A DNA stretch of 43,324 nucleotides from an uncultured Rhodobacterales bacterium (GTDB lineage Bacteria > Pseudomonadota > Alphaproteobacteria > Rhodobacterales > Rhodobacteraceae): NCBI GenBank assembly GCA_964473055.1, contig CAYYOE010000001.1, positions 1-43,324 of the forward strand, in the 5' to 3' direction. Under the pieces are notes generated by a model. The model searched no databases. It had not been told where the DNA came from and saw only the letters and a program-made list of their open reading frames with translations. The translations under genes and the position numbers were made by a program. Within the stretch, counting starts at the first letter, position 1. The number at the start of each line of letters is the position of its first letter. Below, in pieces: positions 1-43,324 of this stretch.

Positions 1-576
1 CAGGAAGCCCTGGAAGAAGCGGTGCTTCAGCCCCTGCGGACCGGCCGGAAAGCCGAACTTGCGCTCGCCGGTCGCGGCATTGACCGCCGTGACCCATTCG
101 ATCAGCTGGTCATAGGTCAGCGCATTCAGGTCGGCGCCCGCGGGCAGGTGTTCCAGCGCCTTGCGGTTGGCGGCCATCAGATAGGTGGCCTGCATCCAGG
201 GCACATACTTCTGCTCGTCGGTGCCGAGCTTGCCCAGTTCGATCATCGCCGCGCCGATCCCGTCGAGATCGAGCGAGGACAGGTCCACAAGGCCACCGTC
301 CAGCCCCGAGATGTCGCCGTGCAGCCCGCCCAGCACCGTGATCGACCCCGACCCGGCCTGCATCTCGGCCTGGATACGCGTCAGCCAGGGGCCGTTGTCC
401 ATGCCCTGGTAGTCCACGCCGCCGGGAAAGCCCGCCAGCACCTGCTCGCGCATGGCCTGGCTTTCCTCGACCGGCTTGGCCTGGGTCGACCAGAACAGCG
501 CCTCGGCGCTGGCCGCGGCCGGCACCATGGCGATGCTCGCCAGCGCGAGCGCCCGGAACGTCTGTTTCCTATGCAT
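1..576 (-). CDS. ABC transporter periplasmic sugar-binding protein (family-1 SBP), N-terminal 192 codons only; the gene runs off the left edge
   Basis: Absent from the ORF track because it has no stop in the window. The reverse strand from ATG at 576..574 reads MHRKQTFRALALASIAMVPAAASAEALFWSTQAKPVEESQAMREQVLAGFPGGVDYQGMDNGPW..., a signal peptide followed by an SBP-like mature part. A GGGAGG Shine-Dalgarno lies at complement 588..583, 6 nt before the ATG. The frame stays open to position 1. It sits 51 bp downstream of a LacI regulator. Confidence 0.75.
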   Translation of the reverse strand, partial: MHRKQTFRALALASIAMVPAAASAEALFWSTQAKPVEESQAMREQVLAGFPGGVDYQGMDNGPWLTRIQAEMQAGSGSITVLGGLHGDISGLDGGLVDLSSLDLDGIGAAMIELGKLGTDEQKYVPWMQATYLMAANRKALEHLPAGADLNALTYDQLIEWVTAVNAATGERKFGFPAGPQGLKHRFFQGFL

Positions 577-627
577 CCTATGCCTCCCTTGGTTCTTGAT
601 GCGGTCGTCTTGTCTTGGGTCGTATCG

Positions 628-1653
628 TCAGGGTCTCGCCGGGCCATGCGTGGCGCGCGGGATGAATCGGGGCGGAATCAGCCGGTGCTCCGGGGCTGAG
701 CCCGGCGCATCCATGCGCGCCAGCAGCATCCCCGCCAGCGCCCGCGCCGACCCCAGCGTGTCGACGTCGAAGGTCGTCAGCGCGGGGCGGGCGTGGGCGG
801 CCGAGGCGATGTTGTCGTAGCCGACCACCGACAGGTCGTCCGGCACGCGAAGGCCGATGTCGGCGGCGACGTCGAGAACCGCCAGCGCCAGCCCGTCGAA
901 CAGGCACATCACTGCCGTCGGCCGGTCTGGCGCCGTCAGCAGCGCCCGGATCGCTGCATCCCGTGCGATCATGTCGTGGCGCGGCGATGTGGCGACCGCC
1001 AGTCGCGCATCGGTGCCCGCCATCGCCCTGCGCAGGCCCTCGGTTCGATGGGTGCGGAAGGTCATCGGCTCGTCGATCGACACCAGCCCGAACCGACGGT
1101 GGCCCAGCCCGTGCAAAAGGCGGAACCCGTCGGCAAAGGCCGCCGCGCCGTCGGTGTCCAGCCAGTCGAAGGGCGCCGGGTCGGCGGCAACACGGCCATG
1201 GGTGACGAAGGGGAACCCCACGGACAACAGGTAATCCACCCGCGGATCGTCAGGCGTGGTGCGCCCCAGCACCAGCGCATCGGCGCGGCGCGAAGTGACG
1301 ATGTTTCGAATGATGCCCAGTTCGGCCGCGCCTTCGGGAACGAAGGCGAGGAACAGATCAACGCCCCCGGTGGACAACCCCTGCCCCAGCCCCTGCACGA
1401 ACTCGCCCAGATAGCTGTGCTCGCGGCCGTAGCCGGGATCCTGCATGACCAGACCCACGAACCCCGATCCCTTGCCGCTGACCAGCGCCCGCGCCGCGCG
1501 GTTGGGCACATAGCCCGCCGCGCGCGCTGCCGCCTCGACCCGTTCGCGGGTTTCCAGCGATATTCTCGGATGACCGGCCAAGGCGCGCGACACGGTCGCG
1601 GGCGACACGCCCAGACCGCGCGCAAGCGATTTCAGGGTGCTTCCCCCGTCCAT
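628..1653 (-). CDS. LacI family transcriptional regulator
   Basis: ORF 628..1722 carries an N-terminal HTH (TLKSLARGLGVSPATVSRALAGHPRISLETRERVEAAARAAGYVPNRAARAL) followed by a periplasmic-binding-fold sugar sensor domain. The start was trimmed to MDGGSTLK (1653), giving the usual immediate N-terminal HTH. Confidence 0.9.
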   Translation of the reverse strand: MDGGSTLKSLARGLGVSPATVSRALAGHPRISLETRERVEAAARAAGYVPNRAARALVSGKGSGFVGLVMQDPGYGREHSYLGEFVQGLGQGLSTGGVDLFLAFVPEGAAELGIIRNIVTSRRADALVLGRTTPDDPRVDYLLSVGFPFVTHGRVAADPAPFDWLDTDGAAAFADGFRLLHGLGHRRFGLVSIDEPMTFRTHRTEGLRRAMAGTDARLAVATSPRHDMIARDAAIRALLTAPDRPTAVMCLFDGLALAVLDVAADIGLRVPDDLSVVGYDNIASAAHARPALTTFDVDTLGSARALAGMLLARMDAPGSAPEHRLIPPRFIPRATHGPARP

Positions 1654-1704
1654 CAGCCAATGATCCTCCCGCTTGCCGTCTGGTGCGGCCGGGCATTTGC
1701 CCTG

Positions 1705-1724
1705 TTGTGCAAACGCTAGCACAA
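1705..1724. promoter_or_regulatory. Candidate LacI-type operator (inverted repeat TTGTGC-AAACGCTA-GCACAA)
   Basis: Perfect 6-bp arms around a CG-centred core (TGCAAACGCTAGCA) resemble the generic LacI/GalR operator TGnAAnCGnTTnCA. It lies about 50 bp upstream of the LacI regulator start. Confidence 0.45.
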
Positions 1725-1736
1725 GCTATCCGAGTC

Positions 1737-1752
1737 GCGCAAGCGTTTGCGC
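1737..1752. promoter_or_regulatory. Second candidate LacI-type operator (GCGCAAGCGTTTGCGC)
   Basis: A 16-bp palindrome with 14 of 16 positions symmetric and a CG centre, 13 bp from the first site. Confidence 0.4.
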
Positions 1753-1822
1753 AACACACCCGCGGCGCGCAAAATGCCGAAGGGCTGGGCTCACCCCGCC
1801 ACCCGGAACGGTCAGGACAATG

Positions 1823-3133
1823 TCAGGCGGTGCGACCCGGGCGCAGCCCGCCCAAAGCGGGCGGCTTGGGGCCGCCGGTGGCCCAGTCCAGAAGTTCGAC
1901 CGTGTGCACGACGGGGATGCCTGTGCCCGACCCGATCTGCATCATGCAGCCGATGTTGCCCGCAGCGATCACATCAGGCGCGCGGGCTTCCAGCGTCGCC
2001 ACCTTGCGCCGCTTGAGTTCGCCCGAGATCTCGGGCTGCATCAAGTTGTAGGTCCCCGCCGACCCACAGCACAGGTGGCTGTCGGCAGGTTCGACCACGG
2101 TGAAACCCGCGGATTTGAGCAGGTCCTTGGGTGCGGACTTGATCTTCTGCCCATGCTGCAGCGAACAGGCCGCGTGATAGGCCACCCGCAACGGTTCAGG
2201 CGCGCGTCCCCGAGGCGCAAGCTGCACCAGCACCTCGGACACGTCGCGCGCCAGCCCTGCAACGGTGGCGGCATCCTCGGCAAGCCGCGGGTCGGTGCGG
2301 AACATGTGGCCGTAATGCTTGACCGTGGTCCCGCAGCCGGACGTGTTGATGACGATGGCGTCCAGCCCGCCCGCCCGGTGTTCCGCCATGAAGGCGCGGA
2401 TGTTGGCCGCGGCACTGGCGTGGGCCGGGCCCTCCTGCCCCATGTGGTGGGTCAGCGCGCCGCAGCAGCCCATGCCGCGCGGCACCACGACCTCGGCCCC
2501 AAGTCGCGTCAAGAGGCGGATCGTGGCATCGTTGATGTCGGTATTCAGCGCCTTCTGCGCGCAGCCGGTCATCAACGCTACCCGCATCCGCCTTGGCGCC
2601 TGCGCCGCAAACGTCTGCGGATCGTCGTTGCGGCTGACCGGCGGAATCACATCGGGCGCCATCACGAGCATCGCGCGCAGGCGCGCGTCAGGCACAAGCC
2701 GCGCGAAGGGCCGCCCGATCCGCGCCAGAAGCAGCGCTACCCGGAACCGCCCCGGATGCGGGATCACCCGTGCCAGAACCCAGCGCAGGGCACGTTCCAC
2801 CGGCGGGCGGCGATAGGTCTTTTCGATGTGCGCGCGCGCATGGTCGACAAGGTGCATGTAGTGCACGCCCGACGGGCAGGTGGTCATGCAGGCCAGGCAC
2901 GACAGGCAGCGGTCGATATGCAGCACCGTGCGCGCATCGGCAGGACGCCCGGATTCAAGCATGTCCTTGATCAGGTAGATGCGCCCGCGCGGGGAATCGA
3001 GTTCGTCGCCGAGGATCTGGTAGGTCGGGCAGGTTGCCGTGCACATTCCGCAATGGACACAGGCGCGCAGCACCTCGTTCGATCGCCGGAGCGCGGGGTC
3101 CTGCAACTGTTCGGCCGTGAAGTTCGTCTGCAT
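1823..3133 (-). CDS. glcF: Glycolate oxidase iron-sulfur subunit-like protein (4Fe-4S dicluster plus two CCG domains)
   Basis: Contains CVHCGMCTATCP and CLSCLACMTTCP ferredoxin motifs and C-terminal CCG-type motifs (GCCGALTHHMG, LCCGSAGTYN), with the overall GlcF layout. The start was trimmed to MQTNFTAEQL (3133), which has a GAGGG-like Shine-Dalgarno. No glcD or glcE is adjacent. Confidence 0.8.
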   Translation of the reverse strand: MQTNFTAEQLQDPALRRSNEVLRACVHCGMCTATCPTYQILGDELDSPRGRIYLIKDMLESGRPADARTVLHIDRCLSCLACMTTCPSGVHYMHLVDHARAHIEKTYRRPPVERALRWVLARVIPHPGRFRVALLLARIGRPFARLVPDARLRAMLVMAPDVIPPVSRNDDPQTFAAQAPRRMRVALMTGCAQKALNTDINDATIRLLTRLGAEVVVPRGMGCCGALTHHMGQEGPAHASAAANIRAFMAEHRAGGLDAIVINTSGCGTTVKHYGHMFRTDPRLAEDAATVAGLARDVSEVLVQLAPRGRAPEPLRVAYHAACSLQHGQKIKSAPKDLLKSAGFTVVEPADSHLCCGSAGTYNLMQPEISGELKRRKVATLEARAPDVIAAGNIGCMMQIGSGTGIPVVHTVELLDWATGGPKPPALGGLRPGRTA

Positions 3134-3360
3134 CCCTCGCCCCTTCGGCGCAATCACTGCATCAGGCAGCACAGCCGCCGCTTCGGACATGAGGCACAGG
3201 CGCGCATCCCACGCGACCAGCAAACCCATCCGAGGCGCCGGAAATGGTCGATACCGGACCTCATTCACCCGCGCTTCGGGACGCCCATAGATACGTTTGA
3301 CAGTCGCCCGGTCCTGTGGCAATCGCTGCGGCTGGATTCCAACCCTTCAAGAGGACGGTC

Positions 3361-3681
3361 ATGGCAAACCCGGAATGGGGCACGAAGCGGCTCTGCCCGA
3401 CCACGGGCCAACGGTTCTACGATCTGGGAAAGACACCGATCGTCAGCCCCTACACGGGCGAAGTGGTCACGCTCGAAACCGGGCCGCGCGGACGAGTGGC
3501 GATTCCCGAAAAGGTTCGTGCCGCGCCGCCGGTCGATGACGATCTGGTGGTCGAGGACGATACGATCGAGGATGACTCGGAGGATGTCGAAATCGAGGAT
3601 GAACTCCTCGACGATGACGACGACGACAGCGTTTCGCTCGACGAAATCGCTGATGTCAGCGGAGACGACGAGGACGTTTGA
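3361..3681 (+). CDS. TIGR02300 (FYDLN_acid) family protein
   Basis: MANPEWGTKRLCPTTGQRFYDLGKTPIVSPYTGEVV followed by a strongly acidic tail (EDDTIEDDSEDVEIEDELLDDDDDD). This is the FYDL motif plus acidic C-terminus typical of the family. The start was trimmed from 3316 to 3361. Confidence 0.8.
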   Translation: MANPEWGTKRLCPTTGQRFYDLGKTPIVSPYTGEVVTLETGPRGRVAIPEKVRAAPPVDDDLVVEDDTIEDDSEDVEIEDELLDDDDDDSVSLDEIADVSGDDEDV

Positions 3682-3803
3682 TCGCTGCTTGTCGGCTGGT
3701 CGCTGATACGGCCTGGAACGGCCCGGAGTTTTCCACTTGAATCCTTCGGGCCCTTCAAATAACGACACGACGTCGGGCAGTTCCTGCCCGGTTCCCAAGG
3801 TTC

Positions 3804-3879
<76 letters not shown>

Positions 3880-3952
3880 AACCCGGATTGTAAGTATCTA
3901 GCATAAAGTGATATTTCCTGACCGCTCGGGGTTCCTCCCATCATTCCTGCCA

Positions 3953-4200
3953 TCACCGCGGATGGCTGCGGCGAATTCGGCGAACGTCTCCGAGCAGAGT
4001 TGATCTGAAGCCACGTTGGCCACGCATGTCGAGTGCTGTCGGCAAGGTGCGGTTCATCTGCTTCTCGCCACTTTCGGTCAGCATGGGTTGCGATGGCAGG
4101 CGGTTGTGTCCATCTCTCCAAGTGCGTCTGTGCGCCCCAGCTATCTGAACCAGGGGACCCGGAAGGTTTAGGTTGGCAATGGCATGCGTGCGAGCGTGTC
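3953..4200 (-). pseudogene. Possible tyrosine (P4-like) integrase C-terminal remnant
   Basis: The reverse-strand frame reads ...RLPSQPMLTESGEKQMNRTLPTALDMRGQRGFRSTLLGDV.... This resembles the conserved VFPS...G.PMS...L..AL.RMG...T.HGFRSTFRDW block of P4-type integrases. It is short, lacks the N-terminal part and sits directly next to the tRNA 3' end. The similarity is weak and judged by eye only. Confidence 0.3.
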
Positions 4201-4273
4201 CTGTGAGGGTTAGCGTCCGAGGGCCTGGTGTTATTTCGTCACCGCTGGCGGTGTGATCCTGGGTGGCCATTGA

Positions 4274-4681
4274 GGTGAATGGTCGGACCAGCCCCGCATG
4301 ACGACCGACCTCGCGCTGCAGGCCCTGCTTGGTGCTGTTTGGCGGCGCAGGCCCAAGACCAAGGTGATGATACATTCCGACCAGGGATCGGGGTTCACCA
4401 GCCGCGAGTGGCAGGTGTTCCTCGGCCAGCACAATCTCGAGGCCAGCATGAGCCGCCGCGGCGGCTGCCACGACAACGCAGTGGCAGAAGGCTGCTTCCA
4501 GCTCCTGAAGCGGGAGCGCATCCGCCGCCGCACCTACCTGACCTGCGACGCCGCAAGGCAGGACGTGTTCGACTAAATCGAGGTGTTCTACAACCCGAAG
4601 CGCAAGCACACGAACAACGGCATGCTGTCGCCCATTGACGTCGAAGTCCGACAGCAGAACCTGAGCGCGCCAGGTGTCTAG
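4274..4681 (+). pseudogene. IS3-family transposase (OrfB, rve/DDE domain) remnant: N-terminally truncated with an internal stop
   Basis: GEWSDQPRMTTDLALQALLGAVWRRRPKTKVMIHSDQGSGFTSREWQVFLGQHNLEASMSRRGGCHDNAVAEGCFQLLKRERI...DVFD*IEVFYNPKRKHTNNGMLSPIDVE. This matches the conserved IS3 integrase core (HSDqGsqFTS, SMSR.G.C.DNA.AE.FF..LK.E, Y.E.FYN..R.H). An in-frame TAA at 4574..4576 replaces the usual Tyr, and an in-frame TGA at 4271 sits upstream. A probable IS end (..GGGGCACCTCA) lies near 4699. Confidence 0.8.
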
Positions 4682-4730
4682 AAAACTAGGGGCACCTCAG
4701 TCCCGTGTTCGCGCAGAAACCGCGCTGGGA

Positions 4731-5195
4731 TCAGAAGGCAAGCACCCGAACCTGAAGGACAGGCGCGACCTGGGTGAACATCACCCAGAACACGGCGCCG
4801 CATAGGACCACGATCGGCACGACGATCTTCGCCGCGGCCAACGGACGCGGTGCCAGTACGGTCATCCCGACGCCCAGCATCAGGACGGTCGACACCACAA
4901 GACCGAGCTTGCGCACCATCCAGAAGTAGACAAGCCCCCAGATGACTGCCCCCGCCACAGGCAAAAGCTTCACCGCTTCGGTTCGCGCGTCCTGCGGTCG
5001 GCGCAGGCCCGCCCACAGCATCACGAGGGCCGCCGGCAGGATTGACCAGAAGGCAAGCGATGGCACCAGCGCCGGCCCGCCGCCCGGTCCGGACCGCCAG
5101 CGCCCGGTCTCGACATGCCAGAGCCCCAGGCAGGCGAAGGCAACCAGCGCCAGTGCGGCCGCCACGAAACGCGGATCGATCGGGTCGCGTGCCAT
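4731..5195 (-). CDS. tctB: Tripartite tricarboxylate transporter small membrane subunit (TctB family)
   Basis: A 154-aa protein with about four TM helices, starting 3 nt after the tctA stop. Size and position fit TctB. Confidence 0.75.
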   Translation of the reverse strand: MARDPIDPRFVAAALALVAFACLGLWHVETGRWRSGPGGGPALVPSLAFWSILPAALVMLWAGLRRPQDARTEAVKLLPVAGAVIWGLVYFWMVRKLGLVVSTVLMLGVGMTVLAPRPLAAAKIVVPIVVLCGAVFWVMFTQVAPVLQVRVLAF

Positions 5196-5198
5196 GGT

Positions 5199-6713
5199 TC
5201 AGCCCTTTCGTGTGGCCCAGAAGAACAGCACCACCACCAGTGTGCCGACGACATAGGTCCCCACCGCCAACTGGCTTTGCACCAGATAGGTCCAGTCGTT
5301 CTGCCCAAGCAGCAGCGCCTGCCGCAGGGCCCGCTCCAGCCCCGGCCCGAGGATGAAGCCAAGGGCCAGCGCGGGGATGGGGATGCCGAACATCCGCAGA
5401 AGCACGCCAAAGACGCCCGCCAGCATCAGCATCCAGACGTCCGTCACCGAGTTCGAGGTTGCATAGGTGCCAAGGATCGCCAGCGCGACCACGGTCGGCA
5501 GCACGAAATGCGGCGGGATCATCGCGATGCGCGCATATTGCGGCAAAAGCGCCTTGCTGATCGCGAGGTTGGCCAGCGTGCCGAAGATCAACAGCATGAA
5601 GATCGCATAGATCACCGGCATGTTCTGTTCGATCATGTTCGGCCCCGGGCTGATGCCCTGCATGATGAAGGCCGCCCCGATCAGCGCCGCCGACCCGCTG
5701 CCTGGAATGCCGAATGAAAAAAGCGGGATCAGGGTCGCGCCTGCGGTGGCGCTGTTGCCGGCTTCAGGCGCGGCGATCCCTTCCATCGAGCCCTTGCCGA
5801 AGGCGTCGGGCCGGCTGGAGATGCGTTTCGCGAGACCCCAGCTCAGAAACCCCGCCAGCGTTGCCCCCGCCCCGGGCAGCGCGCCGATGAACGTGCCGGT
5901 GGAACTGCCGACCAGCGATGCGCGCCACAGCGAACGGTATTCCGCCCAGCCCAGCCGGTCGGTCCGACGGTCGTATCCGGCCGAGGTGGCCAGCGACGCG
6001 ATCCGATCTGCCTCGGCCCGCGTGCGTCCCGCCCAGATCCGTGCGATCTGGATGAAGATCTCGGACAGCGCAAAGAGCCCGATCAACAGCGGCACGAGGC
6101 CGATACCGCCCGCCAGTTCGGGGATGCCGAAGGTATAGCGCTGCCCGCCGGTAAACGGATCGCGCCCAACCATGGAAATCAGGACCCCGATCGAGGCTGC
6201 GGCGAAACCGCGGGCGATGCGGCCCTTGTCCAGTACGGCGATCACGATGATCGACACGAGATACAGGGCGAACAGCTCGCGCGGGCCGAACTTCAGCGCG
6301 AAATACGCCAGTGGGGTGGCGATGAAGATCAGCATCATCACCCCGAAGAAGTCGCCGAAAACCGAGGAATAGAGGGCAACGTGCAGCCCTGCGTTGGGAC
6401 GGCCTGCCTGCTTTGCCGGATAGCCGTCGATGACCGTGGCCGCCGCCCCCGGGGTGCCCGGCACGCCGAACATGATCGCCGAGATCGAGCCGCCGAACAG
6501 GCCGCCCTTGTAGATGCCCATGAGCATCCCGATGGCCGAGGCGGTATCCATGGTGAAGACGAAGGGCAGCAGCACTGCCATCGCCATGTCGCCAGAGATG
6601 CCCGGCACGGCGCCCACGGTGACACCCAGGAAAACGCCGAAGGCAACCGCGAGCAGCACCTCGGGCTGCATCGCGATGTCGAAAGCCAGAGGAAGGACTT
6701 CGGTCAATAGCAC
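5199..6713 (-). CDS. tctA: Tripartite tricarboxylate transporter large permease (TctA family)
   Basis: A 504-aa polytopic protein. The N-terminus LLTEVLPLAFDIAMQPEVLLAVAFGVFLGVTVGAVPGISG and the internal GALPGAGATLAGFLSW and APEAGNSA motifs are typical of TctA. It uses a GTG start at 6713. Confidence 0.93.
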   Translation of the reverse strand: MLLTEVLPLAFDIAMQPEVLLAVAFGVFLGVTVGAVPGISGDMAMAVLLPFVFTMDTASAIGMLMGIYKGGLFGGSISAIMFGVPGTPGAAATVIDGYPAKQAGRPNAGLHVALYSSVFGDFFGVMMLIFIATPLAYFALKFGPRELFALYLVSIIVIAVLDKGRIARGFAAASIGVLISMVGRDPFTGGQRYTFGIPELAGGIGLVPLLIGLFALSEIFIQIARIWAGRTRAEADRIASLATSAGYDRRTDRLGWAEYRSLWRASLVGSSTGTFIGALPGAGATLAGFLSWGLAKRISSRPDAFGKGSMEGIAAPEAGNSATAGATLIPLFSFGIPGSGSAALIGAAFIMQGISPGPNMIEQNMPVIYAIFMLLIFGTLANLAISKALLPQYARIAMIPPHFVLPTVVALAILGTYATSNSVTDVWMLMLAGVFGVLLRMFGIPIPALALGFILGPGLERALRQALLLGQNDWTYLVQSQLAVGTYVVGTLVVVLFFWATRKG

Positions 6714-6764
6714 CGGCAGGCCCTCATTCGGTGGTCAGGGGCAAACACCAGGACAGCGCTTGAA

Positions 6765-6791
6765 GGCGCCCGTGCAGGTGGCACGGGCGCC
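6765..6791. other. Perfect 11-bp-stem hairpin between tctC and tctA (GGCGCCCGTGC-aggtg-GCACGGGCGCC)
   Basis: Read directly from the sequence. It has no U-tract, so it is more likely an intercistronic mRNA stabiliser or attenuator than a full terminator. Confidence 0.5.
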
Positions 6792-6823
6792 AAGGTCTAC
6801 CCCGGCGATCCGGGTCGGCAGCG

Positions 6824-7774
6824 CTATTGCTGCACGCTTGCCAGCGTGTCGCGCACCACCTCGAGGGTCGCATCATAGATCTCCTGCACGCCGTCCGCGC
6901 GTGAGATCGGGCGGGCGTCCACCCGGGCCTGCGCGGCCAGTTCCTGCCCACGCTCGCTGGCATAGGCAGCTGCGATCCCTTCGGACAGCATCTCGACGAT
7001 TTCGTCCGGCACTTCGGCGGTGGCGAAGATCGTGTACCAGACCGGCATCACCACATCGTGGCCGAGTTCGGCCAGGGTGGGCGTGTCGGGCAGGCTGGGC
7101 ACGCGCTCGGCCGAGGCGACGGCGAGCGGCATCACGTCACCGGCCTCGTAGGCCGAGGCGATGGTGGTGGGCGTGGTCACCGCAACCGGAACGGTGCCGC
7201 CAAGAAGGAACTGGAGCGTCTCGCCACCGCCCGAGGTGGGCACCTGGTTAGTGGTAAAGCCCGCCAGTTCCTGCAGACGCAAAAGCGGCAGATGGCTGGA
7301 GCTCAGATAGGTGCCATGGGTGATCGGCACGCCGCCCGGGTTGGCCATTGCCGCAGCTATGAAGCCTTCGACATCGTCGAAGGGCGCATCGGACCGGGCG
7401 ACGAAGGTGGGCGCGATCTCGGTCACCTGCACCAGTGGCACCCAGTCCTCGGGGCCGTAGGGTGTGTCTTCAAGAAGCGGCAGAGTGATCAGCGGGCCAT
7501 AGTCCGAGATGATCAGCGTGTAGCCATCGCCGCCGTTCTGCAGAACGAAACTCGCAGAATCGAGCCCGCCGGCGCCGGGCATGTTCACCACCTCGACCCG
7601 CTGACCGAGATGCTCTTCTCCGACCGCGGCCAGAATGCGCGCGGCGATGTCGATGCCGCCGCCGGCACCATAGGGGGTCACCACGCGGATCGGACCGTCC
7701 GAGGGGAAATCGGCCGCCGCTGCACCGGCCACCAGCCCCAGGGCGGCCGCGCATCCAAGAACTCTCGTTTTCAT
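6824..7774 (-). CDS. tctC: Tripartite tricarboxylate transporter substrate-binding protein (TctC/Bug family)
   Basis: MKTRVLGCAAALGLVAGAAAADFPSDGPIRVVTPYGAGGGIDIAARIL... is a signal peptide plus the Bug-family motif (P...GG..D...R). The start was trimmed to 7774, which has a GGGAGAG Shine-Dalgarno upstream. Confidence 0.9.
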   Translation of the reverse strand: MKTRVLGCAAALGLVAGAAAADFPSDGPIRVVTPYGAGGGIDIAARILAAVGEEHLGQRVEVVNMPGAGGLDSASFVLQNGGDGYTLIISDYGPLITLPLLEDTPYGPEDWVPLVQVTEIAPTFVARSDAPFDDVEGFIAAAMANPGGVPITHGTYLSSSHLPLLRLQELAGFTTNQVPTSGGGETLQFLLGGTVPVAVTTPTTIASAYEAGDVMPLAVASAERVPSLPDTPTLAELGHDVVMPVWYTIFATAEVPDEIVEMLSEGIAAAYASERGQELAAQARVDARPISRADGVQEIYDATLEVVRDTLASVQQ

Positions 7775-8375
7775 TGCATCTCTCCCTCGATTGTCTTCCG
7801 GGTGCGTTGTCGGTTTGCGACTTGTTCGCCCTACGCACACTTGTTCACTATTGGCGCAACCCGGCGCGAGGTCAAGGAAAAGCCCATTGCTGCCGCATCC
7901 CGGATGGGCACGCGGCACTCGGTAGATTGCCCCATCACTTCAATGATCTTGGCGGCTTTCGCTCCACCGATGGAGCCGTTCCGGCAGGCGCGCGACTTCT
8001 GGACCCGGCCGGGCCTTGTGCCCCGGAAGTATTCGAACGGTGGCAAGCCGGGGCTCTGCCCCCTGAGGACTGGACCGCTTGAAGCTGGAGTTTTCCGCTA
8101 CATGTCCCTTGAGACCCTCGCACGAGTCACCGAAAATCCAATCGCCAGGCTGCCCGCCGTGCCGACCCGATCAGTTTCGAACCTCTCCGAGGGTCGGCGC
8201 TCCTGCACAATCCGGCGGGACACTACCTCGGGCAAGTCCACGCTATGTCGTCGGGGAGCGACAGCATCATCAGAGCTATCACGGTGCAGTCACAATTCCT
8301 GACTATCCCTCAAGAACCTTGAAAGCGCGTCAGCGCACCACTATGCATGCCGGACTGACGAGCCATGTGAGTTCC

Positions 8376-8981
8376 ATGACCAAAGCCACGTTCCCGCTCA
8401 AGCCATCGTCTCGGATCACCCACCACGGCGCACGTCTGCGCCATGCCCGGCTGATGAAGGGCTTCACGCTGCGCCAGTTGGCCGAGATCGTGGATTGTTC
8501 AGAGAGCATGATTTCGAAACTCGAGAACAGCCGCCTGTCGCCGTCCCTGGCCATGTTGCACCGGCTTGCCGATGCTCTGGAGACGACGGTTCCCGATCTC
8601 CTGATCCTTGGCAGCAATGCCGACGAGCCGCCAGTTACCGTCTTTCCGCCGGGCCGTTTCGACAGGGTTCCGTCCGAGGAAGACACCGATGGCAAGCTGG
8701 TCTGGTTCGACCGGATCCTGCCGTTCGACCGCAACGGCCTGCTGCAGCTGCAGATACTGCACCTGCTGCCGGGGGCCGAACAGCCTCGGTTCCTGCGCCA
8801 CGAGGGCGAGGAGTTCATCTTCATCCTGGATGGCACGCTGGACGTGATCATCGAGGAAGAGGTCCACGCGGTGCCCGCCGGGGGCGCGATCTACTTCAAG
8901 TCGACCCTGGATCACCGGTACGGCAACTCCGGCGATACCGTCGTCCGGGCACTCTGGGTCAACACGCCGCCGACGATGTAG
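8376..8981 (+). CDS. XRE-family HTH plus cupin-domain transcriptional regulator
   Basis: GARLRHARLMKGFTLRQLAEIVDCSESMISKLENSRLSPSLAMLHRLADALETTV is an HTH_3 domain. The C-terminal part (HEGEEFIFILDGTLDVIIEEEVHAVPAGGAIYFKSTLDHRY) is a cupin fold. The start is ambiguous between ATG 8343 and ATG 8376. Confidence 0.85.
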   Translation: MTKATFPLKPSSRITHHGARLRHARLMKGFTLRQLAEIVDCSESMISKLENSRLSPSLAMLHRLADALETTVPDLLILGSNADEPPVTVFPPGRFDRVPSEEDTDGKLVWFDRILPFDRNGLLQLQILHLLPGAEQPRFLRHEGEEFIFILDGTLDVIIEEEVHAVPAGGAIYFKSTLDHRYGNSGDTVVRALWVNTPPTM

Positions 8982-11286
8982 GGGCGGCGGCGTTTTCGAC
9001 AGGTCCGCGCTTGGCCGCCGTGCGGATCGCCGTCCAGACCGCAAGGGGCGTTGCGGGCATCTCCACATGCTCGACCCCGAGCGGCGCCAGGGCATCGGCC
9101 ACCGCGGACGCAAGGCAGGGCAGCGCGCCCACGGTCCCGGCCTCGCCCGCGCCCTTGGCGCCGAGGGCATTGGCCGCCGTGGACGTCGGAACGGACAGCA
9201 CCGAGAACATCGGCAAGTCCGCCGCGCGCGGCATCGTGTAGTCCATGAAGGACCCCGTCAGGGGACTGCCCGACGCAGGGTCTGTCCGGATCGCCTCGGC
9301 CAGGGCCTGCCCGATCCCCTGGGCGATTCCGCCATGGATCTGCCCGTGGGCAAGGAGCGGATTGACCACCCTGCCAAGGTCCTCGGCAGCGAGGTAGCGC
9401 AGGATCGCTGTTTCGCCGGTCTCGGGGTCGATCTCGACCTCGGCGATGTGGCATCCGTTCGGAAAAGTCGCTGCAGGCGTGGATTGCCAGCGCGAAGCGG
9501 TCAGGTGCAGGCCGCGGTCACGGACAAGGTCGAGGGGCGCGATGGTCACGTTGGTCAAGGAGGCGCGGAACAAGCCGTCCTCCAACGCGACGTCCTCGGC
9601 AGGGACCCCCAGCACAAGCGCGGCCTCGGTCCGCAGTTGCGCGGCCACATCCTGCGCTGCGGCCAGCAGAGCGCTGCCCGCTGCCGCGACCGAGCGCGAC
9701 CCGAAGGTGCCGGTGCCGCGGTCGACCGCTCCGGTGTCGCCCGCGATCAGGGTGATCGCGCCGGGGTCCATCCCGAGCGCCGAGGCCGCGATCTGCGCGA
9801 AGGTCGTGCGGTGCCCCTGCCCGGCGTCGCCGGTCCCCAGCCGAAGGGTGCAGCCGTGGGGCGTCAGGTCCACCTGCGCGAATTCGGGGGCCGGGGCAGC
9901 TGCAGGGCCGCCTGCGATCTCGATCGTGCAGGCCAGCCCGAAGCCCCGCAGCCGCCCCCGCGCCGCCGAACCTGCGCGACGCGCGGCAAATCCGGGCCAG
10001 TCCGCGGCGGCAAGCGCGCGGTCCAGAAGTCCGGGAAAATCGCCGCTGTCGTAGGTGAAGCCCAGCGGGGTGGTGTGCGGCAGGTCGACAGGGCGCAGCA
10101 TGTTCCGCCGCCGCAGGTCGACCCGGTCGAACCCCAGACTGGCAGCGGCGATGTCGATCATCCGTTCGGTGATGTAGGCAGCCTCGGGCCGCCCCGCGCC
10201 GCGATAGGCGGCGACGGTCGGGGTGTTCAGGAACACGCCCTCGACGCCCGCATGCATGGCGGGAAAGTGGTAGACCCCGGCAAGCGAGGGCAGGTTGCCA
10301 TGGGCCGAATGCAGCGTGGCAGGCCCGACATGCGCGCCCATCGCGACCACCGCCTCGACCTTGAGGGCAAGGAAGCGCCCGTCGGCATCCAGCGCCAGTG
10401 TGGCATCCACGATCTGTTCGCGCGCCTGCGGGTCGGACAGGAACGCCTCGGACCGGGTGGCGATCCAGCGCACCGGCCGGCCAGTCAGGCGCGCGGCCGC
10501 CAGCACCACGGCCAGTTCGGGGGCCGGCGCGTTGCGCATCCCGAAGGACCCGCCGCAGTTTTCGGAGACGACGCGGACCGATCCCGGCGGACGGCCCATC
10601 AGCCGCGCCATCCCCTGCGCAAGCCCGTGCGGCGCCTGCGTGCCGGCCCACAAGATGTAGCCCGCCCCGTCCCATTCCCCAATTGCCCCGCGCGGTTCCA
10701 TCGTCGCGGCCGCCACCCGGCTGATCGTCAGGCGCCGCCGCACGACATGGGCCGCCCCTGCAAGGGCCGCCGCCACCGCCGCGGCATCGCCGATCTCGTG
10801 GCGGAAGGCGACATTGTCCGGGCAATCGGCCCAGACCGCGCGCGCCCCGCGCGCACGGGCCAGATCGACCGTGGCCGAGGCAGGCGCGATATCCACCTCG
10901 ACCGCCTCGGCCGCAAGCTGCGCGGCGGCTTGCGAGGTGGCCACAACGGCAAGAAGGGGTTGCCCGGCATGGTGCACCTCACCTTCGGCCAACGGCGGGA
11001 ACGGCGGAATGTGCACCCGGCCATCCACCGTCTGCGGCACCCGCGCCGGACCCAGCATCCCGACCCCCAGAGCGCGCAGGTCCGCCGCGTCGATCACCGC
11101 CAGCACCCCCGGCATCCCTGCCGCGCGGTCCCGGTCGATCCGCCGGATGCGTCCCGCAGCATGGTCCGACCGCAGGAAGACAAGCGCGGCGCAGCCCTCG
11201 GGCGCGGCGTCATCGGTAAACCGACCCCGACCGCGCAGCAGGGCGTCATCCTCGAACCGGGGCAGGAACCGGCCGATCAGCGTCAT
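8959..11286 (-). CDS. Xanthine dehydrogenase/CO dehydrogenase family molybdopterin-binding large subunit
   Basis: A 775-aa protein. The N-terminus MTLIGRFLPRFEDDALLRGRGRFTDD is the typical CoxL-like start, and the length and Gly-rich MoCo-binding segments fit the family. Its start overlaps the stop of the upstream hydrolase gene (ATGA at 11283..11286). Confidence 0.92.
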   Translation of the reverse strand: MTLIGRFLPRFEDDALLRGRGRFTDDAAPEGCAALVFLRSDHAAGRIRRIDRDRAAGMPGVLAVIDAADLRALGVGMLGPARVPQTVDGRVHIPPFPPLAEGEVHHAGQPLLAVVATSQAAAQLAAEAVEVDIAPASATVDLARARGARAVWADCPDNVAFRHEIGDAAAVAAALAGAAHVVRRRLTISRVAAATMEPRGAIGEWDGAGYILWAGTQAPHGLAQGMARLMGRPPGSVRVVSENCGGSFGMRNAPAPELAVVLAAARLTGRPVRWIATRSEAFLSDPQAREQIVDATLALDADGRFLALKVEAVVAMGAHVGPATLHSAHGNLPSLAGVYHFPAMHAGVEGVFLNTPTVAAYRGAGRPEAAYITERMIDIAAASLGFDRVDLRRRNMLRPVDLPHTTPLGFTYDSGDFPGLLDRALAAADWPGFAARRAGSAARGRLRGFGLACTIEIAGGPAAAPAPEFAQVDLTPHGCTLRLGTGDAGQGHRTTFAQIAASALGMDPGAITLIAGDTGAVDRGTGTFGSRSVAAAGSALLAAAQDVAAQLRTEAALVLGVPAEDVALEDGLFRASLTNVTIAPLDLVRDRGLHLTASRWQSTPAATFPNGCHIAEVEIDPETGETAILRYLAAEDLGRVVNPLLAHGQIHGGIAQGIGQALAEAIRTDPASGSPLTGSFMDYTMPRAADLPMFSVLSVPTSTAANALGAKGAGEAGTVGALPCLASAVADALAPLGVEHVEMPATPLAVWTAIRTAAKRGPVENAAAPTSSAAC

Positions 11287-11993
11287 TCGGCGGCGACTGC
11301 GGGGGACAGGGTGCCCAGATGCGCCAGGACCTCGTCCAGGTGCATGACGTCGGCGTATTTGTGGTGCAGGTCGAACAGGTTCATCTTGTGGACAAGCTCG
11401 TGCCGGTCATAGGTGCACTCTTCCACAAGGCTGACGTGCAAGCCACTGGAATGGGCGTCGACGCAGCTGGCCCGGACGCAGCCCGATGTGCTTTCGCCGC
11501 AGACAATGACGCTTTTCACGCCGAGGATGTTGAGGTGCGAGATCAGCGGCGTGCCCTGGAAGATCGAGGCACGCTGCTTGGGGATCAGGATGTCACCTTC
11601 TTGCGGTGCGAAGTCCGGCCAGATCTCGAAGTCCGAGGGATCGCGGCGCACGCCCTTGCGGTGCGTGGCGCCGACGCGGCGGGGCGCCGACTGGGGCCTT
11701 GTATCGCCGAAGCAGTAGAAGATCGGGATACCTGCCCCGCGCGCCGCGGCGATCAGCCGTTTCGTTGGCTCGATCGCCCGGTGGGCATAGAGGCCGCAGC
11801 TCGACGGATAGCTGTCCTGCAATTCGGCCGGGGGGCGCGACCCGCCCTGGTAGGCGAGGTTGTAGAGGTCGATCAGCAAGAGTGCGGGCGCGGGGCCGAC
11901 GAAGGTCTCGCGCCGGTAGGGGGCGTAGAGACGGATCAGATCCTCGGGCACGACATCCTTCCAGGCGTGGTCCTCGAAGAGGTCGGGGGTCAT
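11283..11993 (-). CDS. Isochorismatase-family cysteine hydrolase, N-carbamoylsarcosine-amidase-like (paralog 1)
   Basis: Catalytic D-K-C signature: LLLIDLYN, ILIPKQRASIFQGT, VIVCGESTSGCVRAS. The C-terminal LFDLHHKYADVMHLDEVLAHL block is shared with the other two paralogs. Confidence 0.9.
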   Translation of the reverse strand: MTPDLFEDHAWKDVVPEDLIRLYAPYRRETFVGPAPALLLIDLYNLAYQGGSRPPAELQDSYPSSCGLYAHRAIEPTKRLIAAARGAGIPIFYCFGDTRPQSAPRRVGATHRKGVRRDPSDFEIWPDFAPQEGDILIPKQRASIFQGTPLISHLNILGVKSVIVCGESTSGCVRASCVDAHSSGLHVSLVEECTYDRHELVHKMNLFDLHHKYADVMHLDEVLAHLGTLSPAVAAE

Positions 11994-12008
11994 GGCGTTC
12001 TCCTTCGG

Positions 12009-12509
12009 TCAGGGGCTGAGGGCAAGGACGGTCTCGGCGGCGAGGCCGGACAGGATCGGCACCGGCAGGCTGGCCAGCATGCGCAGAAGGACGAAGTGCC
12101 AGCCCATGATCGGCGCCTCGTAGGCGAGCGTCCGGTGCAACGCAAAGACCGACCAGCCGGCGATCAGGGCCACGATCTGCGGCGTGCCGGCGCCTGCATT
12201 GATAAAGACGAGCGCCAGCGGAAACGAGGTCATCGGTCCGCCGGGCATGATCCCGCCGACGACCGAGGCGACGACGATCCCCTGAAGGCCCGAGGCCGGG
12301 CCGATCACCGGCGTCAGCGCCTGCAGCGGCAAGGCGTGGATCAGGAAGGCGGTGGCGACCAGCGCGAGCGGCAGGCGGATTATCAGCGCGCGGCCCTGGT
12401 CGCGCGCACCGCTGGCCGCCTGTGCCAGCCCGTCCCGCCCCTCGCGTCGCCAGACGACCCAGGCGGCGGCGAGGACCAACGCCCAGATCAGAAGCGTGGC
12501 CGCGATCAT
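12009..12509 (-). CDS. Small integral membrane protein, half-size putative permease subunit (paralog A)
   Basis: Only the C-terminal 166 codons of ORF 12009..12980 look real (MIAATLLIWALVLAAAWVVW...). It is hydrophobic with about five segments and carries the motif GGIMPGGPMTSFPL. Its ATG at 12509 overlaps the stop of the upstream paralog (ATGA). Confidence 0.7.
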   Translation of the reverse strand: MIAATLLIWALVLAAAWVVWRREGRDGLAQAASGARDQGRALIIRLPLALVATAFLIHALPLQALTPVIGPASGLQGIVVASVVGGIMPGGPMTSFPLALVFINAGAGTPQIVALIAGWSVFALHRTLAYEAPIMGWHFVLLRMLASLPVPILSGLAAETVLALSP

Positions 12510-13069
12510 TCTGCCGCCCCCCGCCGCAGCGCGAGCCGGGGCGAGCGCACGAGCCGGCGTGCCAGAAGGCCCACGAGGATCGGCATCGGCAGGCTGACCA
12601 GCACCCGGATCAGGGTCAGGTCCGCCCCCATCAGCGGCAGTTCCCAGACGATGATGCGATTGATCCCGATCAGCGCCCATGCGGCAAGGAAGGCCATCAA
12701 CGTGCCCGCGTCCGCCCCCGCGATCCAGAGCGCATGGACCAGAGGGAACGAGGTGAAGGGCCCGCCTGGCGTGATGGCGCCGAAGACCGAGGCGAGAATA
12801 AGCCCCCGCATCCCCGATCCTGCACCCAGCGTGCGGGCCACTCGGTCGCGCCCCACAAGACGCGACAGCAGGGCGCCCAGCAGCAACCCCGCCACCAGCG
12901 GCGGGATCACCAGAAGGATCATACCCGCCGCCTCGCGCAGGGCGGTACCGATCAGCTCGGCCCCGCCGATGCGCCAGCACCCGACCGCCCCGCCAGTGGC
13001 GAGGACGGCGAACACCGCCTCGCTGCGGCCGAAGCGCGGGCCGCGGGGGCGCTGCCCGGCTGCGCTCAC
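12506..13069 (-). CDS. Small integral membrane protein, half-size putative permease subunit (paralog B)
   Basis: It aligns along its length with paralog A (GAITPGGPFTSFPL versus GGIMPGGPMTSFPL). I infer a GTG start at 13069 that overlaps the stop of the upstream hydrolase (GTGA), which restores the N-terminal TM helix AVFAVLATGGAVGCW. Confidence 0.65.
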   Translation of the reverse strand: MSAAGQRPRGPRFGRSEAVFAVLATGGAVGCWRIGGAELIGTALREAAGMILLVIPPLVAGLLLGALLSRLVGRDRVARTLGAGSGMRGLILASVFGAITPGGPFTSFPLVHALWIAGADAGTLMAFLAAWALIGINRIIVWELPLMGADLTLIRVLVSLPMPILVGLLARRLVRSPRLALRRGAAE

Positions 13070-13827
13070 TCGGCCGCCATCATGCCTGCGCCCGATGGCA
13101 GGTCGAACATGCCCTGGCTCAGCGTGGCCAGATGGTCGAGCACCTCGGACGAGTGATAGACGTTGGCGTACTTCGCGTGCATGTCGCACAGGTTGATCGC
13201 ATGGCTCGCCTGCGACCGGTCAAAGCAGCCGTCCTCGACCACCGTCACCCGGAAGTTCAGCGAGAAGGCGTCAAGCACGGTCGCCCGCACGCAGCCCGAT
13301 GTCGTGGTGCCGGTAACGATCACGCTGTCGCAGCCCAGCAGTTGCAGGTAGCTGTGCAAGGGCGTGCCGGCAAAGCCCGAGGGCTTCTGCTTCAGGATCA
13401 CCAGGTCGCGCGGGCCGGGCGCGATGGCGTCGACGATCTCGTTGCCATCGCGGCCGTCGCTGGTGAGGATCGGCTTGCGCTCTTCCTGGCGGCGGCTGTT
13501 CTTCCAGGTCCAGGACCCGCTGTCCCAGTTGTCGTGGCGGCGCGTGCCGGTGGTGTAGATCACCGGAATGCCCTTGCCGCGGCAGGTCATGATCAGCTTC
13601 TGCAGGACAGGCATAGCTTCCCAGGCATCCTCGCCGCAGGAGGTGCGCCATTTCTGGATCGAGTCGAGGATCGGCTTCGATTCCTCGTCGCAGAAGGCGT
13701 AGTTCACGTCGATGATCAGCAGCGCGGGGCGCTTGCCCCATTCGGCCGTAGCGCCAAAGCCCGAGGCTGCGAAAACAGCCTTGTCGCGCTCGGTCAGGTA
13801 GGAGTCCCATACGCGTTCGGTGGTCAT
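13066..13827 (-). CDS. Isochorismatase-family cysteine hydrolase, N-carbamoylsarcosine-amidase-like (paralog 2)
   Basis: LLIIDVNYAF, GIPVIYTTG, VILKQKPSGFAGTPL, VIVTGTTTSGCVRAT and LCDMHAKYANVYHSSEVLDHL. The block order matches my recollection of Arthrobacter N-carbamoylsarcosine amidase. Confidence 0.9.
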   Translation of the reverse strand: MTTERVWDSYLTERDKAVFAASGFGATAEWGKRPALLIIDVNYAFCDEESKPILDSIQKWRTSCGEDAWEAMPVLQKLIMTCRGKGIPVIYTTGTRRHDNWDSGSWTWKNSRRQEERKPILTSDGRDGNEIVDAIAPGPRDLVILKQKPSGFAGTPLHSYLQLLGCDSVIVTGTTTSGCVRATVLDAFSLNFRVTVVEDGCFDRSQASHAINLCDMHAKYANVYHSSEVLDHLATLSQGMFDLPSGAGMMAAE

Positions 13828-13843
13828 GTGTCAGATTCCTTCT

Positions 13844-15076
13844 TCAGGGGTTGCGGCGGGAAATCACAAGGGTCGAAAGGCCCAGCATCAGGGCGAAGAA
13901 TACCAGCAGGGCTGCGTTGACGAACAACCCCCCGGACTGGCCGATGGCAAAGGCGTCGATCACCACGCCGATCGAAATCGGGCCGATCAGGTAGCCCAGG
14001 TCGCCTGCGAAGCGCATGGCGCCCATGGCCGGGCCATGGTGATCAGGCGGCGACAGTTCGATCGAATAGGCCCCCACGGCGGGGCCGCTGACCCCGCTCG
14101 CCGCCCCCATCGCGACCATGGCCGCGGTCAGGGTGGCCATGCTGGGCGCAAGGACACACCAGACGAGACAGAACGCGGTGGCCAGAAGCGACGCCACGAT
14201 CAGCCCCGGCCGCGGGACACGTTCGACCAGCCAGGCCGCCAGCGGCAGCACCGCAAGCGTGGCAAGGGCGGACAGGGTGATGGCAAGGCCGATCTGGTCG
14301 GGCCCCGCGCCGAAGCGTTCGTCTGCCATCAGCGGGATCATCTGCCATTGCGCGGCGACACGGGTCATGAAGACCCCGAAGTTGACCATCAGGATGCTGA
14401 GGAAGGGCAGCGCGAGGATCAGCGCGAGGGGGACACGGTGGCCCTGTGTCCCCTCGGGACGGGACGGGGCCGGGGCATCGCGGAACATCACCCAGGCGAC
14501 AAGCGCGGTTGCGGCCCCGATCACCCCGGCGGCCATGAACGGACCCGAAGGCCCGGCCAGCCCGGCGGCCAGCCCGCCTGCCGCCGGACCGAACGCCGCG
14601 CCCACCAGCATCGCGCCCTGGAACAGCGACATCATCTTGCCCCGGCTGCGACGGTCGCTGTGCCGGGCCACATAGATGGTGGTCGCGGTCATGTAGAGAC
14701 CCGAGCCCACCCCCTGGACCGTCCGGCCGAGCAGCAGCAGCCAGTATTCCTCCGCCATGGCGCCAACGGCCGATCCCAGCGCACACAGCAGCGGCCCGCC
14801 CCACAACAGCACCCGCAATCCTACCCGGTCGGACAGGATGCCCGCCGGCATGTCGGCCGCCAGCCTTCCAACAGCGAACAGGGTGATCATCAGCCCGATC
14901 TGCCATCCCGGAATGCCGAAACCCTGCGCGTAGACCGCCATCACCGGGGTCAACATGCCGAACATCGTCATGTGCGCGGCCACGGTGACCAGGATCACCG
15001 GGAACGCGGGGGTGTCGCGGATCACCTCGCGCCAGGTGGCGGGGGTTGCCACGTCAAGTGTCTGCATCGCGGCCAT
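13844..15076 (-). CDS. MFS transporter
   Basis: A 12-TM-like profile with the MFS loop motif GRLADMPAGILSDRVGLR. The start was trimmed to MAAMQTLD (15076), 4 nt after the upstream MFS stop. Confidence 0.9.
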   Translation of the reverse strand: MAAMQTLDVATPATWREVIRDTPAFPVILVTVAAHMTMFGMLTPVMAVYAQGFGIPGWQIGLMITLFAVGRLAADMPAGILSDRVGLRVLLWGGPLLCALGSAVGAMAEEYWLLLLGRTVQGVGSGLYMTATTIYVARHSDRRSRGKMMSLFQGAMLVGAAFGPAAGGLAAGLAGPSGPFMAAGVIGAATALVAWVMFRDAPAPSRPEGTQGHRVPLALILALPFLSILMVNFGVFMTRVAAQWQMIPLMADERFGAGPDQIGLAITLSALATLAVLPLAAWLVERVPRPGLIVASLLATAFCLVWCVLAPSMATLTAAMVAMGAASGVSGPAVGAYSIELSPPDHHGPAMGAMRFAGDLGYLIGPISIGVVIDAFAIGQSGGLFVNAALLVFFALMLGLSTLVISRRNP

Positions 15077-15080
15077 TGCC

Positions 15081-16328
15081 CTATTCCGCCGGGCCGCGCG
15101 CGCCGGTGCCCCAAGTCGCAAGCTTCCAGGACCGGCGCGTCCAGATGGCGAAGCCGACAACCGTGCCCACCAGCAGCATCCCGCCGCCGTAGAAGGCCGC
15201 CGTCAGCCCGAACAACCCGCCCGCCGCACCAAACAGCGCGGGCGACAGGATCTGCGAGAATCGGTTGGACAGCAGACGCAGACCCATCAACTTGCCGCGC
15301 CGCTCCTCTCCGACGGCATCGACCATGATCATGATGCTGACGGGCAGGTTCACCCCGACTGCGCCCCCCAGAACAATAGCGGTGGCGATCATTGCGGCGG
15401 GCTCGGCAACCACCAGCGGGGTCAGCACGACGCAGACGGCCGCGATGGTGCCGGCGGTCGTCAGGATCGGTTCCAGCGGGAAGCGCTTCATCACGATGGT
15501 GAGGCCGAAGCGGGCCAGCATCCCGGCCAACCCCTTGATCGACACGATCACTGCGATCAGCATGGTCGCATAGCCGTTCTGCGCGAGATACAGCGGCAGA
15601 AAGCTCATGTAGAGCGCCTGAATGAACATCACGAGGAAGGTGGCCGTCAGCCCGAACTGCACCGGCCGCAGCCGCGCGAGGTCGATCCCGCCGCGATAGC
15701 TGGACAGAACGCCCGAGGGGCGGAACACGTCGCGCGCGTTGATGCCTTCCTTTGCTTCCGGGCGCGGATAGAGCCGGGCGAACCAGGCGATCGCCAGCAT
15801 GAAGATCACGGTCGCGACCGTCGAGGCGACAAAGGCCGCGTGGTAGCCTGCGGCCGGAACGGGAAACGCCGAAGCAATGGCGCCACCGATCAGCGGCCCG
15901 AGCATCCCGCCGCCCGACATCCACATCGAATACCGCTTGATCGCGTCATTGCGGCGTTCGCGATCCCCATGCGACACCAGAACCTGCAAGGACGAGGCCA
16001 TGATGATGATGCAGGCCCCAAGCAGCACCTGCGACAGCGCCAGCAGCACCAGCCCCTCGGCAAAGACCATGCACAGAAGACCGCCCAGCAGGAACCATGA
16101 CCCCCAGAACAGCATCCGCATCGGACCGACCGTGTCGATCAGCTGGCCCACGGGCATGGCAATGAAGATCGGCAGGACCGCCTTCAACGTGATCATCATC
16201 CCGATGGTGAAGGTCGAGGCGCCCAGTTCATGGGCGTAGAGGGCGAAAAAGGGCTGTACGAGGCCGGTGATCGTGAAGAACACCCCCCCGCCGACGACCC
16301 CGAAGCGCGCGAAGCGGTCAGATTGCAT
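15081..16328 (-). CDS. MFS transporter
   Basis: A 415-aa polytopic protein with MFS-like repeats (PVGQLIDTVGPMRM). Its start overlaps the 3' end of the ABC ATPase gene by 11 nt. Confidence 0.9.
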   Translation of the reverse strand: MQSDRFARFGVVGGGVFFTITGLVQPFFALYAHELGASTFTIGMMITLKAVLPIFIAMPVGQLIDTVGPMRMLFWGSWFLLGGLLCMVFAEGLVLLALSQVLLGACIIIMASSLQVLVSHGDRERRNDAIKRYSMWMSGGGMLGPLIGGAIASAFPVPAAGYHAAFVASTVATVIFMLAIAWFARLYPRPEAKEGINARDVFRPSGVLSSYRGGIDLARLRPVQFGLTATFLVMFIQALYMSFLPLYLAQNGYATMLIAVIVSIKGLAGMLARFGLTIVMKRFPLEPILTTAGTIAAVCVVLTPLVVAEPAAMIATAIVLGGAVGVNLPVSIMIMVDAVGEERRGKLMGLRLLSNRFSQILSPALFGAAGGLFGLTAAFYGGGMLLVGTVVGFAIWTRRSWKLATWGTGARGPAE

Positions 16329-18294
16329 GGTGGCAGGCGGCCTCTCGGGTCTTGCGATGCTTGAACAGCACGGGCTTTTCGGTGCGGCAGATTTCGGTCG
16401 CCACGGGACAGCGACTGGCGAATGCGCAGCCCGGCGGCAGGTTCAGCGGGCTGGGCAGGTCGCCCTGCAACAGGCGGATCTCGCGCCGGGCCTCGAGCGC
16501 GGGATCGGGGATCGGCACGGCCTGCACCAGCGCGCGCGTGTAGGGGTGCAGCGGGGTGTCGAACACCTCGTCCGCGGGGCCGTATTCCACCACCTCGCCC
16601 AGGTACATCACCGCGATCCGGTCGGCGATGTGGCGCACGGTCAGCAGATCGTGGCTGATGAAGACGAAGCTGACGCCAAGGTCACGCTTCAGTTGGGCCA
16701 GCAGGTTGATGATCTGTGCCCGCACTGACACATCCAGCGCCGATGTCGGTTCGTCCGCGACCACGACCGAGGGGCTGAGCGCAAGCGCGCGGGCGACAGC
16801 GACACGCTGGCGCTGGCCGCCGGACAGCTGGTTTGGGTAACGCACAAGGTGGGCCACCTCCAGCCCGACCTGTTCGACAAGGGTCTCGACCCGGGACGCC
16901 CGTTCCGCGCGGGTGCCCCAGCCGCGCACGACAAGCGGTTCCTCGATGATCGCACGGATCGTCATCTTGGGGTTGAAGGACGAGAACGGGTCCTGAAACA
17001 CCATTTGCGCCATGCCATCGACGAAGATCTCGCCTCCGGTGGCGCGTTCCAGCCCCAGAAGCAGCCGGGCGACGGTACTCTTGCCGCAGCCGGATTCGCC
17101 GACGATGCCCAGCGTCTCGCCCTTCAGGACGCGCAGGCTGACCCCGTTCACGGCCTTGACCACCGTCCGGCGCGACGGGCTGAACAGGGATGCAGACTCG
17201 AAGTGCTTTACCAGGTTGTTGACCTCGACCACGACGCGGGATTCGACCTGATGGGGCTGCATATTCGGACGCACATCGGCCACCTGCGGCAGTGGCGCCG
17301 GGCCAAGACCACCTGCCACCCGGCAGGCCGCGGCGTGACCAGGGCCGACCGGGACCAGCGTGGGAACGTCGCATCGGCAGACGTCCTCGGCGACGGCGCA
17401 ACGGCTCATGAAGGCGCAGCCGGGGGGGGGCGTGCGCATGTCGGGCGGTGTCCCCGTGATCTGTGGCAGCGCAACAGCCCGAGGCGCGCCGGGGCTGGGG
17501 ATCGTGCGCAAAAGGCTCTGGGTGTATGGGTGGCTGGGACTGGCGAAGATGTCGCCCACCGGCCCGAATTCGACGATCCGGCCAGCGTACATCACGGCGA
17601 CCTTGTGGGCGAACCGGGCGACAAGGCCCAGATCGTGCGTGATGAACAGCATCGCCGCGCCGGTTTCGGCTGTCAGTGTCTTCAGCACCTCGACGATCTG
17701 TGCCTGAATCGTGACATCCAGCGCGGTGGTCGGTTCGTCGGCAATCACAAGTTGCGGCATGCTCGACAGCGCCATGGCGATCATGACCCGCTGCCGCATG
17801 CCGCCCGACATCTCGAACGGATAGGCATCGATCCGTCGCTCGGGTTCCGGGATACCGACCTTGCCGAGCCAGCGGATCGCCTCGGCCCTGGCGGCTTCGC
17901 GTGTCAGTCCGAGATTGCGCATGATCGGCGCGATCATCTGGCGCGACACCCGCATGACCGGATCGAGCGAGGCCATTGGATCCTGGAAGACGGTGCCGAC
18001 CTCGCGTCCGCGAACCGTGTTCAACTGGCGTTCCGACAGGGTGCAAAGATCGCGGCCCGCCAGGAAGACCTGGCCGCCGGTCACGCGCCCCGGGTGGGCC
18101 AGCAGCCGCAACAGCGACATGGCCATCGCGCTTTTGCCCGAGCCGCTTTCGCCCACGACAGCGACGCGTTCCCCGGCCGCAACGCTAAAGGACACGCCGT
18201 TCACGGCCTGCACCGTGCCCGACCCCGTACGGAATTCCGTATGCAGGTCGCGGACATCCAGAAGTGTGGTTTGCATGGCGGATTGAAAGGTCAT
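16318..18294 (-). CDS. Peptide/opine/nickel-type ABC transporter ATP-binding protein, fused double ATPase (DppD-DppF-like)
   Basis: Two full ABC cassettes are present, each with a Walker A (GESGSGKS and GESGCGKS), a signature (MSGGMRQRV and LSGGQRQRV), a Walker B and an oligopeptide-type C-terminal extension. The start was trimmed to MTFQSAMQ (18294). Confidence 0.93.
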
Positions 18295-18307
18295 CTGCGG
18301 CCCCCGT

Positions 18308-19204
18308 TCAGCGCTGTGACCGGGGGTCGAGCGCCTCGCGCACCCCGTCGGATAGGAAATGCAGGCTGATCGCAATCATCAGGATCACCGCGCCCGGCAG
18401 CGTCGAGATCCACCACGCGTTCTCGAGGTAGGTCTGTCCATCGCGGATGATATTCCCAAGTGACGGCGCTGGCGGCATGATCCCCAGCCCGAGGAACGAC
18501 AGGCTGGCCTCGACCAGGATCGCGTTCGCCGCCGCGATGCTGGCCGCCACCAGCATCGGTGCGATCGAATTCGGCAGGATGTGGCGCGACATCATCCAGC
18601 CGGTCGAGGCCCGGACTGTGCGGGCCGCGTCGATGAAGGACCGCGTGCGCAAGGTCAGAACCTGCGACCGCTGCAGCCGGATGAAGCGCGGAACGTCGGC
18701 AAGCGCGATGGCAAGGATCACCGGCACAATTCCCGTCCCCACCACCGCAACCAGCCCGATCGCCAGCAGAAGCGACGGAAAGGCCAGGAAGATGTCCACG
18801 ACGGTCATAACCATCCGGTCGATGACACCGCCGAAGAACCCCGCGATCGTCCCCAGGATCATTCCCATGGTCAGTGCGATGGTCGCGACCGAGAACCCCA
18901 CGAAAAGCGACACCTTCACGCCTTCAAGCGTGCGCGCCAACACGTCGCGGCCCATCCGGTCGGTTCCGAACGGGTGCGCAAGCGACGGGGCCTGCATCAT
19001 GGCGCGCAGATTGGTTTCGAGCGGCCCCTGCAACGGCAGGAGCGGTGCCAGCGCCACCAGCGCAAGGATCGCCAGCAGGATCGCCAGCGCGATGCGGGTC
19101 TTGCGGTTCGACTGTACCAAGGCGCGCTGCCCCGATGCGACGAACGCCGAAACGCCGCGCAGCGAAGATGCCGGAGGATTCAGGGTTTCGAGGGCCATGG
19201 CCAC
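18308..19204 (-). CDS. ABC transporter permease (DppC/OppC-like)
   Basis: BPD_transp_1-type permease with the EAA-like loop SFIDAARTVRASTGWMMSRHILPN. Confidence 0.93.
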   Translation of the reverse strand: MAMALETLNPPASSLRGVSAFVASGQRALVQSNRKTRIALAILLAILALVALAPLLPLQGPLETNLRAMMQAPSLAHPFGTDRMGRDVLARTLEGVKVSLFVGFSVATIALTMGMILGTIAGFFGGVIDRMVMTVVDIFLAFPSLLLAIGLVAVVGTGIVPVILAIALADVPRFIRLQRSQVLTLRTRSFIDAARTVRASTGWMMSRHILPNSIAPMLVAASIAAANAILVEASLSFLGLGIMPPAPSLGNIIRDGQTYLENAWWISTLPGAVILMIAISLHFLSDGVREALDPRSQR

Positions 19205-19210
19205 CTCCCG

Positions 19211-20158
19211 TCAGAATTTCACGCGCGGATCGAGCGCGCGGTAGATGAGGTCGGTGGCGAAGTTGATCGTGACGAACAGCAGCGCGTAGAAGACGATCAG
19301 CGTCTGCACCATCTGGTAATCGCGGCTGTTGATGCCGTTGATAAGCAGGTTGCCGATACCCGGGATCGTGAAGATGAACTCGACGATCACAGTGCCGTTC
19401 AGCAGGTTTCCGAAGCTCAGCCCGATGACCGTGACGATGGGCAGGGCGGCGTTCTTCAAGGCGTGGCGGAACAGCACGCGGAACTCGGACCAGCCAAGCG
19501 CGCGGGCGGTGCGGACGTAGTCCTCGTTCAGGATCTCGAGGACCGAAGTGCGGGTGATCCGCGCCATGGTGGCCACCTGTGTCACCGACAACACAAGGAC
19601 CGGCAGAGCGATCCGCGACAGGAAGGCGGCGGGGTCGTCGAAGCTGACCGCGCCGCTGGCGGGAAACCACCCCAACGTCAGCGAGAACAGCAGCAGGAAC
19701 ACCAGGGCCGTCCAGAACGACGGCATGAGATCGACCACCATTGCCGATCCGGTGATGAGGTTGTCGAGCCCGGTGCGGCCCTTGTGCGCCATGAAGGCCG
19801 CCACCGTGCCCAGCGGAATGGCCACAACGACGGTCAGGATGATGGTCAGGACCGCGATCGACAGGGTGACCGGCAGTGCCCGCAGGATCAGGTCGGCAAC
19901 CGGCAGGCGCGTGGTGATCGTCGTGCCGAAGTCGAAGGTAACGAGGTTGCCGAGATAGGTGATGTACTGCGCGAAGAGCGGCTCGTTCAGGCCCATCTCC
20001 TCGCGCAGGCGTTCCAGCGCTTCGCCCGAAAGGGTGTCGCCGGCCATGGCCGAAGCCGCATCCCCCGGGATGAACCGAAGGGTGAAGAATACCAGCGTCA
20101 CCACGCCGAGAATGGTGATGGCAAGCTGGGCGGTCTTCTTAAGGCTGTAGTCGAGCAT
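19211..20158 (-). CDS. ABC transporter permease (DppB/OppB-like)
   Basis: MLDYSLKKTAQLAITILGVVTLVFFTLRFIPGD is a typical DppB N-terminus, and the EAA loop DYVRTARALGWSEFRVLFRHALKNA is present. Confidence 0.93.
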   Translation of the reverse strand: MLDYSLKKTAQLAITILGVVTLVFFTLRFIPGDAASAMAGDTLSGEALERLREEMGLNEPLFAQYITYLGNLVTFDFGTTITTRLPVADLILRALPVTLSIAVLTIILTVVVAIPLGTVAAFMAHKGRTGLDNLITGSAMVVDLMPSFWTALVFLLLFSLTLGWFPASGAVSFDDPAAFLSRIALPVLVLSVTQVATMARITRTSVLEILNEDYVRTARALGWSEFRVLFRHALKNAALPIVTVIGLSFGNLLNGTVIVEFIFTIPGIGNLLINGINSRDYQMVQTLIVFYALLFVTINFATDLIYRALDPRVKF

Positions 20159-20176
20159 GGCCGACTTCTCCCCGGG

Positions 20177-21706
20177 TCAGGCGACGGTCAGATCGACTTC
20201 GAAGAAGTTGACCTGTCCGAGGTAGTTGGGCTGAACACCCGCCACCGATGCCTTGCCCGGCCAGAACACGTTGCTGGCATAGCTTGGGAGATACGGCAGG
20301 TCGGTCATCACGATCTGCTGCACCTTCTCGTACATCCCGAAGGCCTTTCCCGCGTCGGGCTCGGCCCGTGCGGCCTCGATCAGCGCAGTGACCTCGGGGT
20401 TGTCGTATCGCGCCCCGTTCAGGCCGCCGGGAACCGTGTTCGACGGATGCAGGTAGCTGAACAGGATCATGTCGGGGTTTACGGCCGGCAACAGGCGGGT
20501 TGCCATCTGGAACTCCCCCGCGTTCCGGCGCTGGTTGAAGGTGGGCGTATCCACAAGTTCCATCTGCATGTCGACGCCGACCTGCGCGAGGAAATCGATC
20601 TCGAACTGCTGGATCTCGGTGACACCCTGGGCTGAGGTGCCGAGGTGCTTGAACGACAGTCCCCAGCCATATCCCGCGTCGGCGAGAAGGGCCTTGGCCT
20701 TGTCAGGGTCATAGGCGTACTTCGGCGTGTTGTCCGAGTAGACGTTCATCCAGGGCAGAAGGATCGAATAGGCGGCCTGCGTCAGGCTGGGCGAGATCGC
20801 GTTGCAGATGGTGTCGTAGTCGATGGCATAGGCGATCGCCTGGCGGACCCGAACATCGGCAAAAGGCGCATATTCGGGGTTCAACACCTTCAGCGCGACC
20901 GCATAGTTCTGCACGCTGTTCATCACGAAGCCTTCGGCCTTCAAGGTCTGGAGGTTCTCCTCGCGGTTCGACCGCATCACCAGATCGACCTCGCCGTTGC
21001 GCAGGGCGATGGTCGCGGTCTGCTCGTCCTTGATGATGTTGAAGACGATGGTCTCGATCGGCGCGGGGCCGCGGTAGTAGTCCTCGTGCCGCTTGAGCAC
21101 GATGCGCGAGTTGACGTCGATTTCGGCCAGATAGTACGGCCCGGTCCCGAGCGGCTTCCAGCGGACCTGATCCCCGGCCTCCTCGATCGCCCTTCGGCTG
21201 ACGATCTGGCCCTGGTGATAATTCGCCACGGTATGCAGGAAGTTGCCATTCGGCGCCGAAAGCTCGATGACCAGCGTGTAGGGATCGGGCGCTTCCATCT
21301 TCGCGATCCCGGCCAGTTCGGACGCATAGGGCGATGCGGTCGCGGGGTCGAGGATGCGGTTGTAGCTGTAGATCACGTCCTCGGCGGTGAAGTCGCCATA
21401 GCCGTTCTGGAACTTCACGCCTTCGCGCAGCCGGAATGTCCATGTCTTGTTGTCCGACGTCTCCCACGATGTGGCGAGATCCGGCCCGATTTCGCCCGAT
21501 TGGCTGTCGTAAGTCGTCAGGCCCGAGAAGATGTTGAACGCGATATTCTCGTTCTCGATCCGGAAGATGTTCGCCGGATCGAACCCCGCGGGGTCGTCGT
21601 AGAATCGAACGGTGAGAAGCTTGCCGTCGCTTGCCCGCGCCATCTGGGGCACAAGGGCAGTTGCGGCAAGCAAGGCATTGAAATGGCGTCTGTTCAGCAG
21701 GGGCAT
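20177..21706 (-). CDS. ABC transporter substrate-binding protein, family 5 (peptide/nickel/opine type)
   Basis: A 509-aa protein with a signal peptide (MPLLNRRHFNALLAATALVPQMARA) and the SBP_bac_5 layout (LATSWETSDNKTWTFRLREGVKFQNG). Confidence 0.93.
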   Translation of the reverse strand: MPLLNRRHFNALLAATALVPQMARASDGKLLTVRFYDDPAGFDPANIFRIENENIAFNIFSGLTTYDSQSGEIGPDLATSWETSDNKTWTFRLREGVKFQNGYGDFTAEDVIYSYNRILDPATASPYASELAGIAKMEAPDPYTLVIELSAPNGNFLHTVANYHQGQIVSRRAIEEAGDQVRWKPLGTGPYYLAEIDVNSRIVLKRHEDYYRGPAPIETIVFNIIKDEQTATIALRNGEVDLVMRSNREENLQTLKAEGFVMNSVQNYAVALKVLNPEYAPFADVRVRQAIAYAIDYDTICNAISPSLTQAAYSILLPWMNVYSDNTPKYAYDPDKAKALLADAGYGWGLSFKHLGTSAQGVTEIQQFEIDFLAQVGVDMQMELVDTPTFNQRRNAGEFQMATRLLPAVNPDMILFSYLHPSNTVPGGLNGARYDNPEVTALIEAARAEPDAGKAFGMYEKVQQIVMTDLPYLPSYASNVFWPGKASVAGVQPNYLGQVNFFEVDLTVA

Positions 21707-21779
21707 GTCGCGACTCCTGGGTGGCAGTGGGATCGGACCGGAGCCAACGACGGCTCCGGTGTTCGCATTGGGGGCGGGG

Positions 21780-22505
21780 TCAGCCGGCCTTGCGCAGCGG
21801 CGCGGCTGCGGTGGCGCCAGTCACCTCGCGCAGGTAGGTCTTCGCCATTTCCAGGTCGACGACATCGGCGTACTTCTGGTGCATGTCGTAGAGGTTCATG
21901 AAGTGCGATGCCTCGGTGCGGTCGAACACGCACTCGGACACCACCCCCATGCGGAAGCGGTGCGTTGCTCCGTCGACGACCGACGCGCGAACGCAGCCCG
22001 ACGTGGTCTCGCCACAGACGATCAGGGTGTCGACCCCGAGCGAGGTGAGGTGGAACGCCAGCGGTGTGCCCTGAAAGCCCGATGGTGCTGTCTTCTCGAT
22101 CACCACTTCGCCGTCGATCGGGGCCACCTCGGACACGATCTCCATGCCCTTGGCCTGCATCTCAGGCGAAAGCTTGGACGGCCCACGATGCCGGTGGACC
22201 CAGGGCTTGATTCCGGTCTTCATTCCCTTGACGTGGACGACCGGGACGCCGCAGGCGCGCGCGACCGCCAGTAGTTCGGCGATCTTGTCGACGGCAGCCC
22301 AGCCTTCCAATCCGGTCGAAGACGACCAGGTCTTCATTGATTCGAAGATCGGCTCGCGCTTCAGCCCAAGCACGCTGTAATAGATGTCGATCAACAAGAG
22401 CGCGGGCTTCTTGCCGAAGCCGAACAGATCCTTCTTGCCCCACTGCTCGTCATGCAGGCGGTCGCGTTCGCTGAGGTAGGGTTCCCATCCGTATTCCGTC
22501 ATCAT
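21780..22505 (-). CDS. Isochorismatase-family cysteine hydrolase, N-carbamoylsarcosine-amidase-like (paralog 3); first gene of the long operon
   Basis: LLLIDIYYSV, VVIEKTAPSGFQGTPL, LIVCGETTSGCVRAS and LYDMHQKYADVVDLEMAKTYL. The start was trimmed to MMTEYGWEPYL (22505), with GGAG 7 nt upstream. Confidence 0.9.
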   Translation of the reverse strand: MMTEYGWEPYLSERDRLHDEQWGKKDLFGFGKKPALLLIDIYYSVLGLKREPIFESMKTWSSSTGLEGWAAVDKIAELLAVARACGVPVVHVKGMKTGIKPWVHRHRGPSKLSPEMQAKGMEIVSEVAPIDGEVVIEKTAPSGFQGTPLAFHLTSLGVDTLIVCGETTSGCVRASVVDGATHRFRMGVVSECVFDRTEASHFMNLYDMHQKYADVVDLEMAKTYLREVTGATAAAPLRKAG

Positions 22506-22525
22506 CGTGCAGCTCCATCCTTGTC

Positions 22526-22543
22526 GGTTCTGGTTCTGGTTCT
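22526..22543. repeat. Tandem hexamer (GGTTCT)x3, read as AGAACC x3 on the coding strand of the downstream operon
   Basis: Read directly: cGGTTCTGGTTCTGGTTCTGGg, lying 21..38 nt upstream of the paralog-3 start codon. Confidence 0.9.
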
Positions 22544-22683
22544 GGGTCGACAGTGTGCCGGGGTTCGTCTGGTGTCTCGCAAGCGAAATGCACCCGTGGC
22601 CTTCCGCTCTGCTCCAATGCCAACGCCGCATTGACGGAAAATCAAGCGACTTGATCAGAAGTCGAGGCAGTTTCTTAAGCTGC

Positions 22684-23095
22684 CTAAATTTTTGTCGCTG
22701 CCAGGCACCGATTGATGCTGGGCGCGCCGTATGTCGAGGGCGACGGCAAAAAGGAGTGCTCTTTGGCACATCTGTCAGAGCGGATGGCGATCCGGCGCCA
22801 TTCCTTCAGTCGACCGAACCTGATCTCGATCCTGCCGTGGCGCCTGAAGTGGCGGACAGTCTTCCCGCAAGACTGGCTCGCCCACGGCAAGACGAAGGTC
22901 AATTCCCGTCACAACCGGGCCGAGCAGAGGATACCCCGCATCCCCGGCAAGGGCGCCCCCGCGAAGTCGCTCCGATAAGCCCGGAACCGCTGGCCCTTCT
23001 CCTGCCGGTTGCTGGAAGGTCGCCGCGGCGCAATCGACAACAATGCAGCCGAACGCGTCGCCGAGAGGGTACACCCACCCGCCCGATTGCTGCAT
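22684..23095 (-). pseudogene. IS5-family transposase remnant (C-terminal half, frameshifted)
   Basis: The frame ending at 22684 reads FRRHGRIEIRFGRLKEWRRIAIRSDRCAKEHSFL, the conserved IS5-family C-terminal block (YR.RN.IER.F.RLK.WRRIATRYDK.A..FL). Weaker transposase-like pieces lie upstream in other frames (RLRGG..., IDLRLAVGEPVLRED). The N-terminal half is missing. Confidence 0.7.
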
Positions 23096-23110
23096 CGCCC
23101 ACCGGCGCCT

Positions 23111-24208
23111 TCAGCCACCGGACTGACGGCGCCGCTGCGCCGCCTCGGCCGTCAATGCGGCGAGCCGGAAGAACCCGTGCACCATCTTCGAGAAGGGCAT
23201 CAGCAGGAACAGCGCCAGCACCGTCGCCAGGTGCACGGCCAGAAGCGGTCTGACCAGGTCCGTGCCGGTCGCGGCATAGAGCATCAGCCCGCTCAGCGCG
23301 GTGGAGCCCAGCAGGATCACGAACGCCATCTCACCACCCCAGGCCCGTTCGGTGCCCAGGGACCGATCGGCCCGGAGCTTCAGCAAGATCAACCCGAGCG
23401 CGCCGACCACCATCAGCACCCCGCCCGGCACGCCGAGCAGTTTCGGCGGCGTCCACCAGGGATAGGGGGCGGGCCAGCCCTGGCCGTAGTGCATCACCGT
23501 GCCGGCAGAGGTGGCGGCGAAGCACATCAGGAACCCCCACATCACCGCCTGATGGGCGTGGCGGCGGCGGTTCGAGAACCGGTCGCCCGATTCGAAGTTG
23601 CAGCCCTGGCCCTGTCCGCCGTCGAGGTTCTTCATCCGCCCGGCCGAAACCAGCGCCTCGCGGAGGTCGGAAAGACAGAGGTTGCCGCCGCCCGTCGCGC
23701 GCCAGTAGTCGCGCAAGCCCACGGCGATCAGCACCAGCGGCGCCACGAAGGCCGGGGCGAAGATCGCCACCATGGCGTCGTGGGCGAGCTCTGCATAGAA
23801 CCCGGCGCCGTCCTCGGGCCGCAGTGCCGCGAGCGCCCAGAAGACCGCCGACAGCGCCAGGACGGTCAGCCCGGCGATCGCCGTGCCGTGGGTCTGGAAC
23901 AGGCGCGACAGGCGCGCGGGGCGGATATGGCGTTGCCAGCTGTCGATGCGCACTTCTGCCAGGGCAGCCGGCAGGTTCAGGGCGAAGTCGTGCGGTGGGG
24001 TATACTGGCAGGCATACCAGCAGCCGCGGCAGTTGTGGCAGAGGTTGGCGAGGTGGGTGATGTCGCCGGCGGCGAATTCGGTGACCCGCGTCATCGCGGG
24101 AAACACGCTGCAGTAGCCTTCGCAGTAGCGGCAGGCATTGCAGATCTCGATCTGGCGCCTTGCCTCGGAAATGGGGGCCTCGTCGATCAGGGAGTTATCC
24201 AAGGACAT
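23111..24208 (-). CDS. tcuB: Tricarballylate utilization 4Fe-4S membrane protein TcuB
   Basis: ICNACRYCEGYCSVFPAMTRVTEFAAGDITHLANLCHNCRGCWYACQYTPPHDFALNLP is near-identical in pattern to Salmonella TcuB (ICNACRYCEGFCAVFPAM...LANLCHNCGAC..ACQYAPPHEF). A membrane domain follows, ending in PFSKMVHGFFR. Confidence 0.92.
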   Translation of the reverse strand: MSLDNSLIDEAPISEARRQIEICNACRYCEGYCSVFPAMTRVTEFAAGDITHLANLCHNCRGCWYACQYTPPHDFALNLPAALAEVRIDSWQRHIRPARLSRLFQTHGTAIAGLTVLALSAVFWALAALRPEDGAGFYAELAHDAMVAIFAPAFVAPLVLIAVGLRDYWRATGGGNLCLSDLREALVSAGRMKNLDGGQGQGCNFESGDRFSNRRRHAHQAVMWGFLMCFAATSAGTVMHYGQGWPAPYPWWTPPKLLGVPGGVLMVVGALGLILLKLRADRSLGTERAWGGEMAFVILLGSTALSGLMLYAATGTDLVRPLLAVHLATVLALFLLMPFSKMVHGFFRLAALTAEAAQRRRQSGG

Positions 24209-25580
24209 GCTGTGCGGCCCCCTCGCCCGCGATCCGGCCGAAGACGGTGCCGATGGTCATGCCGAAACCGGCCAGATAGCCCTGCCCGAGGATCGAGCCG
24301 GCCATGATCTCGCCCGCCGCCCAGAGATTGCGAATGGGGCCTCCGGCAGTCTGTACCTGCGCGCCTGCGTCGACCTGCAGCCCGAGGTAGGTGAAGGTCA
24401 CGCCGGGGCGAAGCTGGTAGGCCGCGAAGGGTGCGGTGTCGATCGGCCGGGCCCAGTTGGTCTTCGGCAGATTGAGCCCGTGGGTAGCAAGTCCGTCCTT
24501 CTCGGTCGGCGTGAAAGGACCGGGACGGCAGGCGGCGTTGAAACCCGCGATTGTCCGGCCCACTGCCCCGTGGTCGAGCCCCAGTTTCGCCGCGAGCTCG
24601 GGAATCGTGGCGGCGGTGACCGGCGGGAAGACCGAGGGCATGAACAGCCCCTTCGCCTTCGCGTCGATGATCGCGTAGGCGACCTGGTCGGGCTGGGCGG
24701 CCACCAACCGCCCCCAGATCGCGTAGCGCTTGGGCCAGACATCCTCGCCCTCGTCGTGGAAACGGTCGCCATCGCGGTTCACGACGACCGAGAAGGGCAC
24801 GCAGTCCAGCCGCGTGACGATCCCGCCGTCGAACTTCGGCGCGCGGCCGTCGATGGCCACCGCATGGCACTGGGTCGGGTCGCCCACGGTTTCGGCGCCC
24901 TGGTCAATCATGTCGCGCAGCACCACGCCGCGATTGTAGGGCGTGCCGCGGATCAGGAAGTTCCGCGCCGCCGGCCCCCAGGCGCGGGCGAGCCAGTCCA
25001 GATCGGCCTGGAACCCGCCCGAGGCCAGTACCACCGCCCTGGGCGCGACGCGCACGGCCTGCCCGTCGATCCGCGCGTCCAGATGGGCGATCCGGTCGCC
25101 GTCGCGGTGGACATGGGTCACTTCGGCGTCATAGGCGACCTGCACGCCCAGGTCTTCGGCAGTGTTGTAATAGGCGTTCACCAGCGCCTTGCCGCCGCCG
25201 AGGAAGAAGGCGTTGGTGCGCGACAGCGACAGGGTGCCCGACAGCGAGGGCTGGAAGCGGACGCCCTGCGCCTCCATCCAGGGCAGGCAGGCCTCGGACG
25301 CGCGGATTGTCAGGCGCGCCAGTGCCTCGTCGGTCTGCCCCTTGGTGACGGCGATCAGATCGTCGAAATACTCGTCCTCGCCGTATGTGCCGGTCAGCAC
25401 GGACAGCGGGCCGCCATGCATGCAACGGAAGTTGCGGGTGTGGCGCGAGTTGCCGCCGCGATAGGGCCGAGGCGCGGATTCCAGGATCAGGACACGCGCG
25501 CCCTGCCGCGCCGCCGTGATCGCGGCACAGAGCGCGGCATTACCGCCGCCGACCACGGCCACATCGGGCGACGCGGTCAT
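24195..25580 (-). CDS. tcuA: FAD-dependent tricarballylate dehydrogenase TcuA
   Basis: VAVVGGGNAALCAAITAARQGARVLILESAPRPYRGGNSRHTRNFRCMH...SLSRTNAFFLGGGKALVNAYY...DPTQCHAVAIDGRAPKFDGGIVTRLDCVPFS...GEIMAGSILGQGYLAGFGMTIGTVFGRIAG matches Salmonella TcuA along its whole length, from memory of that sequence. Confidence 0.95.
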   Translation of the reverse strand: MTASPDVAVVGGGNAALCAAITAARQGARVLILESAPRPYRGGNSRHTRNFRCMHGGPLSVLTGTYGEDEYFDDLIAVTKGQTDEALARLTIRASEACLPWMEAQGVRFQPSLSGTLSLSRTNAFFLGGGKALVNAYYNTAEDLGVQVAYDAEVTHVHRDGDRIAHLDARIDGQAVRVAPRAVVLASGGFQADLDWLARAWGPAARNFLIRGTPYNRGVVLRDMIDQGAETVGDPTQCHAVAIDGRAPKFDGGIVTRLDCVPFSVVVNRDGDRFHDEGEDVWPKRYAIWGRLVAAQPDQVAYAIIDAKAKGLFMPSVFPPVTAATIPELAAKLGLDHGAVGRTIAGFNAACRPGPFTPTEKDGLATHGLNLPKTNWARPIDTAPFAAYQLRPGVTFTYLGLQVDAGAQVQTAGGPIRNLWAAGEIMAGSILGQGYLAGFGMTIGTVFGRIAGEGAAQHVLG

Positions 25581-26239
25581 GCGTCGGCCTCGGCCGCGCG
25601 GTTGCGCAGGTCGCGCAGGCGCATCTTCAGGGCGGCCTCGATATGGGCGCGCATCGCTGCCTCGGCCCGTGGCCCGTCGCGCCCCGCAAGCGCGGTCAGG
25701 ATCGCGGCGTGCTCGGCCACGACCTCGGCCGCGCGGGCCGGATCGGTCAGGGTGGTGGGGCCGAGGATCAAGAGCGTCTTCTGGATCGCCGCCATGGACC
25801 GGCCGAGAAAGCGGTTGCGCGCGGCCTGCCGAAGCGCGTGGTGGAACTGCCGGTTCAGGTCGCGGGCGGCCACCGGCGTCGGCGCCGCCGACATCGCCTC
25901 GTTCAATGCGGCAAGTTCCTCGATCTCGACCATCGAGGCGCCCCGGGCCGCCAGCCGCGCCGCAGTCCCTTCAAGAACCGCGCGCATCTCGTAGAGCTCG
26001 ACCACCTCGCCATGGCCCAGTCGGCGGACGGTGGCGCCCTGGCGCGGCTGATGGATCACCAGATCGTCGGCTTCCAGCATCCGGATCGCCTCGCGCACCG
26101 GGGTCCGGCTGATGCCCAGCCGCTCGGCGAGGTCGGTCTCGCGCAGGCGCGCGCCAGGGGGCAGGTCGCCGCGCCGGATCTCGTCGAGGAGACGGCGGTA
26201 GGCCGCCGCGCCCTGGGGTTCTTCTGCCTCGTCGGTCAT
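25577..26239 (-). CDS. GntR family (FadR-type C-terminal domain) transcriptional regulator
   Basis: AYRRLLDEIRRGDLPPGARLRETDLAERLGISRTPVREAIRMLEADDLV is a GntR winged HTH, followed by an all-helical FCD-like C-terminal domain. ATGA overlaps link it to both neighbours (26236..26239 and 25577..25580). Confidence 0.9.
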   Translation of the reverse strand: MTDEAEEPQGAAAYRRLLDEIRRGDLPPGARLRETDLAERLGISRTPVREAIRMLEADDLVIHQPRQGATVRRLGHGEVVELYEMRAVLEGTAARLAARGASMVEIEELAALNEAMSAAPTPVAARDLNRQFHHALRQAARNRFLGRSMAAIQKTLLILGPTTLTDPARAAEVVAEHAAILTALAGRDGPRAEAAMRAHIEAALKMRLRDLRNRAAEADA

Positions 26240-27345
26240 GCCGTCCCGTCCCAGGCGCGTCCCTCCCAGACTCGGCGAGGCACCATCACCTCGCCCCGTG
26301 CGAGCAGCCGCGCGGTGCGCACGAGGCCCGCCGAGCGCAGGCAGAAGCCTTGCGGCCCGGTTTCGGCATCGACCGTCACCTCGATCTGGCCCATGGGGTG
26401 TTCGATGCGCACCCGTGCGGGGTTGCCGGGCGGCGGGGCGGCGAGGCCCGCAGCGATAGAGCCCGGCGTCAGGACGCAGGAGGCCAGGCATTGCGCCCCC
26501 GTCACCGCCATCGACGGATGACAGGCCCAGGGCATGAAGTAGCGCGCCGTCACCGCGCCGCCGGCCCGCGGCGCGGCGAGGACGGCGAACTTGGGCGTGA
26601 CGGACTGCGCCACATCGCCCAGTCCCATCGCATGGCCCGCCTGCAGGCGAATCGCCTCGATCCGCGCCATGAGCGGCTTGTTCTCGTCAAGCGCCTGCGC
26701 CGTCTCGGTGCCTGCCAGCCCCAGGTCGGCGGCGCGGGCGATGACGATGGGCATGGCCACGTCCATGCAGGTCACCTCGACCCCGTCGAAGCGGTCAGTC
26801 AGGTTGCCGGTGGGCAGGAAGGCCCCGGTCACGCCGCCGACCACGTCCATGAAGTTCAGCATCACCGGCGCGGCGGTGCCCGGCACCCCGTCGATGGCGG
26901 TATCGCCGTCATAGTCCACGCAGCCCCCAGGCGTCTGGACAAGGGCCTCGACCCTGGCTCTGGTGTTGACGGCATGGATGCGGACGCGGGTGGTGTCGTC
27001 CTGCGGGGCGACCAGGCCCATCTCCAGCGCGGCAGGGCCGACGCCGGCCAGGATGTTGCCGCAGGTGGGCCGGAAGTCGACGAGCCCGCCCTCGACCGAG
27101 ACCTGGGCGAAGAAATAGTCCACGTCGCAGCCCTCGGCCTGCGAGCGCGACAGCATGGCGACCTTGGTGGTGACTGCGTCGCCCCCGCCGATCCCGTCGA
27201 TGTTCAGCCGGTGGCCCGAGCCCAGCGCCGCGACCAGGACACGCGCCAGCACCTCGCGGTCATCCGGCAGGTCGCCGCGGTTGAAGTAGGGACCGCGCGA
27301 GGTCCCGCCGCGCAGGAACAGGAAGGGGATCGCCGTCTGGGGCAT
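26236..27345 (-). CDS. PrpF family protein (aconitate/methylaconitate isomerase or 4-oxalomesaconate tautomerase-like)
   Basis: MPQTAIPFLFLRGGTSRGPYFNRGDLP...KVAMLS...VDYFFAQV...RPTCGNILAGVGPAALE is characteristic of the PrpF/AcnD-accessory family. The start was trimmed to 27345, with GGAG upstream. Confidence 0.9.
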   Translation of the reverse strand: MPQTAIPFLFLRGGTSRGPYFNRGDLPDDREVLARVLVAALGSGHRLNIDGIGGGDAVTTKVAMLSRSQAEGCDVDYFFAQVSVEGGLVDFRPTCGNILAGVGPAALEMGLVAPQDDTTRVRIHAVNTRARVEALVQTPGGCVDYDGDTAIDGVPGTAAPVMLNFMDVVGGVTGAFLPTGNLTDRFDGVEVTCMDVAMPIVIARAADLGLAGTETAQALDENKPLMARIEAIRLQAGHAMGLGDVAQSVTPKFAVLAAPRAGGAVTARYFMPWACHPSMAVTGAQCLASCVLTPGSIAAGLAAPPPGNPARVRIEHPMGQIEVTVDAETGPQGFCLRSAGLVRTARLLARGEVMVPRRVWEGRAWDGTA

Positions 27346-27373
27346 GGCGTGGCTCCGTTTCGGGGTTGCGATA

Positions 27374-27391
27374 TGTATCCACTCGTATACA
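27374..27391. promoter_or_regulatory. Candidate GntR-type operator in the divergent prpF/abrB-like intergenic region (TGTAT-N8-ATACA, containing tcGTATACac)
   Basis: The only AT-rich patch in the 79-bp divergent intergenic region. The core GTATAC fits the generic GntR half-site arrangement GT-Nx-AC. Confidence 0.3.
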
Positions 27392-27424
27392 CACGGATGC
27401 AACAGCTTTCTGCGAGTCCCGCCG

Positions 27425-28468
27425 ATGCTTGCCCGGATCCTCGACACCGCCATGCTGACGACGCTGGCCATTGCCCTGGCAGGGGCGGGGGCCTTCTGGC
27501 TGGCCGGGCTGCCGCTGCCGTTCCTGTTCGGGCCGATGGCGGCCGGCCTGGCCGCCGCGCTGGCGGGCGTGCGGCTGCGCGGCACCGGACAGGTGGGGGT
27601 GGGGATGCGGACGATCCTGGGCCTGGCAGTCGGGGCCGCGATCACCCCGGCGCTTCTGGCGCAACTGCCGGTGATGGCGCTGACGCTGGTGCTGGTGCCG
27701 GCCTATGTCGCGCTGATCGGGCTGATCGGGGTGCCATACTTTCGCCGGCTCTGGGGTTTCGACCGGGTGACGAGCTATTACGCCGCGATGCCGGGCGGAT
27801 TGCAGGACATGGTGATCTTCGGCATCGAGGCCGGTGGCGACGGACGGGCCCTGTCGCTGATCCACGCCACCCGCGTCCTGATCATCGTGACCCTGGCGCC
27901 GGTCCTGCTGGTCGCGACCCAGGGCATCACGCTGGACGCGCCCATCGGTGCCCCGGCCCGCGACCTGCCGCCGGTCGAGATGCTGATCCTCGTGGTCGCG
28001 GCACTTGTCGGCTGGAAGGGGGGCGAGCGCATCGGGCTGTTCGGCGCCTCGATCCTCGGGCCGATGATCGTGGCCGCCGCGCTGTCGCTGACCGACATCC
28101 TGCACACCCGGCCCCCGGCCGAAGCGATCAACACCGCCCAGGTCTTCATCGGCATGTCGATCGGCGTCTACTTCAGCGGCATCACCTGGCGCGAACTTGG
28201 CCGCGACGTGGCCGCCGGGGCGGTGTTCGCGGTGATCCTTGCAGCGCTGGCGGCGGGATTCATGGCCCTGGCCATGACCTGGGGCGACGCGCCGGGGGTC
28301 GAGACGTTCCTGGCCTTCGCACCGGGCGGGCAGGCGGAAATGGCGGTGCTGGCCATCGTCATCGGGGCGGACCTGGGCTTTGTCGTGCTGCACCATGTGG
28401 CCCGGATCGTCCTGGTGATCACCGGCGCGCCCATCGTCGCGCACCTGGCCTTGCGGAGGACAGAATGA
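27425..28468 (+). CDS. AbrB-family (Gneg_AbrB_dup / 'putative ammonia monooxygenase') duplicated membrane protein, possible transporter
   Basis: A 347-aa polytopic protein with an internal duplication and the motif YYAAMPGGLQDMVIFGIEAGGD, repeated as FLAFAPGGQAEMAVLAIVIGAD. The start was trimmed to MLARILDT (27425). Confidence 0.85.
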   Translation: MLARILDTAMLTTLAIALAGAGAFWLAGLPLPFLFGPMAAGLAAALAGVRLRGTGQVGVGMRTILGLAVGAAITPALLAQLPVMALTLVLVPAYVALIGLIGVPYFRRLWGFDRVTSYYAAMPGGLQDMVIFGIEAGGDGRALSLIHATRVLIIVTLAPVLLVATQGITLDAPIGAPARDLPPVEMLILVVAALVGWKGGERIGLFGASILGPMIVAAALSLTDILHTRPPAEAINTAQVFIGMSIGVYFSGITWRELGRDVAAGAVFAVILAALAAGFMALAMTWGDAPGVETFLAFAPGGQAEMAVLAIVIGADLGFVVLHHVARIVLVITGAPIVAHLALRRTE

Positions 28469-29430
28469 GGATCGCGGTTCTGGACGACTACGCGCGGGCG
28501 GCGCTGCGGCTGGCGGACTGGTCCGGGCTGGGCGAGGTCACGGTGTTTTCCGACACCCTGGCCGACGAGGACGCGCTGGCCGCCCGGCTGGCGCCCTTCG
28601 ACGTGGTCTGCCTGATGCGCGAGCGCACGCCGATGCCCGCCCGCCTGATCGCGCGCCTGCCGGACTTGCGGCTGATCGTGACAACCGGCCCGCGCAACGC
28701 CGCCATCGACAGCGCGGCGGCGGCAGCGCGGGGGATGACGGTCTGCGGTACGCCGTCGCGCAAGACCACCACGGCGGAACTGACGCTGCTGCTGATCCTG
28801 GCGCTGAACCGGCGGCTGATCCCCGAAGTGACAAGCCTGCGCGCGGGGGGCTGGCAGGCCGGGCTGGGGCGGGATCTGCACGGGCTGCGGCTGGGTCTGG
28901 TCGGGCTCGGCCAGATCGGGGGGCAGGTCGCGGCGCTGGGCCGGGCACTGGGGATGGAGGTCGCCGCCTGGTCGCCGAACCTGACGGCAGGGCGCGCGGC
29001 CGAGGTCGGCGCAGACCTCGCGCCGTCGCTGACCGGGCTGATGGCGGCGGCGGATGTCGTGTCGGTTCACATGGTGCTGTCGGACCGGACGCGCGGCCTG
29101 ATCGGCGCGACCGCGTTTGCGGCGATGAAACCCGGCGCGGTGTTCGTCAATACCTCGCGCGCGGGGCTGATCGACACCTCGGCACTGCTGTCGGCCCTGC
29201 GCGCCGGGCGGCCCTGGGCGGCGGCGCTGGATGTCTTCGACACCGAGCCGCTGCCCGCGGACGATCCGCTGAACGATTCCGCGCTGCAGGATGCGGGCCG
29301 ACTGCTGCTGACCCCGCACCTCGGCTACGCGACCGAGGCGACCTTTGCGCTCTTCTACCGCGAGACGGTGGCCGCGATCCGCGCCTGGCAGGCGGGCCGC
29401 CCGATCCGGGTGATCGCCGCTCCCGCCTGA
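28465..29430 (+). CDS. D-isomer-specific 2-hydroxyacid dehydrogenase family protein (NAD-binding)
   Basis: Only the last 321 codons of ORF 26350..29430 are real. It starts MRIAVLDDY..., has the Rossmann motif GLVGLGQIGGQVA, and carries SVHMVLSDRTRGLIG, FVNTSRAGLID and LDVFDTEPLP...TPHLGY. ATGA overlaps the upstream stop, with a GGAGGA Shine-Dalgarno. Confidence 0.9.
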   Translation: MRIAVLDDYARAALRLADWSGLGEVTVFSDTLADEDALAARLAPFDVVCLMRERTPMPARLIARLPDLRLIVTTGPRNAAIDSAAAAARGMTVCGTPSRKTTTAELTLLLILALNRRLIPEVTSLRAGGWQAGLGRDLHGLRLGLVGLGQIGGQVAALGRALGMEVAAWSPNLTAGRAAEVGADLAPSLTGLMAAADVVSVHMVLSDRTRGLIGATAFAAMKPGAVFVNTSRAGLIDTSALLSALRAGRPWAAALDVFDTEPLPADDPLNDSALQDAGRLLLTPHLGYATEATFALFYRETVAAIRAWQAGRPIRVIAAPA

Positions 29431-29449
29431 CGGCCGCTCGGGGGGCACC

Positions 29450-30847
29450 TCAGGCCGCGCTGCGCTCCATGGGCAGGGTCAGGTCCATCCGGCAGCCGGA
29501 CGTGGTATTCTCGGCGATCTGCAGGTCTCCACCGGCAGCCCGCGCCACGGCCCGGGCGATGGGCAACCCGAGACCGCAGCCCTGCCCGCCATCGTCGGCC
29601 AGTCGCACGAAGCGCTCGAACACCGCCGCGCGGCGGTCGGGCGGGATGCCGGGGCCGTCGTCGGCGACGCTCAGCCGCGCCACCGGGCCCCGGGCCGTCA
29701 GCGTCACCACGATCTGCCCACCGGGCCGGGCGCCATAGGTCAGGGCATTGTCGATGAGGTTGTCCACCGCTTCGGCCACCAGCAACGGATCGGCCCGCAC
29801 CGGCAGCGGACTGTCCGGGGCATCCAGCGCCAGTTCGACATCCGCGGCCACAGCACGCGGCCCATGGCGGCGCGCGACCTCGACGGCAATGGCGTGCAGG
29901 TCGGCGGGGCTTGCACCGGAATCGGGGCGGGTATGGGTGGCGATGTCATGGCGCAGCAGCTGCCGGGTGATCCGCGACAGGCGCGCGGCGGCGTCCGACA
30001 GATCGGCCAGCCGTGCCGCGCGGGCGGCGGGATCGGGGGTGGACAGCGCCGCCTCTGCCTGGGCCTGGATCGCCGCCACGGGGTTGCGCAACTGGTGCGC
30101 GGCATTGGCGATGAAGGCGTCGCGGCGGTCGAGCTCTGCCGTCAGCCGCGCGAACAGGGCGTTGATCGTGGCGACCAGCGCCTGCGCCTCGGCGGGCACG
30201 GCGCGGCGGATCGGCTGCAGGTCCTGTTCGGAACGGCGCGCCACGGCGTCGCGCAACTCGGTCAGCGGGCGCAGGCCCAGCGCGATCCCGGTCCAGACCA
30301 GCGCCGCCGCAGCGGACAGAAGCCCCCCCAGGATCATCGCCGTCTCGGTCAGCAACTGCAGTCCGACCGCTTCGCGCCGGCCGAGCGTCTGCCACACCGT
30401 CACCGTGGTCCAGCCGTCGATGTCGGGGTCGGCGATGAACTCGCGCATGCTGACCGCGCGCACCGGGCGACCGTCATAGGTAGCGTCGTGGAACACCGGA
30501 CTTCCGCCCGGCAGGTCGAGCCCGGTGGGCAGGGGCGGCGCGTCGGAGTGCCCGGTGATCACCCGTCCGTTGGCCGCGCGCACATGGTAGAAGATCGGGT
30601 CGCCCAGCGCGCCGATCAGGCTGTCCATCAGCGCGTCGGCCAGGACATCGCCCTGCGTCAGCACGACTTCGCGCGCCACGGCATGGGCTACCACCGTCAG
30701 CGTGTCGTCGTGCAGCCGGTGCGACAGGTCGAGCGCCAGCCGGTAGCGCACGGTCCCCGCCGCCAGCGCGATCAGCACGAGCGGACCCATGATCATCAGG
30801 AACAGCCGTCGGCGCAGGTTGGGTGCCGGGGCAGGCAATGACGTCAT
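29450..30847 (-). CDS. Sensor histidine kinase (TctE-like)
   Basis: The C-terminal 465 codons of the composite 1109-aa ORF. It has two TM segments flanking a periplasmic domain, the H-box FIANAAHQLRNPVAAI, the N-box DNLIDNALTY and the G-boxes DDGPGIP and GCGLGLPIA. ATGA overlaps the response-regulator stop. Confidence 0.88.
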   Translation of the reverse strand: MTSLPAPAPNLRRRLFLMIMGPLVLIALAAGTVRYRLALDLSHRLHDDTLTVVAHAVAREVVLTQGDVLADALMDSLIGALGDPIFYHVRAANGRVITGHSDAPPLPTGLDLPGGSPVFHDATYDGRPVRAVSMREFIADPDIDGWTTVTVWQTLGRREAVGLQLLTETAMILGGLLSAAAALVWTGIALGLRPLTELRDAVARRSEQDLQPIRRAVPAEAQALVATINALFARLTAELDRRDAFIANAAHQLRNPVAAIQAQAEAALSTPDPAARAARLADLSDAAARLSRITRQLLRHDIATHTRPDSGASPADLHAIAVEVARRHGPRAVAADVELALDAPDSPLPVRADPLLVAEAVDNLIDNALTYGARPGGQIVVTLTARGPVARLSVADDGPGIPPDRRAAVFERFVRLADDGGQGCGLGLPIARAVARAAGGDLQIAENTTSGCRMDLTLPMERSAA

Positions 30848-31512
30848 CCCGAGACCCGCATCAGATAGCCCAGCCCGCGCAGTGTCCGGATCTCGACCCC
30901 GGTGCCCGACAGCTTCTTGCGCAGCCGCGACACCTGCAGTTCCACCGCGTTCTCTTCGACATCTGCCCCGGTTCCATACAGCCGGGCGCTGAGTGTCTCC
31001 TTTCCCACGACCTGCCCGGCCCGGTCGAGCAGCGCCTCGAACAGGGCCAGTTCGCGCCGTCCGAGTGCAATCTCGCCTTCGGGGCCGGTCAGAATGCGAC
31101 CGGTTCGGTCGAAGACGAGCGCGCCGAAACTCTCCGCCGCCGGGCGCATCTGGCCGCTGCGGCGGCCCAGCGCGCGGACCCGGGCCAGCAGTTCGTCCAT
31201 TTCGAAGGGCTTGGTCAGGTAGTCGTCGGCCCCCGCATCCAGCCCCGCCACCCGGTCGCCCGGTCCGTCGCGCGCAGTCAGCGCCAGGACCGGCAGCGTG
31301 GCCCCGGCCGCGCGCAACTCGCGCAGGATCTCGATCCCGTCGCGACCGGGCAGGTTCAGATCGAGGATCGCGAGATCGGGCGGATCGGCGCGCAGCCATT
31401 CCGCCGCGTCGCTGCCCCCATCGAGCCAGTCCACGCCATGCCCCTGATCGCCGAGGGTCTGCACCAGCGCCCGCGCCAGGATGGCGTTGTCCTCGATCAC
31501 GACGATGCGCAA
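30844..31512 (-). CDS. OmpR-family response regulator (TctD-like)
   Basis: The receiver domain MRIVVIEDN...DLAILDLNLPGRDG...LTARD...YLTKPF is followed by a winged-helix output domain (VELQVSRLRKKL...TLRGLGY). Confidence 0.92.
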   Translation of the reverse strand: MRIVVIEDNAILARALVQTLGDQGHGVDWLDGGSDAAEWLRADPPDLAILDLNLPGRDGIEILRELRAAGATLPVLALTARDGPGDRVAGLDAGADDYLTKPFEMDELLARVRALGRRSGQMRPAAESFGALVFDRTGRILTGPEGEIALGRRELALFEALLDRAGQVVGKETLSARLYGTGADVEENAVELQVSRLRKKLSGTGVEIRTLRGLGYLMRVSG

Positions 31513-31633
31513 GCACGTTCCCCCAGGTCGGCGTCGCCGGATGACAGCTTACGGACAGGTTCGCGGGATAGAAAGCGGTGATCCGGTCCGACCAGAGCCA
31601 AGAGGCCGGGGACTGAACGACAGGGAGGACGAC

Positions 31634-32737
31634 ATGACCGACACAACCCTCACCCGCCGCGGGGCGATGGCGCTTGGCGCCGGGGCCGCGGGCGCACTGC
31701 TGGTTCCGGCCACGGCCCGGGCGCAGACCGATTTCTCGGGGCGGACCATCGAATGGATCATCCCCTTCGCCACAGGCGGCGGATCGGACACCTGGGCGCG
31801 GTTCAACGCGCCGTTCCTGTCGCGCCACCTGCCGGGCAATCCGACGGTCGTGGTGGTGAACGAGCCGGGCGGCGGATCGACCCGGGGCACCAACCTGTTC
31901 GCGCAGCGCGCCCGACCCGACGGTCTGACGATCCTGGGCACCTCGGGGTCTACCCAGTTCCCTTATCTCCTCGGCGATCCGCGCGTGCGCTACGAATACC
32001 AGGACTGGTCGGTGGTGATGGTCGGGCCGACCGGCGGGGTCGCCTATTGCTCGCCCTCGACCGGGGTCTCGTCGGCGGACGAGATGGCGAACCTGCGCGG
32101 CCAGCGGCTGGTCTATGCCAGCCAGGGGGCGACCTCGCTCGATCTGGTGCCGATGCTCGCGTTCCGGCTCCTTGGCTTTGACGTGCAGTATGTCTTCGGC
32201 TTCCAGGGCCGCGGCGACGGGCGCCTGGCCTTCGAGCGGGGCGAGGTCAACATCGATTACCAGACCTCGTCGGCCTACATCCGCAACGTGACGCCGCTGG
32301 TCGAACAGGGAACGGCGGTGCCGCTGATGTCCTGGGGGGTGCTGGATGCCGAGGGCACGCCAATGCGCGACCCGACCTTCCCCGATCTGCCGATCGTCGA
32401 GGAAATCTACGAGATGATCAACGGCGCGCCCCCGTCCGGCCCGCTGTATGACGCGTTCAAGGCCTTCAACGTCGCGGGCTTTGCGGCGCAGAAGATGGTC
32501 TGTCTGCCGCGTGGCACCTCCGAGGACATCGTCGAGACCTACCGCGCAGCCTGGCGGGCGGTATTCCAGGACCCGGAATACCTGGCCACCTACGAGGAGG
32601 CCCTCGGTAGCTACGAACAGGTGACCGACGAGGCCGCCGAGGCGCTGTTCCGCGCGGGCACCACCATCGACCCCGAGGTGCGGGCGATGGTCGTGAGCAT
32701 GCTGTCGGACGAATACAACGTCAGCCTCGGCGACTAG
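31634..32737 (+). CDS. Periplasmic substrate-binding protein, divergent TctC/Bug-like, with a twin-arginine-type signal peptide
   Basis: MTDTTLTRRGAMALGAGAAGALLVPATARA, then IEWIIPFATGGGSDTWARF (compare the Bug motif P...GG..D). A GGGAGG Shine-Dalgarno lies 5 nt upstream of ATG 31634. It sits directly upstream of a TctA-type permease. Confidence 0.78.
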   Translation: MTDTTLTRRGAMALGAGAAGALLVPATARAQTDFSGRTIEWIIPFATGGGSDTWARFNAPFLSRHLPGNPTVVVVNEPGGGSTRGTNLFAQRARPDGLTILGTSGSTQFPYLLGDPRVRYEYQDWSVVMVGPTGGVAYCSPSTGVSSADEMANLRGQRLVYASQGATSLDLVPMLAFRLLGFDVQYVFGFQGRGDGRLAFERGEVNIDYQTSSAYIRNVTPLVEQGTAVPLMSWGVLDAEGTPMRDPTFPDLPIVEEIYEMINGAPPSGPLYDAFKAFNVAGFAAQKMVCLPRGTSEDIVETYRAAWRAVFQDPEYLATYEEALGSYEQVTDEAAEALFRAGTTIDPEVRAMVVSMLSDEYNVSLGD

Positions 32738-32759
32738 GCCCGGCGGCCCGACCGGCCCG

Positions 32760-32777
32760 GGGGCGGCGCGCCGCCCC
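32760..32777. other. Perfect 18-nt GC palindrome GGGGCGGCGCGCCGCCCC between the binding-protein and permease genes
   Basis: Read directly. An intercistronic stem-loop with no U-tract. Confidence 0.5.
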
Positions 32778-32844
32778 ACCGTGGCCCCGTCCCGGTCTGC
32801 GCCCGCAGGCCGGGATCAGTTCCCTGCCCGGCGGAGGAGCCGCG

Positions 32845-34851
32845 ATGATCGATGTGCTGTTCTCGGCGCTCGCCGATGTCCTGACCTTCCAGCACCTGGG
32901 CTACATGATGATCGGGGTCGTTGTCGGCCTGATGATCGGTGTGTTCCCGGGGCTGGGCGGGATCGCCGGTCTGTCGCTGATGATGCCGTTCCTCTACGGG
33001 ATGGACACGACATCGGCCCTGGCGATGCTGGTCGGGCTGGTGGCGGTGATCCCCACGTCCGACACCTTTGCCAGCGTGTTGATGGGGATACCCGGATCGT
33101 CAGCCAGCCAGGCGACGGTGCTGGACGGGTTTCCGCTGGCGAAACAGGGTCAGGCCGCCCGCGCCCTGTCGGCAGCGTTCTTCGCCTCGCTCGTCGGCGG
33201 GCTGATTGGCGCGGTGATCCTGACCGGCTTCGTGCTGATCGCGCGGCCGCTGATCCTGGCGTTCAGTTCGGCGGAACTGTTCATGCTGTCGGTCTTCGGC
33301 CTGTCCATGGTGGGGGTGCTTGCGGGCAAGTCGCTGGTCAAGGGGATCGCCGCCTGCGGGCTCGGCCTTGTCATCGGGTCGATCGGCGGAGCGCCCGCGA
33401 CGGGCGAGTTCCGCATGGTCTTCGGGGTCGATTATCTCTATGACGGCATTCCCCTTGTGGTGGTCGGGCTGGGGCTGTTTGCCGTGCCCGAGATCGTGGA
33501 CCTGTTGCGCCGCGACCAGGCCATCGCGGGGACGCGCGGACTGGGCGCGGGCTGGTTTCAGGGCATCCGGGACGTGGCCGCCAACTGGTGGCTGACGCTG
33601 CGCTGTTCGGGGATCGGGGCGCTGATCGGGGCGATCCCGGGGCTGGGCGGCACGGTGGTCGACTGGATCGCCTACGGCCACGCCGTCCAGACGGTGAAGA
33701 ACGATCCGCAGTTCGGCAAGGGCGACATCCGCGGCGTGATCGCGCCGGAATCGGCCAACAACGCAAAGGAGGGCGGCGGGCTGTTGCCGACCCTTCTGTT
33801 CGGGATCCCGGGGGGCGGCGCCATGGCGGTGTTCCTGGGCGGAATGGTCCTGCTCGGCATCCAGCCGGGGCCCTCGATGGTGGGCGCGAACCTCGATGTT
33901 ACCTACAAGATCGTCTGGTCGCTGGCGCTGGCCAACGTGCTGGGCGCGGGGCTGTGCATCATCCTGGCCGTCCCGATCTCGCGCCTGACGCTGATCCCGT
34001 TCAAGCTGCTCGCGCCCTTCATGATCGTCGTCGTCTGCTTCGCGGCCTTCCAGGCCACGCGCACGCTGGACGACCTGATCGCGCTTCTGGCACTGGGGGT
34101 CCTTGGCATCTACATGCGGCGCTTCGGCTGGCCGCGCCCGGCGCTTCTGATCGGCTTCGTGCTGGCGACCCAGGCCGAGACCTACCTCTACCAGGCCGTC
34201 CAGTTCTACGGCTGGGAATTCCTGACCCGGACCGGCGTCATGATCATCATCGGGCTGACCGCGGGCTCGATCTGGCTGGGTCTGCGCGCCCGCGTCACCG
34301 AGACCGCGCCCGAGGACGAACCGGCCGAGGTCCTGCATCGCGTCACCGGGGTCGGCGGCAACGTCGCCGACCGCTGGCCCCAGCTTCTGTTCGCGGCCGT
34401 CGCGCTGGTCGTCTTTGCCGTGGCGATCCACGATGCGCTGGGACAGTCCTTCCTCGGGCAGGTCTTCCCGCTGATCATGGCCTCGGCCGGTGCCCTGTTC
34501 ACGGTGACCCTGATCCTGTTCCTGGTGCTCGCTCCGCAGGGCCATGCGACTGCGGTGGACCTGGAAAGCGGGCGGCCGGGCGCAGCGCAGGCCGGGCTCC
34601 GGTCGGTGCCGAGCAGCCTGGCCTGGGTGGCCGGGCTGGTGGCGCTGACCGCGCTGGTGGGGTTTTTCGCGGCGCTGGTGGTGTTCTTTGTCGCCTTCCT
34701 GAAGCTGCGGGCGCAGGCAACCTGGGCAATGACGGCGCTGCTGACCGCAGGCTGCGCCGGCTTCATCCTGACACTGGCCAATGCGCTGAACCTGCGCTTT
34801 CCCGGGGGCTGGTTGCAGGACCTGTATCGTCTGCCCTGGCCGTTCAGTTGA
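32845..34851 (+). CDS. Tripartite tricarboxylate transporter permease, TctA fused to a C-terminal TctB-like 4-TM domain
   Basis: A 668-aa protein. The first roughly 500 aa are TctA-like (GVFPGLGGIAGLSLMMPFLY, GAIPGLGGTVVDWIAYG, APESANNAKEGG). A charged linker (ETAPEDEPAEV) is followed by about 160 aa with four hydrophobic helices ending in LRFPGGWL, as in TctB proteins. Confidence 0.88.
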   Translation: MIDVLFSALADVLTFQHLGYMMIGVVVGLMIGVFPGLGGIAGLSLMMPFLYGMDTTSALAMLVGLVAVIPTSDTFASVLMGIPGSSASQATVLDGFPLAKQGQAARALSAAFFASLVGGLIGAVILTGFVLIARPLILAFSSAELFMLSVFGLSMVGVLAGKSLVKGIAACGLGLVIGSIGGAPATGEFRMVFGVDYLYDGIPLVVVGLGLFAVPEIVDLLRRDQAIAGTRGLGAGWFQGIRDVAANWWLTLRCSGIGALIGAIPGLGGTVVDWIAYGHAVQTVKNDPQFGKGDIRGVIAPESANNAKEGGGLLPTLLFGIPGGGAMAVFLGGMVLLGIQPGPSMVGANLDVTYKIVWSLALANVLGAGLCIILAVPISRLTLIPFKLLAPFMIVVVCFAAFQATRTLDDLIALLALGVLGIYMRRFGWPRPALLIGFVLATQAETYLYQAVQFYGWEFLTRTGVMIIIGLTAGSIWLGLRARVTETAPEDEPAEVLHRVTGVGGNVADRWPQLLFAAVALVVFAVAIHDALGQSFLGQVFPLIMASAGALFTVTLILFLVLAPQGHATAVDLESGRPGAAQAGLRSVPSSLAWVAGLVALTALVGFFAALVVFFVAFLKLRAQATWAMTALLTAGCAGFILTLANALNLRFPGGWLQDLYRLPWPFS

Positions 34852-35110
34852 GGCCACCAGCGACGAAACCTGCGCAGCAGCCCTGGTCGAGCCGCTTGGT
34901 GAACAGGCAGAACCCGTTTCCGTCCCGGAAGAGGATCTTCAGCATCCACGCCCTCTTGCCGCGGAAGGCAAACAGATGGCCCAAGAACGGCTCCTGCTTC
35001 AGCGCCTCCCGGAGCAGCATGACGAGCCCGTCGAGGCCCTTGCGCAACTATGGACGCCACCCGGATTGCAAGGGGATTTCCGGCCTTGTTCCTGGCAGGC
35101 TTGCAGCCAT
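34844..35110 (-). pseudogene. IS66-family TnpB (Orf2) remnant
   Basis: RKGLDGLVMLLREALKQEPFLGHLFAFRGKRAWMLKILFRDGNGFCLFTKRLDQG matches the conserved IS66 Orf2 core (RKGFDGL...DPFSGHLFVFRG.R.D.IKIL.WDG.G.CLF.KRLE.G). A stop and deletion precede it (IPLQSGWRP*). After KRLDQG the similarity continues only in a shifted frame (RFRRWWPQ). Confidence 0.75.
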
Positions 35111-35306
35111 CTATCCGACCTCTGATTGCAGCACGGGTCTGGCTGCGGGCCACCACGAGATCCGTTGAACCCTTGTCCCATCACATCGTCAAACTAGCGT
35201 CGCACGATGCGCAAACCGGGTTGATCGGGACCCGGTCTCGCCAGTCATGCCGAACAGCCCCATGCTTCGTGGACGCCTTCCTTGCCAACCTTGAGGCAAG
35301 GCGGCC

Positions 35307-35530
35307 ATGATGCGCACAGGCATTCTCACAGACGAGTTCAAGCGTGACGCGGTCGCGCAGATCACGGCGCGGGACTGCCCGACCAAGGAGGTTTCGGGGC
35401 GGATCGGGGTCGGCCAGCATTCGCTTCTGCCTGGATGCGCAAGTCCGGGAATCTGGAATGCGGGGCGCCGCGTTCTGCAATACCTCAGGAAAGACGGCGT
35501 AAACTACTGGACCGAATGGGCAACCCTCCC
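35307..35530 (+). pseudogene. IS3-family OrfA (HTH, transposase_8) remnant, frameshifted
   Basis: RTGILTDEFKRDAVAQITARDCPTKEVSGRIGVGQHSL resembles IS3 OrfA N-termini (F..EFKR.AV.....G.....V...LGV....L). The expected YAWKRK.. continuation appears only after a frame change (WMRKSGNLE), and no OrfB follows. Confidence 0.55.
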
Positions 35531-35817
35531 CGCCCCAGCGATCGCATCCCCGAAACTCGCGTGGCACCAAGATGCCTGACGATGCGGCCAAGGGGCGCGA
35601 ACAGGAACGACAGTGCGGCGCACAGATCATGGGCCCGCAGGTTGCGCGCAATGCGATCATAGTGATCATGGTCGATCGAGCCATCGGTGCGGCGGTGGAT
35701 GTCCGGTTCAGGCGCGGGCAGGCCGCTGCCGCCGCAATCCTGATCGGCCGCGGCACCGGCTCCGGGCATGTCAGCCCGGTCCCGCACCAGGGATGTTATG
35801 CTGAACGCGTCGTCCAT
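35485..35817 (-). CDS. Hypothetical small protein (possibly RSP_7527-like); uncertain
   Basis: MDDAFSITSLVRDRADMPGAG...SIDHDHYDRIARNLRAHDLCAALSFLFAPLGR. The first two thirds have good GC3 bias. The 'ID..Y..AR.LRA' pattern recalls a small alphaproteobacterial protein family. The 3' end has poor codon bias and may run into IS debris. Confidence 0.25.
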   Translation of the reverse strand: MDDAFSITSLVRDRADMPGAGAAADQDCGGSGLPAPEPDIHRRTDGSIDHDHYDRIARNLRAHDLCAALSFLFAPLGRIVRHLGATRVSGMRSLGRGGLPIRSSSLRRLS

Positions 35818-35958
35818 CTGCTGACACTCCCGTCTGTCCTGATAAGGTCCAGCATCGCGCCACCGCGCGGGCACGGCATGGTGCGGACGTCCCGAGGTGC
35901 CGAGAAAAAACGCCTCGGGCAGCGGGACAGGTGTCCCGCCAGCGCATTGGGCGCGGGA

Positions 35959-37023
35959 TCAGCCGGGGCGCAGGCTTGCGGCGATAAGTGCTGCGCGTGT
36001 GGGCTGGCCGGTCTTCGACAGGATCGCTGAAACCTGATTGCGGACGGTCTTTTCGCTCTTGCCGATCTGCCTGGCAATCGACCGGTTGTCCTGCCCCAGC
36101 AGCAGCAGCGCCAGCACCTTCCGCTCGGCGGGGGTCAGGTCGTCGAACCCCTCGTGCACAGGCGTGGCTGCGGCATGGGAGTCGTCCGCCAGAAAGTGGC
36201 CAAGTTCATTCAGGAAGATCGGCCACGCGGGTTCCGAGGCCAGAAGCGCGTGATTGGCGCTGTCCAGCGGCAGGAAGCGCGCGCCGGGGATCAGAGCGGC
36301 CAAGAGCCGCCCCTCGTCGAAGGGCACACGGGCATCGCCGCGGGCGTGCATCACCAGCACCGGCAGATCGAGGCCGCGAGCCAGTTCCGTCACGTCGATC
36401 CGGTAGAGCGCGGACAGGATCGCCGCGGCGGTCTCGGGGCTGGCGGTGCGGCGTTCGAGATCGGTCCACCAGCGGTGCTGCTCGGGCGTGCCGCCGGGGA
36501 TGAACTGGTTGGTAAAGACCTGCCGGAAGGCCGGGTTGTCACGGCCCCAGCCCAGCCGGACCAGCGCCAGCAAGGCCTCGGCCTCCTGCTGATGGCCCTG
36601 GCCGGCCGGACGCATCAATGCCCCCCTTGCATAGGCGCCGATCAACACCAGCCGCGAGACCCGCCCCGGGTGGCGATGCGCAAAGGCAATGGCGATTGCG
36701 CCGCCCTGCGACATGCCGACCAGGGGGAAGGGGTCCCGCAGGTCCCGTGTCACCGCTTCAAGATCGGCGACCATCGCGTCCAGCGAGAAATCCGTCGCGT
36801 CCCGGTCTGACAGGCCGCAACCGCGCAGGTCGTAGCGCAGGTAGCAACGGGCGCGCGACAGTGCAGCCAGCCAGGGCCGCCAGACCGGGCTTTCGGCGTC
36901 ATACTCGACATGGCTCAGCCAGTGCGCCGCCCGCACCAGCGTCGGCCCGCGCCCGACCGAGGCGGTGGCGATCCGCGTGCCGTCCGCCGACGTCACGAAA
37001 CCGATGCTCTGGCCAAGCGCCAC
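35959..37023 (-). CDS. Alpha/beta-hydrolase domain fused to a C-terminal LuxR/GerE-type HTH (one-component regulator)
   Basis: The hydrolase part has IGFVTSADGTRIATASVGRGPTLVRAAHWLSHVE, the nucleophile elbow GMSQGG, HARGDARVP and SANHALL. The C-terminus LTPAERKVLALLLLGQDNRSIARQIGKSEKTVRNQVSAILSKTG is a LuxR HTH. I infer a GTG start at 37023 with a GGAGAAGG Shine-Dalgarno 6 nt upstream. The longer ORF to 37263 would overlap nrsF. Confidence 0.85.
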   Translation of the reverse strand: MALGQSIGFVTSADGTRIATASVGRGPTLVRAAHWLSHVEYDAESPVWRPWLAALSRARCYLRYDLRGCGLSDRDATDFSLDAMVADLEAVTRDLRDPFPLVGMSQGGAIAIAFAHRHPGRVSRLVLIGAYARGALMRPAGQGHQQEAEALLALVRLGWGRDNPAFRQVFTNQFIPGGTPEQHRWWTDLERRTASPETAAAILSALYRIDVTELARGLDLPVLVMHARGDARVPFDEGRLLAALIPGARFLPLDSANHALLASEPAWPIFLNELGHFLADDSHAAATPVHEGFDDLTPAERKVLALLLLGQDNRSIARQIGKSEKTVRNQVSAILSKTGQPTRAALIAASLRPG

Positions 37024-37145
37024 CTGTCGCCTTCTCCACCCGAGAACCCTAAGGACAAGCCTGCACGATCCTACCCTGCAATCGCGAATGCAGCCATCGC
37101 CGCGCGGAGATTCCTGGAACCGGAGGGTGGCCTGGGCAAACCCGC

Positions 37146-37165
37146 CCATCCGGAGGACCGGATGG
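37146..37165 (-). terminator. Candidate terminator after nrsF (CCATCCGG-TCCT-CCGGATGG then GCGGGTTTGCC on the minus strand)
   Basis: An 8-bp perfect stem about 20 nt downstream of the nrsF stop. It has only a short T run, so it is weak. Confidence 0.35.
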
Positions 37166-37183
37166 TGTTTGACAGGCGGCGGA

Positions 37184-37825
37184 CTACCACCGCAACAGGC
37201 GCCCTCCGGCCAGCGCGCCGATCCCGGCGGCAAGAACGATGCCGGTGGAATACCAGACCGCATAGAACAGCGGTGTGTCTTCGGTGCAGTAGAGCGAATA
37301 GACCGCCGCCGCGATTCCGCCAGCTGCCAGGCCCGCCAGCGCCCCGCAGACCTGTGGGTTTACCGGGGCCCACTTGCGCAGCGCAGCCAGCAGCGCCGCT
37401 GTCATTGGCAGCGACAGGGCCACGATGGCCGGCAGGCAGTAGGACAGCGACTTGCCGACAAAGGCCATCTGGCGGCCCTTGTCGGGAGGAACAACCATCG
37501 CCCACAGGAACAGCAGGGCGGCGATGGCGGGCACGACCCACACGGCACGCGCGGCGATGCCGGGCCGTGCGGCGGGGCGGGCAGCCGTCAGCGCCAGCGG
37601 CAGCGCCAGAAGGCCAAGGCCCAGCGGCAATACCGTCTTGGCCAGGACAACGGGCTGCGCCATGGCAGACCACAGACTGGCTCGCGGGCCGAACACGACC
37701 GTGAACAGCAACAGCGTGACCGCCCCGCCCGCGGCCAGCGCAAGCCCGGTGTAGCGGAGATGTTCGCCTCCACGCACCGGCCCGGCCTCGGCCACCAGTC
37801 GGTCGATCAGATCGTCGGTCCTCAT
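37184..37825 (-). CDS. nrsF: NrsF-family (DUF1109) membrane anti-sigma factor, negative regulator of sigma-F
   Basis: MRTDDLIDRLVAEAGPV is the typical DUF1109 N-terminus. It is followed by six hydrophobic segments and the conserved C-terminal LYCTEDTPLFYAVWY motif (family pattern C.DD.P.F...WY). ATGA overlaps the sigma gene stop. Confidence 0.88.
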   Translation of the reverse strand: MRTDDLIDRLVAEAGPVRGGEHLRYTGLALAAGGAVTLLLFTVVFGPRASLWSAMAQPVVLAKTVLPLGLGLLALPLALTAARPAARPGIAARAVWVVPAIAALLFLWAMVVPPDKGRQMAFVGKSLSYCLPAIVALSLPMTAALLAALRKWAPVNPQVCGALAGLAAGGIAAAVYSLYCTEDTPLFYAVWYSTGIVLAAGIGALAGGRLLRW

Positions 37826-38373
37826 CCGCGTCTCCCGTCGGTCTGGCCCATCCGGGACCGCAGGCGGGCCAGCGCCCGGTGCAATGCCACCCGCACAGCC
37901 CCCTCGGTCATGCCCATCCGGGCGCCAACCTCGCCTGCGGTGTCGCCCTCAAGGGCAACCGCCCGCACGATTCCCGCCGACCGCGTATCAAGATCGCCCA
38001 GCAACCGGTCGATGTCGCGAGTGGCCGTCGCGTCTGCGTCCGGGTCAGAGGCGAGCACCTCGGACAGGTCGGCGATGTCCACGGTGGGCCGGCCCCGCCT
38101 GCGCCAGCCATCGACGGCCTTGTAGCGGGCAATGGCGTAGACCCAGGGCGTGACGGGTTCGCCGTCGCGCCAGGTATGTCGCTTTGCGTGAATCGCCATC
38201 AGCACGTCCTGCACCATGTCCTCGACTTCGGCTGTCGCCCCGGGGACGCCACGCGCGCCCACGATCCTTCGGATGACCGGCGACGCTTCACTCAGGAAAG
38301 CGGCATAGGCGGCGCGATCGCCACCGATTGCCCGGCGGAACAGGTCGGCCCAGCGCGTCTCGCGTTCGGTCAT
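37822..38373 (-). CDS. sigF: ECF-type RNA polymerase sigma factor (sigma-F group)
   Basis: Region 2 (VQDVLMAIHAKRHTWRDGEPVTPWVYAIARYKAVDGWRR) and region 4 (EVGARMGMTEGAVRVALHRALARLR) are both present. I prefer the start at MTERETRW (38373), because the predicted -10 element overlaps the upstream ATG at 38385. Confidence 0.9.
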   Translation of the reverse strand: MTERETRWADLFRRAIGGDRAAYAAFLSEASPVIRRIVGARGVPGATAEVEDMVQDVLMAIHAKRHTWRDGEPVTPWVYAIARYKAVDGWRRRGRPTVDIADLSEVLASDPDADATATRDIDRLLGDLDTRSAGIVRAVALEGDTAGEVGARMGMTEGAVRVALHRALARLRSRMGQTDGRRG

Positions 38374-38384
38374 ACGTGGTTCCA

Positions 38385-38410
38385 TTCGTTCCTCACGGTC
38401 GGAATGTTAC
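38385..38410 (-). promoter_or_regulatory. Candidate sigma-F-type promoter for sigF-nrsF: GTAACA-N16-CGAA
   Basis: The minus strand reads tGTAACA TTCCGACCGTGAGGAA CGAA tgg. This is the same -35/-10 words and the same 16-nt spacer as the site on the other strand 47 bp away. It matches the Caulobacter sigma-F consensus GTAACC-N16-CGAA as I recall it. Confidence 0.6.
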
Positions 38411-38456
38411 AGACTGGCGCGGTTTTCGCATTGGGCTTCACCCTTTCGTGACCCGG

Positions 38457-38482
38457 GTAACAAAGCGGACGCAGGCCGCGAA
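38457..38482 (+). promoter_or_regulatory. Candidate sigma-F-type promoter for the DUF2282-DUF692-DUF2063-DoxX operon: GTAACA-N16-CGAA
   Basis: The plus strand reads gGTAACA AAGCGGACGCAGGCCG CGAA ctg, about 69 nt upstream of the precursor gene ATG (38551). Confidence 0.6.
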
Positions 38483-38550
38483 CTGCTGAATGCGGGCTTC
38501 GACCGGATGCCCGTCCGATGACACACCGACCATGACAGAGGAAGACACCC

Positions 38551-38853
38551 ATGTCCCAGATGAAGTCCCTTGCGCTGATGGGCGCCGTTGCCGCCGCCTT
38601 CGCTACCCATGCCGCTGCCCCGGCCCAGGCCCAGGCCACCGAGAAGTGCTTTGGCGTGTCGCTTGCGGGCGAGAACGACTGCGCCGCCGGCCCCGGCACG
38701 ACCTGCGGCGGCACCTCGACGGTCGACTATCAGGGCAACGCCTGGACGCTGGTGCCGGCCGGCACCTGCACCACGATTGAACTGCCGGCCATGGCCGACG
38801 GCACGGCGCGGCAGGGCTCGCTGGAAGAGCTCGACCGCGACCTGCCGGCATAA
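38551..38853 (+). CDS. bufA: DUF2282-family secreted Cys-containing precursor peptide (BufA/GigA-like)
   Basis: [27 protein letters not shown] is a Sec signal peptide, then [48 protein letters not shown]. This is the EKC(Y/F)G...G.NDCA...C.G......W..VP.GTC pattern of DUF2282. A GAGGAAG Shine-Dalgarno is present. Confidence 0.88.
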
Positions 38854-38910
38854 GGCACGGTCCTGCGGGGCGGGCGGATGCGCCCGCCCCGACATCCACG
38901 GAGGTCTGCC

Positions 38911-39780
38911 ATGCGCGACACATCCCCCCCCACGGCCCTGCCTCGCCTGCCCGGCGTCGGCTACAAGGCCCGCCACTTCGAGGCCCTGATGGCCGATCCC
39001 GGCCCGGTGGCCTGGGTCGAGATCCATGCCGAGAACTACATGGGCGCGGGTGGCCGTCCGCTGGCGCAATTGCACGCCCTGGCCGAACGATTCCCGGTTT
39101 CGGTCCATGGCGTGGGCCTGTCCATCGGCGGCGAGGGGCGGCTCGACCCCGACCATCTGGCACGGCTGCGCCACCTCCTGGACTGGCTGCAACCGGCGAG
39201 CTTTTCCGAACACCTGGCCTGGTCCACCCACGACGGGGCCTTCCTGAACGATCTTCTGCCCCTGCCCTACACGGCGGACACGCTGGCGCGGGTCTGCACC
39301 CATATCGACGAGGTGCAGGACCGGTTGGGGCGGCGGATGCTGCTGGAGAACCCGTCATCCTATCTGGCCTTCTCGGAGAGCGAGATGGCCGAGACCGAGT
39401 TCCTGGATGCGGTCGTGCGGCGGACCGGCTGTGGCCTTCTGCTGGACGTCAACAACGTTTTCGTGTCCGCGACGAACCTGTCGGTCGATGCGCGCGCCTA
39501 CCTTGCCGACTTTCCGATGGCCGCCGTGGGCGAGGTGCATCTGGGCGGGCACGATGCGCAGGACGATGGCGAGGGCGCGCCCCTTCTGATCGACAACCAC
39601 GGCGCGCCGGTGGCCGACCCGGTCTGGACGCTCTACGCCGAGGCGATGGCGGCCGCGGGCCCCCTGCCCACGCTGATCGAATGGGACACCGATGTGCCCG
39701 ACTGGCCAGTGCTGCGGGAAGAGGCCGCACGGGCCGGGGCGATCCTGAGCGCGATCCCGGAGGCCGCGGCATGGGCGTGA
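38911..39780 (+). CDS. bufB: DUF692 family multinuclear non-haem iron oxidase (MNIO, MbnB-like; BufB/GigB-like)
   Basis: [36 protein letters not shown]...[14 protein letters not shown]...FSEHLAWS...LLENPSSY...[14 protein letters not shown]...GEVHLGGH...TLIEWD is the TIM-barrel DUF692 signature. The start was trimmed to 38911, with GGAGG 6 nt upstream. Confidence 0.92.
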
Positions 39781-40529
39781 CACAGGGCAGCTTTCGCGCC
39801 GGTCTGATGGACCCCGGGCGCCCGGTGCCCCCCGGCCTCGTGCGCCCGGGTGGCGCGGGCGCTGGGCGGCGGTTCGACGTCTACCGCAACAACGTGGCCG
39901 TCGGCCTGACCGAGGCGCTGGAGACAGGCTTTCCTGCCGTGCGCGGCCTTGTGGGCGAAGAGTTCTTCCGTGCCATGGCGGGTGTCTTCCTGCGCACCCA
40001 TCCACCGGAAACTCCGGTGCTGATGCTGTGGGGCGCGCGACTGCCGGATTTCCTGGCCGGGTTCGCGCCGGCGCAGGGGCTGCCCTATCTGCCAGATGTG
40101 GCGCGCCTGGAAGTGGCCCTGCGCGACAGCTACCACGCCGCCGATGCCGCCCCGGCGGATCCGGCGCGCCTTGCCGACCTGACGCCGGACGACCTGGCGC
40201 GGACGCGATTCCGGCTGGCACCATCGGTACGTCTGGTGCGGTCGCGTTGGCCGGTGCTGGATCTGTGGCGCGCGGGCCTGGGCGGAACTGCGTCGGCCAG
40301 TGACGCGGGCCAGAACGTCCTTGTGACGCGACCCGCCTATGACCCGGCACCTGAATCCCTGGCGCCGGGCGGCGGGCTGTTCCTTGCGCAGTTGATCGCG
40401 GGCGCAACGCTGGGCGTTGCCGCGGAAGCGGCCGCCAGGGCCGTGCCGGCATTCGACCCCGCCCCCATCTTGTCGCGCCTGCTGTCCAGCGGGGCGATCG
40501 TCGATATCGAGACAGGAGACCCCACATGA
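39771..40529 (+). CDS. bufC: DUF2063 family protein (MNIO partner, BufC/GigC-like)
   Basis: [46 protein letters not shown] is the typical DUF2063 N-terminal domain. Its start overlaps the DUF692 gene end by 10 nt. Confidence 0.88.
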
Positions 40530-41083
40530 TTGCCCTCATCCGGTTGCAGGAACGGCTTTTCGCGCCGCTCGACCGCCACGCCGTCGCGATCCTGCCCACC
40601 GCCGCGCGCCTTGCCTTTGCGGCGGTGCTGTTCGTGTACTTCTGGGCCGCCGGCATGACGAAGGTCGGCACCGGTATCAGCGGGCTCTGGACACCGGCAC
40701 TTGGCGCCTATGCACAGATCTTTCCCCGCGCGCTGGAAGCGGCGGGCTACGACGTGTCGCAGCTTGGGTTGTGGCACCGGCTGGTCGTGCTGGCGGGCAC
40801 ATGGGCCGAGTTTATCCTGCCGGTCCTTCTGGTGCTGGGGCTGTTCACCCGGCTGGCGGCGCTGGGCATGATCGGCTTCATCGTGGTGATGAGCCTGACC
40901 GACATCGTGGGCCACGGGGTGGCGGGGGCGACCCTGGGCGCGTGGTTCGACCGTGATTCGGCCTCGCTGATCCTGGACCAGCGCACCTTGTGGGTCGTGC
41001 TGCTGGCCGTGCCGCTGGTGATGGGCGGCGGCCCCTTGTCGGTGGACCGGGTGCTGGATCGCGCGTCATCGCGTGCCGCCTGA
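40526..41083 (+). CDS. bufD: DoxX-family membrane protein (BufD/GigD-like)
   Basis: A 185-aa protein with four hydrophobic helices and a DoxX-like pattern (AEFILPVLLVLGLFTRLAALGMIGFIVV). ATGA overlaps the upstream stop. Confidence 0.85.
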   Translation: MIALIRLQERLFAPLDRHAVAILPTAARLAFAAVLFVYFWAAGMTKVGTGISGLWTPALGAYAQIFPRALEAAGYDVSQLGLWHRLVVLAGTWAEFILPVLLVLGLFTRLAALGMIGFIVVMSLTDIVGHGVAGATLGAWFDRDSASLILDQRTLWVVLLAVPLVMGGGPLSVDRVLDRASSRAA

Positions 41084-41285
41084 GGCGGCAGTTCCCGGCC
41101 GGACATGCCCTGTCATGCGAGTTTTACTTGCGATTCGGCCGCGATATGAGACGATTTCTCCACTGACAGCGACTTTCTGCCACGACCGCCTTCCCGCACC
41201 GGGGGGCAGCCGGACCTGAAAGATATCGGCTGCGACCTGACCCGCCGCAATCCCGCAGGCGGGACAACGTGAGGAGACTGGCGGA

Positions 41286-41492
41286 ATGCCGACAGGAACC
41301 GTGAAGTGGTTCAATTCCACCAAGGGTTATGGCTTCATCGCGCCCGACGGCGGCGGTCAGGATGTGTTCGTGCATATCTCGGCAGTCGAACGTGCGGGCC
41401 TGCGCGGACTGCAGGACAACCAGAAGATCGGGTATGACTTGCAGGCCGGTCGTGACGGTCGGGAATCGGCAAGCGATCTGAAACTGCTCTGA
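41286..41492 (+). CDS. Cold-shock protein (CspA family)
   Basis: MPTGTVKWFNSTKGYGFIAPDGGGQDVFVHISAV carries the RNP1 (KGYGFI) and RNP2 (VFVHI) motifs. A GAGGAG Shine-Dalgarno is present, and a long (about 200 nt) upstream non-coding region is typical of csp genes. Confidence 0.95.
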   Translation: MPTGTVKWFNSTKGYGFIAPDGGGQDVFVHISAVERAGLRGLQDNQKIGYDLQAGRDGRESASDLKLL

Positions 41493-41498
41493 CTCCGG

Positions 41499-41834
41499 CT
41501 AGCCCGCATCGGTCAGATCTGGGGGTTCGCCCCGCATCTCCCAGGCACTGCCCATCGCGACGATACAGCTTGTGCCGCTGGCATAGGTGACGATCATCGT
41601 CCAGTCACCCGTGGCAGGCTCTGTCCAGACCTCCAGCACGCTGTCGGCATCACGAATCCCGACGGCCGTGCGCTGGGCCCGGAACTGCATGGCCAGACGG
41701 TGTTCCAGGGCCGACCTTGGGGAACACAGCATCTCGGCAATCGGCGAGCGGGCTGAAGCCGGGGACGGCGCGCCCAGAACAAGCCCGGAAACAAGGAACA
41801 CCAAAGGCAGCCTTGCCATGACGCTGGCCGCCAT
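41499..41834 (-). CDS. Hypothetical exported protein
   Basis: MAASVMARLPLVFLVSGLVLGAPSPASA is a signal peptide. The mature part is about 83 aa and has two Cys. A GGAAGGG Shine-Dalgarno precedes ATG 41834. I recognise no family. Confidence 0.5.
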   Translation of the reverse strand: MAASVMARLPLVFLVSGLVLGAPSPASARSPIAEMLCSPRSALEHRLAMQFRAQRTAVGIRDADSVLEVWTEPATGDWTMIVTYASGTSCIVAMGSAWEMRGEPPDLTDAG

Positions 41835-42068
41835 CGTTGCCCTTCCGGGGACGGGAAGTCGGATCATCGGCACTGTGATTCGGCCTTCCGCTGTCGTGCT
41901 GCACAGGAACGTAACACCCCGATGACAGATCGGGGATATCATTTCCTTATCGCGTCCCGTGCCCGGCCGCGCCAACAGAACCTCGTCCCATCCCTGTCAG
42001 GCTGTTGCCGCATTCGTCGACCATCCTCCCGCTGCAACAGTATTCGGCCCATGACGGAAAGGAGTGGC

Positions 42069-42383
42069 ATGATGTCCTTGCGAGAGACCCATTTCCGGAC
42101 GGCCCCGCCCGACACGTCCACAGGCGCGTCAACATCCGTCACGGTCGACCTGATGGCGCTCGGGTCCGCAGACATCGCCCTTCTGGCCGTTGCCGGCTGC
42201 GTCATCGTCGGCGGGATCGGCTGGGTATTCGTGGCCCGTCGCGCGAACGACGGACCACGGCAGGACACCGGGGTGGAGTTCGGGATCGGCCTGCACACCC
42301 CCGGCTGGGCGGCGGGCACAACGGGGTTCGCAGGGGGCGGGGACGCGGGCGGCGACGGCGGAGGAGACGGCGGAGGAGACTGA
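42069..42383 (+). CDS. Hypothetical single-pass membrane protein with a Gly/Asp-rich C-terminal tail
   Basis: A GAAAGGAG Shine-Dalgarno lies 4 to 5 nt before ATG 42069. It has high GC3, one TM helix (IALLAVAGCVIVGGIGWVFVA followed by RR) and the tail GFAGGGDAGGDGGGDGGGD, encoded by a direct DNA repeat gacggcggaggagac x2. Confidence 0.5.
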   Translation: MMSLRETHFRTAPPDTSTGASTSVTVDLMALGSADIALLAVAGCVIVGGIGWVFVARRANDGPRQDTGVEFGIGLHTPGWAAGTTGFAGGGDAGGDGGGDGGGD

Positions 42384-42405
42384 CGCCGTGCCTCGACCGG
42401 CGCGC

Positions 42406-43324
42406 CTATCCGTCCTGCCTGATCCGCAGGTTCTGCGGGTCGTGCGGGCTGTCCTCGACCACGCGGGCCGACCATAGCTCGCCCAGCATCCGAACCTGCA
42501 GCGCCGTTCCGGGCACGGCAAGGTCGGGCCGGACGTAGCCCATCCCGATGGACTTGCCGAACACCACCGACCAGCCGCCGGACGTCAGCCGTCCGACGCG
42601 GGCGTCACCGGCGAACAAGGCCTCGCGTCCCCAGGGGTCGGCGTCGGGCGGACCGTCGATCAGCACCGTCACGCATTTGGACCGTGTGTCTCGGGCCAGC
42701 ATCGCCGCCTTGCCGTGGAAGTCCTTGGACAGATCCACGAACCGGTCGAGCCCCCCTTCCAGCGGCGTTGCATCGCGCCCCAGTTCTGTGCCGAAGGCGC
42801 GATAGCTCTTTTCCTGCCGCAGCCAGTTCTGCGCCCGTGCGCCCACAAGGCGCATCCCAAGGGGTTCGCCCACCTCCATCAGCCGGTCCCACAGATGGGT
42901 CTGCATCTCGATCGGGTGGTGCAGTTCCCAGCCGAGTTCCCCCGTATAGGCCACCCGCACCGCGCGGACCGGGACCATGCCCAGCTCGATGTCGCGGGCC
43001 GACAGCCAGGGAAACCGGCGGTTCGACAGGGCCGTGTCCGGGTCGCCGTCGCGGATGAGCGCGCGCAGGATGTCGCGCGACCGGGGGCCGGCCAACGCGA
43101 AGACGCCCCATTGCGTGGTGATGTCCTGCACCACGACGTAGCCACCGCCTGCGGCCATGAAATCCTCGGCCGCCCTGGTCAGATAATCCCCGTCATAAGC
43201 CGCCCAGGCCCCGGCCGAGATCAGCGTGTAGTCGTCGGGCGCGCGGCGGACGATGGTGTATTCGGTGCGCGTGGTGCCCGTGGACGTCAGGGCATAGGTC
43301 AGATTGATGCGCCCCACCTTCGGC
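42406..43324 (-). CDS. C-terminal GcvT (aminomethyltransferase-fold) domain of a dimethylglycine/sarcosine-dehydrogenase-family oxidoreductase; the 5' part lies outside the window
   Basis: VAYTGELGWELHHPIEMQTHLWDRLMEVGEPLGMRLVGARAQNWLRQEKSYRAFGTELGRDATPLEGGLDRFVDLSKDFHGKAAM...GRLTSGGWSVVFGKSIGMGYV is the folate-binding GcvT domain. The reading frame stays open to the right window edge. Confidence 0.85.
   Translation of the reverse strand, partial: PKVGRINLTYALTSTGTTRTEYTIVRRAPDDYTLISAGAWAAYDGDYLTRAAEDFMAAGGGYVVVQDITTQWGVFALAGPRSRDILRALIRDGDPDTALSNRRFPWLSARDIELGMVPVRAVRVAYTGELGWELHHPIEMQTHLWDRLMEVGEPLGMRLVGARAQNWLRQEKSYRAFGTELGRDATPLEGGLDRFVDLSKDFHGKAAMLARDTRSKCVTVLIDGPPDADPWGREALFAGDARVGRLTSGGWSVVFGKSIGMGYVRPDLAVPGTALQVRMLGELWSARVVEDSPHDPQNLRIRQDG

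Follow-up and report, generated by a model that had tools for sequence, protein, structure and literature searches.

The DNA window analyzed here, a 43,324-nucleotide stretch from an uncultured Rhodobacterales bacterium, carries a 12-gene operon that sequence comparisons indicate is a real and conserved unit of salt-loving Rhodobacteraceae, equipped with a dedicated regulator. All twelve genes lie on the minus strand (8959-22505), separated by gaps of no more than 73 nucleotides and including four overlaps. Each of the three amidases travels with its own transporter, wherein HydC is paired with an ABC importer, HydA with an MFS carrier, and HydB with a split ArsP permease. The explanation that we favor, with slightly less than even confidence, is a self-contained regulon of three transporter and amidohydrolase cassettes that would strip nitrogen from several carboxylate-bearing amides or ureides. 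The features of the locus are as follows.

22642..22654, unstranded: operator-like palindrome TCAAGCGACTTGA, about 140 nucleotides upstream of the first operon gene
21780..22505, minus: Hyd3 (orthologue group HydC), CSHase/NicF-type cysteine amidohydrolase, 241 aa; PF00857, 92.5 bits
20177..21706, minus: family-5 solute-binding protein of the ABC importer; SBP_bac_5, PF00496, 289 bits
19211..20158, minus: ABC permease I; BPD_transp_1 and BPD_transp_1_N
18308..19198, minus: ABC permease II; BPD_transp_1, start as in the contig gene call
16318..18294, minus: fused double ATPase, DppD/DppF type; two ABC_tran and two oligo_HPY domains
15081..16328, minus: MFS carrier 1 (MFS1); MFS_1, 121 bits
13844..15076, minus: MFS carrier 2 (MFS2), the HydA partner; MFS_1, 178 bits
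13066..13827, minus: Hyd2 (orthologue group HydA), CSHase/NicF-type cysteine amidohydrolase, 253 aa; PF00857, 110.7 bits
12506..13069, minus: split ArsP_1-type permease, half B; PF03773, 49 bits
12009..12509, minus: split ArsP_1-type permease, half A; 43% identity to half B, weak Pfam match
11283..11993, minus: Hyd1 (orthologue group HydB), CSHase/NicF-type cysteine amidohydrolase, 236 aa; PF00857, 95 bits
8959..11286, minus: CoxL-like molybdopterin-binding large subunit (Mo subunit), 775 aa; Ald_Xan_dh_C, MoCoBD_1 and MoCoBD_2
8343..8981, plus: XRE-family HTH and cupin regulator, convergent; HTH_3/HTH_31 and Cupin_2
8310..8322, unstranded: second palindrome copy TCAAGAACCTTGA, 21 nucleotides upstream of the called start of the regulator gene

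The recomputed junctions, from Hyd3 to the Mo gene, are 73, 18, 12, 13, -11, 4, 16, -4, -4, 15 and -4 nucleotides and match independent gene calls on the source contig, which bears out the gene order, strand and spacing proposed in a first-pass annotation of this DNA. The start of MFS1 overlaps the ATPase stop by 11 nucleotides, and ArsP half B has a 4-nucleotide overlap at both of its junctions. With overlaps at four junctions, and with terminator-like sites not exceeding chance frequency (seven found versus 7.2 expected), a single regulated unit is plausible, as had been proposed, and the twelve genes are predicted to be translationally coupled and carried on one transcript. All operon genes are under purifying selection, which is strongest on the amidases (dN/dS 0.04-0.15). 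The original bounds, 8959-22505, hold for the twelve genes, but the unit extends to the XRE-cupin regulator and the two palindromes.

Only two copies of the palindrome TCAAG-N3-CTTGA are present in the window, compared with 0.31 expected at up to one mismatch. One copy is upstream of the operon and the other is upstream of the regulator gene, with none inside the operon. The first is the only conserved block upstream of the operon in an alignment of seven Rhodobacteraceae copies (A3), and it holds the same place in loci L007 and L009 to L012. Additional copies are located just past the regulator gene in L007 (15526-15538) and past the Mo gene in L013. The regulator gene, which shares 23 nucleotides at its 3' end with the Mo gene, occupies the same position at 61-71% identity in L007 to L013, L091 and L092, which are all the Rhodobacteraceae copies whose stretch covers that end of the unit. 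The protein may act through these putative operators. A sigma-54 type promoter, which would suggest nitrogen control, was not found upstream of the operon.

The three hydrolases score 95 (Hyd1), 111 (Hyd2) and 92 bits (Hyd3) against the Pfam isochorismatase domain (PF00857, cutoff 27 bits), and they carry the triad contexts expected from the first reading: LLLID or LLIID, K-x3-S-x-F, and TSGCVRA. Roles for the Asp, Lys and Cys residues have been described (PMC5806882). The triad is invariant in an alignment of HydB orthologues (A2). The best solved relative of Hyd1 is CSHase (26st, 3e-22) together with NicF (5e-22), that of Hyd2 is Ami (4l07, 5e-26) followed by CSHase (about 1e-21), and that of Hyd3 is NicF (3ot4, 8e-27). 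Overall, matches to CSHase, NicF and Ami range from 1e-16 to 1e-27, whereas EntB and PhzD reach only about 1e-7 and RutB about 1e-11 when Hyd2 is scored. True isochorismatase identity is therefore rejected for all three, although the EntB/PhzD comparison is for Hyd2 only, and the initial placement in the CSHase-type subfamily is upheld. By these similarities, all three are Asp-Lys-Cys enzymes of the N-carbamoylsarcosine-amidase/maleamate-amidase branch.

A C-terminal block had also been proposed as a distinctive mark of these paralogs. The L.D.H.KYA.V portion is indeed present in all three, but the EVL.HL portion is found only in Hyd1 and Hyd2. Furthermore, the L.D.H.KYA.V block is shared by Ami of P. 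putida S16 (PDB 4l07), and thus marks the subfamily rather than these three proteins. HydA, HydB and HydC form separate orthologue groups. Members of different groups are about 40% identical, and orthologues from different genera share 63-81% identity; HydC is 70-85% identical in 14 other loci. Hyd2 has 6,532 protein matches at E <= 1e-20, and the best 120 of these 6,532 are 67-97% identical. No NCBIfam equivalog cutoff is reached by any of the three amidases. RutB or BiuH identity can be rejected, since the proteins score 36-52 bits against cutoffs of 370-378.

CSHase (1nba, 26st), NicF (3ot4/3uao) and Ami (4l07) share with Hyd1-3 the PF00857 fold family, the triad, the TSGCVRA nucleophile loop, a C-terminal L.D...KY..V block, and an Asp-Arg motif located 25 residues past the Cys. 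The Arg of this motif reportedly holds the substrate carboxylate in CSHase and NicF, and its retention in each amidase is why we propose carboxylate-bearing substrates. However, the similarity of Ami to the operon amidases is only moderate by phmmer and does not indicate orthology, and HydA and HydB carry additional N- and C-terminal segments with a conserved -AAE end that CSHase, NicF and Ami lack. The known contexts also differ. Creatinine deaminase and N-methylhydantoinase accompany CSHase in the creatinine pathway, and NicF and Ami act in nicotinate/nicotine pathways with ring-cleavage genes, but these companion genes are absent here. RutB, BiuH and TrtA belong to the same cysteine amidohydrolase superfamily and liberate nitrogen from small compounds with ureido or amide groups, with paralogous hydrolases working in series on the triuret to biuret route. 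Elsewhere, HydA-type genes adjoin genes for luciferase-like monooxygenase, RidA and alpha/beta-hydrolase proteins in a manner reminiscent of Rut. Unlike the Rut and biuret systems, the operon carries no genes for RutA, cyanuric acid hydrolase or allophanate hydrolase.

The pairing of amidases with transporters is evident across genomes. HydC is directly ahead of the ABC genes in every locus whose stretch covers that end, and MFS1 accompanies the ABC genes in other genomes. In 18 of 54 loci an MFS2-like gene immediately precedes HydA, and in five of six Devosia/Pelagibacterium loci the two are fused in frame as a single MFS2::HydA ORF. HydB follows the ArsP halves in every locus carrying both. 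The importer has the same components as Dpp/Opp-type peptide/opine importers (family-5 binding protein, two permeases, and oligo_HPY-tailed ATPase domains), but its ATPases are fused, an amidase gene precedes it and MFS carriers follow. Its binding protein reaches no NCBIfam equivalog cutoff (DppA, OppA, NikA, GsiB), and the best solved relatives score only 1e-48. ArsP half B scores 49 bits against PF03773 (cutoff 32) and covers profile positions 9-138 of 294. Half A scores 19 bits, below this cutoff, but shares 43% identity with half B across 95 residues. The closest families to MFS2 are of the drug:H+ antiporter type, and the ArsP halves weakly match efflux permeases (SaoE, SO_0444), in each case far below cutoff. 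The MFS and ArsP carriers alike could act in export, a point against our reading.

What was originally called a Mo-hydroxylase is an XDH-family molybdopterin protein, but only the large subunit is present. This subunit is complete, with the same three domains as the form II CoxL-like/XDH-family enzymes CoxLMS, QorLMS and KdhLMS, an AYRGAGR-type loop, and a conserved C-terminal Glu (GAGEAG). Alignments to CoxL, KdhL and QorL span almost all of it (E 2e-112 to 2e-92); CoxL (8uem) is the best solved relative, and no NCBIfam cutoff is reached. To our knowledge, all characterized members of this family have [2Fe-2S] and FAD subunits or domains as partners. However, the Mo gene overlaps an amidase gene instead of partner genes: neither here nor in at least 12 related loci are genes for Fe-S or FAD subunits encountered within about 10 kb, and no CoxS or CoxM partner is present in the window or in the covered parts of the 54-kb contig. 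The subunit is nonetheless under purifying selection (dN/dS 0.15-0.36). Its gene is an accessory that is missing from most versions of the cluster.

The unit recurs with different flanking genes in at least five other Rhodobacteraceae, and the complete version with its regulator is found in Marivita, HLUCCA08, Roseicyclus mahoneyensis and two more Rhodobacterales MAGs (one partial). Other lineages rearrange its parts. The gene order is HydC-ABC-MFS1-HydA-HydB in Neorhizobium, ABC'-MFS2-HydA-HydA'-ArsP-ArsP-HydB in Acuticoccus and Salinarimonas, HydC-ABC-MFS1-MFS2::HydA in Devosia, MFS-Hyd-HydA-LysR-ArsP-ArsP-HydB-MoL in L089/L090, and MFS-HydA-HydA' in Ottowia. On soil contigs, about half of the loci with HydB orthologues adjoin TctC/NMT1-type solute-binding proteins or oligopeptide ABC genes. 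HydA orthologues (66-70% identity) occur in many unrelated contexts, among them metal-resistance surroundings, a Rut-like cluster and a beta-oxidation-like operon, so context cannot pin down the substrate. These two- to four-gene modules recur alone or recombined elsewhere; the operon is a concatenation of them, and its gene combination is therefore less unusual than first claimed.

The first-pass annotation favored a single imported nitrogen-rich compound from which the paralogs would remove several amide or ureido groups in succession, with one hydroxylation besides. On this model the extra carriers would move intermediates or products, and candidate compounds would be an opine-like peptide or a tri-amide such as N-acetylglutaminylglutamine amide or N-carbamoyl-glutamine amide. 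We regard it as unlikely. HydA, HydB and HydC do occur together in shuffled order in L003, L006, L011, L012, L020 to L022, L027, L031, L093, L103 and L118, a pattern typical of shared pathways that also counts against our composite reading, and the whole operon lies under one operator-like site. The Acuticoccus cluster adjoins AsnO-like, GNAT/ATP-grasp (Ngg-like) and M42 peptidase genes, which we take to be the N-acetylglutaminylglutamine amide biosynthesis set, but this adjacency is seen in one of about 20 cluster-bearing loci and is missing even in the close relative L021. Moreover, the amidases fall into distinct orthologue groups, and each is linked to a carrier of its own, to the point of fusion in one case. 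Their cassettes are separable, with HydB lacking in Devosia, HydC and the ABC importer lacking in L089 and Ottowia, and no other Hyd group near 41 to 44 of 54 HydA loci and 12 of 14 HydB loci (counting only loci flanked by 5 kb or more on each side). The Mo subunit is missing from most versions, and no carbon-skeleton or ring-cleavage enzyme is encoded among the operon genes.

Still less probable, in our judgment, is that the third cassette is a heteroaromatic carboxamide route (nicotinamide/pyrazinamide-like), in which HydB cleaves the amide, and the N-heteroaromatic acid so formed is hydroxylated by the Mo subunit with Fe-S and FAD subunits borrowed from an XDH-family enzyme encoded elsewhere. 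The 4-nucleotide overlap of the HydB and Mo genes is consistent with this route, and the pair recurs with the ArsP halves in L089/L090 beside MoeA-like and molybdate-type ABC genes. Mo subunits of about 50% identity are located in aromatic or N-heterocycle-type clusters, with TRAP carrier, FAD monooxygenase, Amdase-family and FAA hydrolase neighbors in Roseivivax, and UbiD, a UbiX-type flavoprotein and an adjoining complete CoxL/S/M set in Neorhizobium. In addition, 6-hydroxypseudooxynicotine dehydrogenase and quinoline 2-oxidoreductase are among the best solved relatives. However, the unit lacks ring-hydroxylating, ring-cleaving, deformylase and isomerase genes, HydB is nearer to CSHase/NicF than to nicotinamidases (no PncA-type structure matches at E <= 1e-8), and in Acuticoccus, Salinarimonas and L103 the Mo gene is missing although HydB and the ArsP halves are present.

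A role in defense, detoxification or signal interference, in which the amidases open a toxic compound (an amide, lactam or lactone) that is pumped out, itself or as its products, by the MFS and ArsP carriers, has a precedent in HqiA, an isochorismatase-like, CSHase-related AHL lactonase from hypersaline soil (PMC5430456), and in the weak efflux-family matches, but is very improbable given that those matches fall far below cutoffs, that HqiA termini, read from primers, are unlike these proteins, and that the best-conserved HydC partner is a binding-protein-dependent ABC system and hence an importer.

We therefore return to the reading of three cassettes: HydC with the Dpp-type binding-protein-dependent importer (and MFS1), MFS2 with HydA, and HydB with the split ArsP-type permease, after which this lineage carries the orphan CoxL-like subunit. 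Several related small carboxylate-bearing amides or ureides would be taken up, with dicarboxylic acid half-amides, N-carbamoyl amino acids and peptide-like amides as candidates. Cytoplasmic amidases would then follow the CSHase/maleamate-amidase mechanism, in which the Cys forms a thioester, NH3 (or carbamate) is released, and the acyl-enzyme is hydrolyzed, so that nitrogen would be removed as ammonia. The Mo subunit might oxidize or hydroxylate a substrate or product of HydB, and the cupin regulator might sense one of these compounds and leave its operators. Because the operon lacks a carbon-skeleton enzyme, the deamidated acids would enter general metabolism or be exported by the MFS or ArsP carriers. 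As in the first annotation, no described pathway could be matched to the operon, and our literature search found no paper assigning the cluster. In the bacteria that carry it, the operon probably serves to obtain nitrogen from small amide or ureido acids.

The window derives from a 54-kb contig of a stromatolite metagenome and has a GC content of 62-73%, mostly 65-70%. Twelve genes are tightly packed on its minus strand between positions 8959 and 22505, as the first-pass annotation had proposed. Recomputed junctions include gaps of 73, 18, 12, 13, 4, 16 and 15 nucleotides and overlaps of 11, 4, 4 and 4 nucleotides, and independent gene calls on the contig place the gene boundaries at the same positions. 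Pfam assignments agree with the earlier gene list.

Genes of the operon, from first to last, with family assignments from Pfam
21780-22505, minus strand: Hyd3, the first gene, an isochorismatase-family hydrolase
minus strand: ABC importer, with a family-5 binding protein, two permeases and one ATPase carrying two ABC_tran/oligo_HPY modules
15081-16328 and 13844-15076, minus strand: two MFS carriers (MFS1 and MFS2), between the ABC genes and Hyd2
13066-13827, minus strand: Hyd2, the second hydrolase
12506-13069 and 12009-12509, minus strand: two half-size ArsP_1-type permeases (halves B and A), between Hyd2 and Hyd1
11283-11993, minus strand: Hyd1, the third hydrolase
8959-11286, minus strand: the last gene, coding for a complete XDH-family large subunit (the Mo subunit)

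Seven terminator-like hairpins occur within the operon compared to 7.2 expected in shuffled sequence, and thus there is no excess. Judging from its layout, we infer that the operon is probably read as one transcript. The gene for the Mo subunit and a convergent gene for an XRE-cupin regulator (8343-8981, plus strand) overlap at their 3' ends by 23 nucleotides (8959-8981), and the same two ORFs, as called, likewise overlap by 23 nucleotides in L009, one of the comparison loci from other genomes and contigs.

When the upstream regions of seven Rhodobacteraceae operons are aligned, the sole conserved block is the palindrome TCAAG-N3-CTTGA. With one mismatch allowed, exactly two copies are present in the 43-kb window, compared to 0.31 expected.

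Copies of the palindrome in the window
22642-22654: copy 1, about 140 nucleotides before Hyd3
8310-8322: copy 2, 21 nucleotides before the regulator gene

In L007, too, there are two copies: the first is upstream of the operon, and the second lies immediately past the regulator gene. The operon-side copy recurs in L009-L012, and the copy in L013 lies past its Mo gene. A hairpin at 22647-22664, considered as a terminator, is better read as this conserved operator-like palindrome, and no sigma-54 type promoter was found upstream of the operon. The simplest reading is that the XRE-cupin protein would be an autoregulated repressor or activator, with one upstream site governing the operon. The presence of a single predicted regulator site in this position supports the view that the operon forms one unit.

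All three hydrolases match PF00857 (95.3, 110.7 and 92.5 bits; gathering cutoff 27). Their closest solved structures are CSHase (1nba, 26st), NicF (3ot4/3uao) and Ami of P. putida S16 (4l07), with E values from 1e-16 to 1e-27. Hyd2 matches RutB at about 1e-11, EntB/PhzD at about 1e-7 and nicotinamidases at 1e-4 to 1e-6, whereas neither true isochorismatases (EntB, PhzD) nor nicotinamidases appear among the matches of Hyd1 or Hyd3 at E <= 1e-8. Hyd1 and Hyd2 match BiuH at 1e-6 to 1e-12. The NCBIfam equivalogs for RutB, BiuH and PncA are not reached by any of the three proteins, with best scores of 36-52 bits against cutoffs of 174-378. These E values relative to solved structures confirm the earlier placement of the hydrolases in the CSHase/maleamate amidase branch rather than among EntB/PhzD-type isochorismatases.

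Sequence contexts and alignments likewise show that each hydrolase retains the Asp-Lys-Cys triad contexts first noticed in the unannotated DNA. The triad is D40, K146 and C179 in Hyd2, aligned to Ami, and D42, K139 and C172, all invariant, in the alignment of HydB (Hyd1) orthologues. In Hyd3 the corresponding contexts are LLLID, EKTAPSGF and TTSGCVRA. The triad of NicF consists of Asp29, Lys117 and Cys150, and its oxyanion hole comes from the main-chain N atoms that belong to Thr146 and Cys150 (PMC5806882). The C-terminal block that had been described as distinctive is present in all three hydrolases, but it is also found in Ami, and its EVL.HL part is absent from Hyd3. Because Ami shares the block, it marks a subfamily. 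An Asp-Arg pair is located exactly 25 residues past the Cys in Hyd1, Hyd2, Hyd3 and Ami; in CSHase and NicF we take its Arg to hold the carboxylate group of the substrate.

The three proteins share approximately 40% identity among themselves, but the counterparts of each in other genera are 63-81% identical to it. Thus, they represent three old orthologue groups, which we call HydA (Hyd2), HydB (Hyd1) and HydC (Hyd3). HydA has 6,532 database relatives at E <= 1e-20, and scans with HydA and HydB each returned at least 600 matches; both are strongly conserved families. The extreme C-terminus is conserved in both: of the 120 best HydA matches, 65 end in -AAE, as do most aligned HydB sequences, and 37 of those 120 end in -(V/I)WY. 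In HydA this terminus comes after a conserved F(D/E)LP(S/T)G.GM segment that lies beyond the catalytic domain.

A scan with a HydA alignment, limited to one genome per species, yielded at least 80 loci, whose gene content was then surveyed by tblastn. The complete 12-gene order together with the convergent XRE-cupin regulator is found in Marivita, Rhodobacteraceae HLUCCA08, Roseicyclus mahoneyensis DSM 16097 and a Rhodobacterales MAG, and a Maritimibacter MAG carries the operon and regulator in part. The operon with its regulator is also found on two metagenome contigs, of which L091 is identical to the locus of HLUCCA08. Two Rhodobacteraceae have the cluster without the ArsP halves and the Mo gene. 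Other arrangements are HydC-ABC-MFS1-MFS2-HydA only in Devosia and Pelagibacterium, HydC-ABC-MFS1-HydA-HydB in Neorhizobium, and MFS-HydA-HydA' in Ottowia. Acuticoccus and Salinarimonas carry a divergent ABC system followed by MFS2, HydA, a HydA duplicate, two ArsP halves and HydB. Loci L089 and L090 have the order MFS-Hyd-HydA-LysR-ArsP-ArsP-HydB-Mo subunit and adjoin MoeA-like and molybdate-type ABC genes. Among the 54 HydA loci with at least 5 kb on either side, companions include an MFS2-like carrier (18), HydC (13), the orthologous ABC system (12), HydB (10), the ArsP halves (6) and the Mo gene (6). In a metagenome scan anchored on HydB, the genes are mostly solitary among the matches listed, and about half adjoin TctC-/NMT1-type binding proteins or oligopeptide ABC genes.

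Each amidase is associated with its own carrier. The ABC genes always come directly after HydC, MFS2 precedes HydA, and the ArsP halves, where present, are followed by HydB. The importer set is complete and of the Dpp/Opp type (SBP_bac_5, two BPD_transp_1 permeases and ABC_tran/oligo_HPY ATPase domains), and it does not reach the equivalog cutoffs for DppA, OppA, NikA or GsiB. For ArsP_1 (PF03773, cutoff 32), half B scores 49 bits and half A 19 bits; over a stretch of 95 amino acids the two share 43% identity, and each aligns to the profile's N-terminal half. MFS2 and HydA are fused in frame in five of the six genomes from Devosia/Pelagibacterium, giving one ORF of about 680 codons (L014, L015, L016, L017 and L019, at about 8723-10774 in each); Devosia alba RY10 carries the fusion. 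The existence of this natural transporter-enzyme fusion argues that the carrier and the amidase would act on one and the same molecule, or on a substrate and its product.

The genes on either side of the operon in the window are as follows.

Gene sets flanking the operon
23111-27645, same strand as the operon and directly upstream of it: tricarballylate-utilisation set of TcuB (TIGR02484, 332 bits), a TcuA-like FAD protein, a GntR/FCD regulator and PrpF
4731-7918 and 31481-34851: two tripartite tricarboxylate transporter sets

In other Rhodobacteraceae, neither TctCAB, on one side of the operon, nor TcuAB/GntR, on the other, is adjacent to it. Therefore, the conserved unit extends from Hyd3 through the Mo gene and includes the regulator; TctCAB and TcuAB, which show no synteny, were rejected as members. 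Elsewhere in the window, a fragment of an IS66-family TnpB (67 amino acids, about 34.8-35.0 kb, L171 4319-4522) follows the second TctA gene and is a trace of a mobile element. A bufferin-type RiPP cluster (38536-41083) consists of a DUF2282/BufA1 precursor, an MbnB/TglH/ChrH-family enzyme, DUF2063/HvfC and DoxX, and divergent genes for an ECF sigma factor and an NrsF anti-sigma factor (37184-38385) lie ahead of it.

The Mo subunit contains the a/b hammerhead and two Moco-binding domains (PF01315, PF02738 and PF20256), all above cutoffs, and aligns end to end with CoxL (8uem, 2e-112). It aligns over its full length with the large subunits of 6-hydroxypseudooxynicotine dehydrogenase and quinoline 2-oxidoreductase as well. 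No NCBIfam cutoff is reached; against the form I CO dehydrogenase equivalog TIGR02416, whose cutoff is 991 bits, the subunit scores 410. The loop AAYRGAGRPEA (AYRGAGR type) is unlike the active-site loop of form I CO dehydrogenase, AYRCSFR. The Mo-hydroxylase of the first-pass annotation is a large subunit only, with all its domains; genes for [2Fe-2S] (CoxS-type) or FAD (CoxM-type) partners were not found in the window or in the examined parts of the 54-kb contig. A scan of loci L001-L090 for the CoxS Cys motif matched only the unrelated loci L024 and L050, and none of the loci with an orthologous Mo gene. The dN/dS of the Mo gene is 0.15-0.36, compared to 0.04-0.15 for the amidases. Because these values clearly indicate purifying selection, the gene is not decaying.

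Copies in Xanthobacteraceae (46-47% identical; L043, L046, L054, L080 and L086) are likewise orphans. There the order is an NMT1-type binding protein, HydA, often a SAM methyltransferase, the CoxL-like Mo subunit, RidA and a Fer4/CCG protein, and this iron-sulfur protein could be an alternative electron partner. The Fer4/CCG protein of the window (1823-3346), considered by analogy, was rejected for this role; it is not orthologous (29% identity over 124 amino acids), and the flanks of the operon are also not conserved. Roseivivax has a 52% identical orphan copy, whose cluster is of the TRAP / FAD-monooxygenase / Amdase-family / FAA-hydrolase kind. The Neorhizobium copy, 50% identical, adjoins a complete CoxL/S/M/G set, and therefore sharing of partners is possible. 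A possible but, in our judgment, quite improbable reading is that the CoxL-like protein represents a lineage lacking dedicated [2Fe-2S]/FAD partners that would be re-oxidised by another acceptor, and that here it would work with a cysteine amidase and a split ArsP-type permease as one fixed unit. If true, the partnerless subunit would be a new electron-transfer arrangement for the XDH family and would change the textbook picture, and together with the amidase it would define a new two-step module that deamidates and then oxidises.

In agreement with the view that no described pathway matches the operon, signature genes of known amidase pathways are absent from the unit and the window. These are NicC, NicX, NicD and NicE (nicotinate), creatinine deaminase and N-methylhydantoinase (creatinine), RutA (Rut), and cyanuric acid hydrolase and allophanate hydrolase (biuret). 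Literature searches for an assigned pathway or an orphan CoxL returned nothing specific, and orthologues carry only generic database names, such as 'isochorismatase family protein' in plasmid records. A HydA-type gene on an S. meliloti plasmid has a Rut-like context (luciferase-like monooxygenase, alpha/beta hydrolase and NMT1), and others are found in RidA-containing and beta-oxidation-like contexts. Together these neighborhoods point to HydA as a predicted downstream and fairly general amidase of nitrogen-compound catabolism.

The operon codes for carriers, amidases and the Mo subunit only, and includes nothing for a carbon skeleton or for ring opening. Thus we favor, tentatively and at somewhat less than even odds, a model in which three parallel uptake/hydrolysis cassettes would take nitrogen from several small carboxylated amides or ureides. 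The first-pass annotation instead had the three amidases deamidate one compound in sequence, and we regard this as unlikely. Less likely again is that cassette 3 (ArsP halves, HydB and the Mo subunit) acts on a heteroaromatic amide. Detoxification or quorum quenching, for which HqiA is the comparison enzyme (PMC5430456), is very improbable. In Acuticoccus (L006 13609-18320), AsnO-like, GNAT/ATP-grasp and M42 peptidase genes come after the amidase cluster and are presumably the set that makes N-acetylglutaminylglutamine amide (NAGGN), a tri-amide osmolyte. Catabolism of NAGGN was rejected as a general explanation, as this adjacency is found in that locus only.

In kind, this is a catabolic or scavenging amidase operon whose parts all belong to known families, and its novelty lies in the arrangement: three transporter-amidase cassettes share one putative XRE-cupin operator, relatives carry an MFS::amidase fusion, and a Mo large subunit recurs with no partners beside it. 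It is the richest known context for the HydA and HydB families. Because a cultured strain (at least Roseicyclus mahoneyensis DSM 16097 carries the operon), a binding protein and a putative dedicated sensor-regulator are all available, the latter two directly usable for ligand fishing, the operon is a good and tractable target. Many small amides and ureides belong to the dissolved organic nitrogen of mats, seawater and soil, and the operon bears on the search for their bacterial consumers.

Follow-up and report, generated by a model that had tools for sequence, protein, structure and literature searches.

A probable sigma-F/NrsF-regulated Buf1-type bufferin cluster in a Rhodobacterales bacterium from a stromatolite metagenome

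Genes of the divergent locus and their products

The window analysed here is the whole stretch of 43,324 nt, and its ORF listing contains six ORFs that form two divergent operons, with the coordinates and strands that an earlier note on this DNA had reported. On the minus strand lie nrsF (37184..37825, 213 aa), coding for a membrane anti-sigma factor (DUF1109/NrsF), and sigF (37822..38373, 183 aa), coding for an ECF sigma factor. The plus strand carries bufA (38551..38853, 100 aa; Buf1-type bufferin precursor), bufB (38911..39780, 289 aa; multinuclear non-haem iron oxidase, MNIO), bufC (39771..40529, 252 aa; DUF2063 partner protein) and bufD (40526..41083, 185 aa; DoxX-family membrane protein). 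The coordinates place 4-nt overlaps between nrsF and sigF and between bufC and bufD, and both read ATGA because an ATG start overlapping a stop can read nothing else; bufC, with its ATG at 39771, shares its first 10 nt with the end of bufB, stop codon included. The ORF listing also permits longer in-frame starts for sigF (38385), bufB (38878) and bufC (39681). An independent gene call for the source contig starts bufB at 38911, where GGAGG lies 7 nt upstream, and bufC at 39771, and keeps the longer sigF start (187 aa). For sigF, the ortholog alignment (MxDRNDRW...) favours 38373, the orthologs beginning at the equivalent position, and starting at 38385 instead would put the ATG within the -10 box of the gene's own promoter. 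All ORFs are intact, those scored have a high GC3, and translational coupling and ribosome-binding sites are present. The synteny of bufABCD is kept in 74 to 80 of 80 Rhodobacterales loci. The profile-HMM searches that the note had proposed gave significant Pfam matches for all six family assignments.

BufA matches DUF2282 (E = 1.5e-23). It starts with a Sec-type signal peptide, probably cleaved after AQA27 or AQA29, besides which no transmembrane segment was found in the protein. Its four cysteines (Cys33, Cys44, Cys52 and Cys73) have the 11/8/21 spacing of Cys12/23/31/52 in Caulobacter BufA1 (PMC11626156), a spacing that recurs in 77 of the 80 relatives. Using the residue numbers quoted in the papers, for BufA as for NrsF below, we found that Thr, Glu, Cys, Trp and Val residues line up with those named in the Caulobacter NMR work (PMC11626156) when the numbering is shifted by 6 throughout. 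Every feature of the copper-binding loop, including the small residues flanking the cysteines, is retained. Across many genomes the precursor shows 74-92% identity, a sign of purifying selection. The scoring covered more than 7,900 homologs, of which those with names are called 'BufA1 family periplasmic bufferin-type metallophore' (NCBI, UniRef). The expectation that standard pipelines would label every part of the locus as DUF or hypothetical is consequently out of date: NCBIfam holds a BufB model, and Pfam labels on the contig itself read 'BufA1' and 'HvfC_N'.

BufB is recognised by Pfam MbnB_TglH_ChrH (E = 9e-105) and scores 378.4 bits against the NCBIfam equivalog MNIO_BufB ('MNIO family bufferin maturase'), above the trusted cut-off of 310. 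Ten of its residues (H66, H101, E146, D179, N182, H210, D228, H230, E257 and D259) correspond in alignment to conserved positions in MNIOs of solved structure (3BWW, TglH, MbnB), and these metal-site positions are invariant in 81 sequences. BufC, present in 79/80 relatives, matches DUF2063 over its N-terminal part (E = 2.6e-24) and the NCBIfam HvfC model below cut-off (3.4e-09); a PDB profile search returned no more than a marginal match, to TglI, deposited as 'RiPP Recognition protein' (E = 0.02). In the published Buf1 work, BufB1 and BufC1 are both required, and together suffice, to form two thiooxazoles (PMC11626156). BufD has several hydrophobic segments and a weak DoxX match (2.4e-06; 28.5 bits, above the cut-off of 23.6), and bufD is found in 74 of the 80 relatives. 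The Caulobacter DoxX protein is dispensable for both modification and copper protection (PMC11626156).

NrsF covers the full length of its Pfam profile (E = 6.2e-52) and has multiple hydrophobic segments. Its Cys130 and Cys180, invariant in 9/9 orthologs, match the functional C131 and C181 of Caulobacter NrsF (PMC3511200). SigF contains regions 2 and 4 (Sigma70_r2, 9.8e-09; Sigma70_r4, 1.5e-08). The narrow NCBIfam NrsF equivalog gave 112 bits against a cut-off of 300, and the best model for SigF, PRK12512, gave 186.7 bits, slightly below its cut-off of 198; the two regulators are thus family members and not strict equivalogs. A published survey counts sigma and NrsF genes among the recognised components of Buf1 BGCs (PMC12452194).

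Promoters and an intergenic stem-loop

The published sigma-F consensus is GTAACC-N16-CGAA (PMC3511200). The pattern GTAAC-N17-CGAA has exactly two matches in the 43-kb window, where 0.01 would be expected, and both lie back-to-back in the divergent intergenic region, one directed toward each operon: 38385..38410 on the minus strand, facing sigF-nrsF, and 38457..38482 on the plus strand, facing bufABCD and starting 94 nt upstream of the bufA ATG. Both read GTAACA-N16-CGAA, with a -35 hexamer of GTAACA where the consensus has GTAACC. Among the 80 Rhodobacterales relatives, the motif was found upstream of bufA in 8/8 loci with an adjacent sigF-nrsF pair and in only 1/69 without it; locus sequence of 1.3 Mb contains only 21 matches with both strands counted. 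Of the 8 orthologous loci that carry sigF, 7 have an equivalent of the sigF-facing motif, offset from the bufA-facing one by the same 47-48 nt. The earlier proposal that the operon depends on sigma-F thus gains direct sequence support: two exact sigma-F-type promoters are present, and among relatives the motif goes together with sigF-nrsF. The sigF-facing promoter probably mediates autoregulation and yields a nearly leaderless mRNA. In most Rhodobacterales relatives, a different upstream element takes the place of the sigma-F promoter.

A GC-rich stem-loop with an 11-bp stem and a GAUG loop occupies 38866..38891 (plus strand), between bufA and bufB, and no T-run follows it. For the surrounding region (38851..38913) the folding energy is -37.2 kcal/mol (z = -3.47). 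The bufA-bufB spacer contains a hairpin with an energy of -12 kcal/mol or below in 75 of 78 sequences (the window and 77 relatives), the hairpin sequences themselves being unrelated. When compared with shuffles, the spacers had a median z of -3.0, and 81% fell below -2, versus 2.5% for the coding control. The stem-loop probably raises the level of the precursor transcript relative to that of the enzyme genes.

Known systems and competing readings

The closest comparison is with Caulobacter vibrioides, where buf1ABCD (CCNA_03363-03366) adjoins sigF-nrsF and the same six gene families occur (PMC11626156; PMC3511200). The two loci share a Sec-signal precursor with cysteines spaced 11/8/21, the MNIO, DUF2063, DoxX gene order, a sigma-F-type promoter with a 16-nt spacer and the two NrsF cysteines. 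They differ in taxon (Rhodobacterales here, Caulobacterales there), in the -35 box noted above and in the core peptide, which, if cleaved after AQA27, would be about 6 residues shorter N-terminally and about 11 longer C-terminally than its Caulobacter counterpart; the present locus is known from sequence, and no buf2 operon is visible within the 43-kb window. The same four-gene core (DUF2282, DUF692, DUF2063, DoxX) makes up the gig operon of Cupriavidus metallidurans and Legionella pneumophila, for which Au, Cu and Cd are reported inducers (PMC11626156). Oxazolin/HvfABC, fontiphorin and gonophorin likewise combine an MNIO with a DUF2063 partner (PME1 in PMC13097082) and frequently DoxX, and have in common with the present proposal 5-thiooxazole chemistry, copper binding and Sec export (PMC13097082). 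Their precursors, however, are EGKCG-repeat captophorins, whereas BufA has the DUF2282 fold, and the HvfB (237.7 versus 360 bits), HvfC and HvfX equivalog models all score below their cut-offs here. These comparisons agree with the earlier assignment to a bufferin/gig-type locus, in that a Buf1-type precursor, an MNIO scoring above the BufB equivalog cut-off, a DUF2063 partner and a DoxX protein are encoded divergently from sigF-nrsF, a layout also known from Caulobacter (PMC11626156; PMC3511200). What the note says of the gig operon, the sigma-F regulon, the conversion of Cys to 5-thiooxazole and periplasmic copper binding is borne out by PMC11626156. We conclude that the locus is very probably a sigma-F/NrsF-regulated Buf1-type bufferin (captophorin) cluster.

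The same genes could nevertheless serve mainly in a response to oxidants (hypochlorite/ROS) or to metals other than copper (Cd, Cr, Au, Hg), the peptide then being chiefly a redox or thiol buffer or a binder of another metal. In Azospira suillum, sigF-nrsF also lies divergent from its target operon, and the intergenic region between them has a sigma-F-like promoter; there the specific activator is reactive chlorine species and the operon driven is yedYZ-mrpX, encoding a methionine-rich peptide and a methionine sulfoxide reductase (PMC4436054). Since SigF/NrsF elsewhere answer such a signal and control different cargo, the inducing signal at the present locus is uncertain. For Caulobacter sigma-F, the earliest link made was to chromium and cadmium (PMC3511200). 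The Cupriavidus operon is gold-induced (PMC11626156), fusions of MerC with bufferins hint at functions involving other metals, and DoxX homologs are tied to oxidative or sulfur stress (PMC12452194). However, Caulobacter bufA reporters answer Cu and not Fe, Zn or Mn, Buf1 picks copper out of a metal mixture (PMC11626156), and the full set of copper-binding-loop features is retained here; we therefore regard such a role as possible but unlikely.

It is very improbable that BufB makes oxazolone/thioamide pairs, as in methanobactin biosynthesis. BufB is homologous to MbnB, with which it shares fold and metal site, the methanobactin heterocycle is also Cys-derived and copper-binding, and an oxazolone/thioamide structure was the initial assignment for close relatives such as oxazolin/HvfB (PMC11252979). 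The MbnB equivalog, however, gives 58 bits against a cut-off of 325, compared with 378 for BufB's own model; the methanobactin partner belongs to a different family, MbnC (preprint 10.64898/2026.07.17.739211), and neither Pfam nor NCBIfam matched any protein of the cluster to a model for a methanobactin precursor or partner. Moreover, the products of DUF2063-partnered MNIOs, oxazolin included, were later reassigned to 5-thiooxazole (PMC13097082), and the same preprint also regards the group installed by HvfB as a thiooxazole. Methanobactins act outside the cell, where they scavenge copper for uptake; bufferins, by contrast, are Sec-exported and buffer copper in the periplasm (PMC11626156). A cryptic or decayed cluster, or a BufA that is no more than a small envelope protein with unmodified cysteines, would fit the old Pfam description of DUF2282 ('predicted integral membrane protein') and the weak DoxX match, yet it is barely credible given the intact, coupled ORFs with their ribosome-binding sites and high GC3 where scored, the invariant catalytic residues, a BufA with no membrane segment beyond its signal peptide and the purifying selection on the precursor.

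A proposed route to periplasmic copper buffering

Building on the gene content, residues and promoter motifs described above, we infer from orthology each step of the following mechanism, as well as the chemistry, metal specificity and inducing signal of the present ortholog. In unstressed cells, NrsF would hold SigF at the membrane. Envelope stress, from a metal or an oxidant, would perturb NrsF by way of the conserved pair of cysteines that face the periplasm and release SigF, which would then act on the two back-to-back promoters, serving its own operon and bufABCD. BufA would be made as a 100-aa precursor, and in the cytoplasm the iron enzyme BufB with its partner BufC would turn Cys44 and Cys52, the central pair, into 5-thiooxazoles by oxidation. 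After export by the Sec system and removal of the signal peptide by signal peptidase, a Cys33-Cys73 disulfide would form in the periplasm; in the Caulobacter bufferin the disulfide joins CysI and CysIV (PMC11626156). The folded mini-protein of about 70 residues would use the sulfurs and nitrogens of its thiooxazoles to chelate Cu(I)/Cu(II), thereby buffering excess copper. Published binding is 1:1, with a Kd of ~6e-15 M for Cu2+ and ~7e-20 M for Cu+ (PMC11626156). The DoxX protein would be an accessory with no assigned role.

Bufferins were described in 2024 (PMC11626156), the architecture with its sigma/NrsF genes was catalogued in a 2025 BGC survey (PMC12452194), and the "captophorin" class of 2026 comprises >21,000 precursors (PMC13097082). 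The locus is a complete, ordinary copy of this already well-described system.

Gene calls and the protein families of the cluster

All six genes proposed in the earlier note, with their coordinates and strands, were reproduced by an ORF listing: nrsF (37184..37825) and sigF (37822..38373) on the minus strand, and bufA (38551..38853), bufB (38911..39780), bufC (39771..40529) and bufD (40526..41083) on the plus strand. From these coordinates, nrsF and sigF overlap by 4 nt (37822..37825), as do bufC and bufD (40526..40529), while the bufC start codon (ATG, 39771) lies within bufB, giving a 10-nt overlap with the end of that gene. The shorter starts chosen in that note are preferable to those of the longest ORFs, since the alternative sigF ATG at 38385 falls in the -10 box of the gene's own promoter, sigF orthologs begin at the position equivalent to 38373, and a GGAGG precedes the bufB start at 38911. 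The public gene call for the source contig uses 38911 and 39771 and keeps the long sigF start. The note had also assigned each protein to a family and proposed profile searches as a check; all six assignments hold.

The precursor, BufA, matches Pfam PF10048 (DUF2282/BufA1) with E = 1.5e-23 and 83 bits (cut-off 22.4). By inspection, its N-terminus consists of a basic n-region (K5) and an Ala-rich hydrophobic stretch (residues 6-24), with AQA-QA cleavage motifs that are kept in homologs. BufA is thus predicted to carry a Sec signal peptide, which could be cleaved after residue 27 or 29. Its four cysteines (Cys33, Cys44, Cys52 and Cys73) have a spacing of 11/8/21, equal to that of Cys12/23/31/52 in BufA1 of Caulobacter vibrioides by published residue numbers (PMC11626156); in the Caulobacter protein the second and third cysteines (CysII and CysIII) are converted to 5-thiooxazoles, a disulfide links CysI to CysIV (PMC11626156, section 7), and the peptide binds copper 1:1 (PMC11626156). 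If BufA is cleaved after AQA27, several residues singled out by NMR of the Caulobacter protein (Thr9, Glu10, Cys12, Trp44 and Val47) have the same or similar counterparts at a constant offset of 6 by the published numbering (PMC11626156, section 9). All four cysteines are invariant in 36 close homologs, and the spacing is kept in 77 of the 80 Rhodobacterales relatives; among 32 distant DUF2282 representatives Cys33 is invariant and Cys44, Cys52 and Cys73 are at least 90% conserved. In two distant DUF2282 proteins, P0259 and P0260, CysI and CysIV are retained and both central cysteines, the usual sites of modification, are missing. Such proteins cannot act as typical thiooxazole metallophores.

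More than 7,900 BufA homologs were scored, the best being 74-92% identical, and 1,069 cluster representatives (50% identity level) reach E <= 0.001. A PDB sequence search with BufA gave no match, and an AlphaFold model built from the 36 close homologs had a mean pLDDT of 53.8, its strands at 30-34 and 64-69 being merely suggestive. The conserved C-terminal tail of 21 residues, a part not covered by the Pfam domain, was considered as a novelty of this clade. This was rejected: its LP...GSL...RDxP motif is shared by many of the distant representatives (32 aligned), and by this comparison the tail is a family-wide feature beyond the coverage of the Pfam model. Only an AMADGT-like insert is restricted to this group and a few others.

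BufB, the DUF692 (MNIO) enzyme, scored 378.4 bits against the NCBIfam equivalog NF050167 (MNIO_BufB, 'MNIO family bufferin maturase BufB'; curated cut-off 310) and matches Pfam MbnB_TglH_ChrH with E = 9e-105. All sister models stayed under their cut-offs: HvfB (237.7/360 bits), ApyH (88/400), MbnB (TIGR04159; 58/325) and ChrH (32/600). Ten BufB residues (H66, H101, E146, D179, N182, H210, D228, H230, E257 and D259) coincide in alignments with conserved positions of 3BWW, TglH and MbnB and are invariant in 81 sequences, so that the residues of the MNIO metal site are intact. All of these but D259 are putative iron ligands, partly on the basis of MbnB structures. By the residue names published for HvfB, D228/H230 and N182 look equivalent to D242/H244 and N175, site-3 residues shown by mutation to be essential in that enzyme (10.64898/2026.07.17.739211). 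The N-terminal domain of the partner protein BufC matches Pfam DUF2063 (E = 2.6e-24), and a C-terminal RRE-like domain would be expected in a partner of this class. Searched against the PDB as a single sequence, BufC had no match, and its profile gave only a marginal one, to TglI (E = 0.02); a single-sequence AlphaFold model reached a pLDDT of 34. BufD exceeds the Pfam DoxX cut-off (28.5 against 23.6 bits); a DoxX gene closing a Buf1 operon is frequent rather than obligatory.

The regulators are likewise recognizable. NrsF matches Pfam NrsF with E = 6.2e-52 and contains hydrophobic segments, and SigF matches both Sigma70_r2 and Sigma70_r4. Because the narrower NCBIfam models remained under cut-off (NrsF equivalog, 112 against 300 bits; best sigma model, PRK12512, 186.7 against 198), we regard the two as family members and not as strict equivalogs. 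The pair comprises an ECF sigma factor with regions 2 and 4 and a multi-pass DUF1109/NrsF membrane anti-sigma factor, probably co-transcribed in view of the 4-nt overlap. In NrsF, Cys130 and Cys180 are invariant in 9/9 orthologs, and a third cysteine, Cys160, varies. By published residue numbers the invariant pair occupies the positions of C131 and C181 in Caulobacter NrsF, substitution of which de-represses the regulon (PMC3511200).

These domain matches, the cysteine register and the metal site, together with the promoters described below, support the reading put forward in the earlier note, namely a Buf1-type bufferin locus beside a SigF/NrsF module. The two neighbouring classes do not fit. 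For methanobactin (MbnABC), the MbnB score is far under its cut-off and no protein of the cluster matched the Pfam or NCBIfam models for the methanobactin precursor and partner. For the oxazolin/Hvf systems, which are EGKCG captophorins, the HvfC (36.9/142 bits) and HvfX (22.7/80) models scored under cut-off as HvfB did, and BufA has no EGKCG repeats. The Buf1 system is already well described in the literature. Characterisation of the bufferins dates from 2024 (PMC11626156). The recognised components of Buf1 gene clusters in a 2025 survey are DUF2282, MNIO, DUF2063, DoxX, Sigma70_r2/r4 and NrsF, and that survey finds the sigma/NrsF genes in Buf1 and not in Buf2 clusters (PMC12452194). A 2026 paper groups the products of DUF2063-partnered MNIOs under the name 'captophorins', with 21,424 precursors charted (PMC13097082). 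The expectation that annotation pipelines would label every part DUF or hypothetical is out of date, since several BufA homologs are named 'BufA1 family periplasmic bufferin-type metallophore' and the matching stromatolite-metagenome contig carries the precomputed Pfam labels 'BufA1' and 'HvfC_N'.

Sigma-F-type promoters and their distribution in Rhodobacterales

According to published work, sigma-F binds GTAACC-N16-CGAA (PMC3511200). Two promoters of this type, both reading GTAACA-N16-CGAA, lie between the divergent sigF and bufA genes: one on the plus strand (38457..38482), beginning 94 nt before bufA, and one on the minus strand (38385..38410), directly before sigF. Both differ from the consensus at position 6 of the -35 box, which is A in the window and C in the published sequence. 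The pattern GTAAC-N17-CGAA, of the same total length as the published motif, has exactly these two matches in the 43-kb window, against 0.01 expected. Allowing one mismatch added two sites over the whole window, which does not exceed chance (4 sites as compared with 3.1 expected), and a scan of 36900..41600 for consensus sigma-70 promoters and intrinsic terminators returned nothing relevant.

We then compared the window with 80 Rhodobacterales loci, fetched by BufB similarity and representing the closest BufB relatives from one scan and not an unbiased sample, in which bufA and bufB are present in 80, bufC in 79 and bufD in 74, whereas an adjacent sigF-nrsF pair is found in only 8. The motif lies upstream of bufA in 8/8 of the sigF-bearing loci (L009, L013 from Pseudooceanicola nanhaiensis, L016, L018 from Primorskyibacter flagellatus, L019, L039, L043 and L057) as compared with 1/69 of the others, and a second copy faces sigF in 7/8, at an offset of 47-48 nt as in the window. 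In total, only 21 matches occur on both strands of 1.3 Mb of locus sequence. Promoter presence thus tracks regulator presence. Together with the two motifs of the window, this co-occurrence supports the sigma-F dependence that the earlier note had inferred, and provides strong evidence, short of experiment, that sigma-F controls bufABCD and autoregulates sigF-nrsF.

In the sigF-less loci a 'TGTAACA' sequence is enriched upstream of bufA and was considered as a relaxed sigma-F -35 box. This candidate was mostly rejected; the copies sit about 205-250 nt upstream of bufA, beside terminator-like hairpins that end the preceding gene. As a separate observation, the bufA leader just past the -10 box contains a segment close to GCACGGACGCC...GGCGCC in all eight sigF-bearing relatives. 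The leader of the window differs (…GCGGGCTTCGACCGGATGCCCGT…), and a small hairpin is also possible there.

Most sigF-less relatives have a different upstream sequence. GTGA[N]TGG is found at -75 to -118 from bufA in 42/68 sigF-less loci as compared with 0/9 sigF-bearing sequences, the window among those lacking it, and its background rate is 0.023 per 250 nt. It is often followed by a GTTGAC/GTTAAC-like sequence, and its distance from bufA matches that of the sigma-F promoter. This distribution suggests that most Rhodobacterales use a different regulator for the buf1 operon. Within the order, buf1 operons take two mutually exclusive regulatory forms, of which the one with sigF-nrsF and paired promoters, including the window, is the minority.

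The bufA-bufB spacer and the surroundings of the cluster

Between bufA and bufB lies a GC stem-loop with an 11-bp stem (38866..38891, plus strand); the region folds at -37.2 kcal/mol (z = -3.47). A strong hairpin is present in this spacer in 75/78 sequences (the window and 77 relatives), conserved in position and unrelated in sequence. Relative to shuffles, the spacers have a median z of -3.0, and 81% have z < -2 as compared with 2.5% in a coding control. Since no T-run follows the stem-loop, we take it to be a putative element that stabilises or attenuates the transcript in favour of the precursor, and it may control the precursor-to-enzyme ratio.

Among the roughly 20 annotated ORFs elsewhere in the window there was no match to natural-product families. 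Their products are ordinary: TctA/TctC transporter components, a two-component system, peptide ABC transporter components, an MFS transporter, a molybdopterin oxidoreductase, a GcvT-like protein and a cold-shock protein. The cold-shock gene, of the CspA family (41286..41492, plus strand), begins about 200 nt downstream of bufD, and such a gene follows bufD in 66/80 Rhodobacterales loci at variable distance; the adjacency reflects either functional linkage or plain synteny. It is followed by a small ORF on the minus strand (41499..41834, longest form to 41975), whose product (111-158 aa) has a signal-like hydrophobic segment and carries two cysteines in the shorter called form or four in the longest. 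This ORF had no Pfam or NCBIfam match and no sigma-F motif upstream; homologs (32-58% identity) occur in 14/80 loci, including all 8 with sigF-nrsF. On the other side, directly downstream of nrsF, is a fusion of an alpha/beta-hydrolase with a C-terminal LuxR/GerE helix-turn-helix (35959..37023, minus strand). Its longest ORF, to 37263, would run 80 nt into nrsF, and the form called publicly is the shorter one of 354 aa; the fusion is kept beside the cluster in only 3/80 loci.

Proposed mechanism and significance

By orthology with the Caulobacter systems (PMC11626156, PMC3511200), a metal or oxidant stress would disturb NrsF and free SigF, which would transcribe the sigF-nrsF and bufABCD operons. 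In the cytoplasm, BufB and BufC would convert Cys44 and Cys52 of BufA into 5-thiooxazoles; the peptide would be exported by Sec, its signal peptide cleaved and a Cys33-Cys73 disulfide formed, and it would chelate copper in the periplasm. The inducing signal is the weakest link of this scheme, since the signal for SigF/NrsF in Azospira is reactive chlorine species and the cargo under its control is a different one (PMC4436054). We tentatively consider that the sigma-F cassette is a swappable module which retunes when the peptide is made (for instance in a stromatolite mat stressed by metals or oxidants) while the bufA-bufB stem-loop fixes the ratio of precursor to enzyme, though we hold this combined reading to be rather unlikely; neither point appears in the bufferin papers cited here.

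The RiPP family to which the locus adds one more ortholog has thousands of members, and its chemistry, biosynthesis, export and copper buffering were established in 2024-2026; beyond correct annotation the locus matters little. It does show, in clean form, the full set of regulators and cluster genes in a Rhodobacterales bacterium that is marine or lives in a mat. Comparison across loci adds support for sigma-F control that is unusually clear at the sequence level, because the promoter accompanies its regulator from locus to locus, and it shows that most relatives must regulate the buf operon otherwise. The conserved intercistronic hairpin is a testable candidate for a device that governs precursor:enzyme stoichiometry.
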